From the IMG/VR virus record IMGVR_UViG_3300018079_000007: a stretch of DNA of 49,369 nt; one strand, given 5' to 3'. The notes under the pieces are model-generated. The model had not been told where the DNA came from and did no database searches. It worked only from the letters and a program-made list of their open reading frames with translations. The stretch is from a virus. Positions 1-49,369 of the stretch are shown one piece after another. Made by a program: the position numbers and the translations under genes. Position 1 is the first letter of the stretch. Every line of letters starts with the position of its first letter.

Positions 1-123
1 CGAAACCATCATTATAGATCAGGCGATTTTGCAACGTTCAGGTTTCCCGATTGGTCTCGTGACCCGCAGAGACATGGCGTTGCTGGCCGCCAACGAAGCC
101 GCCTGGAACACAAAGCTGCGCCG
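1..123 (+). repeat. Terminal direct repeat, copy 1 (identical to 49247..49369)
   Basis: Base-by-base comparison of both ends shows a 123/123 match. Confidence 0.95.
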
Positions 124-199
124 CTATATCCGCAAATCGCGCATCCACGATCACGGAATGGTTTACGCACCATCGGTGCGGCACCAAAAGGATGAATAG
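1..199 (+). CDS. 3' part of a hypothetical protein gene that starts at 49071 and crosses the contig junction (about 124 aa in total)
   Basis: The frame starting at base 2 is open to TAG at 197..199. It continues the frame of the ATG at 49071 once the 123-bp repeat is collapsed. Confidence 0.55.
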   Translation, partial: ETIIIDQAILQRSGFPIGLVTRRDMALLAANEAAWNTKLRRYIRKSRIHDHGMVYAPSVRHQKDE

Positions 200-280
200 T
201 GATCCTGCCGCTGACTGTATGGGCAGAAGCGCGCGCATGACATCTGAAGGGGAGCGACCGGGAGGGTTTGGAGCATAACG

Positions 281-481
281 ATGCCGCAGATGAACGTCAG
301 CGTTTTAGAACAAAATGTCATCGAGTGCATCCGTGATGCGATTGCTGACGCGGATAAAAATGCCACTCGTCATGGCACATTGGACGGGCGCGAAATTACC
401 ATTCGTGCTGTTAAGCAAAAAAATACTAGCAATATTTTCTGGGTAGTTAGCGTTCTTATTAAAAATGGCAATGATCTATGA
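281..481 (+). CDS. Hypothetical protein, 66 aa, AT-rich
   Basis: ATG preceded by GGAG. Its stop overlaps the next start (ATGA at 478). Composition is much lower in GC than the genome bulk. Confidence 0.5.
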   Translation: MPQMNVSVLEQNVIECIRDAIADADKNATRHGTLDGREITIRAVKQKNTSNIFWVVSVLIKNGNDL

Positions 482-2622
482 CACTGCGAACCAATTATAT
501 TGACATACCTATCGGTCATAATGAGGCCGGGGTTGCCGCTACTACTCGTTATGACTTTCCGGCTGTCACGTTAATCATTCCTGAATCGCCTTCTCGTACC
601 TTTCGATCTGTAGAAATTGAATTGACTTGTCGAGGTACAGAGACAGTCGCTACGAGTGTTACTGCCTGGTTGATGGGCATTAAATTAGGCGCGGTGGCTT
701 TCAATGATGTTACGATTACTTCCACGATTGCCAACACAGGCGAACAACAAACGTTATTATTTACCAGAGATGTCACTTCTTATTTTGTAACCAATTTTGG
801 AACACTCAACGAACAGACCTGTCAGGTGGGGACCTTAATAACGTCTGTCCCGGTCAATAATATCACCGCTCGGTTGCGGATTACTTACGAATATGATGAC
901 ACTGAGCAAAAAGATAGCGGGACGGCGGAATCAGGTACTGCTTCAACCCTCACTGATACGGATAAAGCCTGGACTACCGATGCTTACAAACACTGGTTTG
1001 TCAAGATTACGGGTGGAACGGGGGCGGGTCAAGTAAGGAAAATTGCTTCTAACACGGGAACTGTTTTAACCATTACACCGAACTGGACAACTAATCCTAG
1101 CAGCGACAGCACTTATGTTGTCAATTTAGGGCGTGTCAAAACAGTAGCCATTCCATTAGATGGCTATGTTGATAACTTATCGAACGCATTAGTGGAAATT
1201 GGCACTAATCAAGTGCCTTTATTAGGCACTTTCTTACCCGAAGCGGATAAGACATTTATCCAAACGTTTTTTGAAATTACGGTTAATGAAGTTCGGTCGA
1301 GTGCAACTGACTTTACCCTGGAATTAGGCTTAGATGCAGAAGCGGCGGATGCTGACGGTAATCATGAAAGCGGATTGAATAGCGCCCATTGGTATCGTCG
1401 TTTGTGGGTTAGAAATGACATGACGACGAGCGCCGTCCACGCTTTCAAGGCCGGCGGCAGCGCGACGGCTTGTTTTAACTGTTTGTCGGCAGTTCTATTT
1501 GTGACCTATTTGTACAATCATGCCGATAGCAGCACGATCCTCAATTCGCTTCAGTTGACCATGCCCAAACAATCGGATGGGTTTTTCGGCGGAACGGCGG
1601 CAGGCGATGCTCAGCGTTGGGAATTGCCATTTTATGTTGAAGAACCAGCCACTATAACGCTTGTGCAATCGGGTGTTCAGGTTCATTTTGTCGATCATGC
1701 GGTAATTACCGGACTTAATGTTCGTGTGGGCGGTCAAACTTACCGTGCCTATACCCATGCTACGGGTTCAGTTAATGCTGGCGGATTTGCTCTAGCACAA
1801 CGTTTTGATAGCGGCGGCATAGCAGGATCGGGCATAACACTAGCACGAGGGAAAAACAAATTAGTCGTAGACATTTATAGAACTGCGGTAACGTCAGGTG
1901 CGTTTGGCTCTCCATTAGGGAATCGCGTATTTTTGAATTATACCAGTGGCAAGCACAGTGCTGGTGTTGGCGCTCATGCACATAATACGTATTGGGCTTA
2001 TGAAGATCACGGCAGTCAAACAGGCAATGCTGTTTTTGAAGCCCTAAGTGCTTCTAAAGCGCCGATTATCCCAGAAACCAATTTTTCCGTTGTTAATATA
2101 GCGGTTTATGCTAATTTGGTTCACGCATTTAATGCTTTTTCAATGATTGTTGACGGAGAACTAAAATCTGGCGAGGGCGCTGAGGAAGGGTGGCTGCGAA
2201 TAGCATCAGCAACGCAGGTGAGTGATACCGAACTAGCTTGTTATGTAATTTATGACACTTATTTGTCTTCGTGGCAGCGTTGGACTGGCGATCCAGATGT
2301 TACTCGAATGGTTATTGAAACGGCACGAATTATGCGTGCTAATTTTAGTAATATTGGTCGTATTGGTTGGGGCGTGTATCTGAACTACCACACCATTACA
2401 TTCAGCTTTTCAAAGACTATCGCGTATTACACTGGCGACGGGTCAGGCATTACGGTTGATATTCATCGCGCCGATACCGAGGAAAAGGTGCTGGAACTCA
2501 CCACCGTAGCGGGCGGTACATTTAGCGGCGTCTGGTACGACGATACAGTTGCTTTGTACGCCGTTGCCCGTCAAAGCGATACCAAGGTTGGGCGCAGCGC
2601 CAACTTCATCGCGGGTAGTTAA
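478..2622 (+). CDS. Large hypothetical virion-associated or host-recognition candidate, 714 aa
   Basis: Long ORF translationally coupled to its neighbours. It contains a Thr/Gly-rich segment (GTASTLTDTDKAWTTDAYKHWFVKITGGTGAGQVRKIASNTGTVLTITPNWTT). It sits in the late operon. No family was recognised. Confidence 0.6.
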   Translation: MTLRTNYIDIPIGHNEAGVAATTRYDFPAVTLIIPESPSRTFRSVEIELTCRGTETVATSVTAWLMGIKLGAVAFNDVTITSTIANTGEQQTLLFTRDVTSYFVTNFGTLNEQTCQVGTLITSVPVNNITARLRITYEYDDTEQKDSGTAESGTASTLTDTDKAWTTDAYKHWFVKITGGTGAGQVRKIASNTGTVLTITPNWTTNPSSDSTYVVNLGRVKTVAIPLDGYVDNLSNALVEIGTNQVPLLGTFLPEADKTFIQTFFEITVNEVRSSATDFTLELGLDAEAADADGNHESGLNSAHWYRRLWVRNDMTTSAVHAFKAGGSATACFNCLSAVLFVTYLYNHADSSTILNSLQLTMPKQSDGFFGGTAAGDAQRWELPFYVEEPATITLVQSGVQVHFVDHAVITGLNVRVGGQTYRAYTHATGSVNAGGFALAQRFDSGGIAGSGITLARGKNKLVVDIYRTAVTSGAFGSPLGNRVFLNYTSGKHSAGVGAHAHNTYWAYEDHGSQTGNAVFEALSASKAPIIPETNFSVVNIAVYANLVHAFNAFSMIVDGELKSGEGAEEGWLRIASATQVSDTELACYVIYDTYLSSWQRWTGDPDVTRMVIETARIMRANFSNIGRIGWGVYLNYHTITFSFSKTIAYYTGDGSGITVDIHRADTEEKVLELTTVAGGTFSGVWYDDTVALYAVARQSDTKVGRSANFIAGS

Positions 2623-2624
2623 TC

Positions 2625-3365
2625 ATGCCTTACGATATTGCCTTACGCGATCCCAGCCTGAGCGGAGCGAGCATTGTTTTTGATGATGTCGTCTTCGCCA
2701 ACCTGATCGCCACTCAAGAAACGTTTTATAGCGCCACCGTAATCTATATCGTATCCGCCAACTTCATCGCTTCCTCAGAGACATTCTTCAATGCCGGCGT
2801 CACCCAAACGGGCGGCGGCGATACCGTCAGCGCGAATTTTATCGCCGCCGAAGAAACTTTTTACAACGCCAGTGTCACGCCGGGGGCAGTGTCGATTGCG
2901 GCTGATTTTATCGCTTCCGCTGAGACCTTTTATAATGCGACAGTTACACCCGGCGCGGTGTCGATCCAGGCGAATTTTATCGCCGCCGTCGAAATCTTTT
3001 ACGAGGCCGCTATCCAGACCGGCACAGCAATCAACGCCAACTTCATCGCTTCCGAAGAGACCTTTTATCTGGCGGCGGTGCAGCCCGGCGCAGTCAATGT
3101 CGCGACCCACTTCATCCCCTCCGGGGAACAATTTTACACGGCAGCAGTAGTCGTCGGCGCGGTGTCAATCAACGCCAACTTCATCGCTTCCGAAGAGACC
3201 TTTTATCTGGCGGCGATTGCCGGTGGAGCCGTAGTCGAGCTGGCGGGCAGCGGTGCGGTTACGATCCTGTCGGCAGGTGGTGGCAATATCGATATTTTAT
3301 CGGCGGGCGGTGGCGGTATCGTGCTGCTCTCCATCGGTGAGGGCGAGTTGGAGGTGATTCCATGA
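2625..3365 (+). CDS. Tandem-repeat protein, 246 aa (about 8 units of roughly 23 aa, consensus ANFIASEETFYxAxVxPGAVSIx)
   Basis: The repeat is visible in the translation and in the DNA. The C-terminus carries short ILSAGGG repeats. Confidence 0.7.
   Translation: MPYDIALRDPSLSGASIVFDDVVFANLIATQETFYSATVIYIVSANFIASSETFFNAGVTQTGGGDTVSANFIAAEETFYNASVTPGAVSIAADFIASAETFYNATVTPGAVSIQANFIAAVEIFYEAAIQTGTAINANFIASEETFYLAAVQPGAVNVATHFIPSGEQFYTAAVVVGAVSINANFIASEETFYLAAIAGGAVVELAGSGAVTILSAGGGNIDILSAGGGGIVLLSIGEGELEVIP
2697..3240 (+). repeat. In-frame tandem repeat array, period about 69 bp, about 8 copies
   Basis: GCCAACTTCATCGCTTCCGAAGAGACCTTTTATCTGGCGGCG occurs twice exactly (about 3034 and 3174). The other units are diverged copies. 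Confidence 0.85.
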
Positions 3366-3673
3366 CTCAATATCTGGTGGGGCAAACGAAACGCATTCAG
3401 GATACGTTCACCAATGCCGCTGGGGTGGTGGCCGATCCGACGACGATCCAGCTTCGCATCGGCGTATACCTGGCAGATGGCTCGGTGGACACGCTGCAAA
3501 CCTACACTTATGCCGCCGCGCAGCTCATCAAAGCCAGCACCGGCGTCTATTACAAGGATTACACCTTTGTCCAGGCCGGGCGGCATGTGTTGGAATTCAC
3601 CACCAGCGGCACGCCGACGACGGTGGACATCCTGGAAATTGATGTGGCGACGCCCTTGACGTGGGTGGCGTAA
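3362..3673 (+). CDS. Hypothetical protein, 103 aa
   Basis: ATGA overlap with the upstream stop and TAATG overlap with the downstream start. Confidence 0.6.
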   Translation: MTQYLVGQTKRIQDTFTNAAGVVADPTTIQLRIGVYLADGSVDTLQTYTYAAAQLIKASTGVYYKDYTFVQAGRHVLEFTTSGTPTTVDILEIDVATPLTWVA

Positions 3674-4764
3674 TGCAGGTTATTGGCAGCAACCGGCCCC
3701 TGGTAATCGCCCAGGCGGGGATGCGCCGTGATAGCACCCGCCTGCTGCGCACGGCAACCCTAAAGGCGCTCGGCACGCTGCTGGCTTATACTGGCGCGGA
3801 TGGCCGGATTCAGGAGCGCTTTGAGCGCCGGGTACAGACCAGTGTCGGCCAAACGATCAGCGACCTGTTTACCGGAGGCGATAACCGCTCCGCCTTCGCC
3901 GAGGACGGTGTGACGGCGTTGGCACCCTACCCGCGCGCGCTCAACTACTGGATCGCCTTTGCCACCTATCAGGCTGTGAAGCAGCAGGAAAATTGGCTGC
4001 GGCGGCATCTGCCGGAGGATGTGTATCACTTCCTGCGCCGGGGACGGCGGACGGTGAGCGAGATCAGCGCCGAGGGTTTGACCGGCATGATCCCGGCGCA
4101 GATTGACCCGCTGCGGCAGTGGGTGCCGCCGCACCGCTGGACGGATGAGCGCGGCTACCGGCTGTCGGATCGCATCTGGCGGACGGACACGGAGACGCGG
4201 CGTAAGATCGACGAGTTGCTGGCGCGCGGCGTCCGTGTCGGCCAATCGTCGTTGAACCTCTCGGCAGCGCTGGAAGCCTATTTACTGCCGGGGCGTAGCG
4301 GCATCCGTACCCTGAAGCCGTATGGATCACGTTACCAGCCGGGCGGCGCATCCTTTGATGCCATGCGCCTGAGCCGGACGGAGATCAGCCACACCTTTAA
4401 TGAAGCCGCGCTCATCAGCGCTCAGATGAATCCGTTTGTGGATCGCATCGACGTGGCGCGCTCGGCTAATGGCGACCCGACCTGCGCCATTTGCCCGCAG
4501 CACGCCACCATCGGCATCAGCGGCGAACGGATCCGGCCACCCTATTCGGTTTACAGCGCCCGAATCGGACCGTTTCATCCGCATTGTCGGTGCCATGTCC
4601 GGCCTGTCGTGGTCGAGGACACAGCGGGTGTGATCGCCGAGTTACGGGCGCTGATCGAAAGCGGCGAAGACATCTATTTGAACCCGGCGGATGACTGGGA
4701 TTTCCTGATCTGGCTCATCGGGCCTGCCCTGGCCGAGTTACTGCGGGAATTGATGGCGGCGTGA
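3673..4764 (+). CDS. Minor head / head morphogenesis protein, SPP1 gp7 (Mu F)-like
   Basis: C-terminal motif GPFHPHCRCHVRPV matches the HPxCRC signature of gp7/Mu F-type proteins. The ATG at 3673 overlaps the upstream TAA. The ORF track's GTG at 3661 is an alternative start. Confidence 0.7.
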   Translation: MQVIGSNRPLVIAQAGMRRDSTRLLRTATLKALGTLLAYTGADGRIQERFERRVQTSVGQTISDLFTGGDNRSAFAEDGVTALAPYPRALNYWIAFATYQAVKQQENWLRRHLPEDVYHFLRRGRRTVSEISAEGLTGMIPAQIDPLRQWVPPHRWTDERGYRLSDRIWRTDTETRRKIDELLARGVRVGQSSLNLSAALEAYLLPGRSGIRTLKPYGSRYQPGGASFDAMRLSRTEISHTFNEAALISAQMNPFVDRIDVARSANGDPTCAICPQHATIGISGERIRPPYSVYSARIGPFHPHCRCHVRPVVVEDTAGVIAELRALIESGEDIYLNPADDWDFLIWLIGPALAELLRELMAA

Positions 4765-4808
4765 GGAAATGGCTACACAAAGCGGTCATCGACGATTAAA
4801 ATAGATAC

Positions 4809-5255
4809 ATGACAGAAATTACTTACGTGTTTGGCGCTTGCGATTGCGCCGAGTGCCAATCATACTGTTTACGCCCGTGCTGGCCGACGCCGGAAGAAGC
4901 CATGCAGTTAATGGACGCAGGCTACGGCAGCCGCCTGATGCTGGATTGGTGGCAAGGGAATAAGGGCGACAAGTCGATTGCCATTCTGTGCGGCGCGTTG
5001 AAGGGCCATGAGGGTAAGATAACCCCCTACTGGCCGAAGTCCGATGAAGGCTGCACCTTCTACGTGAATGGCCGATGCCAGTTGCATCAGCCAGGACTGA
5101 AACCATTAGAAGGTCGAGTCGCTCACCACGCGCAAAGCTATGAACATCAGCAGATGCTTCATAGCAGCATTCCGCCAATGTGGGATTGCGAATTGGGCTT
5201 ACAAGCTATCGAACGCTGGCGTTCCATTACAGGCGAGCAAGATAATCCATTTTAG
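4809..5255 (+). CDS. Cysteine-rich hypothetical protein, 148 aa (possibly a YkgJ-like metal-binding domain)
   Basis: Has CDCAECQSYCLRPC and CTFYVNGRCQLHQPGLKP motifs. The family assignment is tentative. Confidence 0.5.
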   Translation: MTEITYVFGACDCAECQSYCLRPCWPTPEEAMQLMDAGYGSRLMLDWWQGNKGDKSIAILCGALKGHEGKITPYWPKSDEGCTFYVNGRCQLHQPGLKPLEGRVAHHAQSYEHQQMLHSSIPPMWDCELGLQAIERWRSITGEQDNPF

Positions 5256-5288
5256 CTCGCGGCGTGATTGACACGATTTGCAAACATC

Positions 5289-5370
5289 TGTGCTATAATA
5301 CAAAATATATGAAATAAACAGGCGCGGCCTGTATACCCTCTCTTGGGGTGTGCAGGTCGCGTTTTCGTTT
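5289..5370 (+). promoter_or_regulatory. Cassette A: extended -10 promoter motif TGTGCTATAAT (5289..5299) followed by hairpin (arms 5323..5331 / 5353..5361) and T-run 5362..5370
   Basis: Read directly from the sequence. It shares motif and architecture with copies at 13992, 16269, 22983 and 45060. Confidence 0.6.
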
Positions 5371-5381
5371 AAGGGGTTAGG

Positions 5382-6515
5382 ATGCCTGAAGTTTTAGCCG
5401 AGATGTCCTGGTCTTTTGCGGGTAAGCCGCCCGACGTACCGCTCTCATCGGAGATCGAGGTCGAGGAGTGGCGCTCTGGCAGCGATGATCCGGCGAACAA
5501 ACCGATGTTCGTCACGCTGCCCTTGTTGAAAGTGGGCGTTCGTTCGCAGAACGGCCTGCCCTGGGATAAACCCAGCGCCCTGCGCGTGGTGCAGGAGATC
5601 AACACCAAACGACCCGATGGCAATCTCGGCCACCTCCCCGCCGAAAAACGCTCCACTGATTACAGTCTACCTGTCCTGCGCTGGCTCGGCGCGATGCTGG
5701 ACGAGAAAACCGGGCTGGTGTGGGGCAAGGCGTATGTGCCGAAATACGCGCAGGACGTGCGCGAATTTTTGGCCGACGCCAAACGCGCCCGCGCGCGGGT
5801 GGGGACGAGTGTCTACGGCGTGAAGGGTAACAAGGGTCTCTCCGACATGAATTTGGAGAGCGTAGACCTGGGCCATCCTGATCGGGTGTCGCACCCGGAT
5901 GCGGCAGCAGTGCCGCATCTCACCGCCGAGATGAAAGACGATTCCAACGACCATAAGAACGGGGAGGATAACCCGATGACCGAGCAAGTGGACTCGAAAC
6001 TGGTCAGCGAACTCATCCAGGGTAAGGTGGATGCCTTGTCGCAGGTGAGCGCCTTAACGACCAAAGTCGGCGAGAAGGACAGCCTGATCGCCGAGATGAA
6101 GGGCAAGGTTGAAACCCTGTCCAGCATCGAACAGTTGGTGGCCGAATTCCAGGGCGCGACCCCGGTTGAGAAGCTGAATAAGCTGATCGCAGAGTTGCGT
6201 GACCTGCGCCAGAAGAATCAGCAGGCTCAGATTGACGGCTGGATCGCGGATGCGGTCAAAGCAGTTGAACTGGAAGCCCTGCGCCCGACCATCATCGCCC
6301 AGATGGGGACGGTGGACAGCGCCGACAAGGCCAAGTCGCGTGTGGCTGAATTGCAGGCGCGCGAGGACATCAAACTCATCGCCGAAGCGCTGGTGGCTAA
6401 TCAGGCCGGGCCGAACGCTTTCACCGGCGGCAAAGACCGGGACGGAAATAACCCATTCAAAGACCTGAACAAACCGGAAACCATCGCCGAAGCGCGCGCA
6501 TCGCTGGGTATATAG
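5382..6515 (+). CDS. Candidate prohead protease/scaffolding fusion protein, 377 aa
   Basis: It lies between the minor head protein and the capsid genes. The C-terminal half looks like a coiled coil (KLVSELIQGKVDALSQV...LIAELRDLRQKNQQAQ). The N-terminal region has GHL and TSVYG motifs that could supply a His/Ser pair. Confidence 0.5.
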   Translation: MPEVLAEMSWSFAGKPPDVPLSSEIEVEEWRSGSDDPANKPMFVTLPLLKVGVRSQNGLPWDKPSALRVVQEINTKRPDGNLGHLPAEKRSTDYSLPVLRWLGAMLDEKTGLVWGKAYVPKYAQDVREFLADAKRARARVGTSVYGVKGNKGLSDMNLESVDLGHPDRVSHPDAAAVPHLTAEMKDDSNDHKNGEDNPMTEQVDSKLVSELIQGKVDALSQVSALTTKVGEKDSLIAEMKGKVETLSSIEQLVAEFQGATPVEKLNKLIAELRDLRQKNQQAQIDGWIADAVKAVELEALRPTIIAQMGTVDSADKAKSRVAELQAREDIKLIAEALVANQAGPNAFTGGKDRDGNNPFKDLNKPETIAEARASLGI

Positions 6516-6529
6516 GGAGGGTTTAGACA

Positions 6530-6967
6530 ATGGCTGTTACAGCAGCGAAAGTCCGCGCCCTGGAAGGCGCGACTCTACGGCAAGCCGTCGCCAATGCGAC
6601 CATTAACATGGGCGACACGTTCTACATCGCCGACGACCAGGACAACATCCTGCCCAAAGTGGCGCAGGGGGATGCTAACGTGAGCGCGCTGATCGCCAAT
6701 GTTCGCGGCGTGGTCACGGCGGTCTCGCGCGAAGGTGAAACCCAGGCGTTGGCCGGTGACGGGATCACGGTTTGTGTTTTCGGGCCGGTGGCCGGATTCA
6801 GCGGTCTGACGCCCGGAGTGCGTCAGTTTCAAAGCAGTACGGCGGGCGCGATCACCGAAACCGCCCCAACGGGCGCGGGTACGTGGACAGCGCCAGTCGG
6901 TTACGCCGAAAGCGATGGCGTCCTGTTCGTTCTGCCTGGCCTGCAAGCGCCAGCCAGCAATAGTTAA
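6530..6967 (+). CDS. Candidate head decoration / capsid-associated protein, 145 aa
   Basis: Strong RBS GGGAGGG. It lies immediately upstream of the major capsid gene. The call is mainly positional. Confidence 0.4.
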   Translation: MAVTAAKVRALEGATLRQAVANATINMGDTFYIADDQDNILPKVAQGDANVSALIANVRGVVTAVSREGETQALAGDGITVCVFGPVAGFSGLTPGVRQFQSSTAGAITETAPTGAGTWTAPVGYAESDGVLFVLPGLQAPASNS

Positions 6968-6982
6968 GGGGAGGAATAAGAC

Positions 6983-8113
6983 ATGGCAGAAGTTTTGGGG
7001 CCAATGAGTATCGCCCTACGGGCACTCCCCACTGGCGTGGATGGGGTTAAGCTGGCGCAATGGCGACTGCGTGAAGGCGTGACGGTGCAGCAGTTCATCG
7101 CGCGCACAGCGGCGGCATTGGGCGGCATTAATCAGGAATTTGTGCAAAAGTGGGGCTGGTTGTTCTCGATCACCGAGATGGATCATTTCGAGTACCCCGA
7201 CGGCGGGACAGTGACAGAACTGCCGGAAATCACCGACATGGACGACCCGGACATGATGCACGGGACGACCATCGGCCATCAGATCGACCTGCGGCCATAC
7301 GGCGGGGCGATTGGCGGCTCGCGGCGCTATTTCCGGGATGCCCGGCAGCCGCAAATCGAGAGTACACTGCGCGTCATCGTCAACCGGGCGAAGTGGCGCT
7401 TTGAACGCAAGCTGTTCACCCGCCTATTCACCAACACCGAAAACGCGATTGGTGCCAGCGGCTATGATGTGCCGTTTGTGCGTGGCAGCGGCGGCAATGT
7501 CGATTTTGTGCCAGCGGCTTATGGTGGACAAGCCTTCGACACAAGCCATGATCACTTCCTGGGCATCGACAGCGACACCAAACAGCGCGACGAACTCCTG
7601 AACGAGATGGCGGAAACGCTGGAAGAACATGGGCACACCGCGCCATTCACCGCACTGGTGAGCCGCGCTGACGTGGCAGCCTACGCAGTACTGACGGGTT
7701 TTGTTAAGTTCACGGCGGATGTGGTGACGGTGATCGATCGGGGCGCGGAGTCGAGCGGCAACCAACTGTTCGCGCGCGGCACGCCGATGGTGACGGATGG
7801 CGCATTCGGCTACTTCCAGAGCGATTATGGGCTGATCGAACTGCGGGCTTACAACCGGGTTCCGGCCAACTACGGCGCGATGGTCAAGAGCTACGGCCAA
7901 CTCGACCAGCGCAACTCGATTGCAGTGCGCGTCCATCCCGACGAAGGCTTCGGGCTGGCGATTATGGCCGAGAAGACCGGTGATGACAAATACCCGCTGA
8001 AGAAGCTGAACATCGAATTCGAGTTCGGCGTGAGCGTGGGCGAAGACCGTACCAATGGCGCGGCAGCCTTCCTGGATGCCACTGGCAACTGGACGAATCC
8101 CTCCATTGGGTAG
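6983..8113 (+). CDS. Major capsid protein candidate, 376 aa
   Basis: RBS GGGGAGG, typical size and typical position after the scaffold and decoration genes. It is followed by a strong intrinsic terminator. Confidence 0.65.
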   Translation: MAEVLGPMSIALRALPTGVDGVKLAQWRLREGVTVQQFIARTAAALGGINQEFVQKWGWLFSITEMDHFEYPDGGTVTELPEITDMDDPDMMHGTTIGHQIDLRPYGGAIGGSRRYFRDARQPQIESTLRVIVNRAKWRFERKLFTRLFTNTENAIGASGYDVPFVRGSGGNVDFVPAAYGGQAFDTSHDHFLGIDSDTKQRDELLNEMAETLEEHGHTAPFTALVSRADVAAYAVLTGFVKFTADVVTVIDRGAESSGNQLFARGTPMVTDGAFGYFQSDYGLIELRAYNRVPANYGAMVKSYGQLDQRNSIAVRVHPDEGFGLAIMAEKTGDDKYPLKKLNIEFEFGVSVGEDRTNGAAAFLDATGNWTNPSIG

Positions 8114-8139
8114 CCGGACAATCCTCGTTTGACGTTCTA

Positions 8140-8166
8140 GGGGAGGGTTTGAAACCCTCCCCTTTT
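8140..8166 (+). terminator. Intrinsic terminator after the capsid gene
   Basis: Perfect 8-bp stem GGGGAGGG / CCCTCCCC (8140..8147 / 8155..8162), 7-nt loop, then TTTT. Confidence 0.7.
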
Positions 8167-8179
8167 AACCTCACGGAGT

Positions 8180-9184
8180 ATGATGGTTACTCAACTGGCA
8201 GCCGCCCAACTCAACTTCTTTCCCTCTAATCGCATGAACCCGGCCACCGGCTATGGCCGTATGGAACTCGGCCTGGTCAAAGGACTGACCGGCTTCGGTG
8301 TGCAGGTGTGGATGGTGGATAGATGGACGCCACCCAAACACGCCGTCACCATCATCAGCGGATCGCCGGAATGGGGCGAGGATGTGCCGGGGCGCAAGTG
8401 GGCCTTCACCATGAGCGAGAGCAACCGCGTCTCCCGCTTGTGGGTGGACATCCTGAACGCCGATTTTGAGCGGGTGCTGGTGGCTTGTCCGCCGCTGGTG
8501 GACATCTACCGCGAATCGGGACTAACCATTCCGGTGGATTATGTGCCGTTGGGTGTGGATTACCGGCCACCGTATTTTGTGCCACGCGATCCTCATCCGC
8601 CGCAGTTCACCTGGTTGACCTACAGCCTGGGCGACATGCGTAAGGGCGCCGACCTGGCGATCATGGCCTTCAAGCGGCTGTGCGGCGACGATCCCCGCTA
8701 CCGGCTCATCATCAAATGCCGGGATGCGGCACAGTGGCTGACCGGCCTGGACGATCCACAAATCAGCCTGGAACAGGGACAAATGAGTGAGCCGGAGTGG
8801 CATGACTTGCTGGCGCGCTGCCAGGCGATGATTTTCCCCAGCCGGGGCGAAGGCTTCGGCTATCCGCCCAGAGAAGCGGTATTGAGCGGACTGCCGGTGG
8901 CCGCGACGCAGGCGCTGGGTATGTGGGATGTGGAAAAGTGGGGTTATCCCATCGCTGTGAAAGACATGCGTCCCTGTCAGTTTGATTATTATGAAGCCAA
9001 CGACGAGGCCGGGCAGTGGTGGGAGCCGGATCGGGAGTCAATCGACGCGCAGATGAAGGCGGTGATGGCCGACTATCGGGCGGCGCTGGCAAAAGCAGCA
9101 GCGGGGCGCAAATACCTGCTGGAGTATTTCACCTGGGAACAGGCGGCGCGGCGGATTGAGGAGCTGCTATGCGAATCGGCCTAA
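8180..9184 (+). CDS. Glycosyltransferase, GT-B fold, GT4-like (retaining type)
   Basis: EX7E-type motif EGFGYPPRE, followed by AVLSGLPVAATQ in the C-terminal half. Confidence 0.7.
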   Translation: MMVTQLAAAQLNFFPSNRMNPATGYGRMELGLVKGLTGFGVQVWMVDRWTPPKHAVTIISGSPEWGEDVPGRKWAFTMSESNRVSRLWVDILNADFERVLVACPPLVDIYRESGLTIPVDYVPLGVDYRPPYFVPRDPHPPQFTWLTYSLGDMRKGADLAIMAFKRLCGDDPRYRLIIKCRDAAQWLTGLDDPQISLEQGQMSEPEWHDLLARCQAMIFPSRGEGFGYPPREAVLSGLPVAATQALGMWDVEKWGYPIAVKDMRPCQFDYYEANDEAGQWWEPDRESIDAQMKAVMADYRAALAKAAAGRKYLLEYFTWEQAARRIEELLCESA

Positions 9185-9933
9185 TCGTGGTGGCTTATGG
9201 ATTGGCGGAAGATTTAGTACTGCTGTTTTCGCGCTCCGATTCATCCAAAGTCCACTGGTATCTTTTCCTCCACAGCCAGGTAGAGGAAGTGGTAGCGGTA
9301 TGTGAGCGCCTGGCAGCCCGCCCCAATGTCCGCTACTACCCCTATGGCGAGAACCGGGGATTGGCAAAATCCTGGAACGAGGGCTTGATCGACGGCTACC
9401 ATGACGGCATGGATGTGATGTTGATTGCCAACGACGATGCTGCGCCACAGTATGGCGACGCCACCCGGATCGCGCGGGCGGCAGCCCGCAATCGGGATTA
9501 TTACATGGTCAGTGGGTGGGGCTTCGATGCACGCGCGCTGCAATCCGGTGACATGCTGTTTTCGCTGGCGGCGATCAACCCCGTTGCACTCGAAAAGATT
9601 GGGTATTTCGACGAAAATTTCTATCCGATTTATTACGAAGATAGGGATTATTATCGGCGGGCGCAGTTGGCCGGACTGGGACACATGTGTATTCCATCAA
9701 CCCACATCCTGCACGCTGGCAGCAAGAGCCGGAGCATAGTGCCCATCCAACAGCACGAAGAACAGTTTGAGCGGAACAAAGCCTATTATCTGCGAAAATG
9801 GGGTGGCGAGAAGGAATACGAACTGTTTGAGACACCGTTTAATGATCCGGCACTCGGTTGGAAAATCCGAACGAATGAGCGAAACGCGCCCTATCCAGGG
9901 TATAATCGGATGGATCGGGAGGCGGCGGGCTGA
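9169..9933 (+). CDS. Glycosyltransferase family 2-like protein, 254 aa
   Basis: The N-terminal strand IGLIVVAYG, NRGLAKSWNEGL and the acidic motif IANDD fit a GT-A fold. Confidence 0.55.
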   Translation: MRIGLIVVAYGLAEDLVLLFSRSDSSKVHWYLFLHSQVEEVVAVCERLAARPNVRYYPYGENRGLAKSWNEGLIDGYHDGMDVMLIANDDAAPQYGDATRIARAAARNRDYYMVSGWGFDARALQSGDMLFSLAAINPVALEKIGYFDENFYPIYYEDRDYYRRAQLAGLGHMCIPSTHILHAGSKSRSIVPIQQHEEQFERNKAYYLRKWGGEKEYELFETPFNDPALGWKIRTNERNAPYPGYNRMDREAAG

Positions 9934-10922
9934 TGCGAATTCTGGTCACAGGCGGCGCAGGTTTCATTGGCGGGCATTTGGTCGGCAGGCTGCTGGACGA
10001 TGGGCATACGGTGCATATTGTCGATAATCTGTCGAGCAACCCGATACCAATGGCACGGCTACTGAATGAGATAGGGAACGCGGCCATTTCAGCTACCGTC
10101 TTTCAAGAAAGCATTGAAGTGTTCAGTTTGTATCAACAACCGCTGTATCGACGCGCACGCTACGACGCGATTTTCCATCTGGCCTCGCCGGTGGGGCCAG
10201 CCGGTATCCTGCCGCACGCGGGTAAGATTATACAGCAGGTGGTGAGCGACGCCTATCGGGTGATCGACCTGGCGAAACACAACGGCGCGCGACTGATTGA
10301 CGTATCGACCAGCGAGGTGTACGGCGGCGGCCAGGATGGGCTATGCAGCGAGGACATGCGCAAACACATCCCGGCGCAGATGACGGCGCGAGTCGAGTAT
10401 GCCGTAGCGAAGCTGGCGGCAGAGGCCGCCATTCTGAACAGCGCCGACCTGGATGCGCTGATTGTGCGCCCGTTTAATGTCGCTGGGCCGCGCCAGAGTG
10501 CCAAAGGCGGATTTGTACTGCCGCGATTTGTCGGGCAGGCCATGCGGGGCGAGGCGCTGACGGTGTTCGGCAGCGGGATGCAAATACGGGCCTTCACCCA
10601 TGTGCGCGACATCGTCGATGGGATGGTGCGGGCCTGGGAAAGAGGCCGGACGGGCGCGGTTTACAACCTGGGCAACCCGGCGAATACCACCACCATCCTT
10701 GATCTGGCGCAGCAGGTGATGGCGGTCATCGGCCAGGGTGAGGTCGTGTTCACGAATGGCAAGGCGATTTATGGGCCGCAATATGCCGAAGCCGATGATA
10801 AATATCCCGATTCGAGGAAAGCCGAAACCGAACTGGGTTGGCAGCCGAGTATCGGTATCCGGGCGACGATCCGGGATGTGTACGAGTATGAGCAGGCGAA
10901 AGAGGCCGAATTATGCCGATGA
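9933..10922 (+). CDS. NAD-dependent sugar epimerase/dehydratase (extended SDR)
   Basis: Rossmann motif VTGGAGFIGGHL at the N-terminus and catalytic YAVAK (YxxxK). TGATG overlap with the upstream gene. Confidence 0.8.
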   Translation: MRILVTGGAGFIGGHLVGRLLDDGHTVHIVDNLSSNPIPMARLLNEIGNAAISATVFQESIEVFSLYQQPLYRRARYDAIFHLASPVGPAGILPHAGKIIQQVVSDAYRVIDLAKHNGARLIDVSTSEVYGGGQDGLCSEDMRKHIPAQMTARVEYAVAKLAAEAAILNSADLDALIVRPFNVAGPRQSAKGGFVLPRFVGQAMRGEALTVFGSGMQIRAFTHVRDIVDGMVRAWERGRTGAVYNLGNPANTTTILDLAQQVMAVIGQGEVVFTNGKAIYGPQYAEADDKYPDSRKAETELGWQPSIGIRATIRDVYEYEQAKEAELCR

Positions 10923-11302
10923 CGACGCAGCAGTTACAGCGGGTGCGGCGCGATTTGGGCGATGTCGCCACTGCTTTCACCGACCCGGAACTGGATGACA
11001 ATTGGGATCGACTGACCAGCGCGCCCAATGACAATACCCGTTTTGAAGCGGTTAAGGGCCTGTGTTTTGAGCAGCTCCTCAACAGCGCCAGCAAGCTGCA
11101 TGATTACAGCGCCGGGGCAGTGGATGAGAAGCTCGATCAGGTGTATCGGCACTTGAAGGAACGTAAGGCCGATTACCAATGGGCACTGGATGCGGCGCAG
11201 GGCGAACGGCGGCAGGTAGTCATCGGCAAGCTGGGCAAACGGGTCAACCCGGATCGCTACACGCCCAGTGAAAATCAATTGACAAGCAGGAGGCGATGGT
11301 AA
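10913..11302 (+). CDS. Hypothetical protein, 129 aa (head-tail module)
   Basis: ORF in the late operon that overlaps its neighbours. Confidence 0.5.
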   Translation: MPMTTQQLQRVRRDLGDVATAFTDPELDDNWDRLTSAPNDNTRFEAVKGLCFEQLLNSASKLHDYSAGAVDEKLDQVYRHLKERKADYQWALDAAQGERRQVVIGKLGKRVNPDRYTPSENQLTSRRRW

Positions 11303-11721
11303 TGGTTAAGAAAACGCAGGCCGAAAAAGTGCAGGAGGCTGCCGAGTATGTCGAGGGCGCGGCTGCTGAGATTCTTGAGGAGTATGAGGGCGAAGCCGTA
11401 GCGGATGCGGATGACACGCCGCCCCCAGAGATAATGGGCGAAGCGCACGGCGCAATCAATGTGTTGAACATTCCCCAGGACGTAGTTGAAAATGCTGCCA
11501 GGTTTGTGGCGCAGACGATGCAACAGGATTTGCCGCCAATTATTATGGAAGCGGCTGCCCTGGCCGACCATGCCAGCCAGGAAGCGGCGGCGCTGATCGA
11601 AGCCGCGCGCCAGGACTGGAACAAGGTCTTCTTCATGATTAAGGCGCTCAAGCCGCGCATGGCAAGCGATGAAGCGCTGCGCACGTCGAAGCTGGGCGCG
11701 CTGCTGAATAAACTGCCATGA
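11296..11721 (+). CDS. Hypothetical acidic protein, 141 aa
   Basis: ORF in the late operon with an ATGA overlap to the next gene. Confidence 0.5.
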   Translation: MVMVKKTQAEKVQEAAEYVEGAAAEILEEYEGEAVADADDTPPPEIMGEAHGAINVLNIPQDVVENAARFVAQTMQQDLPPIIMEAAALADHASQEAAALIEAARQDWNKVFFMIKALKPRMASDEALRTSKLGALLNKLP

Positions 11722-12014
11722 TGCGCTATGACGCCAACAACTTTGTGCTGATTATGATCCACATCTGCGACACCTTTGAACTGTCGCATAAGCAGATGAT
11801 CGCGCTGCGGCAGAAGGTGGAAAAGGTGTATCGCGGCCAGCCCAAACCCTTCGCCAAACGGCGCACTAAAACACCGGTCAGCCTGAACGCGCTGGCGATC
11901 ACCACCGGGCTACTGGTGGCCTTCGGCGGCGGCCATGAAGCCGTAGGCGCGGTACTGAAAGTGTCGCGGGATAAACTGATCGACCTGGCGCGGGAGTACG
12001 ACCCGAATGCCTGA
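11718..12014 (+). CDS. Hypothetical protein, 98 aa
   Basis: Translationally coupled ORF. Confidence 0.5.
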   Translation: MMRYDANNFVLIMIHICDTFELSHKQMIALRQKVEKVYRGQPKPFAKRRTKTPVSLNALAITTGLLVAFGGGHEAVGAVLKVSRDKLIDLAREYDPNA

Positions 12015-12393
12015 TTTCGGCACCTACCTGGGCTGGAACCCCAGCGGCGACCTGGAAGAATGGTACCGCCAGTCGGAACGCGCCGACTCGGTGGCCTTTA
12101 TGATCGGCCACCGGGGGGTGAGCCTCGCAATTGTGCGCGGCGATGAGACGCTGGATGCCCAGTCGGTGATCCTGGCCCCCGCCGGACGGGACACCACCGC
12201 CAGCGAACGCAAGAGCGAATCAGGCAGCGGCGCTTATGAGCAGCTCTTGATCGTCGGCCAGCCGGATTTGGATATTAAACGCGGCGACCTGTTCAAGTAT
12301 CCATCCACAGTGGCGCGGCTGAATTATAAGGTGGTGCGGGTGGAGCGAACGTTACACGGTATGGTGCAGGCGTATGCCGAGGAGACACAATGA
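12007..12393 (+). CDS. Candidate head closure / head-tail adaptor protein, 128 aa
   Basis: Size and position upstream of the tail completion genes. No diagnostic motif was seen. Confidence 0.4.
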   Translation: MPDFGTYLGWNPSGDLEEWYRQSERADSVAFMIGHRGVSLAIVRGDETLDAQSVILAPAGRDTTASERKSESGSGAYEQLLIVGQPDLDIKRGDLFKYPSTVARLNYKVVRVERTLHGMVQAYAEETQ

Positions 12394-12743
12394 GCGCCGA
12401 GATGCAATGGACGGGTATTAGTGAGATGCAAGCGCGGCTGGAAGACTATCGCCGCCGCTGCCGTCTGGCGCTGCATCTGATCGCTGAATACTACGCGCCG
12501 GTTGTTGAGGCGGCAGCCAAAGCCGATGCCACCTGGACGGATCGCACCGGCAACGCTCGGCAGGGGCTGACCGGTTTCGTCAAAGACTTGAGCGAAACGT
12601 CGGTGGCGATTTATCTGGCGCACCGGATGGATTACGGCCTGTATTTAGAACTGGCGCATCAGGCGCGCTATGCCATCATCCTGCCGACGCTGGAGCAGCA
12701 CTACCAACCCGTGATGGATATGGTGCGGAAGGTGTTCAGTTAA
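12390..12743 (+). CDS. Candidate tail completion protein (HK97 gp10-like), 117 aa
   Basis: The position and the TDRTGNARQGL segment resemble gp10-type proteins. The call is tentative. Confidence 0.4.
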   Translation: MSAEMQWTGISEMQARLEDYRRRCRLALHLIAEYYAPVVEAAAKADATWTDRTGNARQGLTGFVKDLSETSVAIYLAHRMDYGLYLELAHQARYAIILPTLEQHYQPVMDMVRKVFS

Positions 12744-13189
12744 TGGCAAGCAAGGAAGCTGCGATCAAAGCTGCGCTGACCGGCAACGCGCCCTGGGTGG
12801 CGCTGGTGACGGGTGGTACCTTCCTGTTTGACGAGTTGGGGACATTGGGATTGACGCCGGAGAGCGCTGAAGCAGCGGGTTGTTACGATGCCGACGGCAA
12901 GCTGGAACTGACGGCGGTGCTGACCTTTGACACCAATACCGAAGCCGAGATCCTGACCAGTGAAAGGCAATTTTTCCGCATCTGGTATTTTCATCATGAC
13001 AGTTACAGTCTGATCCGGCAGGCGCGCCGGAAAGCCAAAGACCTGCTGGATCGGCAGCAGGTGACGGCGGACAATGAAGGGCGACCCCTCATGCGCTGGG
13101 TCGATGACATCCGCGAGTTCACCGAGGACGACCTGGGCGGCGCACTGGCTGCGGCAAGCCGCTATTTTGTGCAGTTGCGGCGGCGGTAA
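12743..13189 (+). CDS. Candidate tail terminator / tail completion protein, 148 aa
   Basis: It is the last small structural ORF before the tail tube module. The call is positional. Confidence 0.4.
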   Translation: MASKEAAIKAALTGNAPWVALVTGGTFLFDELGTLGLTPESAEAAGCYDADGKLELTAVLTFDTNTEAEILTSERQFFRIWYFHHDSYSLIRQARRKAKDLLDRQQVTADNEGRPLMRWVDDIREFTEDDLGGALAAASRYFVQLRRR

Positions 13190-13199
13190 AGCGAAAATC

Positions 13200-13254
13200 T
13201 GTGCTATAATTGAGGGAGAAAAGGAAACTCCGACGGTGCGCAAACACCTCGGAG
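13200..13254 (+). promoter_or_regulatory. Homing-endonuclease leader 1: TGTGCTATAAT (13200..13210) plus 5' UTR hairpin CTCCGA...TCGGAG (13228..13254)
   Basis: Read from the sequence. It is homologous to the leader at 15365..15410. Confidence 0.55.
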
Positions 13255-13274
13255 CATGAGCAACCATAAGAAGG

Positions 13275-13967
13275 ATGGCTACTGTGAGTAATGATACTCC
13301 AATTTCAGGCATATATGTTATCCTCAACGTAAAAACCGGCAAAGTCTACATTGGGCAAACGCAGGATTTTCGCAGGCGGTGGCACAAACATAAGACCTAT
13401 TTAAAGGGCGGTTATCACGAAAATCGACACCTGCAACATGCTTGGAATAGATATGGTGCGGATGCGTTCCGTTTTCAAAAACTAGAATATTGCGCTATTG
13501 AACAATTAGACGAACGAGAACAACACTTCCTTGACATCTACATGGCGAAAGGAATGTGTTACAACATCGCCAAAGATGTACAGGCATCAGGGCGCGGACT
13601 AATTCGCAGCGAGGAGACACGGCGAAAACTTAGCGAAGCCGTCATGGGTAAAAATAACCCCAACTTTGGGAAACCCAAAAGCGAAGAGACACGGCGTAAA
13701 ATGAGTGATGCGCAAAAGGGACGAATCCTGAGTGATGACCATGTGCGCAAGCTGAGTGAAGCCGCTAGAAAACGTCCTCCTGCAAGCGAAGAAACGCGCC
13801 GCAAATTGAGCGAGGCTGGCAAAGGTAAAATTCAAAGCGAAGAAACATGCCGGAAGAAAAGTGAACAGCGAAAAGGCGTGATATTTAGTGAAGAACATAA
13901 ACGGAAATTGAGCGAAGGTGCAAAACGGCGTTACGCAAAGGCGCGAAAGCTGTCTGAGGATGAATAA
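13275..13967 (+). CDS. GIY-YIG homing endonuclease with NUMOD3-type repeats
   Basis: GIYVILNVKTGKVYIGQT at the N-terminus. Five SEETRRKLSEA-like repeats sit in the C-terminal half. The gene is lower in GC than its flanks and lies between structural genes. Confidence 0.85.
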   Translation: MATVSNDTPISGIYVILNVKTGKVYIGQTQDFRRRWHKHKTYLKGGYHENRHLQHAWNRYGADAFRFQKLEYCAIEQLDEREQHFLDIYMAKGMCYNIAKDVQASGRGLIRSEETRRKLSEAVMGKNNPNFGKPKSEETRRKMSDAQKGRILSDDHVRKLSEAARKRPPASEETRRKLSEAGKGKIQSEETCRKKSEQRKGVIFSEEHKRKLSEGAKRRYAKARKLSEDE

Positions 13968-13991
13968 AGTGTTTCTTTAGAACCGAATACT

Positions 13992-14056
13992 TGTGCTATA
14001 ATATTATCAATAACAGGGCGCGGCCCGTCGAGAGACGAGCCGCGCTTTTCGTTTTT
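13992..14056 (+). promoter_or_regulatory. Cassette B: TGTGCTATAAT (13992..14002), hairpin GCGCGGC/GCCGCGC (14018..14045), T-run 14046..14056
   Basis: Read from the sequence. The hairpin is nearly identical to that of cassette C. Confidence 0.6.
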
Positions 14057-14130
14057 AGAGTGAAAGGCAAATCATCATTCCTGGGAGCAGCGAATTCGGC
14101 GAAGTATCCTACACTTTAACCGATTTACTG

Positions 14131-14679
14131 GTGGCAGCTTACAATATTACTGCCAATACTTATGGAACCCCTATCTCGGCGGCCATCGGGCAGACGTTGG
14201 AAGTTGACCCGGAACACGACACGGATAAGCTGCCGGGTTACGGCGTAACCATGCGCCTGCTGTCGGTGGCGCGCGGGGCCAAAATCAAAATCGGTATGGG
14301 CGGTGTCGATGTCGATTTCCTGGCCGTCACCGCCGGGGTGTCGAATTACACCAGCAACCTGACGCCCAACCAGCGGCGGCGTACCCGTTTCCCGGCGGGT
14401 GGCGCAGGTTTGCCCTACTTCGGCGCGATTGGCTTGACGCCTACCGACGACGGCGGCGTGGCGGCCATCGGCTTGCAGGGGTGTAAGTTGGATAAGTATC
14501 CCAAATACACCGCCGACGGCAAAACCAACAAATTCAATATGTCCGAGATCGAGGGTTATGCCATCCCGGTTGCCATCAGCAGTGTGTTGTACCTGATGAC
14601 CGTGCGCACCTACGAAACGGCGGCGCTGTGGACAGCCCCGGCCAGTGGCGCCGACTTCCTGGCTTTCTTCGCGGCATAA
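14131..14679 (+). CDS. Major tail (tube) protein candidate, 182 aa
   Basis: Its size and its position upstream of the chaperone and tape measure genes fit a tube protein. The GTG start has a weak RBS, so the start is uncertain. Confidence 0.55.
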   Translation: MAAYNITANTYGTPISAAIGQTLEVDPEHDTDKLPGYGVTMRLLSVARGAKIKIGMGGVDVDFLAVTAGVSNYTSNLTPNQRRRTRFPAGGAGLPYFGAIGLTPTDDGGVAAIGLQGCKLDKYPKYTADGKTNKFNMSEIEGYAIPVAISSVLYLMTVRTYETAALWTAPASGADFLAFFAA

Positions 14680-14689
14680 GGAGCGATAC

Positions 14690-15139
14690 ATGGTTACACC
14701 GATCAACGAATGGATGCCGCAGGCCGAAGAAATCACGCTGCCCAGTGGCAAGGTGGCGCTGCTGAAACGGCCTGACCTGGTGGCGATGATCTCCGGTGAT
14801 GGCGAAGTGCCGGATTTGCTGTCGAACCTGATCCTGGATATGACCCAGAACAACATGGGCCAGCGCCAGGAACTGACCATCGACAAAGAAACCCTGCCCC
14901 AGATCATGAAGTCGATGGACGTGATTGCCATCGCCTGTTTTGTTACGCCGAAATTGTGGACTAAGGATGCAGCCGAGGGCGAGTACATCCCGGTGGCCTG
15001 GGTGCCGTTCAACGACAAGGCGACGGTGATGGCCTGGGCGTTAGGGGGGCAGTACCAACCTGCCAAAACGTTTCCTCCAGAACCGAACGGCCACCTGGCA
15101 ACTGTACCGCCAATCGAGCCAGTTTCGGGAAAAACCTAG
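14690..15139 (+). CDS. Tail assembly chaperone candidate (gpG-like), 149 aa
   Basis: AAGGAG RBS 6 nt before the ATG at 14690. It lies between the tube and tape measure genes and is followed by an overlapping start-less ORF. Confidence 0.55.
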   Translation: MVTPINEWMPQAEEITLPSGKVALLKRPDLVAMISGDGEVPDLLSNLILDMTQNNMGQRQELTIDKETLPQIMKSMDVIAIACFVTPKLWTKDAAEGEYIPVAWVPFNDKATVMAWALGGQYQPAKTFPPEPNGHLATVPPIEPVSGKT

Positions 15140-15359
15140 CGCGATCTTCGGCATCCGCGACAATCATTGGTTAAGTTATCAATTTGATAACGCAGTTTTG
15201 CTTTTTGGCACCTGGGTACAGAACCGGCTGGATGCGCGGAACGATGATGGTAAGCCGAAGTATAGAAGTTTTGCGGCGGCGCTGGGTGAACCGGCGAAGC
15301 GGAAACCGATCAATGCGGGGCAGTTGGGCATGATGCCCGGCGTGAATTTTCGCGACTAA
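15045..15359 (+). CDS. Start-less ORF in the +1 frame overlapping the chaperone 3' end; candidate frameshift extension (gpT-like)
   Basis: The +1 frame is open for 105 codons, from the TAG at 15042..15044 to the TAA at 15357..15359. It has no ATG or GTG near its 5' end. Homopolymers G6 (15044..15049) and A5 (15130..15134) lie in the overlap. Confidence 0.4.
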   Translation, partial: GGSTNLPKRFLQNRTATWQLYRQSSQFREKPSAIFGIRDNHWLSYQFDNAVLLFGTWVQNRLDARNDDGKPKYRSFAAALGEPAKRKPINAGQLGMMPGVNFRD

Positions 15360-15364
15360 CGCGG

Positions 15365-15410
15365 TATAATAGAACAAATAAGTTACCCCTGCGTGCGACA
15401 ACACCAGGGG
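15365..15410 (+). promoter_or_regulatory. Homing-endonuclease leader 2: TATAAT (15365..15370) plus 5' UTR hairpin CCCCTG...CAGGGG (15386..15410)
   Basis: Read from the sequence. Its loop and downstream sequence are homologous to leader 1. Confidence 0.5.
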
Positions 15411-15430
15411 CTTGAGTATCCATTACAAGG

Positions 15431-16258
15431 ATGGCTACTGTGAATAATGATACCACACCCCTCAAGCGCTGCACGGGATGCCAACAGTGGAAACCCGCAA
15501 CACGGAAATATTTTCACAAACATAGCCAAACAAAAGATGGCTGCCGCCAACCGTGTATTGAGTGCCGCCATATTCAAAGCCTTGAAGATGGCGAAGCTGC
15601 GAATGAGCGCGCCCGTATATCCTGGGAGAAGCATAAAGATAGAGTGAATGCCGAGAGGCGCGCTCATCCCGAAAAGCATCGAGAACAAAGCAGATTGTGG
15701 CGTGCAGCGAATCGGGAAAGGGTTCGCAAAATTAAGCGTGATTGGTATTATGCGAACCGAAATAAGGTGCTTGCGGCGCAGAAAAAATATCAGGAAGCTA
15801 ACCCCGAAAAGGGGCAGGTGATTCGGCGGCGTCACTATTTACTTCACCCCGAAGCCTATAAATATCAGGCGCAAAAGGCCAAACATGAACGGCGGGCAAT
15901 TGAACGAAATTTAGGCAGCGATCTCACGGAAGATCAATGGAAACGCTGCTTGGATTATTGGGGCGGATGCTGTGCAGTATGCGGGCAGATTGCAACCGGA
16001 CTCTGGACAACAATAGCAATGGATCATTGGATCGCTATCAAAGACCCGCGACCCGATAACCCCGGCACAACAGTTGGGAACATAGTTCCCTTATGTCACG
16101 GGAAGAGAGGGATTCCAGCGGGCAAATCCTGTTGCAACCAATCCAAAAGCAATAAAGACCCGGCTGCGTGGCTAATCGAGCGCCTCGGCAAACGGAAAGC
16201 AAAGCGGAAATTAGCCGAGATCGAAGCCTATTTTGAGTGGGTGAAAAGTCAACCGTAA
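15431..16258 (+). CDS. HNH homing endonuclease, 275 aa
   Basis: C-terminal CAVCGQ...AMDHWIAIKD...GNIVPLCHG (H-N-H) and an N-terminal Cys-rich zinc-finger-like segment. It is free-standing between structural genes. Confidence 0.8.
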   Translation: MATVNNDTTPLKRCTGCQQWKPATRKYFHKHSQTKDGCRQPCIECRHIQSLEDGEAANERARISWEKHKDRVNAERRAHPEKHREQSRLWRAANRERVRKIKRDWYYANRNKVLAAQKKYQEANPEKGQVIRRRHYLLHPEAYKYQAQKAKHERRAIERNLGSDLTEDQWKRCLDYWGGCCAVCGQIATGLWTTIAMDHWIAIKDPRPDNPGTTVGNIVPLCHGKRGIPAGKSCCNQSKSNKDPAAWLIERLGKRKAKRKLAEIEAYFEWVKSQP

Positions 16259-16268
16259 CCCAAACATC

Positions 16269-16331
16269 TGTGCTACAATTAAAGCATCCACAGGGCGCGG
16301 CCCGTCGAAAGACGAGGCCGCGTTTTTATTT
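16269..16331 (+). promoter_or_regulatory. Cassette C: TGTGCTACAAT (16269..16279), hairpin CGCGGCC/GGCCGCG (16296..16322), T-run 16323..16331
   Basis: Read from the sequence. Confidence 0.6.
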
Positions 16332-16340
16332 GGGGTGCGT

Positions 16341-19010
16341 ATGGATTTTGGCAGTGAGGGCTATTCGTTAGGTACGGCTTATGGCCGAATAGTCTTAAGC
16401 CTTGATGACTCGGCGGTTCAGAACGCGCGCCAATCCATCGGCGGCGGCTTGCAAGACCTGGGCGGCGCAATCTCCAGCATCGGCTCCAGCCTGACGCAGT
16501 TAACCGCGCCGGTGCTGGCCTTCGGCCTGACCGGGCTGAAAGCTGCCAGTGATTTCGATACCGTCATCAACCAGATACGAGTCTTTGGCGAACTCGGCCC
16601 GCAAGACCTGGAACGGGTGCGGCAGGCGGCACTCAAGTGGGGCGCGGATACCAAGTTTAGTGCGTTGGATGCCAGCGCCGGGATGCTCGACCTGCTCAAG
16701 AGTGGTCAATCGGTTGAGCAGGCGATGGCGACCATGCCAGCCGTCCTCAATTTGGCGGGCGCGGGCAACCTGAATTTGGCACAAGCGGCAGGAATCACCA
16801 GTTCGGCTTTGGCACAGTTCAGGTTGAAGGCTGAGGATGCTGGACGGGTAGCCGACGCGCTGTCACGGGCAGCCAATGCCAGCCGCGCCGAGGTTGGCGA
16901 TCTCGGACTAGCGATGGGTAATGTGGGGCCAGTTGCCGCACAGTACGGACTCAGTATCGAGGATGCCAGCGCGACATTAGCCGTCTTTGCTCAGAACGGC
17001 ATTATGGGCGCAGAAGGCGGAACACTCCTTAAAACTGTCCTGACCCAAATGACCCGTCCCACTGAAGAAGCGGCTGGCGCATGGAAAAAACTTGGTCTTA
17101 GTCTGTACGATGCCAATGGCAATACCCGCGATTTCAACACGGTTCTAGGCGAACTCGATACTGCCCTCGATAAGCTGCCCGTCGAAGAACAAAATGAAAT
17201 CATGTACCAATTGGCAGGCAGCTTCGGCATCACCGGGCTGAATGCTTTACGGGCAGCCGGTGGTATCGGCGCGATGCGCGACCAAATGGCAGCCGCGCCG
17301 GATGCCGCGACGATTGCCGCTGAGTTCATGAACACCTTCGCCGGTAAGGTCGAGTCGCTGACGGGATCGATCCAGACTTTACAGATCGAAGCCCTGACGC
17401 CGCTGATGAATGATGTCCTGGCGCCGATGGTGGACAAGCTCATCGGCGTGGTCAACAGCCTGACAGCCTGGATACAAGCCAACCCGGAACTGGCAGGGCA
17501 AATTACGCAAATCCTGGCCGTGCTGGTGGTGGTCGGGCCAACACTCCTGATTATTGGCAAAGCAGTTTCGGCAGTGGGCGGCCTGTTCAGCGGCCTGGGG
17601 ACGATCCTGGGGCTGGTGCTGTCGCCCATCGGCCTGATTATCGGCGCGGCGGCGCTGTTGTTTCTGGCCTTCCAAACAAATTTCCTGGGTATCCGTGACA
17701 TCCTGCAACCGGTGATTGAAACGATTGTAAACGCCGTGCAATTGGCGGTAATGGGCTTTAGTAGTTTTACCGACATTTTGAATGATACCGGCAGCGTGGT
17801 AGATGCCATTGTTGGATCACTTTCCAGCGGAATTGCTAACTTCCTGGTCGGGTTGGGCGTGATTCAAAATCCCGAACAGTTTTTAGCCTTCCGTCAAGCA
17901 ATTGAAGATGCACTGGGAGGTGTAGTCAGTTTCATTCAAGAAGTAGTCATCCCCATTGTCGAGCGCTTCGTCGGCCTGCTGGTTGACTTCTGGACAGCGA
18001 TCCAGCCGGGGTTACAGGCGTTCGCCAACTGGGTGATCGCGGACGTGCTGCCGCTGGTGGTGGACTTCTTCAATACCATCTTGCGCCCGGCGGTTGAAGG
18101 CATTGTCAATATGCTGATGGACATCTGGGAAGTCGTCAGCCCGGCGCTGTCGGCCTTATTCAACTGGTTCATGGCCGAGGGACTGCCCTGGATTACCGAT
18201 GCGCTGCGCTGGTTCATGGAGAATGTATTACAGCCTGCCATCACTCTGCTTCAGGGAATATGGGAAGCGGTGGGGCCGGTGCTGCAAGATGTGTTTGACT
18301 GGTTCGTGACGACGGCGCTGCCCAAAATTAACGAGGCGGTGGTCTGGTTCAAAGACAATGTATTACAGCCCGCCGTCGATATTCTGGAAGGCTTATGGAT
18401 CGTTATCGAGCCGGTGTTAGCCAAAGTCTACGACTGGTTTGTGACGACGGCGCTGCCCAAAATTAACGAGGCGGTGGTCTGGTTCAAAGACAATATCATC
18501 ACCCCACTTGTCACGCTCATCAGCGGCTTATGGGAAGCTATCCGGCCATCGCTGGAAAAGGTCTATAACTGGTTCCGTGACAGCTTCCAATGGATTGGCG
18601 ACACCTTTATCAAACCAGTGGTCGATTTCATTCAAAAAATTATTGACGGCGTAGGCAATGCCCTGCGGGAATTGGAGAAACTCGGCGGCGGCGGCGGTGT
18701 ATCGGTCGAGGGGTCGGGTGGCACGCCAACGGCGGCCAGTCTCGGTATCCAGTTTCGCGACTCTGGCGGGGCGGGCATGGCCGATGTGCCCTATCTGATT
18801 GGGCGTGGCGCGCAGCCGGAACTCTTTATCCCCAACAGCAACGGCACTTTTATCCCGAATGCCGACAAGCTGCTGGGCGCGGGTGGCGGTGGCGGCGACA
18901 CCATCATCCTGCAAGTGCCGATTGAAATGCTGCGGGATGAGCCGAACTTAGAACGCAACGCCAGAACCTTCGCCGAGAAATTTGCCGACGCGAAAAGGAG
19001 TATGGGATGA
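16341..19010 (+). CDS. Tape measure protein, 889 aa
   Basis: It is the longest late gene and lies after the chaperone. It has hydrophobic segments and 45-aa internal repeats. The ATG at 16341 has better RBS spacing than the GTG at 16335. Confidence 0.85.
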   Translation: MDFGSEGYSLGTAYGRIVLSLDDSAVQNARQSIGGGLQDLGGAISSIGSSLTQLTAPVLAFGLTGLKAASDFDTVINQIRVFGELGPQDLERVRQAALKWGADTKFSALDASAGMLDLLKSGQSVEQAMATMPAVLNLAGAGNLNLAQAAGITSSALAQFRLKAEDAGRVADALSRAANASRAEVGDLGLAMGNVGPVAAQYGLSIEDASATLAVFAQNGIMGAEGGTLLKTVLTQMTRPTEEAAGAWKKLGLSLYDANGNTRDFNTVLGELDTALDKLPVEEQNEIMYQLAGSFGITGLNALRAAGGIGAMRDQMAAAPDAATIAAEFMNTFAGKVESLTGSIQTLQIEALTPLMNDVLAPMVDKLIGVVNSLTAWIQANPELAGQITQILAVLVVVGPTLLIIGKAVSAVGGLFSGLGTILGLVLSPIGLIIGAAALLFLAFQTNFLGIRDILQPVIETIVNAVQLAVMGFSSFTDILNDTGSVVDAIVGSLSSGIANFLVGLGVIQNPEQFLAFRQAIEDALGGVVSFIQEVVIPIVERFVGLLVDFWTAIQPGLQAFANWVIADVLPLVVDFFNTILRPAVEGIVNMLMDIWEVVSPALSALFNWFMAEGLPWITDALRWFMENVLQPAITLLQGIWEAVGPVLQDVFDWFVTTALPKINEAVVWFKDNVLQPAVDILEGLWIVIEPVLAKVYDWFVTTALPKINEAVVWFKDNIITPLVTLISGLWEAIRPSLEKVYNWFRDSFQWIGDTFIKPVVDFIQKIIDGVGNALRELEKLGGGGGVSVEGSGGTPTAASLGIQFRDSGGAGMADVPYLIGRGAQPELFIPNSNGTFIPNADKLLGAGGGGGDTIILQVPIEMLRDEPNLERNARTFAEKFADAKRSMG
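17988..18650 (+). repeat. Five in-frame repeats of about 135 bp (45 aa) inside the tape measure gene
   Basis: 18297..18359 and 18432..18494 differ at 1 of 63 nt. The flanking units are diverged (W..V.P.L....NWF pattern). Confidence 0.8.
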
Positions 19011-19885
19011 CCATCTTACAGCGTGTCACCCGGTTTGGGTCGGGATCGCAGGTGTATACCTTCCCAGATACGATCCAAACCCTGAATGGTAATTTTGGCT
19101 CCCTGATTACGCTCACCAGCAAACTGCCGGGGGCGGACGGCGGCTTTGATGAATTCGGCCTGGGGGTTTCACCGGCGGAGATTGGCAAGGTGTCGGTGGA
19201 GTTCACACTGATCAGCGACACGCGCGAAGGTATGACAGCGCTGCGCGATGCGGTTTATAAGATGCGTGGTTTTGGGCGCAAACAACTCTTTATGCAGCCG
19301 TCGGACAATGCCCTGCCGCCGCGCTGGTGCTGGGGGCGCGTCGCTTCGATCCCGATCAACGAAAAAGTGGCGAAACATACCGATTTGTGGCAGCCGGTGA
19401 CGGTTAACTTTCACGTTCCTGACCCGATGTGGTACGCGCAAGGGACAGAAGCGGTTTTGTGGGGCGCTTTTAATTGGGGTGATGGTTCGGTGTGGGGTGG
19501 CACGGCACCGGCCTGGGCGATCTCCGGCGAGCTGACCGATCAAACGGTGACGCCGGTTGGTTCGGCCATCATCCAGCCGCGTATCAAGATTTCCTGCGGC
19601 GCTGGGCAGACCGTCACGAATCCGACCATTCAGCGGGTGGTGAACGGCGAGGTAGTGGATCAGGTGAGCTACACCGGCACACTGGTTGCCAGCGACGTAT
19701 TGGAAATAAACTGCCGCGCCTGGTTGGTCAAGAAGAACAGTGTTGATGCGTATACCAGCGCCTTCAGCTTTCTGCACCCATCCTGGTTCCGACTGTATCC
19801 GGGCGCCAATACAGTTCGCATTCGCTTCGCCAATTCAACCGACGCGGCCACCATCCGCATGTTGTATTTTGAGGGGTATTACTAA
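19007..19885 (+). CDS. Distal tail protein candidate, 292 aa
   Basis: It lies immediately after the tape measure gene (ATGA overlap) and has a typical size. Confidence 0.55.
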   Translation: MTILQRVTRFGSGSQVYTFPDTIQTLNGNFGSLITLTSKLPGADGGFDEFGLGVSPAEIGKVSVEFTLISDTREGMTALRDAVYKMRGFGRKQLFMQPSDNALPPRWCWGRVASIPINEKVAKHTDLWQPVTVNFHVPDPMWYAQGTEAVLWGAFNWGDGSVWGGTAPAWAISGELTDQTVTPVGSAIIQPRIKISCGAGQTVTNPTIQRVVNGEVVDQVSYTGTLVASDVLEINCRAWLVKKNSVDAYTSAFSFLHPSWFRLYPGANTVRIRFANSTDAATIRMLYFEGYY

Positions 19886-21123
19886 TGGCAATTGATATTG
19901 GTTCGCAAGTGGATCGTTCGGCGTTGGTTGATACCCAGGGCGCGGACGCCGGTGACGTGAAAACGCCGCTGGATAACCTGGTCACGGTCACCAACAACGT
20001 ACTCAACGCCGCCCAGGAATTTGAGGCGCTGCGCGGCGTCCAGATTGCCGATCCGACGGCGCACGCCACCCACTGGAAAATGTATTTTAAAAGCACCGGT
20101 CTGTTCCTGCGCCAATCGACAGCCGTAGGTGGCGCAGTCGTTGGCCCGTTGGGCGTCACCGGCAGCGCCGATGCCGATGATGTGACTTATACGCCGACTA
20201 CGTTGGCCGATTGGGATAGCGCGGCTGACCCTGGTGATGTTGAACAGGCACTCGACCAATTGGCCGAACGAACCACTGATCTGGAAGCGGGAGCCGGTAC
20301 CCCTGGTCAATGCCAGGGCCGTTTGACATTATCCACGACTGACCCGGCACCCAGTGCGGACCAACTCGCAAAAACAACGCTTTATTTCCTGCCCTATAAA
20401 GGGAATCGGGCCTCGCTGTACGAGAGTTCGGTCTGGGTACAAAAGACGATCCCCGATGCCGGGGTGAGTATTGCGATTCCAGCGACCACTGACACCAACT
20501 ATGACGTGTATTTGTATGACAATGCCGGCACACTCACGCTTGATCTGACGGCCTGGACGGATGCCACCACACGAGCGACGGCGCTGGTTAAGCAACACGG
20601 CGTCTGGGTGAAGACAGGCGCGACGGCCCGCCTTTACCTGGGGACGATCCGTACCACCGGGGTCAGCGGCCAGTGCGAAGACAGCGTAGACCGCCGCCTG
20701 GTATGGAATAATTACAACCGTGTCTTGCGCAAACTGCTGCACATCGAAACCACAAACTCCTGGTCTTACACAACGGCATCCTTCCGTGCCATGAATAACA
20801 GCGCCGCCAACGCCATTGAAATCTGCTACGGGTTATCTGAGGACATGTTTGAATGTGCCGTCACAGGCAACTATGTCACCTCGTCAGGCGTTGGCGCACA
20901 TGGTATCGGTGTCGATAGCACAACCACCAACAGCGCCACCCTGAATGGCAACGGGGCTTCAACGGCGGGTGCTTACAACTCCGCCGTCTACGAGGACTAC
21001 CCGACGGTTGGCTACCATAAATACACGGCGCTGGAGTTTGGTGCGACGGGCGTCACCATGCGCGGTGACAATGCCACACCAACTCAAATGCAATCCGGCA
21101 TCCGGGGCAAGGTGTGGGGTTAA
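19885..21123 (+). CDS. Tail fibre / receptor-binding protein candidate, 412 aa
   Basis: It lies in the tail tip module. It contains the segment DADDVTYTPTTLADWDSAADPGDVEQALDQLAERT, which resembles fibre N-terminal regions. The call is tentative. Confidence 0.45.
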   Translation: MAIDIGSQVDRSALVDTQGADAGDVKTPLDNLVTVTNNVLNAAQEFEALRGVQIADPTAHATHWKMYFKSTGLFLRQSTAVGGAVVGPLGVTGSADADDVTYTPTTLADWDSAADPGDVEQALDQLAERTTDLEAGAGTPGQCQGRLTLSTTDPAPSADQLAKTTLYFLPYKGNRASLYESSVWVQKTIPDAGVSIAIPATTDTNYDVYLYDNAGTLTLDLTAWTDATTRATALVKQHGVWVKTGATARLYLGTIRTTGVSGQCEDSVDRRLVWNNYNRVLRKLLHIETTNSWSYTTASFRAMNNSAANAIEICYGLSEDMFECAVTGNYVTSSGVGAHGIGVDSTTTNSATLNGNGASTAGAYNSAVYEDYPTVGYHKYTALEFGATGVTMRGDNATPTQMQSGIRGKVWG

Positions 21124-22965
21124 ATGCGCATCTGGGCTGATGTTCACAATGCAGCCGGTGACCGCCTGGGCGATGGCCCGGTCACGACCTTAAAGAATAT
21201 CACCGTCACGCGGGCATTGGATCGGGCAGGCAGCTTTAAATTAACCGTGCCGGAAACCGATACCCGCGCTTTGACTTTGCTGACGAACAAACGCCGGGTA
21301 CGCATCTTTGCCGAGCAGTTGGGAACCGTGCGCGAACTCACACGCGGCATCATTGAGAACATTGGGCTGCAAGATAGTTCCGGCGGTTACAACCTGACCG
21401 CCGACGGGCCGGACATCCTGGAAGAATTGAAATTTAAAAATGTGCTGCTGGGACGCAAATATGATAATCAGACGGTGCAATCGGTGGTGGACAGCTTACT
21501 TGGGTTAGCCGGTGGTTGGACACGTTCTGGCAGTTCATCCAACACTATTAATGCGCGCTACGATGGCGCGACGGTGCTGCGGGCGCTGCAAAATCTGGTA
21601 TCGCAGCAGGGTATCCACTTCCGTATGCCGTCCTCCAATACGCTGGAAATTGGCGCGTTCGGCACGACCAATGGCTTACGCCTGATTGCGCCTACATCGA
21701 TCCCCATCGAGATGGATGGTGAAACTTCGATTGCGCTGATTGATAAAATTACCCTGGCTAAAAACAGCGAGGATGTGGTGAACTGGCTGATCCCATTGGG
21801 CGCAGGCCAGGGCGACGCCGCATTGAGCCTGGAATTTTCAACGCGCACCTCGCCTTACCCCATCCAAACCATCACCGGGCCAGACGGCAGGACGCTGTAT
21901 TACATCAAGGATACAGCCAGTATCAGCGCCTACGGACAGATCGAGAAGATTGGGACGTTTAAGGATATTGCGCCGATCAGCACCGGCAAAACCGATGTGA
22001 TCCGGGCGGCCAATGCTTTGTACGATGCGGCGGCGGCCTGGTTACAACGTTATTCACAATTGCAGGAAGTGTATAACGTGACCTGCCGCAAGTTGCACCA
22101 GAACCTGTTGCCGGGCGATAAAATCCATGTCCGCTACCTGGGCGTAGTCACGGATGAAAACAACGAAAACCAGACTTTCCGTGACATCAATGCCGATTTC
22201 TGGATTTTATCGGTGTCGGAAACCTTTGGCGCGAGTGGCGCCAGTGTCAGCATGAAAATTGCCACCGTAGATCGGCACGAAGAAGAAGAAGCCTATGTCA
22301 TCCTGGGGGCTTTAGAGGAGTTGCGGGTCAACAATGTCCATATCCAGCCGTATTTCAGCAAGGATAGCTGGAAGGACAGTTTCGCAATCGACAACACGCA
22401 TCCGGTTACGTTCACGATGGACATTACCAATACCACCCAGGCGCTCAACCGGGCCATTGTTCGTATTCGCACTATGCCTTTCCGAACGCACATCCAGGCG
22501 GCTGAAGCCGGTGGCGACCATGTGCATCAGGTATTTTCAACGCCTTCGGGCGTGTATGGCGGCGGATCAACGCTCCAGGCAGTGACGGCTGCCGATGGGC
22601 CGCCGCCTTCGGGGTTAACGTCCATTGCACTCCAGATGATTAATACGGACTCACCGATTTACACGTTTGGCGCGTCAGGCGACCATACCCATCCAATGGT
22701 GTATGGCATCTATGACGACAGCGCCCATCCGGTGAATATCAGCATTTACATTAATGGCGTGGATCGCACCAGCGCATTGGGTGGCCCCTGGGCAGCCAGC
22801 GGCAGTGCCATCAACATTGAACTGCATATTACGGAATACATCAACCTGGCGGCCAACCTGCAACAGTCGCACGGGATCGAAATCCGCTGCGCCAGTGGGC
22901 AGGGCCTGGTCAAAATCCACTGCGAATTATGGGAAATTGTGCAGGATATTGCCGTATTTGATTAA
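21124..22965 (+). CDS. Tail-associated structural protein candidate, 613 aa
   Basis: Large ORF in the tail tip module. The N-terminus MRIWADVHNAAGDRLGDGPVT resembles siphovirus tail proteins. It is the last late structural gene. Confidence 0.5.
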   Translation: MRIWADVHNAAGDRLGDGPVTTLKNITVTRALDRAGSFKLTVPETDTRALTLLTNKRRVRIFAEQLGTVRELTRGIIENIGLQDSSGGYNLTADGPDILEELKFKNVLLGRKYDNQTVQSVVDSLLGLAGGWTRSGSSSNTINARYDGATVLRALQNLVSQQGIHFRMPSSNTLEIGAFGTTNGLRLIAPTSIPIEMDGETSIALIDKITLAKNSEDVVNWLIPLGAGQGDAALSLEFSTRTSPYPIQTITGPDGRTLYYIKDTASISAYGQIEKIGTFKDIAPISTGKTDVIRAANALYDAAAAWLQRYSQLQEVYNVTCRKLHQNLLPGDKIHVRYLGVVTDENNENQTFRDINADFWILSVSETFGASGASVSMKIATVDRHEEEEAYVILGALEELRVNNVHIQPYFSKDSWKDSFAIDNTHPVTFTMDITNTTQALNRAIVRIRTMPFRTHIQAAEAGGDHVHQVFSTPSGVYGGGSTLQAVTAADGPPPSGLTSIALQMINTDSPIYTFGASGDHTHPMVYGIYDDSAHPVNISIYINGVDRTSALGGPWAASGSAINIELHITEYINLAANLQQSHGIEIRCASGQGLVKIHCELWEIVQDIAVFD

Positions 22966-22982
22966 GCGAAGATACGAAATTT

Positions 22983-23042
22983 TGTGCTACAATAAGAGGC
23001 ATAGGCGCGGCCTGTCGAAGGGGACAGACCGCGTTTTTATTT
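22983..23042 (+). promoter_or_regulatory. Cassette D: TGTGCTACAAT (22983..22993), hairpin (23006..23033, one C-A mismatch), T-run 23034..23042
   Basis: Read from the sequence. Confidence 0.55.
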
Positions 23043-23061
23043 GGAGCAGGAGGAGGGCATT

Positions 23062-23373
23062 TTGGGCATCAAACGGCTGATGATTGCAGCAGTGGTGTGC
23101 GCACTACTGATCGGATTTTTTGTCGGTTTCCAGGTCGGCGTAACCCTGGCGCAAACTTCGGGACAACCCGGTGTCAGTATGACCAGTGAAGCGGTGAACG
23201 GGCAATATCGGATGGTCATCAGCGGGCCAACGGATCAAGTGAATCGCATCTGCGCTCAGGGCGATTGCAGCCGCACCTTCGGCAGCCCATTGGATGCGAC
23301 CAATTATTTCTATGAGTTGTTCGGACGGGCAAATGGGATATTCCTTGTGCCTATTCCGCCGCCTTCGTCTTGA
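23062..23373 (+). CDS. Membrane protein with one N-terminal TM helix, 103 aa (lysis cassette)
   Basis: The TTG at 23062 follows AGGAGGAGGG. TM segment LMIAAVVCALLIGFFVGFQVGV. The start is uncertain (23041, 23062 or 23080). Confidence 0.5.
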   Translation: MGIKRLMIAAVVCALLIGFFVGFQVGVTLAQTSGQPGVSMTSEAVNGQYRMVISGPTDQVNRICAQGDCSRTFGSPLDATNYFYELFGRANGIFLVPIPPPSS

Positions 23374-23417
23374 TTTTTGACCTGTTATCAAACAACTACC
23401 TACAAGGAGCGGAAATC

Positions 23418-23565
23418 ATGAGCGGAAGAAGTATCAGTTCAAATCTGTTTAGCCCTGTTCCTGATCGGCTACGGCATCTCGACCTTCACCAGCATCGCCG
23501 TCGCGCCGCTTGTCCTGGCCGTACTGGCGGTGGTGGCGGGCGTGTTGATATTGTTTGGGCGCTAA
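23418..23565 (+). CDS. Candidate small two-TM membrane protein (holin-like) that needs a frame change
   Basis: AAGGAG plus the ATG at 23418 are in one frame. That frame translates to Arg/Gly-rich sequence. The +1 frame 23422..23565 encodes AEEVSVQICLALFLIGYGISTFTSIAVAPLVLAVLAVVAGVLILFGR but has no start codon. Confidence 0.35.
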
Positions 23566-23592
23566 CGACGGCGTGTTATTAAAGGGGTATCG

Positions 23593-24342
23593 ATGAAGGT
23601 TACGCTACGCGCGGTTTCCATCTGGACAAGGCAATCCTGGATCACCCTGACGGTGTTGACCCTGGCTTTGCTGTCGGCGCGGAGTGTGCTGGCGGCGGAT
23701 GCGACATCTCCCACGTTTGGCGACCAAGTACAGAATTGGATTGCTGGGATTGTCACCCTTACGGTCATCAACCTGGGGACACAGGTATTTACGCAAATCC
23801 GTGCCGCACGCGCACGCGAAGAAGCCAAAACAACTAAAGCCGAACTGAACACACTCAAACGCGATCTGGGCGTCGATCAGAAGTCCATTCCCGGCGAAGC
23901 ACCAGCGCCCGCACCGGACATCACCAAGATGCACACGGAAATTGCCGAACTGCAAACCAAATTGACGACGGTTCAGAACGAACTCACAACCACCCTCAAG
24001 GAACGGGATGAGGCCAATCTTAAACGCGATGAAGCCTACGAGCAGGTGCGCACCCAGGTTGAACTGAAAGCACAGGATAACCTGAATGCCCAAAACACCA
24101 TCGACCAGTTGCAAAAGCAAGGCGAGGAACAGAACGCGCTCATCGCCAGCCAGGAGGCGACGATCAGTGATTACGAGCAACGTTTTCAGCGCTACGATCT
24201 GAATCTGGCGCGGCTGGAAGGGCGTTTAGATGAGCGCGAGAAACAGGCGCAACTGGTGGACGCGATTAAATCGATGACCGATTCGTTTCTCCAGGTGATT
24301 GGGCGTTTGATGCCCGCGCCGCCGGAGGTCACAGCGCCATGA
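23593..24342 (+). CDS. Membrane-anchored coiled-coil protein, 249 aa (lysis cassette)
   Basis: Two N-terminal hydrophobic segments are followed by a long heptad-like region (TEIAELQTKLTTVQNELTTTLKERDE...). Confidence 0.55.
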   Translation: MKVTLRAVSIWTRQSWITLTVLTLALLSARSVLAADATSPTFGDQVQNWIAGIVTLTVINLGTQVFTQIRAARAREEAKTTKAELNTLKRDLGVDQKSIPGEAPAPAPDITKMHTEIAELQTKLTTVQNELTTTLKERDEANLKRDEAYEQVRTQVELKAQDNLNAQNTIDQLQKQGEEQNALIASQEATISDYEQRFQRYDLNLARLEGRLDEREKQAQLVDAIKSMTDSFLQVIGRLMPAPPEVTAP

Positions 24343-25556
24343 CCCAACCAGTCGGTTTTAATATCGCCCTGCGTTACGTGAAGGACATCGGCAAGCTGTA
24401 CCGCCGTATGGACACGCTTCAGCCCGCCGTCCAGACCGTGATGATCGACAAGGACGAGCACATCCCCTATGTTCTGGACTTCGCCGCGCGTTTTCCGCAA
24501 ACCCTGATCGTGGCGCGGGTGCGCGATGGCAATGATGGCGGCTTTCACACGGAGCCGGTCAACGACCCGGAAAAACGCCGCTGGATCGCTGCGCCGGAAG
24601 ATTTCTTAAACCGCTGGGGTATCCTCGGCCAGGGTAACAACTTATCGCTGTATGCGTTAAACGAACCGAAGTTGAGTGAGAATACACCCGATTGGGTGGT
24701 AAATCGGTTCAATGAATGGGTTTGCCTGACGGGCGAATTGGCCGTGCGCCGTAACATCGCCCTCACCCTGCCGAATATTGGCATGGGACAGCCGGGCATT
24801 ACGACAACCGTGCCCGTTGAATGGGAAAGCCGTTTTGATCCTTTGCTGCGACTGGTGAGCAAATACCGTGACCAGCTCACGCTCGGATTGCACGAATACG
24901 GGCCGGAAGAACCGCACCATTGGGGCCGCATTATGTACATGCTGCAACGCTGCCTCACGCTGGGGATTCCATCACCCAGTGTCGTGCTGACTGAGTTCGG
25001 CGTCGATGCGACACACGGCCCACGCAACGGCTATAAGGCACGCGGCTGGAGCGGCGATCACTACATGCGCCAGTGCGCCAGTGTTATCAAACGTATTTAC
25101 TCCCCGTTGATCGCGCGCGGCATCCTGAAGGGCATCTGTTTCTTTATTTATGGAGCGCCATCGCCGGAGTGGGATCCGTTCGATGTGGAGAACGACGAAC
25201 CCTTTTTTGACACGCTGACCTACGCCATTGCAGCGGGCAGTATGAATGTCACCAAGCCCATTCCGGTGATTAGACCGCCCGCAGACAAGCCCTCCCAGGA
25301 AATTCCAACGCTGCCGCCACCAGCGCCGGAAACCTTTCCTGAGCCACCCACTGCTACCGAACCGGAGCGCAAGATTCGCACGCTGCAAATCACCGTCGCG
25401 GCCACTGACGAAGAATGGGCGCAGATGTCCGTCGTCGGGTTGGGCGTGCTGGACGCCTTAAGTAAACTCGCGGGCTTATCCGACCCGATCAAGGCGCTGA
25501 TACCCCGCATTAAGATCGACGATTTGAGTCTATCCAAACAAGGAGTAACCGTATGA
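24339..25556 (+). CDS. Glycoside hydrolase candidate with clan GH-A-like NEP / TEFG motifs, 405 aa; putative endolysin or depolymerase
   Basis: YALNEPKLSE and LTEFGVD lie about 110 residues apart. A Pro-rich linker and a C-terminal domain follow. The gene sits between membrane protein genes. Confidence 0.45.
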   Translation: MTQPVGFNIALRYVKDIGKLYRRMDTLQPAVQTVMIDKDEHIPYVLDFAARFPQTLIVARVRDGNDGGFHTEPVNDPEKRRWIAAPEDFLNRWGILGQGNNLSLYALNEPKLSENTPDWVVNRFNEWVCLTGELAVRRNIALTLPNIGMGQPGITTTVPVEWESRFDPLLRLVSKYRDQLTLGLHEYGPEEPHHWGRIMYMLQRCLTLGIPSPSVVLTEFGVDATHGPRNGYKARGWSGDHYMRQCASVIKRIYSPLIARGILKGICFFIYGAPSPEWDPFDVENDEPFFDTLTYAIAAGSMNVTKPIPVIRPPADKPSQEIPTLPPPAPETFPEPPTATEPERKIRTLQITVAATDEEWAQMSVVGLGVLDALSKLAGLSDPIKALIPRIKIDDLSLSKQGVTV

Positions 25557-25984
25557 AACACCGTATCGTTTTACTACTGCTGACCGTCCTGCTGCTGACC
25601 GTCCTGCTGATTGCTGTTCCGGCGATTGCCCAGGACGAAGCGACGCCGGAAGTGACCGAGACTGCTGCGCCGAACGTTGAACCGGCGCCAGTGGTCGAGC
25701 CACCTGCGCCGACGCCTGCACCCGAACCGGGCTTCAACCTGCGCGATTTCCTGCTGGGTGTACTGACCGGCGGCGCGACCACGCTGGCGGCTATCTTTGG
25801 CATCATTGGCCGATTAAAGAACGACAAAGCGGCGCTGGATGCGATAGAATGGCTGGGTAAGTCGATCCCAATTGAAGCACTACGAGAACTAAACCGACTG
25901 GGCCATAACGCGCGTGATGCCGGTGAGGTGATTGACCGGGTGACGGATGGACTGCCCAACCTGCCGGACGGCGCTGGAAGTTAA
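25553..25984 (+). CDS. Membrane/secreted protein, 143 aa (lysis cassette)
   Basis: Signal-like N-terminus LLLLTVLLLTVLLIAVPAIAQ, a Pro/Ala-rich spacer and a second TM segment LLGVLTGGATTLAAIFGIIG. Confidence 0.55.
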   Translation: MKHRIVLLLLTVLLLTVLLIAVPAIAQDEATPEVTETAAPNVEPAPVVEPPAPTPAPEPGFNLRDFLLGVLTGGATTLAAIFGIIGRLKNDKAALDAIEWLGKSIPIEALRELNRLGHNARDAGEVIDRVTDGLPNLPDGAGS

Positions 25985-26022
25985 GGTATTCTAACCGGCG
26001 CACAAGTCCTAAAGGTGATAAC

Positions 26023-26053
26023 AAAAAGGGACGAGATATATCTCGTCCCTTTT
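26023..26053. terminator. Bidirectional intrinsic terminator between the convergent late and early operons
   Basis: AAAAA, then a GGGACGAGAT/ATCTCGTCCC stem (26028..26049), then TTTT. Confidence 0.8.
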
Positions 26054-26058
26054 CGCGT

Positions 26059-26385
26059 TCAGTAATAATTCTGGTTCCGCAGTTTACGCGGCTTCTGCGC
26101 CTTACGCGCTGGCGCAGTCCTGCCCAGATGAATTTGGTAATGATGCTCGCGGCAGTAAGACGATACCCGGCCATAACGCGGCAGCGGGCAACCGGCGACT
26201 GAGCAGGGTTTTTCGGCAATACGGCGGCGAATCTCGATGCAGCAGGCTTTACAGGGGGATGCCAGATTGCCGGACACATTCCGGTTGAAAAATTCGTCAT
26301 CAAAGTACCACCAGTCGCCGCAGATGCCGCACTGTTTCTCCAGGTCGCCGTCCTCATTGAGGCGAGTGGGCGTGCGGTGGCTCAT
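26059..26385 (-). CDS. Cysteine-rich hypothetical protein, 108 aa
   Basis: The ATG at 26385 follows GGAG and overlaps the upstream stop (ATGA). It has CGICGD and CKACC motifs. The longer ORF-track version (to 26526) overlaps the upstream gene. Confidence 0.6.
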   Translation of the reverse strand: MSHRTPTRLNEDGDLEKQCGICGDWWYFDDEFFNRNVSGNLASPCKACCIEIRRRIAEKPCSVAGCPLPRYGRVSSYCREHHYQIHLGRTAPARKAQKPRKLRNQNYY

Positions 26386-26633
26386 GACGTAGACTCCTCG
26401 GCCTCTGGATCGCAGACAGCCCACTGCTGCGCCAGCCATTGAAACGAGACACCAATCTGGGACGCGCTGAAACAAACCTCGGCGGCAATGAGCATCCAAT
26501 CGTCCTCCAGATACCAAATACCCCAACGCCGTTCGCCGATGAGCTGGCAGGTACGCTCGAAGGTGGCGCGGTCAAGCGGCTCGTAGCTCAGGATGAAATT
26601 ACGCAACGGAATCGGTAGCCAGTAAGTCTTCAT
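26382..26633 (-). CDS. Hypothetical protein, 83 aa
   Basis: ATGA overlaps at both ends. Confidence 0.55.
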   Translation of the reverse strand: MKTYWLPIPLRNFILSYEPLDRATFERTCQLIGERRWGIWYLEDDWMLIAAEVCFSASQIGVSFQWLAQQWAVCDPEAEESTS

Positions 26634-26797
26634 TGGGAACCCTTCCTATTCTTTGCAACGATCTTCGCAAATTCGGCGCAGCCCCAGGCGCGTTGCAACT
26701 GGTTGATGGTCTGGGCATTACGCGGGTTGGGAGTGGCCGGACAGAAGCGACCAGGGATCAGATGAGGATCGGGTGTGTAGACGACAGAGGGGAGCAT
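26630..26797 (-). CDS. Hypothetical small protein, 55 aa (below the ORF-track cutoff)
   Basis: The start overlaps the methyltransferase stop (TAATG) and the stop overlaps the next start (ATGA). Translation by hand: MLPSVVYTPDPHLIPGRFCPATPNPRNAQTINQLQRAWGCAEFAKIVAKNRKGSQ. Confidence 0.45.
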   Translation of the reverse strand: MLPSVVYTPDPHLIPGRFCPATPNPRNAQTINQLQRAWGCAEFAKIVAKNRKGSQ

Positions 26798-27591
26798 TAG
26801 AGTGCCTCCTTAATCGCCTTTGCGATTGCCCTGCCCATCGGCAGTGGAACACCGTTACCGATCATCATACGCTGACCAGCAACCGTAAACGGTGTATTTT
26901 TGTCAAATAAATCGGCGGGCAACCCTTGAAGTGTCAAATATTCCTGAACTGTTCGCGTATTAGGGCGGCTCTTCGGCTGCCGAAGAGCCGCCTTCAATTC
27001 ACCGCCTGCTAATTGGCGCACGGGTACAGGTGCGCCTCCTCCGCTGCCAGCAGCCGTGACTGCGTATTCCCATTCAAGTGGTTCAAAAACCGCAAAGTCG
27101 ATATATTTCATGAGATCGATATACTTCTCTCGACACCCAAACCAGAAACGGCGTTGGCGGTTTTGTGGTGAAGCACCAGGCAACCAGCGGTTATTCAGAA
27201 CCAGGCTGCTGTGCTGATACCCTGTAACAACAGGCCAGCAGTCTGGAGGCACATCAACAACGTTTTCCATGAGAAACCACGCTGGCTGGGCCTCATTCAC
27301 GACGCGCACAAATTCTGGTATCAGGTTTTCGGCTTCTGCATATTTCGTACTGTCTGGATCGGCAGCTAGCTCGCGGTCACGGTTCAATTTGACGATGTGT
27401 TTTAAGCGCGAAAATGCTTTACAGGGCGGCCCGCCGATGATGCCATCAAACTTGCCCGCAGGCACATGAAACGATTTAATGTCTCCTCCCCATAGCTTAT
27501 CAGGCGCTCGGACAACGCAGGCTTCCGTCCATACTTCTTCAAAAGCATGGTCTAATAATCCAAGACCGGGGAACAGGGATAGAATGAGCAT
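26797..27591 (-). CDS. DNA (cytosine-5) methyltransferase
   Basis: Motif I LFPGLGLLD, motif IV GGPPCKAFS, motif VI LMENV and motif X GNGVPLP. Confidence 0.9.
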   Translation of the reverse strand: MLILSLFPGLGLLDHAFEEVWTEACVVRAPDKLWGGDIKSFHVPAGKFDGIIGGPPCKAFSRLKHIVKLNRDRELAADPDSTKYAEAENLIPEFVRVVNEAQPAWFLMENVVDVPPDCWPVVTGYQHSSLVLNNRWLPGASPQNRQRRFWFGCREKYIDLMKYIDFAVFEPLEWEYAVTAAGSGGGAPVPVRQLAGGELKAALRQPKSRPNTRTVQEYLTLQGLPADLFDKNTPFTVAGQRMMIGNGVPLPMGRAIAKAIKEAL

Positions 27592-27908
27592 CAGCGCACC
27601 GCCTCATGCCGCGCCACGTACAGGGCGATGCGATCCTCGAAACGGGAGAGGGCGGCGCTGTCCCGGCTGATGGTGCTGATGAAACGCAGGTAGCCCGGCA
27701 GCCGCGACGCCAGGGCGTGCAGGGCGGCGAACATCTGCACGGTGGTGCGGGTCGGCGGTGGGAACCCGGCCAGCAGGCAGCGGCCATACTCGCGGATGGG
27801 TTGACGCTCGGCGGGTGTGGCGATCTTGAGGATCATCTGGCCGAAGGCGTCACCCTCGGTTTGGATTGGATCAGGAGTCGGAATCTGGGGTATGCTATTG
27901 AGAACCAT
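27591..27908 (-). CDS. Hypothetical protein, 105 aa (paralog of the 3' part of 29149..29402)
   Basis: The C-terminus RLPGYLRF...IALYVARHEAVR aligns with RLPNYTRA...IARYVARNEEA encoded at 29149..29310. Confidence 0.55.
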   Translation of the reverse strand: MVLNSIPQIPTPDPIQTEGDAFGQMILKIATPAERQPIREYGRCLLAGFPPPTRTTVQMFAALHALASRLPGYLRFISTISRDSAALSRFEDRIALYVARHEAVR

Positions 27909-27990
27909 CGTGTGTCGCTCCGAAAATTAGATATGCGAATGGCCGGGCGGGGAGTGTTTGTGGCACTTCCCTGCCCTCTCGCGTGTACGA

Positions 27991-28749
27991 TTATGTGCTA
28001 GATGCGGCGGTCTCCGCTTTGGGTTTGGCTGGCCCCATCTTTGCCAGTGCCTCGGCCTGCCCTGCTTTGATGGCATCGCGCGCGGCAGCCCGATCCACAT
28101 ATTCCGTATTCCAGGCGTCGTAATCATCCGGTGCGCCGATACCAGTGAACAAACTAACATCCAACCAGGTCAGACCGAGCGCGGCGTTGGCCTTCGCCAG
28201 CATGTCGTCGATCTCGGCTTTATCCGCCCAGGGCTTGCGCGCGGGCGGCTCAAGCGGAGTTGGCTGTGGCGGCGGCGTGGTTGATGGTTTTCCAGCCGGT
28301 GGAGTCGGCGCGCCCAGCTTTTTGAGCAGATCATCCAGAGTCATACCCTTCGGCTTTTCGGCCAGATAGACGCCACAATTGAACTGGATGGCCGCACGGG
28401 GCAGGATGTCGCTGGCGGCCTGTTTGTAAGCCTTCGCCATATTGCGGGCGATGTCGTACAGCGGCAGATCAAACACCTCGCCGGTCTTGTCGTCTTTGCG
28501 GGTGCGGATAATCAGGCCGGTGCCAACACCGTAATGGGTGACATCGCCGATGGTCAGCGGGCCGCGCAGCACGATGACATCCTGATCGTGGATCATGACT
28601 TCCGGCGCGCCCAACTCATAATTGGGATCGACCTGGTACAGACGGCGGCGGATGGCCGACTTGAGAATGTAGGGATTTTTCGATACTTCGCCATGCTCAT
28701 CCTTGCGGAAAGGCTTTTCGAGCAGGGCGATTTGTTCAGGACTAAGCAT
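27991..28749 (-). CDS. Single-strand annealing protein candidate, Rad52/Sak-like, 252 aa
   Basis: The ATG at 28749 follows GGAGG. The N-terminal segment LEKPFRKDEHGEVSKNPYILKSAIRRRLYQVDPNYE fits the Rad52-family pattern. The C-terminal tail is Pro-rich. Confidence 0.55.
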   Translation of the reverse strand: MLSPEQIALLEKPFRKDEHGEVSKNPYILKSAIRRRLYQVDPNYELGAPEVMIHDQDVIVLRGPLTIGDVTHYGVGTGLIIRTRKDDKTGEVFDLPLYDIARNMAKAYKQAASDILPRAAIQFNCGVYLAEKPKGMTLDDLLKKLGAPTPPAGKPSTTPPPQPTPLEPPARKPWADKAEIDDMLAKANAALGLTWLDVSLFTGIGAPDDYDAWNTEYVDRAAARDAIKAGQAEALAKMGPAKPKAETAASST

Positions 28750-29146
28750 TTTTCGACCTCCGTCCATGTTTGCCTGACGTGACGAGATGAGCCGCCGGGT
28801 CGATGCGCCAGCGGCCATTCGATTCCTGGCGGTGATGGCCCTTAATCTTCCGGCCATTTTCGCCGTTGCAAGCGCGGTTAATGGTGGAAACGCTGACGCC
28901 GTGCGCCCTGGCAAATTCCTGGGCGGTGATGGTGTCGCGGCGGGTGGCGGCGAGCTGGCGCAGTTCTTTAACCAGTTCGTCGCCCGGATCAAGAGCTTCA
29001 TCGGCACAATCATTTGCCCAATTGTGAATGGTTAACCAGTAGGCAAATTCTTGATGACCATTCCTGACTGCGCTGATCTTGGCGCGTTGACGAGCGTATT
29101 CGGCCAACTCTTCAAAAGATTTGTAATTAGTAGGGGGTAAGGACAT
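28742..29146 (-). CDS. Excisionase/MerR-type HTH protein, paralog B, 134 aa
   Basis: HGVSVSTINRACNGE HTH segment. It shares LVKELRQ and NGRW motifs with 29395..29742. The ATG at 29146 follows GGAGG. Confidence 0.6.
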   Translation of the reverse strand: MSLPPTNYKSFEELAEYARQRAKISAVRNGHQEFAYWLTIHNWANDCADEALDPGDELVKELRQLAATRRDTITAQEFARAHGVSVSTINRACNGENGRKIKGHHRQESNGRWRIDPAAHLVTSGKHGRRSKNA

Positions 29147-29148
29147 TT

Positions 29149-29402
29149 TCACGCCTCCTCATTTCGCGCCACATAACGGGCGATAGCATTCTGAAGGTCG
29201 GCGATGGCGGCTGAATGATGGGAAAGCATGGCGACGGCGCGAGTGTAATTGGGCAGGCGCAGCGCCAGGATATGCAACCGCGTCCAGAAGCGGCGCGTGG
29301 GAAGGTCAGCGCGGCAATGGTTTTGCCGGAGCCGGATGAGCCGTAGAATAAAATCTTGAGTTTTTTGGCGACGGGTGTCGCGAGTTGGAATGGATTAAGC
29401 AT
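29149..29402 (-). pseudogene. Frameshifted chimeric gene remnant: P-loop N-terminus fused out of frame to a paralog of 27591..27908
   Basis: MLNPFQLATPVAKKLKILFYGSSGSGKTIAALTFP (Walker A) is in one frame. TRRFWTRLHILALRLPNYTRAVAMLSHHSAAIADLQNAIARYVARNEEA-stop is in the -1 frame. The switch is near 29300. Confidence 0.5.
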
Positions 29403-29742
29403 TTTCAATACCTCGCTTCCGTTTGGGTGTCCAGACCTGGTCTTGATAGACCAACCAGCGATCATTGGGTTGACGAATACCGGTGACTTCACCAGCATTC
29501 AGGGCGCGGTTGACGGTGCTAACCGAAACACGGTGGGCAGTGGCAAAGACGGCGGGTGTGGTGAGCGCGCCGTGCTGGCCGGTGATCGGAGCGGCGACAC
29601 GCTGCCGTAGCTCTTTAACCAGGCGTTGCAGGCTGCGAATCTCATCCCGCGCCCGCTCCAGTTGGGTGAAGACATCGGCAGGTTCATTGACGCGATCCAC
29701 CTGGGCGGCCATCGCCAGACCAATGGCGCGGTTAATGACCAC
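29395..29742 (-). CDS. Excisionase/MerR-type HTH protein, paralog A, 115 aa
   Basis: HRVSVSTVNRALNAGE HTH segment, plus LVKELRQ shared with paralog B. Confidence 0.6.
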   Translation of the reverse strand: MVINRAIGLAMAAQVDRVNEPADVFTQLERARDEIRSLQRLVKELRQRVAAPITGQHGALTTPAVFATAHRVSVSTVNRALNAGEVTGIRQPNDRWLVYQDQVWTPKRKRGIENA

Positions 29743-30373
29743 TGGCGGCCTCCTGGTTAGCGAAGGAGGCTACCAATTCCCTGAGCATGTCGATTTGCTG
29801 CGCGGTTGGGTGCCGCCGCCCTTTCAGCAAGCGGATAAATCCGGCAATGGCAAAATCCGGGCAGCCGGTCAGATAGGCGACGGTGTTAAAGAGCAGGTGG
29901 TTCAGTTCTTCTGCTTTCTGCTGGCGCACTTCGGGCAGCACCCACTCCTCCAAACCTTCCTGATATTCTTCTTCGGCGTCGGCGCGGATGGTTTGCGAAA
30001 AATCGTATAAGCGAGGATGCTCCTCGTCCACCGAGTCAATGGCATCCTCAATATTGTCCAGGGCTTTACGGGTGGCGCGTTCGCCTTCCAGCGCCGATAC
30101 GGCAATGCTGCCCATGCCGGTGACTTGAAAGGCCAGGCTGGCATTCTGCTCGACGAGTAACTGGGCGCGATCCCACAGGTCAGTAATGACGACCAGCGCC
30201 GCCTCATCGTGTGCGTCGTGAGCCTTGCCCCACAGGGTTTGCAGGTGGTCGCCGATGGCTTCCATCTGTTCGCGGGTGATGGTGACATTGCCATCCACCA
30301 CTGAGAGCATGTTGGTCAGTTCGGCGCGCAGGTCAATCGGGCGTTCATTGTTTTCTACCGGTTGGGCGCTCAT
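29732..30373 (-). CDS. Hypothetical acidic protein, 213 aa
   Basis: ORF in the early operon that overlaps its neighbours. Confidence 0.55.
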   Translation of the reverse strand: MSAQPVENNERPIDLRAELTNMLSVVDGNVTITREQMEAIGDHLQTLWGKAHDAHDEAALVVITDLWDRAQLLVEQNASLAFQVTGMGSIAVSALEGERATRKALDNIEDAIDSVDEEHPRLYDFSQTIRADAEEEYQEGLEEWVLPEVRQQKAEELNHLLFNTVAYLTGCPDFAIAGFIRLLKGRRHPTAQQIDMLRELVASFANQEAASGH

Positions 30374-32070
30374 CGCTGCGCCTCGCCGAGTGATACGAAC
30401 GGACGCTGGGCGGACGGGCGCGGCATCTGATCCAACTGAGCGGCCAGGCGTTGGCCGGTGCGCAGGGTGCGATATTGGCTGATGAGGGCATTGCGCTCCT
30501 CGCGCTGCAGGCGACTCTGTTCCACTGCCAGCGAGAAATCAAAGTCGGTCACGTCGGGATCACTGACCAGGGCTTGCAGCCGGATACGATCAGCGGCGAT
30601 TTGTTCACAGCGGATCGGCTCTGTCCCCTGCCGATTGAGGGTGACGGTGGGTACCGGTTTGCGGTGCAATGCGCCGTGTGTATCCGGTTGGGGCGCGCCG
30701 ATGATGACGGTGGGGCCAACTGGGGTCACGAGCCGGGCAGCGGTGCGGTTGCCGTTGGAAGGGGCCGGGGCGGGCTGTTCGCGGACGAAGACGACGTTGA
30801 GTATATTGTTCTCGCCGAATTGAATATGCAGGGCGTCCCAACCTTCATTCAGATGTTTCTGGAAATCGGCGTCGCTGATATGGCGGATGGATTCAACCTG
30901 TTTGCAAACGATCAGAGGTTGATTTGAAATTAACATCTCATCCCGTTCGGCGACGGCCTCGGCCTGCTGGGCTGCGCCGTCGATGTGGCCGATGAGGCTG
31001 TCTACCTGGTCGCGCAGGGCATCGTTGCGCCTCACTAATTCGCGGTTACGATCCTTCAGTTCTTTGATGAGCCGCGCGGACTCAGTCAGGTCTTCATCTT
31101 TGATAGCCGCCTGTTGGTCAATATCATAAATGCCTGTTCCGTCACATTCAGGGCAAATCACCGATTGCCCCCAACCATTTACGCTGTGACCAGCACCGTT
31201 GCACGTTTCGCAAGGTCGCATAAAGCCTTCGGCAGTGGTCGCATCGTTCTCGACAAGGGCAGCTTCAATCGGATCGGCTTCAACTGTCAAGGATTCGTTG
31301 ACCGTTGCGGCATCCTGCTGGGCAAACGCTTCTTTGACTTCCCAGAACGATGGCACGGTGACGACCAGGATATGGTTGATCTGCTCGACGCGGATGAACT
31401 GGCAGCGCTTCTTGATCTGGGCGGCGGGCAGCTTGATCTGGTTGACCGTCGGGAAGGTGACGATGTACTCGCTGTGGGTGACGCCTTTGCTGATAACTGC
31501 GTCGGTCATATCGCAGAGGGTCACTGTTCCGCCGACCAGTTCGGCGCTGATCTTATCGGCGATGGCTGGATTGATGTCAGTCGTCGCCTGCCCCAGCACC
31601 GCATCGGCTTCAGCCTGCGCCATTGCCAGTAGCGCCGGGGTGACGGGATCGGCAGCCGGTGCTTCGGCAATCCAGGATGGCGGTACCGTGACGACGATGG
31701 CCGGGTTTTCTGAGGAGACCACCTTTTCAAATACCAGCTTCATCTTCTCAATGATTTGGGTCGCTATACGATCCGGGAAGATAATACGGAACTGGCGCTC
31801 ATCTTTACCGTCGGGAATGACCTTGCGAATTTCATCAATTTGATTCGCGTCCATGACGAAGAGAATATGTTCCTCAATCGTGGCTGGGGCGAAGTCCGAA
31901 ATGGGCAGGTGAAACAAATCCAACTTATTCGAGCGAGCTTTGCGGGCGTCTATCAGGCCATCGTCGCTGACATGCATCACCTTGACGATAGCCGGACTGA
32001 ATTGTTTGATCTGGACGCAGCGCACAATCGCGCCGACGACCAGCCAGGCGGGGATCGAGGTATCGGTCAT
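30370..32070 (-). CDS. Large hypothetical protein, 566 aa, with internal domain repeats, a DnaJ-type zinc-finger motif and a coiled coil
   Basis: CETCNGAG...CPECDGTG (two CxxCxGxG units). Repeated segments end in AIVVTVPPSWIAE and ILVVTVPSFWEVKE. Confidence 0.6.
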   Translation of the reverse strand: MTDTSIPAWLVVGAIVRCVQIKQFSPAIVKVMHVSDDGLIDARKARSNKLDLFHLPISDFAPATIEEHILFVMDANQIDEIRKVIPDGKDERQFRIIFPDRIATQIIEKMKLVFEKVVSSENPAIVVTVPPSWIAEAPAADPVTPALLAMAQAEADAVLGQATTDINPAIADKISAELVGGTVTLCDMTDAVISKGVTHSEYIVTFPTVNQIKLPAAQIKKRCQFIRVEQINHILVVTVPSFWEVKEAFAQQDAATVNESLTVEADPIEAALVENDATTAEGFMRPCETCNGAGHSVNGWGQSVICPECDGTGIYDIDQQAAIKDEDLTESARLIKELKDRNRELVRRNDALRDQVDSLIGHIDGAAQQAEAVAERDEMLISNQPLIVCKQVESIRHISDADFQKHLNEGWDALHIQFGENNILNVVFVREQPAPAPSNGNRTAARLVTPVGPTVIIGAPQPDTHGALHRKPVPTVTLNRQGTEPIRCEQIAADRIRLQALVSDPDVTDFDFSLAVEQSRLQREERNALISQYRTLRTGQRLAAQLDQMPRPSAQRPFVSLGEAQR

Positions 32071-32081
32071 AGTCAGACTCC

Positions 32082-32474
32082 TTAACGCTGGCCGAAGGCT
32101 GCCCAGGGGGCAATCGGGCGGCGCTTCTGATTGGGGACATAATTAAAGGAATAGCTGCGGAGGACAGCGAAATGATTGCCGTGACGATCCACAAACTCGC
32201 CTTCAGGTGATTCGGTGACTTCAAAGACGCGGATACCGCCACCCAGCCAGGTCGGCGGGCGAACCGGCGGACGGGTGAACGTCGCCTTGATGCTTTCCAG
32301 TTCATCCAGTTCGGACGGGTTGACATCGAACCAGTTGTTCAGGTCGGCGGGGGCGATGCCGGAGCGCCGGGAATAGATGAGCCGGGCCAACCGGTCTAAG
32401 CCGGCTTCGCTGTCAAAGTCGTCGGCGTCCGGGTAAACAAAGGGGGGGAGGCCGTCAGGGGCCATAAGGTTCAA
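32082..32474 (-). CDS. Hypothetical protein, 130 aa
   Basis: ORF in the early operon. Confidence 0.5.
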   Translation of the reverse strand: MNLMAPDGLPPFVYPDADDFDSEAGLDRLARLIYSRRSGIAPADLNNWFDVNPSELDELESIKATFTRPPVRPPTWLGGGIRVFEVTESPEGEFVDRHGNHFAVLRSYSFNYVPNQKRRPIAPWAAFGQR

Positions 32475-32509
32475 TCCTTTCTAACTTATTTAAACGATCA
32501 GTGATCTTC

Positions 32510-32543
32510 AAAACCAAGCGCCGGAAACGAGTCCGGCACTTGG
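32510..32543 (-). terminator. Intrinsic terminator-like hairpin inside the early leftward operon
   Basis: Minus-strand CCAAGTGCCGGA / TCCGGCGCTTGG stem (one mismatch), followed by TTTTGAAG. It lies just after the gene 32553..32774. Confidence 0.45.
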
Positions 32544-32552
32544 CTTCGGCGA

Positions 32553-32774
32553 CTACTTGCGGGGCTTGCCCTGGGTCTCGCTCCACAGTGTGAACGCGAT
32601 GACGACAACGGCGGACAGGGCGAGTACGGCGACGGTGGTGCTTTCGATGAGCGGACGGGCATTGATTTGCGCGTCATAGACCGCTTTGACCCAACCGGCT
32701 TTTTCCCAGACCAGATATAAACACAGTCCCAAAACAAATAGTTGCCAACGATACAGTTCTATCAGCGTCTTCAT
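32553..32774 (-). CDS. Small membrane protein, 73 aa, two TM helices
   Basis: Hydrophobic segments LFVLGLCLYLVW and VAVLALSAVVVIAFTLW. Confidence 0.55.
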   Translation of the reverse strand: MKTLIELYRWQLFVLGLCLYLVWEKAGWVKAVYDAQINARPLIESTTVAVLALSAVVVIAFTLWSETQGKPRK

Positions 32775-32823
32775 TTCAAATCCTTTCGACGCTCGTCACG
32801 GGCGATATTGCCCGATTGCGACC

Positions 32824-33048
32824 TTATGAGGTGACGGGTACATATTGCGCCAGATCAACGGTTGGGTAATTCACATCGGCTAATGTGTAGCCGTTCATCC
32901 AACAGGCCGCGTTCCAGCAGGTGACATGGAAGTGGCCGGGGCGATCCGGGAGTAAACCCGGCTGGTATTTTGCTTCCATGACCTGACCACAAGCGCGGCA
33001 AGGGCAGCACGGGGCTTCTGGAACGGCGGCGGTGGATGATGGGTGCAT
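32824..33048 (-). CDS. Cysteine-rich small protein, 74 aa; first gene of the leftward early operon
   Basis: The ATG at 33048 follows AAGGAG. Has a CCPCRACG motif. The ORF-track start at 33093 is an alternative. Confidence 0.5.
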   Translation of the reverse strand: MHPSSTAAVPEAPCCPCRACGQVMEAKYQPGLLPDRPGHFHVTCWNAACWMNGYTLADVNYPTVDLAQYVPVTS

Positions 33049-33122
33049 GGCGTTCTCCTTAGAACTTGTGTCCGTTTGCACAGATGTGTGCATGTGCGTT
33101 ACTCTTTCATTGAGATGAATTA

Positions 33123-33151
33123 ATCATAGCAGGAAGCGGGACTATTGTCAA
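33123..33151 (-). promoter_or_regulatory. Leftward early promoter: -35 TTGACA (33151..33146), 17-nt spacer, -10 TATGAT (33128..33123)
   Basis: Consensus sigma-70-type hexamers read on the minus strand. Confidence 0.6.
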
Positions 33152-33197
33152 GGTAGCTGAACAGAAAATTCACAAAGTTAACATATTCAAACCTAAC

Positions 33198-33225
33198 TTG
33201 ACACAACGAAATTTTGTGCTAATCT
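33198..33225 (+). promoter_or_regulatory. Rightward promoter: -35 TTGACA (33198..33203), 16-nt spacer containing TG, -10 TAATCT (33220..33225)
   Basis: It includes ACGAAATTTTGTGCTA, the same 16-mer found upstream of cassette D. Confidence 0.6.
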
Positions 33226-33247
33226 GATAGAAAGAGAGACAGGAGAA

Positions 33248-33496
33248 ATGCCAGTGCTGAATCGCTTACCCGCACTGATTGGCAAAAAGCAAAACGAAAC
33301 CAACGCCGTCATCGATGTATCGGCGCTGTCAGAGGCTACGGGTGTGTCACGCACTACGATATACAACTGGCTTGAAGGCAAGATGCGGCGATTTGACGCT
33401 GATACTATCGAGGCTTTCTGTGCATATTTTGGCTGCAATGTCGGCGACCTGTTGATATATGAACCAAAGGAATCGCCGGAGCCGACAAGTAATTGA
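33248..33496 (+). CDS. XRE/Cro-CI family HTH transcriptional regulator, 82 aa (candidate lysogeny repressor)
   Basis: LSEATGVSRTTIYNWLEGK HTH. It is divergent from the early operon and co-oriented with the moron next to the integrase. Confidence 0.7.
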   Translation: MPVLNRLPALIGKKQNETNAVIDVSALSEATGVSRTTIYNWLEGKMRRFDADTIEAFCAYFGCNVGDLLIYEPKESPEPTSN

Positions 33497-33723
33497 CGCC
33501 CGGCTATCAAATTTTCATGAATTTTGTGCAGAAAGGCGCTTAATCGACTCGCCAAAACCCCTATAATGGGTGTACCCTTAACTTCCATAACGACCTGCTC
33601 TTACATTAACTTTGGTTTAAGTGTACGAGGGTCGAAAGCGGATATAGGCATGGAGATGCCTTTAAACGGTGTAGGTTAAGGGACTCTAACCAGTTTCACA
33701 AAAAGTTAACCGGGGGGAGAGTG

Positions 33724-34512
33724 ATGGCGAAGCGGAAGGCACAGCCTCAGACAAAGCTCAGTCGGCGCGGTTGCCGCAACGCACTCCTGGTATTGGTCGG
33801 TGTCTGTGGCCTGACATGGGCAGTGAGTCTGAGTGGCCCGCGACGTGTAAGCGAAAATGATAATTCGTCCAACGGGGCAACCAATGACGCACTGGCCGGG
33901 GAAGCCATCCGGTCACAAGCCGACGGGGCAACCCAGGTGGTTGCCGAAGCCACAGCATTTAAGGGCACAGTGACACCGAGCGCAACCATTACCGATACGC
34001 CGTCGCCTACCGTGACACAGACAGCAGCGCCGACAACCAGTGTTGAGATCAGGCGGGAAATTGCAGTAACGTCGATGCCGAATGTGCCGCTGTATTATGT
34101 GATGAGAGACGCGAACGCGAGGCGATGCCCGGAAACGGACTGCGAGGTCATCGTCATTATGCAGGCCGGAGAATATTTTGGCGCGCACGGCCTGGCGTTT
34201 GGCGATGAAGTGAGTGGCAGCACGCAGTGGTATCAAACGAAGGTTGGCCTGGACAGGGAGATTGCTTATGTCCACAGCTCACTGGTGATTAATGCCGAGC
34301 TGGTTGCCCAACCGCAGCAGGTACAGAGCCAGGTGCAGCAACCGCCGGTCAGTCAACCGGTTGTACCGGCACAGAACTGGAATTGCAATGGTGATATTTA
34401 CAACTGCGGCAGTTTTGGATCGAGAGCGGAGATGGACGCCTATTGGTTGGCCTGCCCCGGTGATCCGTCCGACCTGGATGGAAATGAAGACGGAGAGTAT
34501 TGTACCAATTAG
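33724..34512 (+). CDS. Secreted/membrane-anchored protein with an SH3b-like region and a C-terminal Excalibur calcium-binding motif
   Basis: N-terminal TM LLVLVGVCGLTWAV, a Thr/Pro-rich linker, and C-terminal NCNGDIYNCGSF...DLDGNEDGEYC (DxDxDGxxC). Confidence 0.6.
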   Translation: MAKRKAQPQTKLSRRGCRNALLVLVGVCGLTWAVSLSGPRRVSENDNSSNGATNDALAGEAIRSQADGATQVVAEATAFKGTVTPSATITDTPSPTVTQTAAPTTSVEIRREIAVTSMPNVPLYYVMRDANARRCPETDCEVIVIMQAGEYFGAHGLAFGDEVSGSTQWYQTKVGLDREIAYVHSSLVINAELVAQPQQVQSQVQQPPVSQPVVPAQNWNCNGDIYNCGSFGSRAEMDAYWLACPGDPSDLDGNEDGEYCTN

Positions 34513-34765
34513 ACAGAATCGGCACTACTCGTGATAAGGGGGTTTATCACGCAGAGGTTCTAAAGCGCGTGCAAGGTTGCTGATAGGGACAGGGCGTAGG
34601 TTGTCCCTAAAGTGTCCGTTCAAATCGGACAGACGCGAATTCCCTGGCTTTTGAGGGCCAGGGGCGCAACTTCACAATTGAATAGGCAGGTATAAGGGTT
34701 GTAGGGGAATGGTATAAAGCAGGTTTGACGGCTTTATAACCGATAATCGGATCAAAAAGGTTCGA

Positions 34766-35671
34766 TTATCCGACATCGTCCAGATAGAGCAGGTTGGCCG
34801 GTTTGGGTTGAGGGTGGATTGAGGCCAATGACAACCGCCGCGACGCTTCCTGGACATGCTGATTACGCTTGCGCAGGTAGTTGTCCATCGTCGTCCTGAG
34901 CGAAGTATGATTCAACTTGTGCTGGATGTTGTAAGGCGATTCCCCGGCTTCTTCCCAATCATGCGCCAACCGATGGCGAAAGCTGTGCGGGCCGTATTCC
35001 GTACCACAAGCCCGCTGCGCCACCCGGCGCACGATTTGCGACAGACCATCCACCGAGAGCGGATTATGACGCCCGTTGCGGGTGAACACATAATCGTGAT
35101 CGACTTGCGGGCGCTGCGCTAACCAGCGCTCCATCCCAGCAATCGTCGCACCCCAAAAGAAAACATCGACAAACTTACGACCCTTCTCCAGCAGTACGGC
35201 ATGACCCTCGGCCAGGTTGAGCCGTTTGAGCTGGAGCGTGGCAATGCCACCGATACGGGCGCCGGTATCGGCCAGGAACAGGATCAGGGCGTAATCGCGC
35301 GGGTTGGCATAGGCCACCCGCACCATCTGCTCGACAACCGCAGTCGGAATGGCGCGATCCAGGTTCAGATCAACCGGCGGTTTGCGGGCGACCAGGTTGC
35401 GCGCCGGGGAGGCATCGATGTATTCAGCCCGGTGGCACCAGGAGAAGAAGGCTTTTATGACCAGGACGTACTGGAAAAAGCTGGCCGGTTGAACGGCCCC
35501 GACCAGGTCATCGGTGTAAAGCAGGAGTCGGGCCAGTGTGACCTGTCGAATATCGGTATCCGAGCCGATGGCGGCGGTCATGCGGGTCAGGGTGCGGCGA
35601 TAGTGCTGCACCGTATTGGGCGCACGATCTACTTTAAGGAAGGTTTCGAGGGCTTCTTGTAGTGAGGGCAT
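34766..35671 (-). CDS. int: Tyrosine recombinase / phage integrase
   Basis: ADTGARIGG (Arg), HSFRHRLAH (HxxR) and TTMDNYL (Tyr) motifs, plus an N-terminal SAM-like core-binding region. Confidence 0.9.
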   Translation of the reverse strand: MPSLQEALETFLKVDRAPNTVQHYRRTLTRMTAAIGSDTDIRQVTLARLLLYTDDLVGAVQPASFFQYVLVIKAFFSWCHRAEYIDASPARNLVARKPPVDLNLDRAIPTAVVEQMVRVAYANPRDYALILFLADTGARIGGIATLQLKRLNLAEGHAVLLEKGRKFVDVFFWGATIAGMERWLAQRPQVDHDYVFTRNGRHNPLSVDGLSQIVRRVAQRACGTEYGPHSFRHRLAHDWEEAGESPYNIQHKLNHTSLRTTMDNYLRKRNQHVQEASRRLSLASIHPQPKPANLLYLDDVG

Positions 35672-35968
35672 AACAGTTCCTTTCCGAAGCTGCGCAGGAA
35701 GAATTTAGTATTTAGTACAAATATACGCAAGCTGTGCAGCCAGGAAATAACATTTTGTTACAGAATTTGGAACTTCTAATCGATCAAACGGGGAATTCGT
35801 GAAATCTTAACCGCCCGTTCATGAGCCTGGAGCGACACACAACGGGGCAGTGGGAAATAAAACCACCCTGCTGATCGGGCAAGGTGGCGGGGCCAGAAGT
35901 AAATGTACATCTACCGTAAAACTGGCGGCCTGGCGTGATTTTCAACGACGCACCAGACTGCCCCTAAC

Positions 35969-37069
35969 ATGCTAAGGATACAGGAAATGCAGGTAATTTG
36001 CAACGATCTGTGCAAAGTTTTCATAAGACTTTTGTCCTGGATAGCAGGATTTTTCGGGCTGCGTCTGATTCCAGCGGGCGCGCCGGTGCTGCCAGTGGGC
36101 TGGATGATGTTTGATCCGGCACTGGCAAAGGAGATCGGCGTCAACGAGGCGATCATTTTTCAGGGTATTGACGGCTGGGTACAGCATAACCGGTTACGGG
36201 GTAAGAATATAAAGGAAGGGCGCGCCTGGTCGTACAACACGATCCCGAACTGGGGCAAGGTTTTTTGCTGGCTGAATGCCGATTATGTAGGCAAGCTCAT
36301 TCGCAAATTGGAAAAGGATGGCCGACTACTGAGTGCCAAATTTGCGGCCAGGCCATCGGATCAGACCAAATACTACTCCACCACAGCGGGCATCATACCC
36401 GATTCCGACGCGCAGCAATTGTCATTATGGCCCGGAGAAAACATCCGCATGAGGGAGAGAAAAGCACCGCATGATTCTTCAATAACAAAACCCAATAATC
36501 AATCTTCAAGAACCAAAAACCAAAACACCAACACCCGCGCGGGCGCGACCAAAGGTGGTGTTGGTGTTTTCAAAGGTCACATTCCAGGATCAGAGATGCC
36601 TGAGAAAAAGATCGACATCCCGGAAGGGCGACCTGAAGCCGACGAACACGAGCCAGTAACCACCATCCAGGGAACGTCCGCGACGGCAGACAGCAAGACC
36701 ATCCCCCCAGTGCCGCGCGCCCCCCTTCCGCCGCAGGATGTGCCGACGGACGCCGACAGTGCAACCGAAACCGAGACGGCATCGAGTGGGGACACGAAGC
36801 CGGTGGATGTGCCGGAGTGGATGCCAAAATTTTTTGACGGCTCTTCCGACAGCGAACTAGCGCATATTTTGCACAGGTTCACCGAGCCGGTACTGCTGGT
36901 GGCGCGCGATTACGCCCTAAATAGCGATAATCATGTCAAAAACCCACCGGGATTCGTGCGGGTGCAGTTGGCGAAAGGTTGGCGGCCACCGCCTGAAAAG
37001 ATACGGTTTGATAACACGGACAGCATGTCATACATCACGGGCGCGTTCGCCGATTTTATCGAGCATTAG
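35969..37069 (+). CDS. Winged-helix protein, candidate replication initiator/organiser, 366 aa
   Basis: It is the first gene of the rightward middle operon. It has the segment GKLIRKLEKDGRLLSAKF, a low-complexity central region and an acidic C-terminal part. Function is inferred from position only and the start is uncertain. Confidence 0.4.
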   Translation: MLRIQEMQVICNDLCKVFIRLLSWIAGFFGLRLIPAGAPVLPVGWMMFDPALAKEIGVNEAIIFQGIDGWVQHNRLRGKNIKEGRAWSYNTIPNWGKVFCWLNADYVGKLIRKLEKDGRLLSAKFAARPSDQTKYYSTTAGIIPDSDAQQLSLWPGENIRMRERKAPHDSSITKPNNQSSRTKNQNTNTRAGATKGGVGVFKGHIPGSEMPEKKIDIPEGRPEADEHEPVTTIQGTSATADSKTIPPVPRAPLPPQDVPTDADSATETETASSGDTKPVDVPEWMPKFFDGSSDSELAHILHRFTEPVLLVARDYALNSDNHVKNPPGFVRVQLAKGWRPPPEKIRFDNTDSMSYITGAFADFIEH

Positions 37070-37096
37070 ACCGGCGCTGCCGGGGAAAGGTTTGCG

Positions 37097-37393
37097 ATGG
37101 GATTCGCGTTTGTTTTAGATCAAGGCAAGGTTCGAGAAGAATGGGTTGAGAGGTCGCAGCCCGCCGATCCATTCAGTGGCCTGGGTGACTTCGAGATCGC
37201 GTCGGAGTCGTTCGAGATGCTGCAGGCGCGCGAGGCCGAACGAGTATGGCGGGAACGGGCATTGGCGGCGGAGATGAGCCTGCGCTTGATCGCGGCCTGG
37301 TTGCCTGCCAAAAAGACGCCGAAGAAAGACCTGGACAAATACGTGCGCATGAGCCGGGAAGAAGCGTTGAGCCGGTTGGGGTTGGAACTATGA
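37097..37393 (+). CDS. Hypothetical protein, 98 aa
   Basis: ORF with an ATGA overlap to the next gene. Confidence 0.5.
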   Translation: MGFAFVLDQGKVREEWVERSQPADPFSGLGDFEIASESFEMLQAREAERVWRERALAAEMSLRLIAAWLPAKKTPKKDLDKYVRMSREEALSRLGLEL

Positions 37394-37632
37394 AAGGTCA
37401 AGGACTTGTTGAATGGGCGTTGATACTGGTGTTGATACTGGTGTTGGTCGTGGTTATCCTGATTGTTATAGCGGCGGTATTCTTTCCTGGCCTTGAAAAC
37501 GTGCGCGGAAATAACCCGTGCCGGCAGGAGTCGTCATTCGCCTGCAAAGATGAGCGCGTCCGGCTGTGCCTGGAAACCGAACGCTACACAAAAGATCAAT
37601 GTGTGATCCTGGTCGGCGGAGGGAGCAAGTGA
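37390..37632 (+). CDS. Flp-type prepilin-like membrane protein with a Cys-rich C-terminal domain, 80 aa
   Basis: MKG-QGLVEWALILVLILVLVVVILIVIAAVFF places Gly at -1, Glu at +5 and an aromatic residue at +6, followed by a hydrophobic helix. The tail has four Cys. Confidence 0.5.
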   Translation: MKGQGLVEWALILVLILVLVVVILIVIAAVFFPGLENVRGNNPCRQESSFACKDERVRLCLETERYTKDQCVILVGGGSK

Positions 37633-37964
37633 GCGAATACACCATCTTGAAAGACGGAAAAGTGGTGCCAGTGGCCGATGTCTTGGAATGGGGTCGATGG
37701 TTTGAGGACTTTGAAAACCGCCGCGTTGCCAAGACAGAAGTTGGTGGGATCGAAATCAGCACCGTTTTCCTGGGCATTAATCACAATTTTGGAAGTGGCC
37801 GTCCGCTATGGTTCGAGACAATGGTTTTCGGGGGGGCGCTCGATCAGGAAATGGATCGGTACACCACTTTGGAAGAAGCCGTTTTAGGCCACGAGAGGCT
37901 GGTGGCGCAGGTGCAAGGTATGGCAGCGAAAGGAGCAGCCGGTGGACACGAAGAAATTGAGTGA
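37629..37964 (+). CDS. Hypothetical protein, 111 aa
   Basis: The GTG start overlaps the upstream stop (GTGA). Contains the segment PLWFETMVFGG. Confidence 0.5.
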   Translation: MSEYTILKDGKVVPVADVLEWGRWFEDFENRRVAKTEVGGIEISTVFLGINHNFGSGRPLWFETMVFGGALDQEMDRYTTLEEAVLGHERLVAQVQGMAAKGAAGGHEEIE

Positions 37965-38379
37965 GCAGAATTTTGCGGAAATTCGAGACCGCAAGGCTCA
38001 GGCGATCAACCATGTGAACTCATTGACTGCTGGTGAGCGATTCCGTACCACTATTCCTGCTCGTGAAACCGACAGCGATGTCGTTATATCCAATAGCCTA
38101 CATGATGTCAGCGCGCTGCTGGATCACATCGACGCGATGGAGGCCGAGTACAGGGCCGGGATGCAGCGCGCCATCGATGACGCTTTCCGGCAGGCCGAGG
38201 CGACGAGTGCGTTCATGAATGAACAGACGGCGCGGATCGGGGAGTTGGAGCAGGAAGTCGAGAGAAAGGCCGGATATGCAGCGTTCCTGTATTCCTGCGC
38301 GAAATGCGGTGAGCAGCCCGAAACATACGAGTGGTATCTCAATCGGAATAATACCGATAAAGCAAACACCCCAGAATAG
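37942..38379 (+). CDS. Hypothetical coiled-coil protein, 145 aa
   Basis: ORF in the operon. The start is uncertain. Confidence 0.45.
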   Translation: MDTKKLSEQNFAEIRDRKAQAINHVNSLTAGERFRTTIPARETDSDVVISNSLHDVSALLDHIDAMEAEYRAGMQRAIDDAFRQAEATSAFMNEQTARIGELEQEVERKAGYAAFLYSCAKCGEQPETYEWYLNRNNTDKANTPE

Positions 38380-38405
38380 ACCTGGGGCGTTCACCGTTAT
38401 TTTTA

Positions 38406-38421
38406 TTGTCCTAGAGGACAA
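38406..38421. promoter_or_regulatory. 16-bp palindrome TTGTCCT-AG-AGGACAA upstream of parA (operator or centromere-like candidate)
   Basis: 7-bp inverted arms read from the sequence, ending 13 nt before the parA ATG. Confidence 0.35.
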
Positions 38422-38434
38422 GAAAGAGTGTAAC

Positions 38435-39364
38435 ATGCGTGCAAAGATAATTGCAACCATGAACCGCAAAGGCGGCGTCGGCAAATCGACCATCAACCAG
38501 CATATCGCCATGCTGCTGGCGGCGCTGGGCAACCGCATCGGGATTGTGGACACCGACAGCCAGGGACACGCGGCGCTGATAACGGGGATGACCCATTATG
38601 TGGTGGTGCGCCCAGATGGCCGTCGTATCCCTGTCGGAACGGAAATCCCCGATCTGGAAGGCTTTCCGGCGGGCTGCTGGATTGACGAAGACCGCGAGGT
38701 GAACAATGGACTATTCCGGGCGCTGATCGAAAACGCGGCGCTGGCGTCGGTGGTGCTGGAAGTGCCAGGGGCAAACTATGCGCTGCCTTACGCGCCAGCG
38801 ACGGGCGCGCTGTTCCTGCTGCCGTCGTCGGATCGTACCTACAAAATTCCAAGCGAGATCAGCCCCGGCAAAATCTTCGCGCTGCTGCGCTTGATCGAGA
38901 CCATGATCGCGCAGTATCGATTGGATGCCGTGTTCATCGACACCAACCCGACGCTCAACCTGTTCGACGCCTGGGTGTTCATGGCCGCTGATGCCTACCT
39001 CTACGTGACGGAGTGCGAACAGATGGCTTTTGATGGCATCAAAGCGGCCACGCAGCAGATCGCCAATGTGCAGCAAGACCGGCGCGAGTATCTTAAGCGC
39101 GATGCCGAACTACTGGGGATTATCCCGAACAAGTTCCGCGCCAACACCTACATCCACAAGCGCAACATTAAACACCTGGGCGAAGCGTTTCCAGGGAAGG
39201 TGTGGCATCCGGTGACGTTGCGGACGGATTGGGTCGAGGCGACAGAGCTGCACCGCCCAGTCTACCAGAGCGCGCCTAACAAACAGGCGGCGCGCGACAT
39301 CCACTACATTGTGGGGAAAGTACAGGAGGCATTGGGATGGTCAACCGCAACCGCGACGAACTAG
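38435..39364 (+). CDS. parA: ParA/Soj-family ATPase, 309 aa
   Basis: Deviant Walker A motif NRKGGVGKST, followed by VDTDSQG. The start at 38435 is preferred over the upstream ORF-track start at 38219. Confidence 0.8.
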   Translation: MRAKIIATMNRKGGVGKSTINQHIAMLLAALGNRIGIVDTDSQGHAALITGMTHYVVVRPDGRRIPVGTEIPDLEGFPAGCWIDEDREVNNGLFRALIENAALASVVLEVPGANYALPYAPATGALFLLPSSDRTYKIPSEISPGKIFALLRLIETMIAQYRLDAVFIDTNPTLNLFDAWVFMAADAYLYVTECEQMAFDGIKAATQQIANVQQDRREYLKRDAELLGIIPNKFRANTYIHKRNIKHLGEAFPGKVWHPVTLRTDWVEATELHRPVYQSAPNKQAARDIHYIVGKVQEALGWSTATATN

Positions 39365-40032
39365 AGCAGCAGCTCAATCCGTTTTCGATCATGGATCGGG
39401 CCATCGGCGATGCGCCGCAGACTGTGATGCCGGATAACGCCCTGGTCAAACGCGAGGATGGGGCGCTGGTGTACAAACAGTTCGTGCTGTCGGCAACAGC
39501 ACTGGCGATCCCCGACGGCACGGACGAAGCCGAATGGCAGGATGTTGGCAGGGTGCTGCGTGGCATGGAGTCGGCGGTATCCTGGTGGGTGGGCGATTGG
39601 GCGGTCTATGCCAACCGGACATGGAAGGCGACGGCCAAACAAATCGCCGCCATCTTTGAATACGAGCCAGCGACCATCGAGGCTTATCTCTCAGTGGCGA
39701 ATCATGTTCACGGTATGATTCGGAATCATACCGTGAGTTTCAGCCATCACCGGCTGGTGATGGGATTGCCGGAAGATCAGCAGCGGCATTGGATTGAGCG
39801 GGCGGCGCAGGCAACGCCACCCTGGACGCTGGCGCAAATGCGCGAGGCGATGAAAGGCAGTATTGACCCTCCAGAACGGCTGATGCCGGAGGAAATCAAA
39901 GGCGATTGGAGTTATCTGCGCTCACTGGACAGCCGCCCGCGCAGCCCGGACGAGCGCAACCAGGCGCAGATCAAGATTGACCGGGTGCGAGAGGCGTTGA
40001 ATGAAGTCGAGCGAAAGTTATGGGAGGATTAG
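39337..40032 (+). CDS. ParB-like / DNA-binding partner candidate, 231 aa
   Basis: It lies immediately downstream of and overlapping parA. Segments WWVGDWAVYANRTW and SFSHHRLVMGLPEDQQRHWIERA resemble phage ParB-like HTH proteins. The call is tentative. Confidence 0.4.
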   Translation: MVNRNRDELEQQLNPFSIMDRAIGDAPQTVMPDNALVKREDGALVYKQFVLSATALAIPDGTDEAEWQDVGRVLRGMESAVSWWVGDWAVYANRTWKATAKQIAAIFEYEPATIEAYLSVANHVHGMIRNHTVSFSHHRLVMGLPEDQQRHWIERAAQATPPWTLAQMREAMKGSIDPPERLMPEEIKGDWSYLRSLDSRPRSPDERNQAQIKIDRVREALNEVERKLWED

Positions 40033-40509
40033 ATGACCAGCTTTATCCCTGACCTAAAGATCGAAGCGCAGACCATCCCTTTCTTTGAGGATGTGAAGGC
40101 CGATGTTGCGCCCGGTTATCGCACGCGCATGAAGCCAAAGGCGCTTCAAAACGAGATCGCTAATTTGCTTATGAAACTCGGCGCTGGGGCGATCACCTTT
40201 GTGCCGGGGCAATATCCCGGCGTCCCGATTCGTTACGGCTACCAGCTTCGATTTAATTTACAAGGCATACCAGGGCGGATTGACATCGCGGCGTTACCGA
40301 TGCGAACGGAAACCGCAACCAAGAAGGAATCGGCGCAGGCACAGGCGTTGTTTTTGGTGCGGGATTGGCTTCAAGGTGAAGTTTTTAGTACCATCTACCG
40401 CCCCGGCACAATGCCCCTGATGCCCTATCTTATTGGTGAAGGTGGTAAAACGGTGACTGAGGCGATGATCGAAACACGGCGATTGCCGATGTTAGGAAGT
40501 GGATCATGA
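40033..40509 (+). CDS. Hypothetical protein, 158 aa
   Basis: ORF in the operon. Confidence 0.5.
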   Translation: MTSFIPDLKIEAQTIPFFEDVKADVAPGYRTRMKPKALQNEIANLLMKLGAGAITFVPGQYPGVPIRYGYQLRFNLQGIPGRIDIAALPMRTETATKKESAQAQALFLVRDWLQGEVFSTIYRPGTMPLMPYLIGEGGKTVTEAMIETRRLPMLGSGS

Positions 40510-40850
40510 GAGGCGATAACACCAAACGCTACCGGGTGCTGAACCTGATCCGGCGCGTCAACCTGGAAACGGCCAGCCCCAAGAAACGGGCCGTCATCAA
40601 GCTGCTGGAATGGCAACCGGAAGCCGAGGCGATCCGCTTTGAAGGGCGCTGCCACTGCAAAGGCCAATGCCTGATGAGTTACCGGCTGCCGATGCTGGAA
40701 GACATAACGCGCAACAAAGACAACGAGAGCTGCGGCTACTTTTGCCCATCATGTCATTTCGGCAACGCGGGCAGCAGGCCCAAACAATACGAACGGAAGG
40801 CGACGAGAAAAGCCGAATTTTCGGCAGAAGGAAATGATGATGGCATTTGA
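40506..40850 (+). CDS. Cysteine-rich hypothetical protein, 114 aa
   Basis: ATGA overlap. Has CHCKGQC and CPSCHFG motifs. Confidence 0.5.
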   Translation: MRGDNTKRYRVLNLIRRVNLETASPKKRAVIKLLEWQPEAEAIRFEGRCHCKGQCLMSYRLPMLEDITRNKDNESCGYFCPSCHFGNAGSRPKQYERKATRKAEFSAEGNDDGI

Positions 40851-41334
40851 AGCACATTGTATTGTTGAGATTATGGGGCATCAGGTCATTGCCGGAAAAG
40901 TATCCGAGGAAACCCATTTCGGATCGCCGCTGATGCGCGTCGATGTCCCCAAGACCAGCAAGCGCGACAGCTTCACGGTCTACTACGGCGGCGGAGCCAT
41001 CTACAAGATCACACCGACCACCGAGGAAATTTGCGCGGCCTTCGTCGAGAAGCAAGAGCCAGAGCCGATCAAGCCCTACATGCTGGCGCTGCCGACGCTG
41101 GCGGAGAAGGTCGTGACTGGGCGCATGATCGAAGAAGAAGATGACGGCTATGGGGATTATGACGACGACGAGGATGATGATTATGATCCTCAATATGATC
41201 CTGATCCCGAAGACGAATATGACCGGGTGAAGGATGACCCTGAACCCATCAGCGATGAAGCGGTGGCCGATGAAGGGAAGGCCGCCGAGCCAGAAACGCA
41301 GGTAGTCAGCGAACCAGAAAAGCCGGGTGAATAG
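40834..41334 (+). CDS. Hypothetical protein with a highly acidic C-terminal tail, 166 aa
   Basis: Tail sequence DDDEDDDYDPQYDPDPEDEYD. The stop lies in the loop of a terminator hairpin. Confidence 0.55.
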   Translation: MMMAFEAHCIVEIMGHQVIAGKVSEETHFGSPLMRVDVPKTSKRDSFTVYYGGGAIYKITPTTEEICAAFVEKQEPEPIKPYMLALPTLAEKVVTGRMIEEEDDGYGDYDDDEDDDYDPQYDPDPEDEYDRVKDDPEPISDEAVADEGKAAEPETQVVSEPEKPGE

Positions 41335-41344
41335 CCCGGCTTTT
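41318..41344. terminator. Intrinsic terminator hairpin flanked by A-run and T-run
   Basis: AAAA-GCCGGG-TGAATAG-CCCGGC-TTTT. Confidence 0.65.
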
Positions 41345-41387
41345 CATTTAATTGCACAGATGTTTGCAAAGCCAGGAGAGGGGCAGG

Positions 41388-41708
41388 ATGGCAAAAATCG
41401 ACGCGGGCAGTTTGAGTTATATGCAGCATCGGGCGTACACCTTTATCCGCTTGCCGCACCGGCAACGGCGGCGACACATCCGGCGCGAACGACATAAGGC
41501 GCTGCGCGATCTACCCTTGCTGTACGAAGTGCTGGTGCTGCTGCATGGCCGCCAGTGCGCCGTTTGCGGCTGCAAATACAACCTGACGATTGACCATATT
41601 TTGCCTATCAGCCGGGGCGGGCGCACGACGATGGCGAATCTGCAACTGCTGTGCGAACGCCACAACAAGGAAAAGGACGCTGAGATTATGGATTTTCGGG
41701 AGGGATAG
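41388..41708 (+). CDS. HNH endonuclease, 106 aa
   Basis: CAVCGCKYNLTIDHILPISRGGRTTMANLQLLCERHNKEK. The ATG at 41388 follows AGGAGAGGGG. Confidence 0.85.
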   Translation: MAKIDAGSLSYMQHRAYTFIRLPHRQRRRHIRRERHKALRDLPLLYEVLVLLHGRQCAVCGCKYNLTIDHILPISRGGRTTMANLQLLCERHNKEKDAEIMDFREG

Positions 41709-41960
41709 ATGGGGCGCAAACCGAACATCGAACCGGCGACGGCCTACGATTACCGGCGTTATATCGCACTGGTGCAGGTGCTGGCGACATCGCGGAATGA
41801 TGAGCCGATCCGCGAGTTATGCGCGCTGTGGGGCGTGGAAGTGGTGAAAGATAAGTCAATGCCGCCCTATCGCGGACGGTATTACCTGAACGTGTGGGCG
41901 ACGCTGCAGGCGCTGGCGCAGCATGTGATCGAACAGCAGAGAGAGGTCAATCATGAATAA
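41709..41960 (+). CDS. Hypothetical protein, 83 aa
   Basis: ORF directly abutting the HNH stop. Confidence 0.5.
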   Translation: MGRKPNIEPATAYDYRRYIALVQVLATSRNDEPIRELCALWGVEVVKDKSMPPYRGRYYLNVWATLQALAQHVIEQQREVNHE

Positions 41961-42879
41961 CCTGACCACCTTTGAGCGCAAGTTTGAATTAGCGGACGCC
42001 CGGCGCGTTGTCGGCGAACTGGCCGATTTGATCCGCCCGGCCTGCGCCCGGCTGGAGGTGTGTGGCAGCATTCGGCGCGGCACACCCACTGTCAAGGACG
42101 CGGACGTGGTGGCAATCGCTGAACATAATTTGCACACGATTCTTGATTCCCTCGCCGAAAACGGTACCGTTATTAAGGCTTTATATGGAAAAGAAGGCAA
42201 CCAAAGCACCCGCTGGGGGCCGAAGTACCGCAGTATGCTGTTTCAGGGAATTAAGATAGAACTGTGGCTGACAAGCGAAACCAGTTGGGGCTATATCAAA
42301 TGGCTGCGATCTGGCCCCAAAGAAGCCAATGAGTACATCATGGCCTACCTGATCTACAAACGCGCGCCGATTCATTTCGTGGACGGCGACGGCTGGTATT
42401 CGCCGGGCAACCTATGGCACAAGCCGAAAGACAAGTGGATCGCCGAGGACAAGGTGCAGCTTCACATCCCCGACGAAGACACCTTTTTTAGTTTACTCGG
42501 AATGCCGTATCTGCCGCCGAATGAACGGAGTGAGCAGAAATACAAGAACCTGATGGGCAACAACCGCGCTCACAGATGGCCGGATTACCCGCCGTTCGTG
42601 CTGAAAGCGCCGGAGATGGCGACGCTGGTGGATGCGCCGAGCAAAGCACCCGTGTTCGGCGCCAAGTTGAAGGCCGGTGAAATGAGCCGGATGAGTCCGC
42701 TGGCGGTGAATGAGACGACGGCAGCCGCCTGGACAGCGCAGGTGTACCGCGAAGCCTTGAAGCGCAGCGAGAGCCAGTTGCAACAGGCGCAGTTGATGAG
42801 CCGGACGTATCCGAGTTATGCCCGCCGCGCCGAAGCATTGGAGCGCGATCTGGTGATGATTAGGGGGTTGGCGGGATGA
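41953..42879 (+). CDS. Pol X (Pol beta-like) family nucleotidyltransferase, palm and thumb only, with a C-terminal extension, 308 aa
   Basis: GSIRRGTPTVKDADVV (GSxRRG...DxD) lies near the N-terminus. DEDTFFSLLGMPYLPPNERSE matches the Pol X thumb-end motif (LGLxYIxPExRE). Confidence 0.6.
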   Translation: MNNLTTFERKFELADARRVVGELADLIRPACARLEVCGSIRRGTPTVKDADVVAIAEHNLHTILDSLAENGTVIKALYGKEGNQSTRWGPKYRSMLFQGIKIELWLTSETSWGYIKWLRSGPKEANEYIMAYLIYKRAPIHFVDGDGWYSPGNLWHKPKDKWIAEDKVQLHIPDEDTFFSLLGMPYLPPNERSEQKYKNLMGNNRAHRWPDYPPFVLKAPEMATLVDAPSKAPVFGAKLKAGEMSRMSPLAVNETTAAAWTAQVYREALKRSESQLQQAQLMSRTYPSYARRAEALERDLVMIRGLAG

Positions 42880-43148
42880 CATTTGGATTAGATGTGAACG
42901 GCCATTCCAATTACGACGAGGGCAGCTATTGCGAAAACTGCGATCAGTCATTCGGGAGCGATGATTACGACATCGTGCCAGTAGATCAGTGGACGGAACA
43001 TTGCGCCTGCCCCCTGTGCGGACACGTAGACCCGCAGGTGATGTTTAGTGATTACTACTATGACTTAGGGCTGTATCTTCTGAGTATCGCAGATGATGAT
43101 TTCGCGTGGCCGGAGTATGTACTCTGTTTGCCGAAATATGAAGCCTAA
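42876..43148 (+). CDS. Zinc-ribbon hypothetical protein, 90 aa
   Basis: CENCDQ ... CPLCGH. ATGA overlap. Confidence 0.5.
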   Translation: MTFGLDVNGHSNYDEGSYCENCDQSFGSDDYDIVPVDQWTEHCACPLCGHVDPQVMFSDYYYDLGLYLLSIADDDFAWPEYVLCLPKYEA

Positions 43149-43267
43149 CCCAATATGGTTAACTTCCGGTTTGAGCGAGTCAAAAAGTTTGTGAAAAAGG
43201 TGAGCAAAGGCTTGTTTCCGGTTAGCAATCCGGCGACAATCGAATGAAGTATTATTACGGAGGGCTT

Positions 43268-43459
43268 ATGTCGCCCTATGCCGAGGTGGTGCTAACAAAA
43301 TTACGCGAGTTGCAGGCCCGACCAGAGAAGCCGGTGCGGGCCGGACTGCTGGCCGAATTGCTGGGGATTGCCCGGCGGACAGTCTGTAAATACCTGATCG
43401 AATTGGAAGCGCGCGGCCTGGTGGCAAAGGCGTCGCCGAAGCGCTGGTGTGTCGCCTAG
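43268..43459 (+). CDS. Winged-helix DNA-binding protein, 63 aa
   Basis: LLAELLGIARRTVCKYLIELEARGLV. The ATG at 43268 follows GGAGGG. Confidence 0.55.
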   Translation: MSPYAEVVLTKLRELQARPEKPVRAGLLAELLGIARRTVCKYLIELEARGLVAKASPKRWCVA

Positions 43460-43607
43460 ACTGCCCTGGGCAACCGAGGCAGTCTATTCAAATAAAGTTA
43501 TTGACGATGTGGGAATTTGTGTGGTATGCTTCCGGTTAACCACATTTTGTCTCCCTCAGACAAAAGTGTTCCCGCAATGCTGACACACTGCGGGAACGGC
43601 GGATCAC

Positions 43608-44099
43608 TTACTCAAAAGCTGTCCAGGTTGGCTCACTCTCTGACAAAGGGAGTGTTGCAACTTGCCGGTAATTCACCGTGTCCCAACTGCCGATCCGCTC
43701 AAAAACGGTCATGGTTTGACGCTCAAGGTCAAACACATATGCCCATTCTTGCCAGCTATCGGTTGTTTGGTCGATGTACGACTCGTTATGCTCTTCACCG
43801 GGACGATATTTGTAGGACAGCGGCGGCAATTTCTTATCCGCTTTATACCACGCACTCCTATCGTCAATCCACGTTGGCCGCAGATTCCAGTCGGCATCGA
43901 TAATGCTTGACCAACCCTGCGGATGGGCGTCGATCAGCATTTCGACCATAGCGGGAAGCAACCCTTCATAAAATTCGTGATAAAGTTGCCACAGTGCCTT
44001 TCCTAAACCGCTGGGATAACCATCAAAATGATGGTAAGTCCCGCGCCACTGGCCTAACTCCCGATTGGTATAGGCCGCTATCACTGCTCGCGTAGACAT
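43608..44099 (-). CDS. Hypothetical protein, 163 aa; the only minus-strand gene inside the rightward operon
   Basis: The ATG at 44099 follows AAAGGAG. Contains a YHHFDGYPSGLGKAL motif. Hairpins lie after the stop (43545..43597). Confidence 0.6.
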   Translation of the reverse strand: MSTRAVIAAYTNRELGQWRGTYHHFDGYPSGLGKALWQLYHEFYEGLLPAMVEMLIDAHPQGWSSIIDADWNLRPTWIDDRSAWYKADKKLPPLSYKYRPGEEHNESYIDQTTDSWQEWAYVFDLERQTMTVFERIGSWDTVNYRQVATLPLSESEPTWTAFE

Positions 44100-44248
44100 G
44101 TTTGCTCCTTTTCCTACGCTTTCGATTAGATATGTAAGGCTTCGTTTCTTTTCTTTCATCACCCTTTGTTGGTAGCGGGGTGGCGATCCCCGTCGTTCTC
44201 TATCTATTCAGTTGTCGTTTCAACCTTACAAATATAAGTATAAAGCAA

Positions 44249-44334
44249 GTCATATGACCTGTGTACCCTAAATACTAGGGGTTCAAGTCAGTTGACATGG
44301 ATTTATGTTTCATGATATATTCAAGTCAGTTGAC
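44249..44334. promoter_or_regulatory. Three CAAGTCA-NN-TGAC operator-like palindromes at 38-bp spacing (44249..44258, 44287..44296, 44325..44334), overlapping a candidate promoter
   Basis: The 18-bp direct repeat TTCAAGTCAGTTGACATG occurs at 44282..44299 and 44320..44337. Candidate promoter: TTGACA 44292..44297, TG at 44313..44314, -10 TATATT 44316..44321. Confidence 0.55.
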
Positions 44335-44352
44335 ATGAATAGAGGTGAAACA

Positions 44353-44796
44353 ATGGCAGTGCCTGGTGAGAACAGCCGCGACATCCCGCTGCGCGTGACG
44401 AAAGAAGGCGACGCGGCCATTGCCAGCGAGGCGGAGCGCTTAAAGACGGAAAAGAATGAAGTGATTCGGATGGCGCTGCGCGACTATTTTAAGAATCGGG
44501 GTCAGGTAATCGAGTTTTCGCCGATGCGAGGAGGCAAGCGAACCCGTATGACTGAGCAGCAAACTTTTGAACGAGTTATCCGCCGCATCCAGGCGTTAGG
44601 ACTGCCTGAACCCCAGGTAGAATACCGACTGCGCCACAAAACCTACGACCTGGCCTGGCCGGATCAATATGTCGCCGTCGAGGTATCGCAGCGGCGACGC
44701 CCGGCGGACACCAATGACTGGACAGTGGGGTACATCAAGCCGACGATGGATGACGGGCAAATTGATAAAGTGTTGAAGGCGCTGCCGCTGTCATAA
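44353..44796 (+). CDS. Ribbon-helix-helix (CopG/Arc-like) regulator fused to a restriction-endonuclease-like (Vsr/DUF559-like) domain, 147 aa
   Basis: The N-terminus IPLRVTKEGDAAIASEAERLKTEKNEVIRMALRDYF fits an RHH pattern. The C-terminal PEPQVEYRLRHKTYDLAWPDQYVAVEV resembles PD-(D/E)xK-type domains. The domain call is tentative. Confidence 0.45.
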   Translation: MAVPGENSRDIPLRVTKEGDAAIASEAERLKTEKNEVIRMALRDYFKNRGQVIEFSPMRGGKRTRMTEQQTFERVIRRIQALGLPEPQVEYRLRHKTYDLAWPDQYVAVEVSQRRRPADTNDWTVGYIKPTMDDGQIDKVLKALPLS

Positions 44797-44870
44797 CCCC
44801 ATGCCCATCCTGGATTAGAACACCTGTACACTAAATGTATGGGTGTTTTTAATTGGAGGAGCGGCAGCCG

Positions 44871-45053
44871 ATGACGTGGGATTTGCAGAAGTTCGATTAT
44901 AAAAGTTACCGGGACGAGTTCACGAAACTGAAGACCAAGACCAGCTTCCAACTGGCGCTGGAGCGGGCTGAACAAACGAAGGCGACCAAGTGGGCGGCCT
45001 ATAAGCAGAATTATGAACGGCAGTACGGCGTGCCGCATGTTCACGCCAACTGA
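44871..45053 (+). CDS. Hypothetical protein, 60 aa
   Basis: The ATG at 44871 follows GGAGGAG. Confidence 0.5.
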   Translation: MTWDLQKFDYKSYRDEFTKLKTKTSFQLALERAEQTKATKWAAYKQNYERQYGVPHVHAN

Positions 45054-45059
45054 GACATT

Positions 45060-45121
45060 TGTGCTATAATTTGTTACATGAAGTGAGCGCGGCTCCCGAT
45101 GGGGCGGCGCTTTTTTGTTTT
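45060..45121 (+). promoter_or_regulatory. Cassette E: TGTGCTATAAT (45060..45070), hairpin (45087..45110, one mismatch), T-run 45111..45121
   Basis: Read from the sequence. It lies immediately upstream of the small terminase gene. Confidence 0.55.
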
Positions 45122-45132
45122 GGGCGGGTGGT

Positions 45133-45660
45133 ATGGCAAGTAAGCGAGAACTGGCGTTTATCCTTTATTACACCGGTGAAGCACGGTTCAATGGCGCTGA
45201 AGCGGCACGCCTGGCGGGCTACGCTGAGGAATCGGCACGGCAGACGGCCCATAAATTACTGACAAAGGATTACATCCAGGCGGCAGTCAAGGAACGTTTT
45301 GCCGAATTGACGATGAGTGCCGACGAAGTGCTGATCCGATTGACCGAACACGGACGCAGCGACCTGGGCAAGTTCATTGAGTTGACATCAGAGCAAATTG
45401 CCGCACACCCTGAGACGCGGCTGATTCAGGAGTTTGATCGTGAGATCATTAGTGCGGGTGGGGTTAAGCAGGAACGCATCAAACTCAAGCTCTACAGCGC
45501 CCAGGCGGCCCTGCTGCAGCTGTGGAAACATCACCAACTGGCCCAGGGCAAAACAACCGAAAGTGTGGAGGTAGTCGATGCAAAAGAGCGATTGGCACAG
45601 CTCCTCGCTCGTCAGTCTGGACGCGCAGCGCCGGGCGATGATCCTGGCGCAATTGAGTGA
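45133..45660 (+). CDS. terS: Terminase small subunit
   Basis: N-terminal ELAFILYYTGEARFNGAEAARLAGYAEESARQTAHKLL is typical of P27-type small terminases. It lies directly upstream of the large subunit. Confidence 0.75.
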   Translation: MASKRELAFILYYTGEARFNGAEAARLAGYAEESARQTAHKLLTKDYIQAAVKERFAELTMSADEVLIRLTEHGRSDLGKFIELTSEQIAAHPETRLIQEFDREIISAGGVKQERIKLKLYSAQAALLQLWKHHQLAQGKTTESVEVVDAKERLAQLLARQSGRAAPGDDPGAIE

Positions 45661-46933
45661 AGATGAGGCGCAGTCCCTGCTGTATGACTGGCCGTTCTGG
45701 GCGCGCAATAAGCAGCTCCCGCCGGAAGGCGATTGGTTCGGCTGGCTCATCCTGGCCGGGCGTGGCTTCGGCAAAACCCGAACCGGAGCGGAATGGGTGA
45801 TCGACCAGGTGAAGTGTCATGGACGGCGGCGGATCGCGCTGGTGGCGCGGACGGCTGCCGATGTCCGGGATGTCATGGTCGAAGGCGAGAGCGGCATCCT
45901 GGCGGTCAGCCCGCCCAGGTTTATGCCCAAGTACGAGCCGTCGAAACGCCGTTTGACCTGGCCCAACGGTGCGATGGCGACGACCTACAGCGGCGATAAA
46001 CCGGATCAACTGCGTGGGCCGCAGCATGATGGCGCTTGGTTGGATGAGCTGGCCGCTTGGCGTTACACCGAGTCCTTTGATCAGGTGATGTTCGGTCTGC
46101 GGCTGGGCGATAACCCGCAGTGGGTAGGAACCACCACCCCCCGGCCAACCAAGCTGATCCGGGAGCTGCTGAAGGATCGCAGTGTCCGGGTCACACGCGG
46201 CAGTATGCAGGAGAATCGCGCCAACCTGGCCGCACAAACGATTGTGCAACTGGAGAAGAAATACGCCGGGACGCGCTTGGGGCGGCAAGAGTTAGCCGGG
46301 GCGGTGCTGGATGATGTGCCGGGGGCGCTGTGGACACATACCATCATCGACGACAAGCGGGTGACGAGCCACCCGGATTTGAAACGCATCGTCGTCGCCA
46401 TCGATCCCTCGACGACCAGCGAAGAAGAATCGGCAGAGGCCGGGATCGTGGTAGCGGGAGTGAGTGTGGATGGACACGGCTATGTGCTGGATGATCTGTC
46501 GCTGCGAGACACCCCAGCGCGCTGGGCATTGGAAGCGATTACCGGTTTCCATAAATTTGAGGCAGACCGGATTATCGGCGAGGCGAATAACGGCGGCGAC
46601 ATGATCGAACAGGTACTCCGAAGTGTGCTGGCGAAGGGTGAGCGGATGCCGCCTTACAACAAAGTTCATGCCAGTCGGGGCAAGCTGACGCGGGCCGAGC
46701 CGGTGAGCGCTTTGTATGAACAGGGTATGGTGCATCATGTCGGCAACTTCGCCGAACTAGAAGACCAGATGTGTACCTGGCTGCCGGGTGAAACCTCGCC
46801 GGATCGCATGGATGCGCTGGTATGGGCGCTGACCGAACTCATGGTCGATGGCAGCAAAACCAGCCTGGCGCGCAGCAAAGCAAAGGGATTGTATCCAGAG
46901 CGGCAGGGACGCAAGCCGAGAGGGAAACGTTAA
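45578..46933 (+). CDS. terL: Terminase large subunit
   Basis: Walker A LAGRGFGKTRTG. Its size and its position upstream of the portal fit terL. An alternative start is at 45638. Confidence 0.9.
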   Translation: MQKSDWHSSSLVSLDAQRRAMILAQLSEDEAQSLLYDWPFWARNKQLPPEGDWFGWLILAGRGFGKTRTGAEWVIDQVKCHGRRRIALVARTAADVRDVMVEGESGILAVSPPRFMPKYEPSKRRLTWPNGAMATTYSGDKPDQLRGPQHDGAWLDELAAWRYTESFDQVMFGLRLGDNPQWVGTTTPRPTKLIRELLKDRSVRVTRGSMQENRANLAAQTIVQLEKKYAGTRLGRQELAGAVLDDVPGALWTHTIIDDKRVTSHPDLKRIVVAIDPSTTSEEESAEAGIVVAGVSVDGHGYVLDDLSLRDTPARWALEAITGFHKFEADRIIGEANNGGDMIEQVLRSVLAKGERMPPYNKVHASRGKLTRAEPVSALYEQGMVHHVGNFAELEDQMCTWLPGETSPDRMDALVWALTELMVDGSKTSLARSKAKGLYPERQGRKPRGKR

Positions 46934-48438
46934 TGGTACACAAGCGAAACCGGCGTCTCCAGGTGCGACGACGCAGCCCGGCCAAAACGGTCAGCGGCAC
47001 GCTGCAAGCCGTCCCGCCGGATGCTCTGGTGAGCGAGATCATCGGGCGCACGACCACGCCCTACAACCGGGCCGTCGCCTGGCGTAAAACCGTCGACGAA
47101 ACCCGCCCCGAATATGATTTCTGGTCACGGTTGCCGCGCGGTAAAGAGTTGGGCTATGAACTCGGCGGCCTGTTCTGCAAACGTATCGCCGAGATTGACG
47201 CTGAGTGGATGCTGGGCGACGGCTTCGGCATCGACAGCGACAATATGGACGTGGATGAACAGGTGAGCGAGCTGGTCGATGACGAACTCGACACCCTGAT
47301 GACCTGGCGCAAGGATTCGAGCCGCTTGGGTGATTCGTATCTCATCGTCAACCCGGACGGCTCGCTGTCGATGGCCTCGCCGGACACGGTTGAAATCCTG
47401 AAGGACGACCTGGATTACACCAACATCCTGGGCTATCGCATCACCACCGTGCTGGACAAGGCGACGGTCATCGACGAATACCGGCTGGATGGCCGCACTA
47501 TCACCTTCCAGGTGACGAGCGGCACCAAGCTGTTTGGCACCGATACCGTCATCACCTCGCAGTCGTTCCACTTCGCCAACCTGATCGGTATGCTGCCGGT
47601 GATTCACCTGCCCAACGACAAAGAGAGCAACGAACTCTACGGCCATCCGATGTACGAGGCGCTGCTGACCCTGTTTGGCCGCTATGACGATGTGATCCAG
47701 AAGACCGCCGACGGCGTCGAGATCATGGGCAGGCCGATCCCGGTGGCCGAGGGCCTGGACGACCCAGAAGAAGCCCAGCGCGTCAACAGCACCCGCACCG
47801 AGACCGTGCGCGACAAGGCCGGTATCGACCACGAAGTGCCGGTGACCGATTTTGAAGATTTGACCATGCTCTGGTTGGGGCAAGGCGGCAGCTTTAAGTT
47901 TGCTTCACCCAACCCCTTCAGCGAAGACAGCCTGAACGTCCTCAAGATGTACTTCTATCTGATGAGCGAACATACCGGCATTCCGGTGTGGGCCTGGGGC
48001 GTGGAAGTGGCCGGGGGCATTGGCGGCGACAGTGTGACGGCGCAGATGCCCGCTTTCATCCGTTACCTGAAGGGGCGGCGGACGCAGACCCAGAAAGCGG
48101 TCAAGCAACTGGTGAAGGTGTGGCTGGCGACCAAACGCCTGATCGAGCCGCTGGCCGCCGTCGAGCGTTTCAAAATCCTGTGGCCGGAACTAGAGAAACA
48201 GAACGGCGAACTGGAACTCAAGAAAATCCAGCAGGCCAGCCTGGACGGCTTGCTGACCAAAGAGACCGAACTGCGACTGCTCGACTTGGTGGACGACCCG
48301 GCAGCCGAGGTGCAGGCGGCCCAGGCCGAAGCCGAAACCGAACAGGAGCAGGAAGATGCGCGGCTGGACGCGGAAATTGAGCGTATGAAGGCCGAAGGGT
48401 TAGAGCCGAAACCGGATAATGAAGGAGCATTTGCATGA
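46933..48438 (+). CDS. Portal protein (SPP1 gp6-like), 501 aa
   Basis: The ATG overlaps the terL stop (TAATG). Size and position fit a portal, and the C-terminus is acidic. Confidence 0.8.
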   Translation: MVHKRNRRLQVRRRSPAKTVSGTLQAVPPDALVSEIIGRTTTPYNRAVAWRKTVDETRPEYDFWSRLPRGKELGYELGGLFCKRIAEIDAEWMLGDGFGIDSDNMDVDEQVSELVDDELDTLMTWRKDSSRLGDSYLIVNPDGSLSMASPDTVEILKDDLDYTNILGYRITTVLDKATVIDEYRLDGRTITFQVTSGTKLFGTDTVITSQSFHFANLIGMLPVIHLPNDKESNELYGHPMYEALLTLFGRYDDVIQKTADGVEIMGRPIPVAEGLDDPEEAQRVNSTRTETVRDKAGIDHEVPVTDFEDLTMLWLGQGGSFKFASPNPFSEDSLNVLKMYFYLMSEHTGIPVWAWGVEVAGGIGGDSVTAQMPAFIRYLKGRRTQTQKAVKQLVKVWLATKRLIEPLAAVERFKILWPELEKQNGELELKKIQQASLDGLLTKETELRLLDLVDDPAAEVQAAQAEAETEQEQEDARLDAEIERMKAEGLEPKPDNEGAFA

Positions 48439-48674
48439 ACCCCGGATATGAAATGTGGACACTCGAAGAACTGGAAGCGGAGAACCAACGCCTGTTAGCA
48501 GCCATTCAGGAGATCAAGACTGAACAGGACGAACTGTTACCCTATTTGGATGCAGCTTGGGTCACACGGAACGCGGAAGAAGCGGCGAAGGCTGATCCCC
48601 GGCTGACGCAAAGCATAGGACGCGACGTGACCGCGTATTTTGATGACGAAGAGGGAGGCCAGGAGAATGGCTAA
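48435..48674 (+). CDS. Hypothetical protein, 79 aa
   Basis: ATGA overlap with the portal stop. Confidence 0.5.
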   Translation: MNPGYEMWTLEELEAENQRLLAAIQEIKTEQDELLPYLDAAWVTRNAEEAAKADPRLTQSIGRDVTAYFDDEEGGQENG

Positions 48675-49074
48675 CGGTTTGTACGACGCAGGCAGGGAAG
48701 GCTTTTTAGGCGGCGACATCGATTGGGATGCCAATACGATTAAAGTCGCCCTGATCGACGCCGCCGATTACACTCGCAATCTGGCGACGCACAACTTTTG
48801 GGACGATGTACCCGGCGCGGCGCGGGTGGCCGTTTCGGGCGCGCTGACCGGCAAAACCAAAGTGGGCGGCACAGCCGACGCTGACGATGTTACCTGGTCA
48901 AGCGTGACCGGCGACGTGTCGGAAGAAGTGGTGTGTTTTAGCGATACGGGCGGCGCGGATTCGACTGACCCGCTCATTTTCGATATGGACACCTTTTCCA
49001 GCGGGATGCCGGTCACACCCAACGGTGGCAACATTAACTTCGTCCCGAATGCCAGCGGGTTATTTAAACTATGA
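48667..49074 (+). CDS. Hypothetical protein, 135 aa
   Basis: The ATG at 48667 follows GGAGG...GGAG. The ORF-track start at 48640 is an alternative. Confidence 0.5.
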   Translation: MANGLYDAGREGFLGGDIDWDANTIKVALIDAADYTRNLATHNFWDDVPGAARVAVSGALTGKTKVGGTADADDVTWSSVTGDVSEEVVCFSDTGGADSTDPLIFDMDTFSSGMPVTPNGGNINFVPNASGLFKL

Positions 49075-49369
49075 CGCCGACTATTTTAGTCCCGCGCCAG
49101 CGCGAAGGTCAGGTGCGCCGCGAAGGGGCAAAGGTGCAAATCATCCTGGAGGGTCGGCTGCTGATGCAGCTTTCCTGGGAAAGCGCCCTGGCGCTGGCGA
49201 AGGAACTGCATCATGTGGCGAAGCTGGCCGAAGAGGAAGCCAACGCCGAAACCATCATTATAGATCAGGCGATTTTGCAACGTTCAGGTTTCCCGATTGG
49301 TCTCGTGACCCGCAGAGACATGGCGTTGCTGGCCGCCAACGAAGCCGCCTGGAACACAAAGCTGCGCCG
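49071..49369 (+). CDS. 5' part of a hypothetical protein gene that continues at 124..199 after the repeat is collapsed
   Basis: ATGA overlap at 49071. The ORF is open to the end of the window. Confidence 0.55.
   Translation, partial: MTPTILVPRQREGQVRREGAKVQIILEGRLLMQLSWESALALAKELHHVAKLAEEEANAETIIIDQAILQRSGFPIGLVTRRDMALLAANEAAWNTKLR
49247..49369 (+). repeat. Terminal direct repeat, copy 2 (identical to 1..123)
   Basis: Base-by-base comparison of both ends shows a 123/123 match. Confidence 0.95.

Follow-up and report, generated by a model that had tools for sequence, protein, structure and literature searches.

The window, that is the whole stretch of 49,369 nt that we analysed, is a circular assembly with bases 1-124 duplicated at 49246-49369, and belongs to an uncultivated, tailed, siphovirus-like phage. 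Its gene map includes the small terminase (terS, 45133-45660, ATG at 45133), the large terminase (45578-46933), the portal (46822-48438), a head morphogenesis protein (3661-4764), a scaffold-like gene (ATG at 5382), the major capsid protein (6983-8113), glycosyltransferases together with an epimerase (8180-10922), a neck protein (12390-12743), the major tail protein or tail tube (start ~14077), the tape measure (16335-19010) and the distal tail protein (19007-19885). Two endonuclease genes are also present, one of the GIY-YIG homing type (13275-13967) and one of the HNH/EndoVII type (15431-16258). A leftward gene block occupies ~26-33.1 kb, a rightward early operon ends at 45053, and divergent early promoters with TTGACA -35 elements are located at ~33.12-33.23 kb. 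HTH proteins are encoded at 33248-33496 and 43244-43459. Megablast of 11.6 kb of the window against GenBank phages gave no match, and the only match of the capsid gene in a protein search was Mycobacterium phage Barnyard at 25%. With no cultured relative, there was no annotation to borrow. No Rfam family matched the window at the gathering threshold, and no tRNA or tmRNA genes were found in it.

Five composite elements, cassettes A to E, are located on the plus strand of the window. Each consists of a promoter motif and, 10-22 nt past it, a GC-rich hairpin followed by a T-run; an earlier sequence-only reading had given this gap as 12-23 nt. The terminator lies ~40-65 nt from the predicted transcription start and ~10-25 nt before the start codon of the next gene, and in every cassette copy the U-run directly abuts the ribosome-binding site.

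Cassette A precedes the scaffold-like gene. Its promoter (5281..5299) is composed of an A-rich spacer (caaacatc) and TGTGCTATAAT at 5289-5299, and its terminator (5321..5370) of a long hairpin (5321-5361; -36.7 kcal/mol, z -7.3) with the heptamer GCGCGGC at 5322-5328 and the T-run TTTTCGTTT at 5362-5370. Cassette B lies upstream of the tail tube gene, and the GIY-YIG gene is inserted directly upstream of it. The promoter of B (13984..14002) contains TGTGCTATAAT at 13992-14002; in its terminator (14016..14056) the hairpin (14016-14045) carries the heptamer at 14018-14024 and a GAGA loop, followed by TTTTCGTTTTT at 14046-14056. In cassette C, upstream of the tape-measure gene, the promoter (16261..16279) has TGTGCTACAAT at 16269-16279, 10 nt past the stop codon of the HNH-type endonuclease gene. 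The terminator of C (16293..16331) comprises a hairpin at 16293-16322 with the heptamer at 16295-16301 and a GAAA loop, and TTTTTATTT at 16323-16331. Cassette D has its promoter at 22975..22993, with TGTGCTACAAT at 22983-22993, and its terminator at 23004..23042 (hairpin 23004-23033, heptamer 23005-23011, TTTTTATTT at 23034-23042). The group of small genes that follows D had been called a lysis cassette, a name without homology support, as these genes had no match in any library searched; a small ORF starting with TTG at 23062 has the appearance of a membrane protein when judged by eye. Cassette E is situated between the last early gene and terS. Its promoter (45052..45070) contains TGTGCTATAAT at 45060-45070, 6 nt past the stop codon of that early gene, and its terminator (45085..45121) is formed by a hairpin at 45085-45112 with the heptamer at 45087-45093 and an internal G.G mismatch, and by TTTTTTGTTTT at 45111-45121.

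A further plus-strand copy of the promoter motif, copy F (13192..13254), has the motif at 13200-13210 and a different leader hairpin at 13228-13254 and lacks a T-run. It belongs to the cassette promoter class and is not a full cassette; it is predicted to drive the GIY-YIG gene. A covariance model built from 19 copies found exactly five full copies in the window, with copy F as a weak partial match (22.9 bits). The exact motif matches and this model bear out the positions and sequences of A to E as first described. The accompanying statement that the units mark every late-module boundary is roughly right, although overstated. This sixth copy had not been noted before, nor had the homing endonucleases next to the cassettes, the invariant heptamer of the 5' arm or the terminator-only copies in relatives described below.

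The promoter motif TGTGCTAYAAT occurs exactly at 5289, 13200, 13992, 16269, 22983 and 45060, in all six cases on the plus strand and between genes. With up to one mismatch allowed, shuffled sequence gave 0.86 matches, and no shuffle out of 100 had as many as six. Written as TGTGC-TAYAAT, the motif is a complete TRTGnTATAAT extended -10 consensus with the TG one base upstream of the -10 hexamer, and it is exact in the six window copies and in ~25 copies in relatives. An A-rich spacer, cgAAAcATy, directly upstream of TGTGC is common to 26 aligned copies. It is linked with the presence of a terminator, and spacer, promoter and hairpin co-occur as one unit. No -35 element is conserved across the same 26 copies; TTGACA-like strings, where present, are found at spacings of 15-20 nt.

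The early promoters have a TTGACA -35, whereas the late cassette promoters are of the extended -10 type only. The early rightward promoter (33198..33225, plus strand) consists of TTGACA, a 16-nt spacer and TAATCT and is not followed by a terminator. It had been described as carrying the same motif as the cassettes. It does have TTGACA, and it has TGTGCTA and upstream bases in common with them, its bases 33206-33221 being identical to bases 22977-22992 of cassette D (16 nt, ACGAAATTTTGTGCTA); its -10 hexamer, however, is TAATCT. A scan of the late strand with a -35/-10 consensus found sites at chance level, by a method that is blind to cassette promoters because these have no -35. The cassette promoters are the only recognisable promoters on the late strand, and a terminator of strong appearance comes within 70 nt of each.

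Three independent copies in relatives lack the terminator, and in these an ATG lies 6-7 nt past the -10 hexamer with no ribosome-binding site. They were found at position 11216 of locus L034, before a glycosyltransferase gene, at 7770 of L009, before a small gene with orthologues in L018 and L020, and at 19767 of L090. This spacing fits leaderless mRNAs and a real start ~7 nt downstream of the hexamer. With such a start the hairpin would begin at about +4 to +15 in every cassette, which places the hairpins inside the transcripts and not upstream of them, as had been proposed. Together with the complete extended -10 consensus, the ATG spacing supports the earlier view of the motif as a promoter, and TGTGCTAYAAT is best read as an extended -10 promoter of the primary sigma factor. 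A start site within the hairpin, by which the cassette's own transcripts would escape termination, was ruled out, since the gap of 10-22 nt is too long. The leader from hexamer to hairpin is not conserved, and no -10-like pause element is conserved between promoter and hairpin.

When folded, the predicted transcript of each cassette gave one dominant hairpin (-20 to -37 kcal/mol; z-scores from -2.6 to -7.3). The T-runs directly 3' of hairpins A to E are TTTTCGTTT, TTTTCGTTTTT, TTTTTATTT, TTTTTATTT and TTTTTTGTTTT. The pattern GCGCGGC-N8-36-GCGYTTTT matched at B, C, D and E (four found vs 0.04 expected); the heptamer is also present in cassette A, inside the longer hairpin. Alignment of 24 copies under guidance of the model gave standard pairs in 90% of the cells, compared to 34-55% with the partner columns slid. 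Compensatory changes are seen in the inner stem, where three pairs are altered on both sides; the outer pairs, being invariant, carry no covariation signal. We conclude that the hairpin and U-run of the cassettes are best read as a promoter-proximal intrinsic terminator.

The hairpin is conserved in sequence as well as in shape, as had been suggested, and the sequence that never varies lies on the 5' side of the stem. The 5'-arm heptamer GCGCGGC is invariant in 25 of 25 copies, including 13 of 13 of those that were reached via protein similarity alone. The 3' arm is variable, with G.U pairs, register shifts and a G.G mismatch that is kept throughout the E lineage; the inner stem varies as well, and hairpin interiors and leaders differ between copies and between phages. 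In the window, cassettes B and C have nearly identical hairpins, which confirms the first description of this pair. Terminator-only copies in relatives keep the full heptamer though its first two or three bases are unpaired. The constancy of the heptamer, also where part of it has no partner, suggests that sequence as well as shape matters for recognition of these terminators. The 5' arm thus appears to be constrained as a sequence, a suggestive result with a basis of about six or seven independent events. Unrelated stems are found in the other terminators of the window, one behind the capsid gene, one at the point of convergence (26.03 kb) and three more at 35.9, 41.3 and 43.6 kb, which rules out a general host-type terminator sequence.

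About 60 related loci were collected via protein similarity. The capsid protein has hundreds of metagenomic homologues; a close-relative search of IMG/VR with it gave no match, and an alignment-based search was required. About eight uncultivated relatives, all of a single sub-clade and with capsids 55-81% identical to that of the window, carry the unit at matching positions of the genome. L031 (81%) has cassette A, L033 (64%) has E, A and B as well as a new copy behind the tape-measure gene, and L043 (63%) has E, A and B. Cassettes A and B occur in L034 (62%, as variants) and L020 (60%), and E and A in L090 (55%). Three loci stop short of the capsid gene; L009 has cassette A, L091 has cassette E and L010 has a single copy, ~2 kb before the portal gene. 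Where copies occupy an equivalent gene boundary, their hairpin interiors are alike, and they can therefore be regarded as orthologous. In ~0.7 Mb of more distant relatives we found neither the promoter motif nor terminators of the heptamer type. Promoter and hairpin are thus co-distributed, being present in the sub-clade and absent from distant relatives. Joint conservation in related genomes had been named beforehand as a test of the cassette proposal, and it is what these relatives display.

Some relatives have only part of the unit. Terminator-only copies are located directly before the tape-measure gene in L033 (17365) and L043 (16726). In one relative (L049/L018) the 3' arm and T-run of cassette A are lost, which makes this one terminator, at least, dispensable. 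A terminator directly before the scaffold gene is frequent among more distant relatives. A pattern scan of metagenomes returned 39 loci, nearly all of them chance or unrelated hits, and only L096 and L104 resemble true cassettes. The more distant relatives include members of Chloroflexota genome bins (Aggregatilineales, Anaerolineae), one of them within a 273-kb contig, which provides an indirect link to a host.

We searched for a factor that could act on these terminators among the early genes, covering the plausible ones of the rightward block (33.2-45.1 kb) and most of the leftward ones. PHROGs and Pfam scans of most early ORFs revealed no antiterminator, sigma factor or RNA polymerase, and searches of PHROGs, Pfam and PDB sequences gave no match to an antiterminator, be it Q, N, gp39, p7 or another. 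The PDB sequence search was run with the plausible proteins of the early rightward block as one joined query, from which overlapping ORFs judged spurious, a ParA-like protein and an HNH protein were left out; it returned no match at E <= 1 and no homologue of gp39 or gp76. Relatives of gp39 are reported to be hard to recognise and are known to be missed by sequence searches (PMC4124052). For the 60-aa gene that immediately precedes cassette E, a set of 5.8 billion proteins yielded one other homologue only, so this gene cannot encode a clade-wide factor. A comparison of the early regions of the window, L090, L091, L043 and L034 identified no gene common to all, and a small winged-helix protein (43244-43459) is common only to the window and L043.

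In phage lambda, late gene expression is controlled by the constitutive promoter PR', the promoter-proximal terminator tR', which gives rise to the 6S RNA, and the antiterminator Q. The analogy to PR'-tR' drawn earlier fits: a host-sigma promoter at the early/late junction is at once followed by an intrinsic terminator, which would limit transcription to short RNAs until read-through is enabled by an early product, and cassette E occupies this position. The two systems differ in several respects. Lambda has one promoter-terminator pair, whereas there are five here. No Q-family protein was found here in PHROGs, Pfam and PDB sequence searches, the initially transcribed region contains no conserved -10-like pause element, and the terminators have the invariant heptamer in common. 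The stoperators of mycobacteriophage L5 are asymmetric, intergenic protein-binding DNA sites in one orientation without promoter or terminator anatomy. The cassettes likewise are asymmetric, intergenic repeats that occur in one orientation across an operon and are related in sequence to the early promoter region, but what is conserved in them is a -10 element together with an RNA stem.

The Thermus phage P23-45 has an extended -10 late promoter and terminators within its late cluster; its protein gp39 binds RNA polymerase, blocks -35-dependent promoters and antiterminates (PMC3351154, PMC4124052). The combination of early promoters with a -35 and late promoters without one is the arrangement exploited by P23-45 gp39 and by T4 AsiA (PMC3351154, PMC4124052). 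The phage studied here resembles P23-45 in having early promoters with a -35, late promoters of the extended -10 type only and intrinsic terminators between late genes. P23-45, however, is described with one late promoter, whereas here a promoter lies 10-22 nt upstream of each terminator, and no homologue of gp39 or gp76 is detectable here by sequence.

The promoter-early stem-loops (PeSL) of T4-type phages, which had been proposed as another analogy, are likewise dispersed and conserved, lie at gene boundaries and combine a sigma-70-type promoter, a ribosome-binding site and a stem-loop; like the cassettes, they are associated with mobile genes. There, however, the stem-loop is situated just upstream of the promoter (PMC4122927), and here it lies downstream and within the transcript. 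Moreover, PeSLs flank variable early genes, while the units described here flank conserved late modules. A third analogy, to the put RNA of HK022, is unsupported, since put has paired stem-loops, lacks a U-run and acts in cis on the polymerase, and each unit here is a single hairpin with a U-run. A literature search on promoter-proximal terminators in phages and on Chloroflexi phages found nothing relevant.

Based on these features we propose the following mechanism for late gene expression. Host RNA polymerase with the primary sigma factor would start ~7 nt past the hexamer of the extended -10 promoter, independently of a -35 element. A leader of ~4-15 nt would then be followed by the GC-rich RNA hairpin and U-run acting as an intrinsic terminator. 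Located before each late module, this terminator would halt polymerases arriving from upstream as well as most of those starting at the cassette's own promoter. In the last step, the weakest of the scheme, an early phage product would either make the polymerase resistant to termination or block closure of the hairpin, and each cassette promoter would feed fresh polymerases into its own module. The scheme would work like lambda PR'-tR' with Q and like P23-45 with gp39, distributed here over five pairs of promoter and terminator.

Regulated read-through is favoured, first, by the order of promoter and terminator, which wastes the output of the promoter unless termination is conditional. Further arguments are the use of -35 elements by the early but not the late promoters and the invariant heptamer, which suggests specific recognition. 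Some read-through, by leakage or antitermination, must occur in L033 and L043, where a terminator-only copy precedes the essential tape-measure gene. Against the mechanism count the missing terminator of cassette A in L049/L018, the lack of any antiterminator match in the PHROGs, Pfam and PDB sequence searches, the lack of an early gene common to all cassette-bearing relatives sampled, and the lack of a conserved -10-like pause element between promoter and hairpin. A processive antiterminator, in addition, would need one loading site only; taken by itself, that model leaves the five promoters unexplained. In our judgement, the mechanism as a whole, in which late modules are gated by promoter-proximal terminators and released by an early phage product, stands an even chance of being correct. 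A more specific version, that an early factor (protein or RNA) recognises the GCGCGGC 5' arm of each dispersed terminator while this arm is leaving the polymerase, prevents hairpin closure and thereby switches on all late modules together, with polymerases coming from the paired extended -10 promoters, seems to us rather unlikely. A RAT-type alternative antiterminator hairpin was ruled out because the leader is too short, AU-rich and not conserved.

The main rival to regulated read-through is that the cassettes are leaky attenuators or insulators that need no factor. A fixed cut of the upstream flow and a fixed input from each promoter would then set the ratios between modules, and late timing would be due to genome copy number or another control. 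The terminator-only copies are well placed for such a role, as they follow the gene of the high-copy tail tube and precede that of the low-copy tape-measure product. The ordinary terminator after the capsid gene, the deletion of the cassette A terminator in L049/L018, the frequent terminators directly before the scaffold gene of distant relatives and the failure of our searches of early ORFs to find an antiterminator candidate also agree with it. What it does not account for is the order of the elements: a terminator that follows a promoter discards most of that promoter's own output, and the usual order of terminator then promoter would insulate free of cost. In addition, the hairpins and U-runs look strong rather than leaky, and the 5'-arm heptamer, kept even where partly unpaired, would be left unexplained. 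We regard leaky attenuation as possible but doubtful.

The position of the hairpin ~4-15 nt from the predicted 5' end, and the U-run that abuts the ribosome-binding site in all copies, are also consistent with an RNA stability element. The hairpin would protect the 3' end of the upstream message and stabilise the 5' end of the downstream one, with the U-run as a translation enhancer ahead of the ribosome-binding site and termination as an incidental effect. The single-stranded 5' leaders predicted for A, B, C and E (~7-15 nt), however, exceed the length that known 5' stabilisers usually tolerate. A full U-run is unnecessary for stability, yet it is conserved in all copies, and terminator-only copies exist. 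A role in RNA stability is therefore improbable.

It has also to be considered that the repeats are a mobile or recombining cassette, spread and homogenised by recombination or by repair linked to homing endonucleases, an origin that has been proposed for the PeSLs of T4, with any regulation being secondary. Genes of homing endonucleases adjoin two cassettes in the window (B and C) and two in L090 (A and E), and the A-rich spacer, promoter and hairpin occur together as one unit. The hairpins of B and C are near-identical in the window, whereas the orthologous B of L033 differs; position C has no promoter in L033 and L043, where the endonuclease gene is absent. These last two observations make some copying between cassettes likely, which possibly happened during endonuclease-driven repair. 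Cassettes A, B and E, however, are found at the same gene boundaries in phages whose capsids are only 55-65% identical. They are thus old and vertically inherited, and mobility is not the main explanation. The hairpin interiors are specific to the lineage at each position, most copies have no target-site duplications or variable cargo genes beside them, and the order of elements is the reverse of that in PeSLs. As a primary explanation, mobility is very unlikely.

A set of DNA operators, at which a repressor or Cro-like protein would bind GAAAnATyTGTGCTA and/or GCGCGGC and silence the early rightward promoter together with the late units, much like the stoperators of phage L5, could explain the 16 bases that are identical in cassette D and that promoter. 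The motif is also asymmetric, in a single orientation and always intergenic, and the A-rich spacer is conserved beyond the needs of a -10 element. The conserved core, however, is exactly an extended -10 and so is explained by sigma contacts. The spacing between promoter and heptamer ranges from 10 to 22 nt, which excludes one joint binding site, and the heptamer is part of a transcribed hairpin, its complement co-varying in register like an RNA stem. We consider an operator set highly unlikely.

Finally, a strong promoter and, after it, a strong terminator would suit a small-RNA gene. There is, however, very little probability that the short RNAs (~40-65 nt) are themselves the product, as a decoy or regulator, because leader and hairpin interior vary among copies and phages with only the heptamer constant, terminator-only copies exist, no Rfam family matched and the constant position just before a ribosome-binding site suggests the downstream gene as the target of control. 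Two further candidates were ruled out, a CRISPR-repeat mimic by the variation of the hairpin interiors among copies, and a packaging site or replication origin by the dispersed, single-orientation copies at gene starts.

To our knowledge, late gene control of tailed phages is understood in a few model systems only. Most rely on a single late promoter and on either an activator, a processive antiterminator or a new sigma factor. The arrangement described here would be either the PR'-tR' switch of lambda in distributed form or a case of terminator-specific antitermination. The cassettes are short (~80 nt) and well defined, and ~25 natural variants are available, including terminator-only, promoter-only and terminator-deleted forms, so that synthetic templates and reporter fusions allow the question to be tested directly. 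Should a factor exist, it would be a new tool for turning terminators on and off. For this phage lineage, which has no cultured member, we regard the finding as a variant form of promoter-proximal terminator control, present in multiple copies.

Bases 1-124 of the window recur unchanged at its other end (49246-49369); the contig is therefore a complete genome, assembled as a circle or with terminal redundancy. Immediately 3' of the major capsid gene lie two glycosyltransferase genes together with a nucleotide-sugar epimerase gene (8180-10922). Nearly every relative keeps a GT4 glycosyltransferase gene after the capsid gene, a hint that the virion may be glycosylated. An ordinary terminator is located 3' of the capsid gene (8139-8177), and a bidirectional one at the convergence of the late and leftward genes (26029-26055). 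The stems of both are unrelated to the hairpins of the promoter-then-terminator cassettes A to E. At the junction of early and late genes the segment 43460-44800 looks like an inserted island. Within it are a gene on the minus strand (about 43608-44101), equipped with a separate terminator (43597-43568), and a ribbon-helix-helix-type gene (44354-44796). The latter is preceded by a TTGACA-18-TATATT promoter; a direct repeat of 18 nt, TTCAAGTCAGTTGACATG (44282-44299 and 44320-44337), overlaps this promoter.

A sixth TGTGCTATAAT promoter and a GIY-YIG homing-endonuclease gene, which this promoter is predicted to drive, occupy 13200-13967. The leader of this promoter forms a hairpin (13228-13254) that is not followed by a T-run. 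The gene is an insertion flanked by the head-tail genes on one side and by cassette B, the copy before the tail tube gene, on the other; in relatives that lack it, cassette B stands alone at the head-tail/tail tube boundary. The GIY-YIG gene shares its 5' leader with an HNH-type endonuclease gene (13211-13290 and 15360-15450). This common leader consists of the promoter and a hairpin with the loop GUGCG(C/A)(A/C)AACAC, and the two proteins begin alike with MATV(S/N)NDT. An endonuclease gene with the same leader hairpin is found in an uncultivated relative (L048, 2429-2520). The hairpin may be a conserved regulatory RNA of these mobile genes. In another relative (L090) a T5orf172-type endonuclease ORF (9056-9622) is located between cassette E and the small terminase gene terS, and the TerS N-terminus is duplicated at the start of this ORF.

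In the tail tube ORF no ATG, GTG or TTG is present upstream of 14131 (stretch considered: 14057-14131). Homologues have the N-terminus MPGTSEF, and from 14077 the window reads ATT-CCT-GGG-AGC-AGC-GAA-TTC in this ORF. AUU (or AUC) is the probable start codon of the tail tube gene.

Cassette A, the copy before the scaffold-like gene, has a natural variant in L049 (8434-8517), on the contig shared with L018. Compared with L009 (7984-8064), it has lost the 3' arm of the hairpin along with the T-run but retains the promoter and the 5' arm; this variant could be a ready-made terminator-minus control. L033 (17365-17400) and L043 (16726-16762) carry terminator-only copies that contain the GCGCGGC heptamer and lack the promoter. 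Both are positioned directly 5' of the tape-measure gene, a site that the complete cassette C occupies in the window.

We also examined the scaffold gene's upstream region (170 nt) in more distant relatives without the TGTGCTAYAAT motif (L051/L052, L079, L045, L069 and L073). Here, an intrinsic terminator often directly precedes the ribosome-binding site of the scaffold gene. In some of them a different promoter-like sequence is located 5' of the terminator, for example TTGTCA-17-TAAAAT in L051/L052. The promoter-then-terminator layout at the scaffold boundary may be older than the conserved sequence.

Follow-up and report, generated by a model that had tools for sequence, protein, structure and literature searches.

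Why should two unrelated nuclease genes in one phage genome carry nearly the same leader? How phages restrain free-standing homing endonuclease genes (HEGs) is understood chiefly from T4, in which hairpins in the RNA conceal the ribosome-binding site (RBS). The window, the whole 49,369-nt stretch of IMG/VR record IMGVR_UViG_3300018079_000007 that was analysed, holds a GIY-YIG/NUMOD3 gene and an HNH-type gene that bracket major-tail and chaperone genes. Both genes, each with a promoter, a hairpin and the shared start region, lie where the original prediction had placed them.

13284..13967, plus strand: GIY-YIG/NUMOD3 homing endonuclease gene; likely start GTG 13284, earlier-called ATG 13275
15440..16258, plus strand: HNH-type (ββα-Me) endonuclease gene; likely start GTG 15440

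The ORF at 13275-13967 matches NUMOD3 (PF07460, 2.3e-21) and GIY-YIG (PF01541, 6.9e-9) in Pfam, both above the curated cut-offs, as well as PHROG 314 'homing endonuclease' (1.4e-38); its predicted product belongs to the GIY-YIG homing endonuclease family, with a catalytic domain and a NUMOD3 DNA-binding module. The ORF at 15431-16258 has no Pfam match, even at E 10. Among PHROGs it matches PHROG 1035 'endonuclease VII' (9e-16) and PHROG 8660 'HNH endonuclease' (6.5e-8), a CxxC...DH...N...N..PLC...CN.SK motif was spotted by eye, and PF01844/PF14279 are present in its homologues. Between the two genes lie a major tail protein gene (PHROG 4971) and a gene for a DUF7391 protein, and the tape measure gene comes next. 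Endonuclease-free relatives, whose comparison had been proposed for defining the insertion sites, were found: both nuclease genes are absent at the same sites in the collinear relatives L020, L031/L032 and L033, an intergenic insertion polymorphism by which they are classed as putative free-standing HEGs.

The start regions are almost the same sequence. The 27-mers at 13271-13297 and 15427-15453 are identical at 26 of 27 positions (0 matches expected by chance), and in both modules the ATG stands 20 nt past the end of the upstream hairpin (hairpin 1, described below). This nucleotide identity, previously described as a MATV(S/N)NDT stretch, held up; the ATG start did not, the GTG three codons downstream (13284 and 15440) probably being the true start. 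AAGGA lies 8 nt upstream of either GTG while the earlier-called ATG overlaps the Shine-Dalgarno (SD) sequence, and database versions of both nuclease proteins begin at that GTG.

Each leader opens with a sense promoter, and a cassette of promoter, hairpin and U-run follows each gene.

13200..13210, plus strand: sense promoter of module 1, extended −10 TGTGCTATAAT (TATAAT 13205-13210), predicted TSS ~13217
15365..15370, plus strand: sense promoter of module 2, −10 TATAAT, predicted TSS ~15377
13992..14054, plus strand: P→T cassette with a second phage promoter copy, GC hairpin and U-run
16269..16331, plus strand: promoter TGTGCTACAAT, hairpin and U-run before the tape measure gene

The HEG-free relative L031 has the same flank, TAAAGCGAAAATCTGTGCTATAATT, as the module 1 promoter, and the P→T cassette at 13992..14054 is native to its site in HEG-free relatives; the GIY-YIG insert measures ~792 bp and is bounded by two phage promoter copies. 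The 16269..16331 cassette and 13983-14054 share 72% identity over 72 nt. At its site, HEG-free relatives have a terminator only, or nothing, which indicates that the whole of ~15360-16302 is insert. A promoter/terminator scanner misses all module sites because it requires a −35 element and unbulged stems.

A local duplication limited to this genome, which the original prediction had named as the finding that would speak against it, is not what was seen. A ~110-bp module stands upstream of nuclease genes on ~30 unrelated contigs of uncultivated phages from different samples. The genes behind it belong to the GIY-YIG, HNH and HNH_3/AP2 families, plus one DUF2726-like gene, a possible PD-(D/E)XK member. 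The leaders are homologous, and their presence on other endonuclease genes of unrelated families fits a module that is both regulatory and recombining, as had been proposed. The sense −10 lies 14-23 nt before hairpin 1 in 27 of 29 instances. All covariance model (CM) matches (E<0.03 in ~1.35 Mb) lie antisense to a nuclease gene, at its 5′ end, a placement subject to ascertainment bias since the loci were collected via nuclease homology; the eleven non-seed matches score 20-38 bits. Exact and IUPAC searches of IMG/VR with the 22-nt TIR gave 0 matches. A tube-protein search of IMG/VR and JGI metagenomes found no relatives of this phage, which were instead obtained with a promoter-hairpin pattern and from a protein database, and megablast of 11 kb against cultured phages found no match. 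Against the same phages, tblastn of both nucleases reached at most 37% identity, and the best N-terminal match, Xanthomonas phage MK21, is without the module. Of 160 loci with distant GIY-YIG homologues, drawn from metagenomes and genomes, only L256 has the module. An 11-codon uORF after hairpin 1 was rejected as a module part because it is confined to one subgroup.

Both modules hold the following candidate elements on the strand opposite to the genes.

13228..13254, minus strand: hairpin 1 of module 1, −15.3 kcal/mol; 6-bp outer stem, one bulge, 4-bp inner stem GGUG/CACC
15386..15410, minus strand: hairpin 1 of module 2, −14.7 kcal/mol
13259..13283, minus strand: hairpin 2 of module 1; 9-bp stem, anti-SD CCUUCUU in the loop (complement of 13268-13274)
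15415..15439, minus strand: hairpin 2 of module 2; anti-SD loop CCUUGUA
13291..13296, minus strand: antisense −10 hexamer TATCAT of module 1, within codons 3-5 of the GIY-YIG gene; antisense TSS ~13284
15447..15457, minus strand: antisense extended −10 TGTGGTATCAT of module 2, within codons 3-6 of the HNH-type gene
13217..13285, minus strand: predicted antisense RNA of module 1, about 66-69 nt; CM R2 72.3 bits, E 5e-14; −27.3 kcal/mol, z −5.2
15376..15441, minus strand: predicted antisense RNA of module 2; CM R2 64.3 bits, E 4e-12; −23.1 kcal/mol

Hairpin 1 is stable in both modules (0/200 shuffles fold as stably), and three pairs of its outer stem differ between them by compensatory changes. 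The earlier picture of a conserved loop between differing stems was thus right about the compensation, but the supposed loop contains an inner 3-4 bp stem with a bulged C, and the real loop is 6 nt. That hairpin 1 is a selected RNA structure is borne out by abundant covariation in the larger alignment (score for hairpin 1 alone, 0.566 vs 0.16). It is strand-symmetric, with 94.3% vs 93.4% canonical pairs, and should therefore form in the mRNA too. A second conserved hairpin, around the SD (13259-13283 and 15415-15439), had been overlooked. Taken together, the two hairpins show double changes in 19/19 pairs with 93.8% of cells paired, and their covariation score is 0.789 vs 0.224 for shuffles (0/500 reach 0.789) and at most 0.119 for slid controls, values read from CM alignments, which are biased towards the modelled structure. 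MAFFT with RNAalifold on the antisense RNAs recovered hairpin 1 only, because hairpin 2 was misaligned, whereas the CM-guided alignment recovers both. Each of the 24 predicted RNAs folds into two hairpins and carries the anti-SD in a loop. In module 1 the predicted RNA has its 5′ end at the start codon of the HEG, with hairpin 2 first, the linker next, then hairpin 1 and finally the U-tract. Rfam 15 gave no match in the window at the gathering threshold and only chance-level matches in 13100-16400 (E at least 0.37); YUNR U-turn motifs were, by inspection, not consistently present in the loops.

Hairpin 2 bears on which strand carries the selected RNA. Two of its pairs in module 1 read G·U in antisense and C·A, a mismatch, in sense. 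Across instances, canonical pairs make up 93% of the antisense version, which has 29 G·U pairs, and 78% of the sense version, which has 1 and is weak (−2 to −9 kcal/mol). In orientation-free MFE folding the antisense strand came out as the more stable one for 21/24 instances (Wilcoxon p=3e-4). The sequence beyond hairpin 1 is also oriented: on the antisense strand of module 1 the hairpin is followed by UUUCCUUUUCU (13227-13217), and the 12 nt after hairpin 1 contain a mean of 6.1 T antisense vs 2.5 sense (p=3e-5). As a U-tract follows only in the antisense direction, an intrinsic terminator would lie there; a GC-rich hairpin with a U-tract is the predicted form of a Rho-independent terminator in that orientation. 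The U-tracts are broken by C, and the conserved bulge and GRUG/CAYC inner stem are superfluous for a simple terminator. A backward −10 completes the geometry. Every instance (29/29, five of them found by CM alone) has a TAnnnT 3-6 nt ahead of where the modelled RNA begins, an invariance that is partly by construction, TAnnnT having been a search criterion, and that comes from instances sharing ancestry. At its free positions T, A and A predominate, and the encoded peptides vary (NDT, NHT, KYT, DST, DFT, IIT). Most antisense hexamers have 4-5/6 matches, an upstream TG is found in only ~1/3 and a −35 in none, so this promoter could be weak or silent. Contrary to the original view of the selected RNA as the mRNA leader, the G·U asymmetry, the U-tract orientation and the backward hexamer indicate an antisense transcript. 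What the sequences show for the module is conservation, covariation, strand asymmetry and promoter and terminator geometry. The shared MATV(S/N)NDT peptide loses its standing as a protein feature and appears instead as a by-product of the antisense promoter and the hairpin 2 stem. Annotators may take this as a caution: what was called an ATG start or an N-terminal "motif" in these genes would be a nucleic-acid signal, not a protein signal.

We consider it fairly probable that the module encodes a portable cis-antisense RNA limiting endonuclease translation. A ~110-bp 5′ control module with two convergent promoters would move with each endonuclease gene. Its near-consensus, often extended, −10 promoter would drive the endonuclease mRNA, and the weaker −10 hexamer in codons 3-5 a 65-75-nt antisense RNA. 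This RNA would begin at the start codon, show an anti-Shine-Dalgarno in the loop of its 5′ hairpin, then enter the bulged hairpin 1 and end on a U-tract abutting the sense promoter. Its complementarity to the translation initiation region is complete, and by pairing with the mRNA it would keep endonuclease translation low, an effect that might scale with genome copy number and extend across modules. The module has been exchanged between unrelated nuclease genes. That the RNA is made and represses translation we infer from the sequence features above. Both antisense RNAs of the window have an identical 5′ arm and anti-SD loop. The wider proposal, a widespread and hitherto undescribed antisense RNA family serving as a common currency of unrelated homing endonucleases, acting in trans by virtue of such shared parts and coupling several endonucleases per genome, is possible but doubtful. 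If true, a resident element might silence incoming or co-infecting elements with the same cassette, which would amount to copy-number sensing or immunity between the selfish genes of phages.

The same leader could instead be a sense-strand element of the 5′ UTR, working as a 5′ stabiliser, as a regulatory-protein site at the bulge and inner stem or by displaying the SD, with the backward hexamer incidental. Hairpin 1, equally canonical on both strands and stable in mRNA, would suit this role. Its conserved bulged C and sequence-conserved inner stem suggest protein recognition, the sense promoter is far nearer consensus than the antisense one, and seg43(25) of Aeromonas phage 25 has a stable hairpin just 5′ of its RBS that does not cover it (PMC2988022). 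We regard this reading as unlikely, however, as the 29 antisense G·U pairs of hairpin 2 become C·A mismatches in a weakly folded mRNA, and it leaves unexplained both why unrelated proteins all have TAnnnT fixed at codons 3-5 and the purine tract 5′ of hairpin 1, a U-tract only in antisense. T4-type control, given as an example in the original prediction, posits a structure including the promoter region that sequesters the initiation region of read-through RNA, so that only own-promoter transcripts are translated (I-TevI, segB, mobE); T4 precedents are on record (PMC2988022). AAGGA starts ~16 nt past the end of hairpin 1, which puts the RBS outside it. By inspection, the sense −10 (GGTATAAT) could pair almost fully with the codons 3-5 motif (ATnATACC), which would allow a long-range stem in read-through RNA. 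Yet when the transcript is lengthened by 60-200 nt at its 5′ end, the SD, the start codon and +7..+13 are predicted to be unpaired just as often or more often, and the hexamer-adjacent base does not covary with sense −13, being C whether −13 is G or C. Neither hairpin has both the SD and a pairing partner of the SD from 5′ of the TSS. The long-range pairing was rejected for want of covariation and of any accessibility effect, and such control is highly improbable here, the RBS lying outside hairpin 1 and 5′ extension not lowering predicted TIR accessibility.

Recombination or duplication alone, whether recent gene conversion within this genome or a PeSL-like motif without RNA function, accounts for several features: within the window the 5′ halves are 26/27 identical, the 3′ cassettes (72% over 72 nt) are more alike than the corresponding sites in relatives, and two phage promoter copies bound the GIY-YIG insert. 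The occurrence of the module on unrelated nuclease genes in fact makes recombination necessary. But neutral recombination motifs do not covary, whereas here, across ~30 contigs from different samples, stems differ in sequence and still pair, and the hairpin 1 stems of the window copies themselves differ by three compensatory pairs. The covariation refutes recombination as a complete explanation, in which capacity it is hardly probable; it survives only as the mode of spread.

The closest functional likeness of the proposed antisense RNA is to IS10/Tn10 RNA-OUT/RNA-IN (PMC5006887), where convergent promoters also span the translation initiation region of a selfish element's nuclease gene and a structured antisense RNA of ~69 nt, complementary to RBS and start, is predicted to block ribosome binding; the likeness suggests a copy-number-dependent (trans-acting) inhibition logic. 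Judged by sequence, the module has both hallmarks of this type of control, a putative outward promoter within the early codons that converges with the sense promoter, and a predicted stable, structured antisense RNA complementary to RBS and start codon. The differences are clear: the overlap here is the whole ~68-nt 5′ UTR against 35 nt in IS10 (PMC5006887), the module has two hairpins, an anti-SD in a loop and a separate terminator, and it accompanies several homing endonuclease families in phages rather than a transposase. The module bears no sequence or Rfam relationship to RNA-OUT. The account of IS200 art200 in PMC4513863 likewise describes a cis-encoded sRNA opposite the 5′ UTR of a mobile-element gene (tnpA), an analogy only, with a different element and a different RNA. 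In cyanophage S-PM2, experiments detected CfrI, an antisense RNA of ~225 nt that overlaps the free-standing HEG F-CphI and connects it with psbA (Millard et al. 2010, cited in PMC2984593); neither a shared structure nor a portable module is reported for it.

T4-type HEG hairpins (I-TevI/II/III, segB, Aeh1 mobE; PMC2988022) resemble the module in combining an own promoter and a conserved leader hairpin with tightly limited endonuclease synthesis. They contain the RBS, with the late promoter inside the hairpin (PMC2988022), while hairpin 1 here ends ~16 nt before the SD, which sits in the hairpin 2 loop; the module also lacks TIR sequestering on 5′ extension, and its strand signal is antisense. 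The T4 pattern of SD or start codon within the hairpin and inhibitory structure only in read-through RNA is not found. PeSL cassettes of T4-like phages, as described in PMC2839356 and PMC4122927, are terminator/early-promoter composites in hyperplastic regions of myoviruses, short regulatory motifs that flank variable genes at apparent exchange points. The module instead joins promoter, hairpins and opposing promoter, is nuclease-specific and has RNA covariation; going by those descriptions, element order and phage type differ, and only the exchange-point role is in common.

These comparisons point to a different, portable restraint in at least three nuclease families of uncultivated phages, an IS10-like antisense RNA set within the first codons. 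If true, this would be a new RNA family, would explain the puzzling "conserved N-terminal peptide" common to unrelated enzymes, and would offer a compact testable cassette (two promoters, two hairpins, ~110 bp) for the regulation and modular exchange of selfish genes. One of the contigs with a module was binned with a Leptolyngbyaceae cyanobacterium.

The window carries an exact 123-nt repeat at its termini (1–123 and 49247–49369) and is a circularly closed, complete phage genome of 49,246 bp. Two endonuclease genes, both lower in GC than their surroundings, enclose the genes for the major tail (tube) protein and a DUF7391 protein, with the tape measure gene following (Pfam, PHROGs).

Endonuclease genes in the window
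13275–13967, + strand: GIY-YIG/NUMOD3 endonuclease gene (Pfam; PHROG 'homing endonuclease')
15431–16258, + strand: HNH-type endonuclease gene (PHROGs 'endonuclease VII' and 'HNH endonuclease'; HNH-like motif)

ORF 15431–16258 gave no match in the Pfam search, and homologues of its protein carry PF01844/PF14279. Three NUMOD3 repeats lie within the GIY-YIG gene (13608–13816). Database versions of both proteins use a GTG start three codons past the ATG of the original prediction; because AAGGA is positioned 8 nt upstream of this codon in both genes, GTG 13284 and GTG 15440 are the more likely starts.

Each gene is preceded by a module of ~110 bp, comprising a sense promoter, two hairpins and a putative opposing antisense promoter. 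The claim that unrelated endonuclease genes share homologous leaders was borne out as described: in both, TATAAT is followed after 15–17 nt by a hairpin and, 20 nt further, by ATG. These hairpins fold at −15 kcal/mol, a stability reached in 0/200 shuffles, and a 27-mer that covers the ribosome-binding site (RBS) and the opening codons agrees at 26/27 positions, where chance would give 0 matches. An 11-codon upstream ORF (ATG...TAA, MSNHKKDGYCE) runs from the end of this hairpin into the first endonuclease codons (13256–13291); its counterpart in the HNH leader starts with TTG (15412–15447), and it also occurs in contig L232, being kept in this module subgroup only.

The predicted covariation of the leader hairpin (hairpin 1; 13228–13254 and 15386–15410) proved real. 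A covariance model (CM) of hairpin 1 alone recovered unseen instances at 23–33 bits, and the alignment displayed compensatory changes in 10/11 pairs with 88% of cells paired, giving a covariation score of 0.566 versus 0.16 for shuffles (0/500 reached it) and ≤0.154 for slid controls. Hairpin 2 covers the Shine-Dalgarno (SD) region (13259–13283 and 15415–15439). A two-hairpin CM was built from 11 sequences; in the alignment of 22 sequences, double changes occur in 19/19 pairs and 93.8% of cells pair, for a score of 0.789 versus 0.224 in shuffles (0/500); the alignments behind these values were fitted to the model, and the instances share ancestry. Computationally, both the module and the covariation of its structures are established.

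DNA was fetched around homologues of both endonuclease proteins. The similarity, which might have been limited to this genome, extends to many other contigs: across many samples, genes of the GIY-YIG and HNH types share the architecture TATAAT, 14–23 nt, bulged hairpin, 20–33 nt, SD and start. Among these instances, all collected through nuclease homology, the module lies 5′ of GIY-YIG, HNH, HNH_3/AP2 and one possible PD-(D/E)XK gene, the last a 198-aa ORF with a weak match to the PD-(D/E)XK-like DUF2726 (L137, 87–747). One 7-kb contig (L223) holds GIY-YIG, HNH and HNH_3/AP2 genes with one module each (1041–1636, 3269–3832 and 3925–4741). Since the module precedes such different nuclease genes, its distribution clearly points to spread by recombination. 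The contig that carries a 31-bit instance 5′ of a GIY-YIG gene (L256, 1427–1560) was binned with a Leptolyngbyaceae cyanobacterium MAG, which offers a hint, but only a hint, about the hosts these phages infect.

Several features argue that the selected RNA is the antisense one, a reading well supported at the sequence level. Over ~1.35 Mb, every match of the two-hairpin CM fell at a nuclease gene's 5′ end and ran antisense to that gene. In 29/29 instances a TAnnnT hexamer (TATCAT, TATGAT, TATACT, TAGAAT and others) stands 3–6 nt ahead of the point where the RNA model begins. TAnnnT served as a search criterion; 5 of the 29 instances were found by the CM alone. The hexamer is followed at a distance of exactly 7 nt by the start codon in most instances, and about a third have TG upstream of the hexamer. 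Homologues on other contigs often begin x-N/D/K-x-T-P/S/T, and the residues encoded across TAnnnT vary. In reverse complement, the sequence behind the 'conserved peptide' of the leaders is a −10 hexamer, which marks a putative backward-facing promoter.

The predicted antisense transcript folds into two hairpins in 24/24 instances, a 5′ hairpin with an anti-SD loop (CCUUC/CCUCC) and then hairpin 1. Within hairpin 2, the antisense strand has 29 G·U pairs versus 1 on the sense strand, and 93% versus 78% canonical pairing; in orientation-free folding it is the stabler strand in 21/24 instances (p = 3e-4). The 12 nt after hairpin 1 contain on average 6.1 T on the antisense and 2.5 on the sense strand (p = 3e-5). 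Because the U-rich tract follows on the antisense strand only, hairpin 1 would there be an intrinsic terminator ending just before the sense −10. Between the two modules of the window, the anti-SD loop, the 5′ arm and the antisense promoter are almost identical, yet hairpin 1 differs by compensatory changes; this combination would fit either partial gene conversion or selection that favours cross-regulation.

The model with the best support is a cis-antisense RNA of ~65–75 nt, with its 5′ end at the endonuclease start codon, full complementarity to the translation initiation region (TIR) and the anti-SD displayed in a loop. Such an RNA would pair with the endonuclease mRNA and limit its translation; we infer both its expression and the repression. 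The earlier suggestion of T4-type translational control, in which the RBS is sequestered in read-through transcripts, is not supported: the SD lies outside the stems of both hairpins, predicted TIR accessibility is not lowered by 5′ extension, and no covariation links the base beside the hexamer to the sense promoter. Hairpin 1 may act in the endonuclease mRNA, since it is strand-symmetric and its conserved bulge and GRUG/CAYC inner stem are superfluous for a plain terminator. The bulge is a single, nearly invariant base (13234 and 15392; C on the sense, G on the antisense strand), the inner stem is conserved in sequence and reads the same on both strands, and a conserved ACUCA linker joins the two hairpins; the terminator model leaves all three unexplained.

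For the cis-antisense model, the closest functional analogue is IS10 RNA-OUT/RNA-IN, in which a 69-nt antisense RNA complementary to the transposase TIR is produced from convergent pIN/pOUT promoters and exerts multicopy inhibition (PMC5006887). IS200 art200 is similar in principle (PMC4513863). T4-type endonuclease hairpins share the purpose but differ in anatomy (PMC2988022), and PeSLs share the exchange-point role with a different anatomy (PMC4122927). CfrI of cyanophage S-PM2, an antisense RNA of about 225 nt over a phage homing endonuclease gene, is reported to be of unknown function (PMC2984593). Our literature search found no other antisense RNA over such a gene and no description of such a module, and Rfam yielded no matching family. 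Cultured phages carry only distant homologues of the endonucleases, and the module is absent in the one examined.

IMG/VR relatives were retrieved by searching with the phage's promoter-hairpin motif, and the protein database yielded closer ones. Among them, L020, L031/L032 and L033 match the window collinearly but have neither endonuclease gene; the tube protein of L031/L032 is 85% identical to that of the window. At site 1, relatives have a single promoter-terminator cassette (TGTGCTATAAT, spacer, GC hairpin and U-run), and in the window the GIY-YIG unit is enclosed by two copies of the promoter TGTGCTATAAT, with the flank upstream of the 5′ copy identical to L031. At site 2, relatives have the terminator hairpin alone or no spacer at all, and therefore about 15360–16302 is insert in its entirety. 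Both genes behave as free-standing homing endonuclease genes.

The cassettes form a family in which an extended −10 promoter (TGTGCTAYAAT) is followed within 13–27 nt by a GC-rich hairpin and U-run.

Cassettes in the window (extended −10, hairpin and U-run)
5289–5360
13992–14054
16269–16331
22983–23040
45060–45105

With the promoter 5′ of the terminator, transcripts would end at ~+50 unless antiterminated. The TGTGCTAYAAT cassette also precedes the tube gene in L020, L031 and L033. No canonical start codon occurs in the window's tube gene at the homologues' start position (14056–14131): relatives with an ATG start align from ATT 14077 onward, which is preceded by an in-frame TAG (14056–58) and GAAAGG (14062–67). 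As starting at the first GTG (14131) would cost 18 conserved residues, translation may begin at a non-canonical ATT/ATC, a short way downstream of the inserted endonuclease gene. The head-tail genes of relatives of this phage are interspersed with acetyltransferase, DegT-type aminotransferase and glycosyltransferase genes (L031, 765–2814; L033, 122–3864; L224, 7649–8737), which are absent from those positions in the window. Seven diverged copies of a 60–75-nt repeat occupy a coding region at 2689–3215, and the tape measure gene contains three diverged 47-nt repeats (18124–18575) with start-to-start spacings of 135 and 270 nt.
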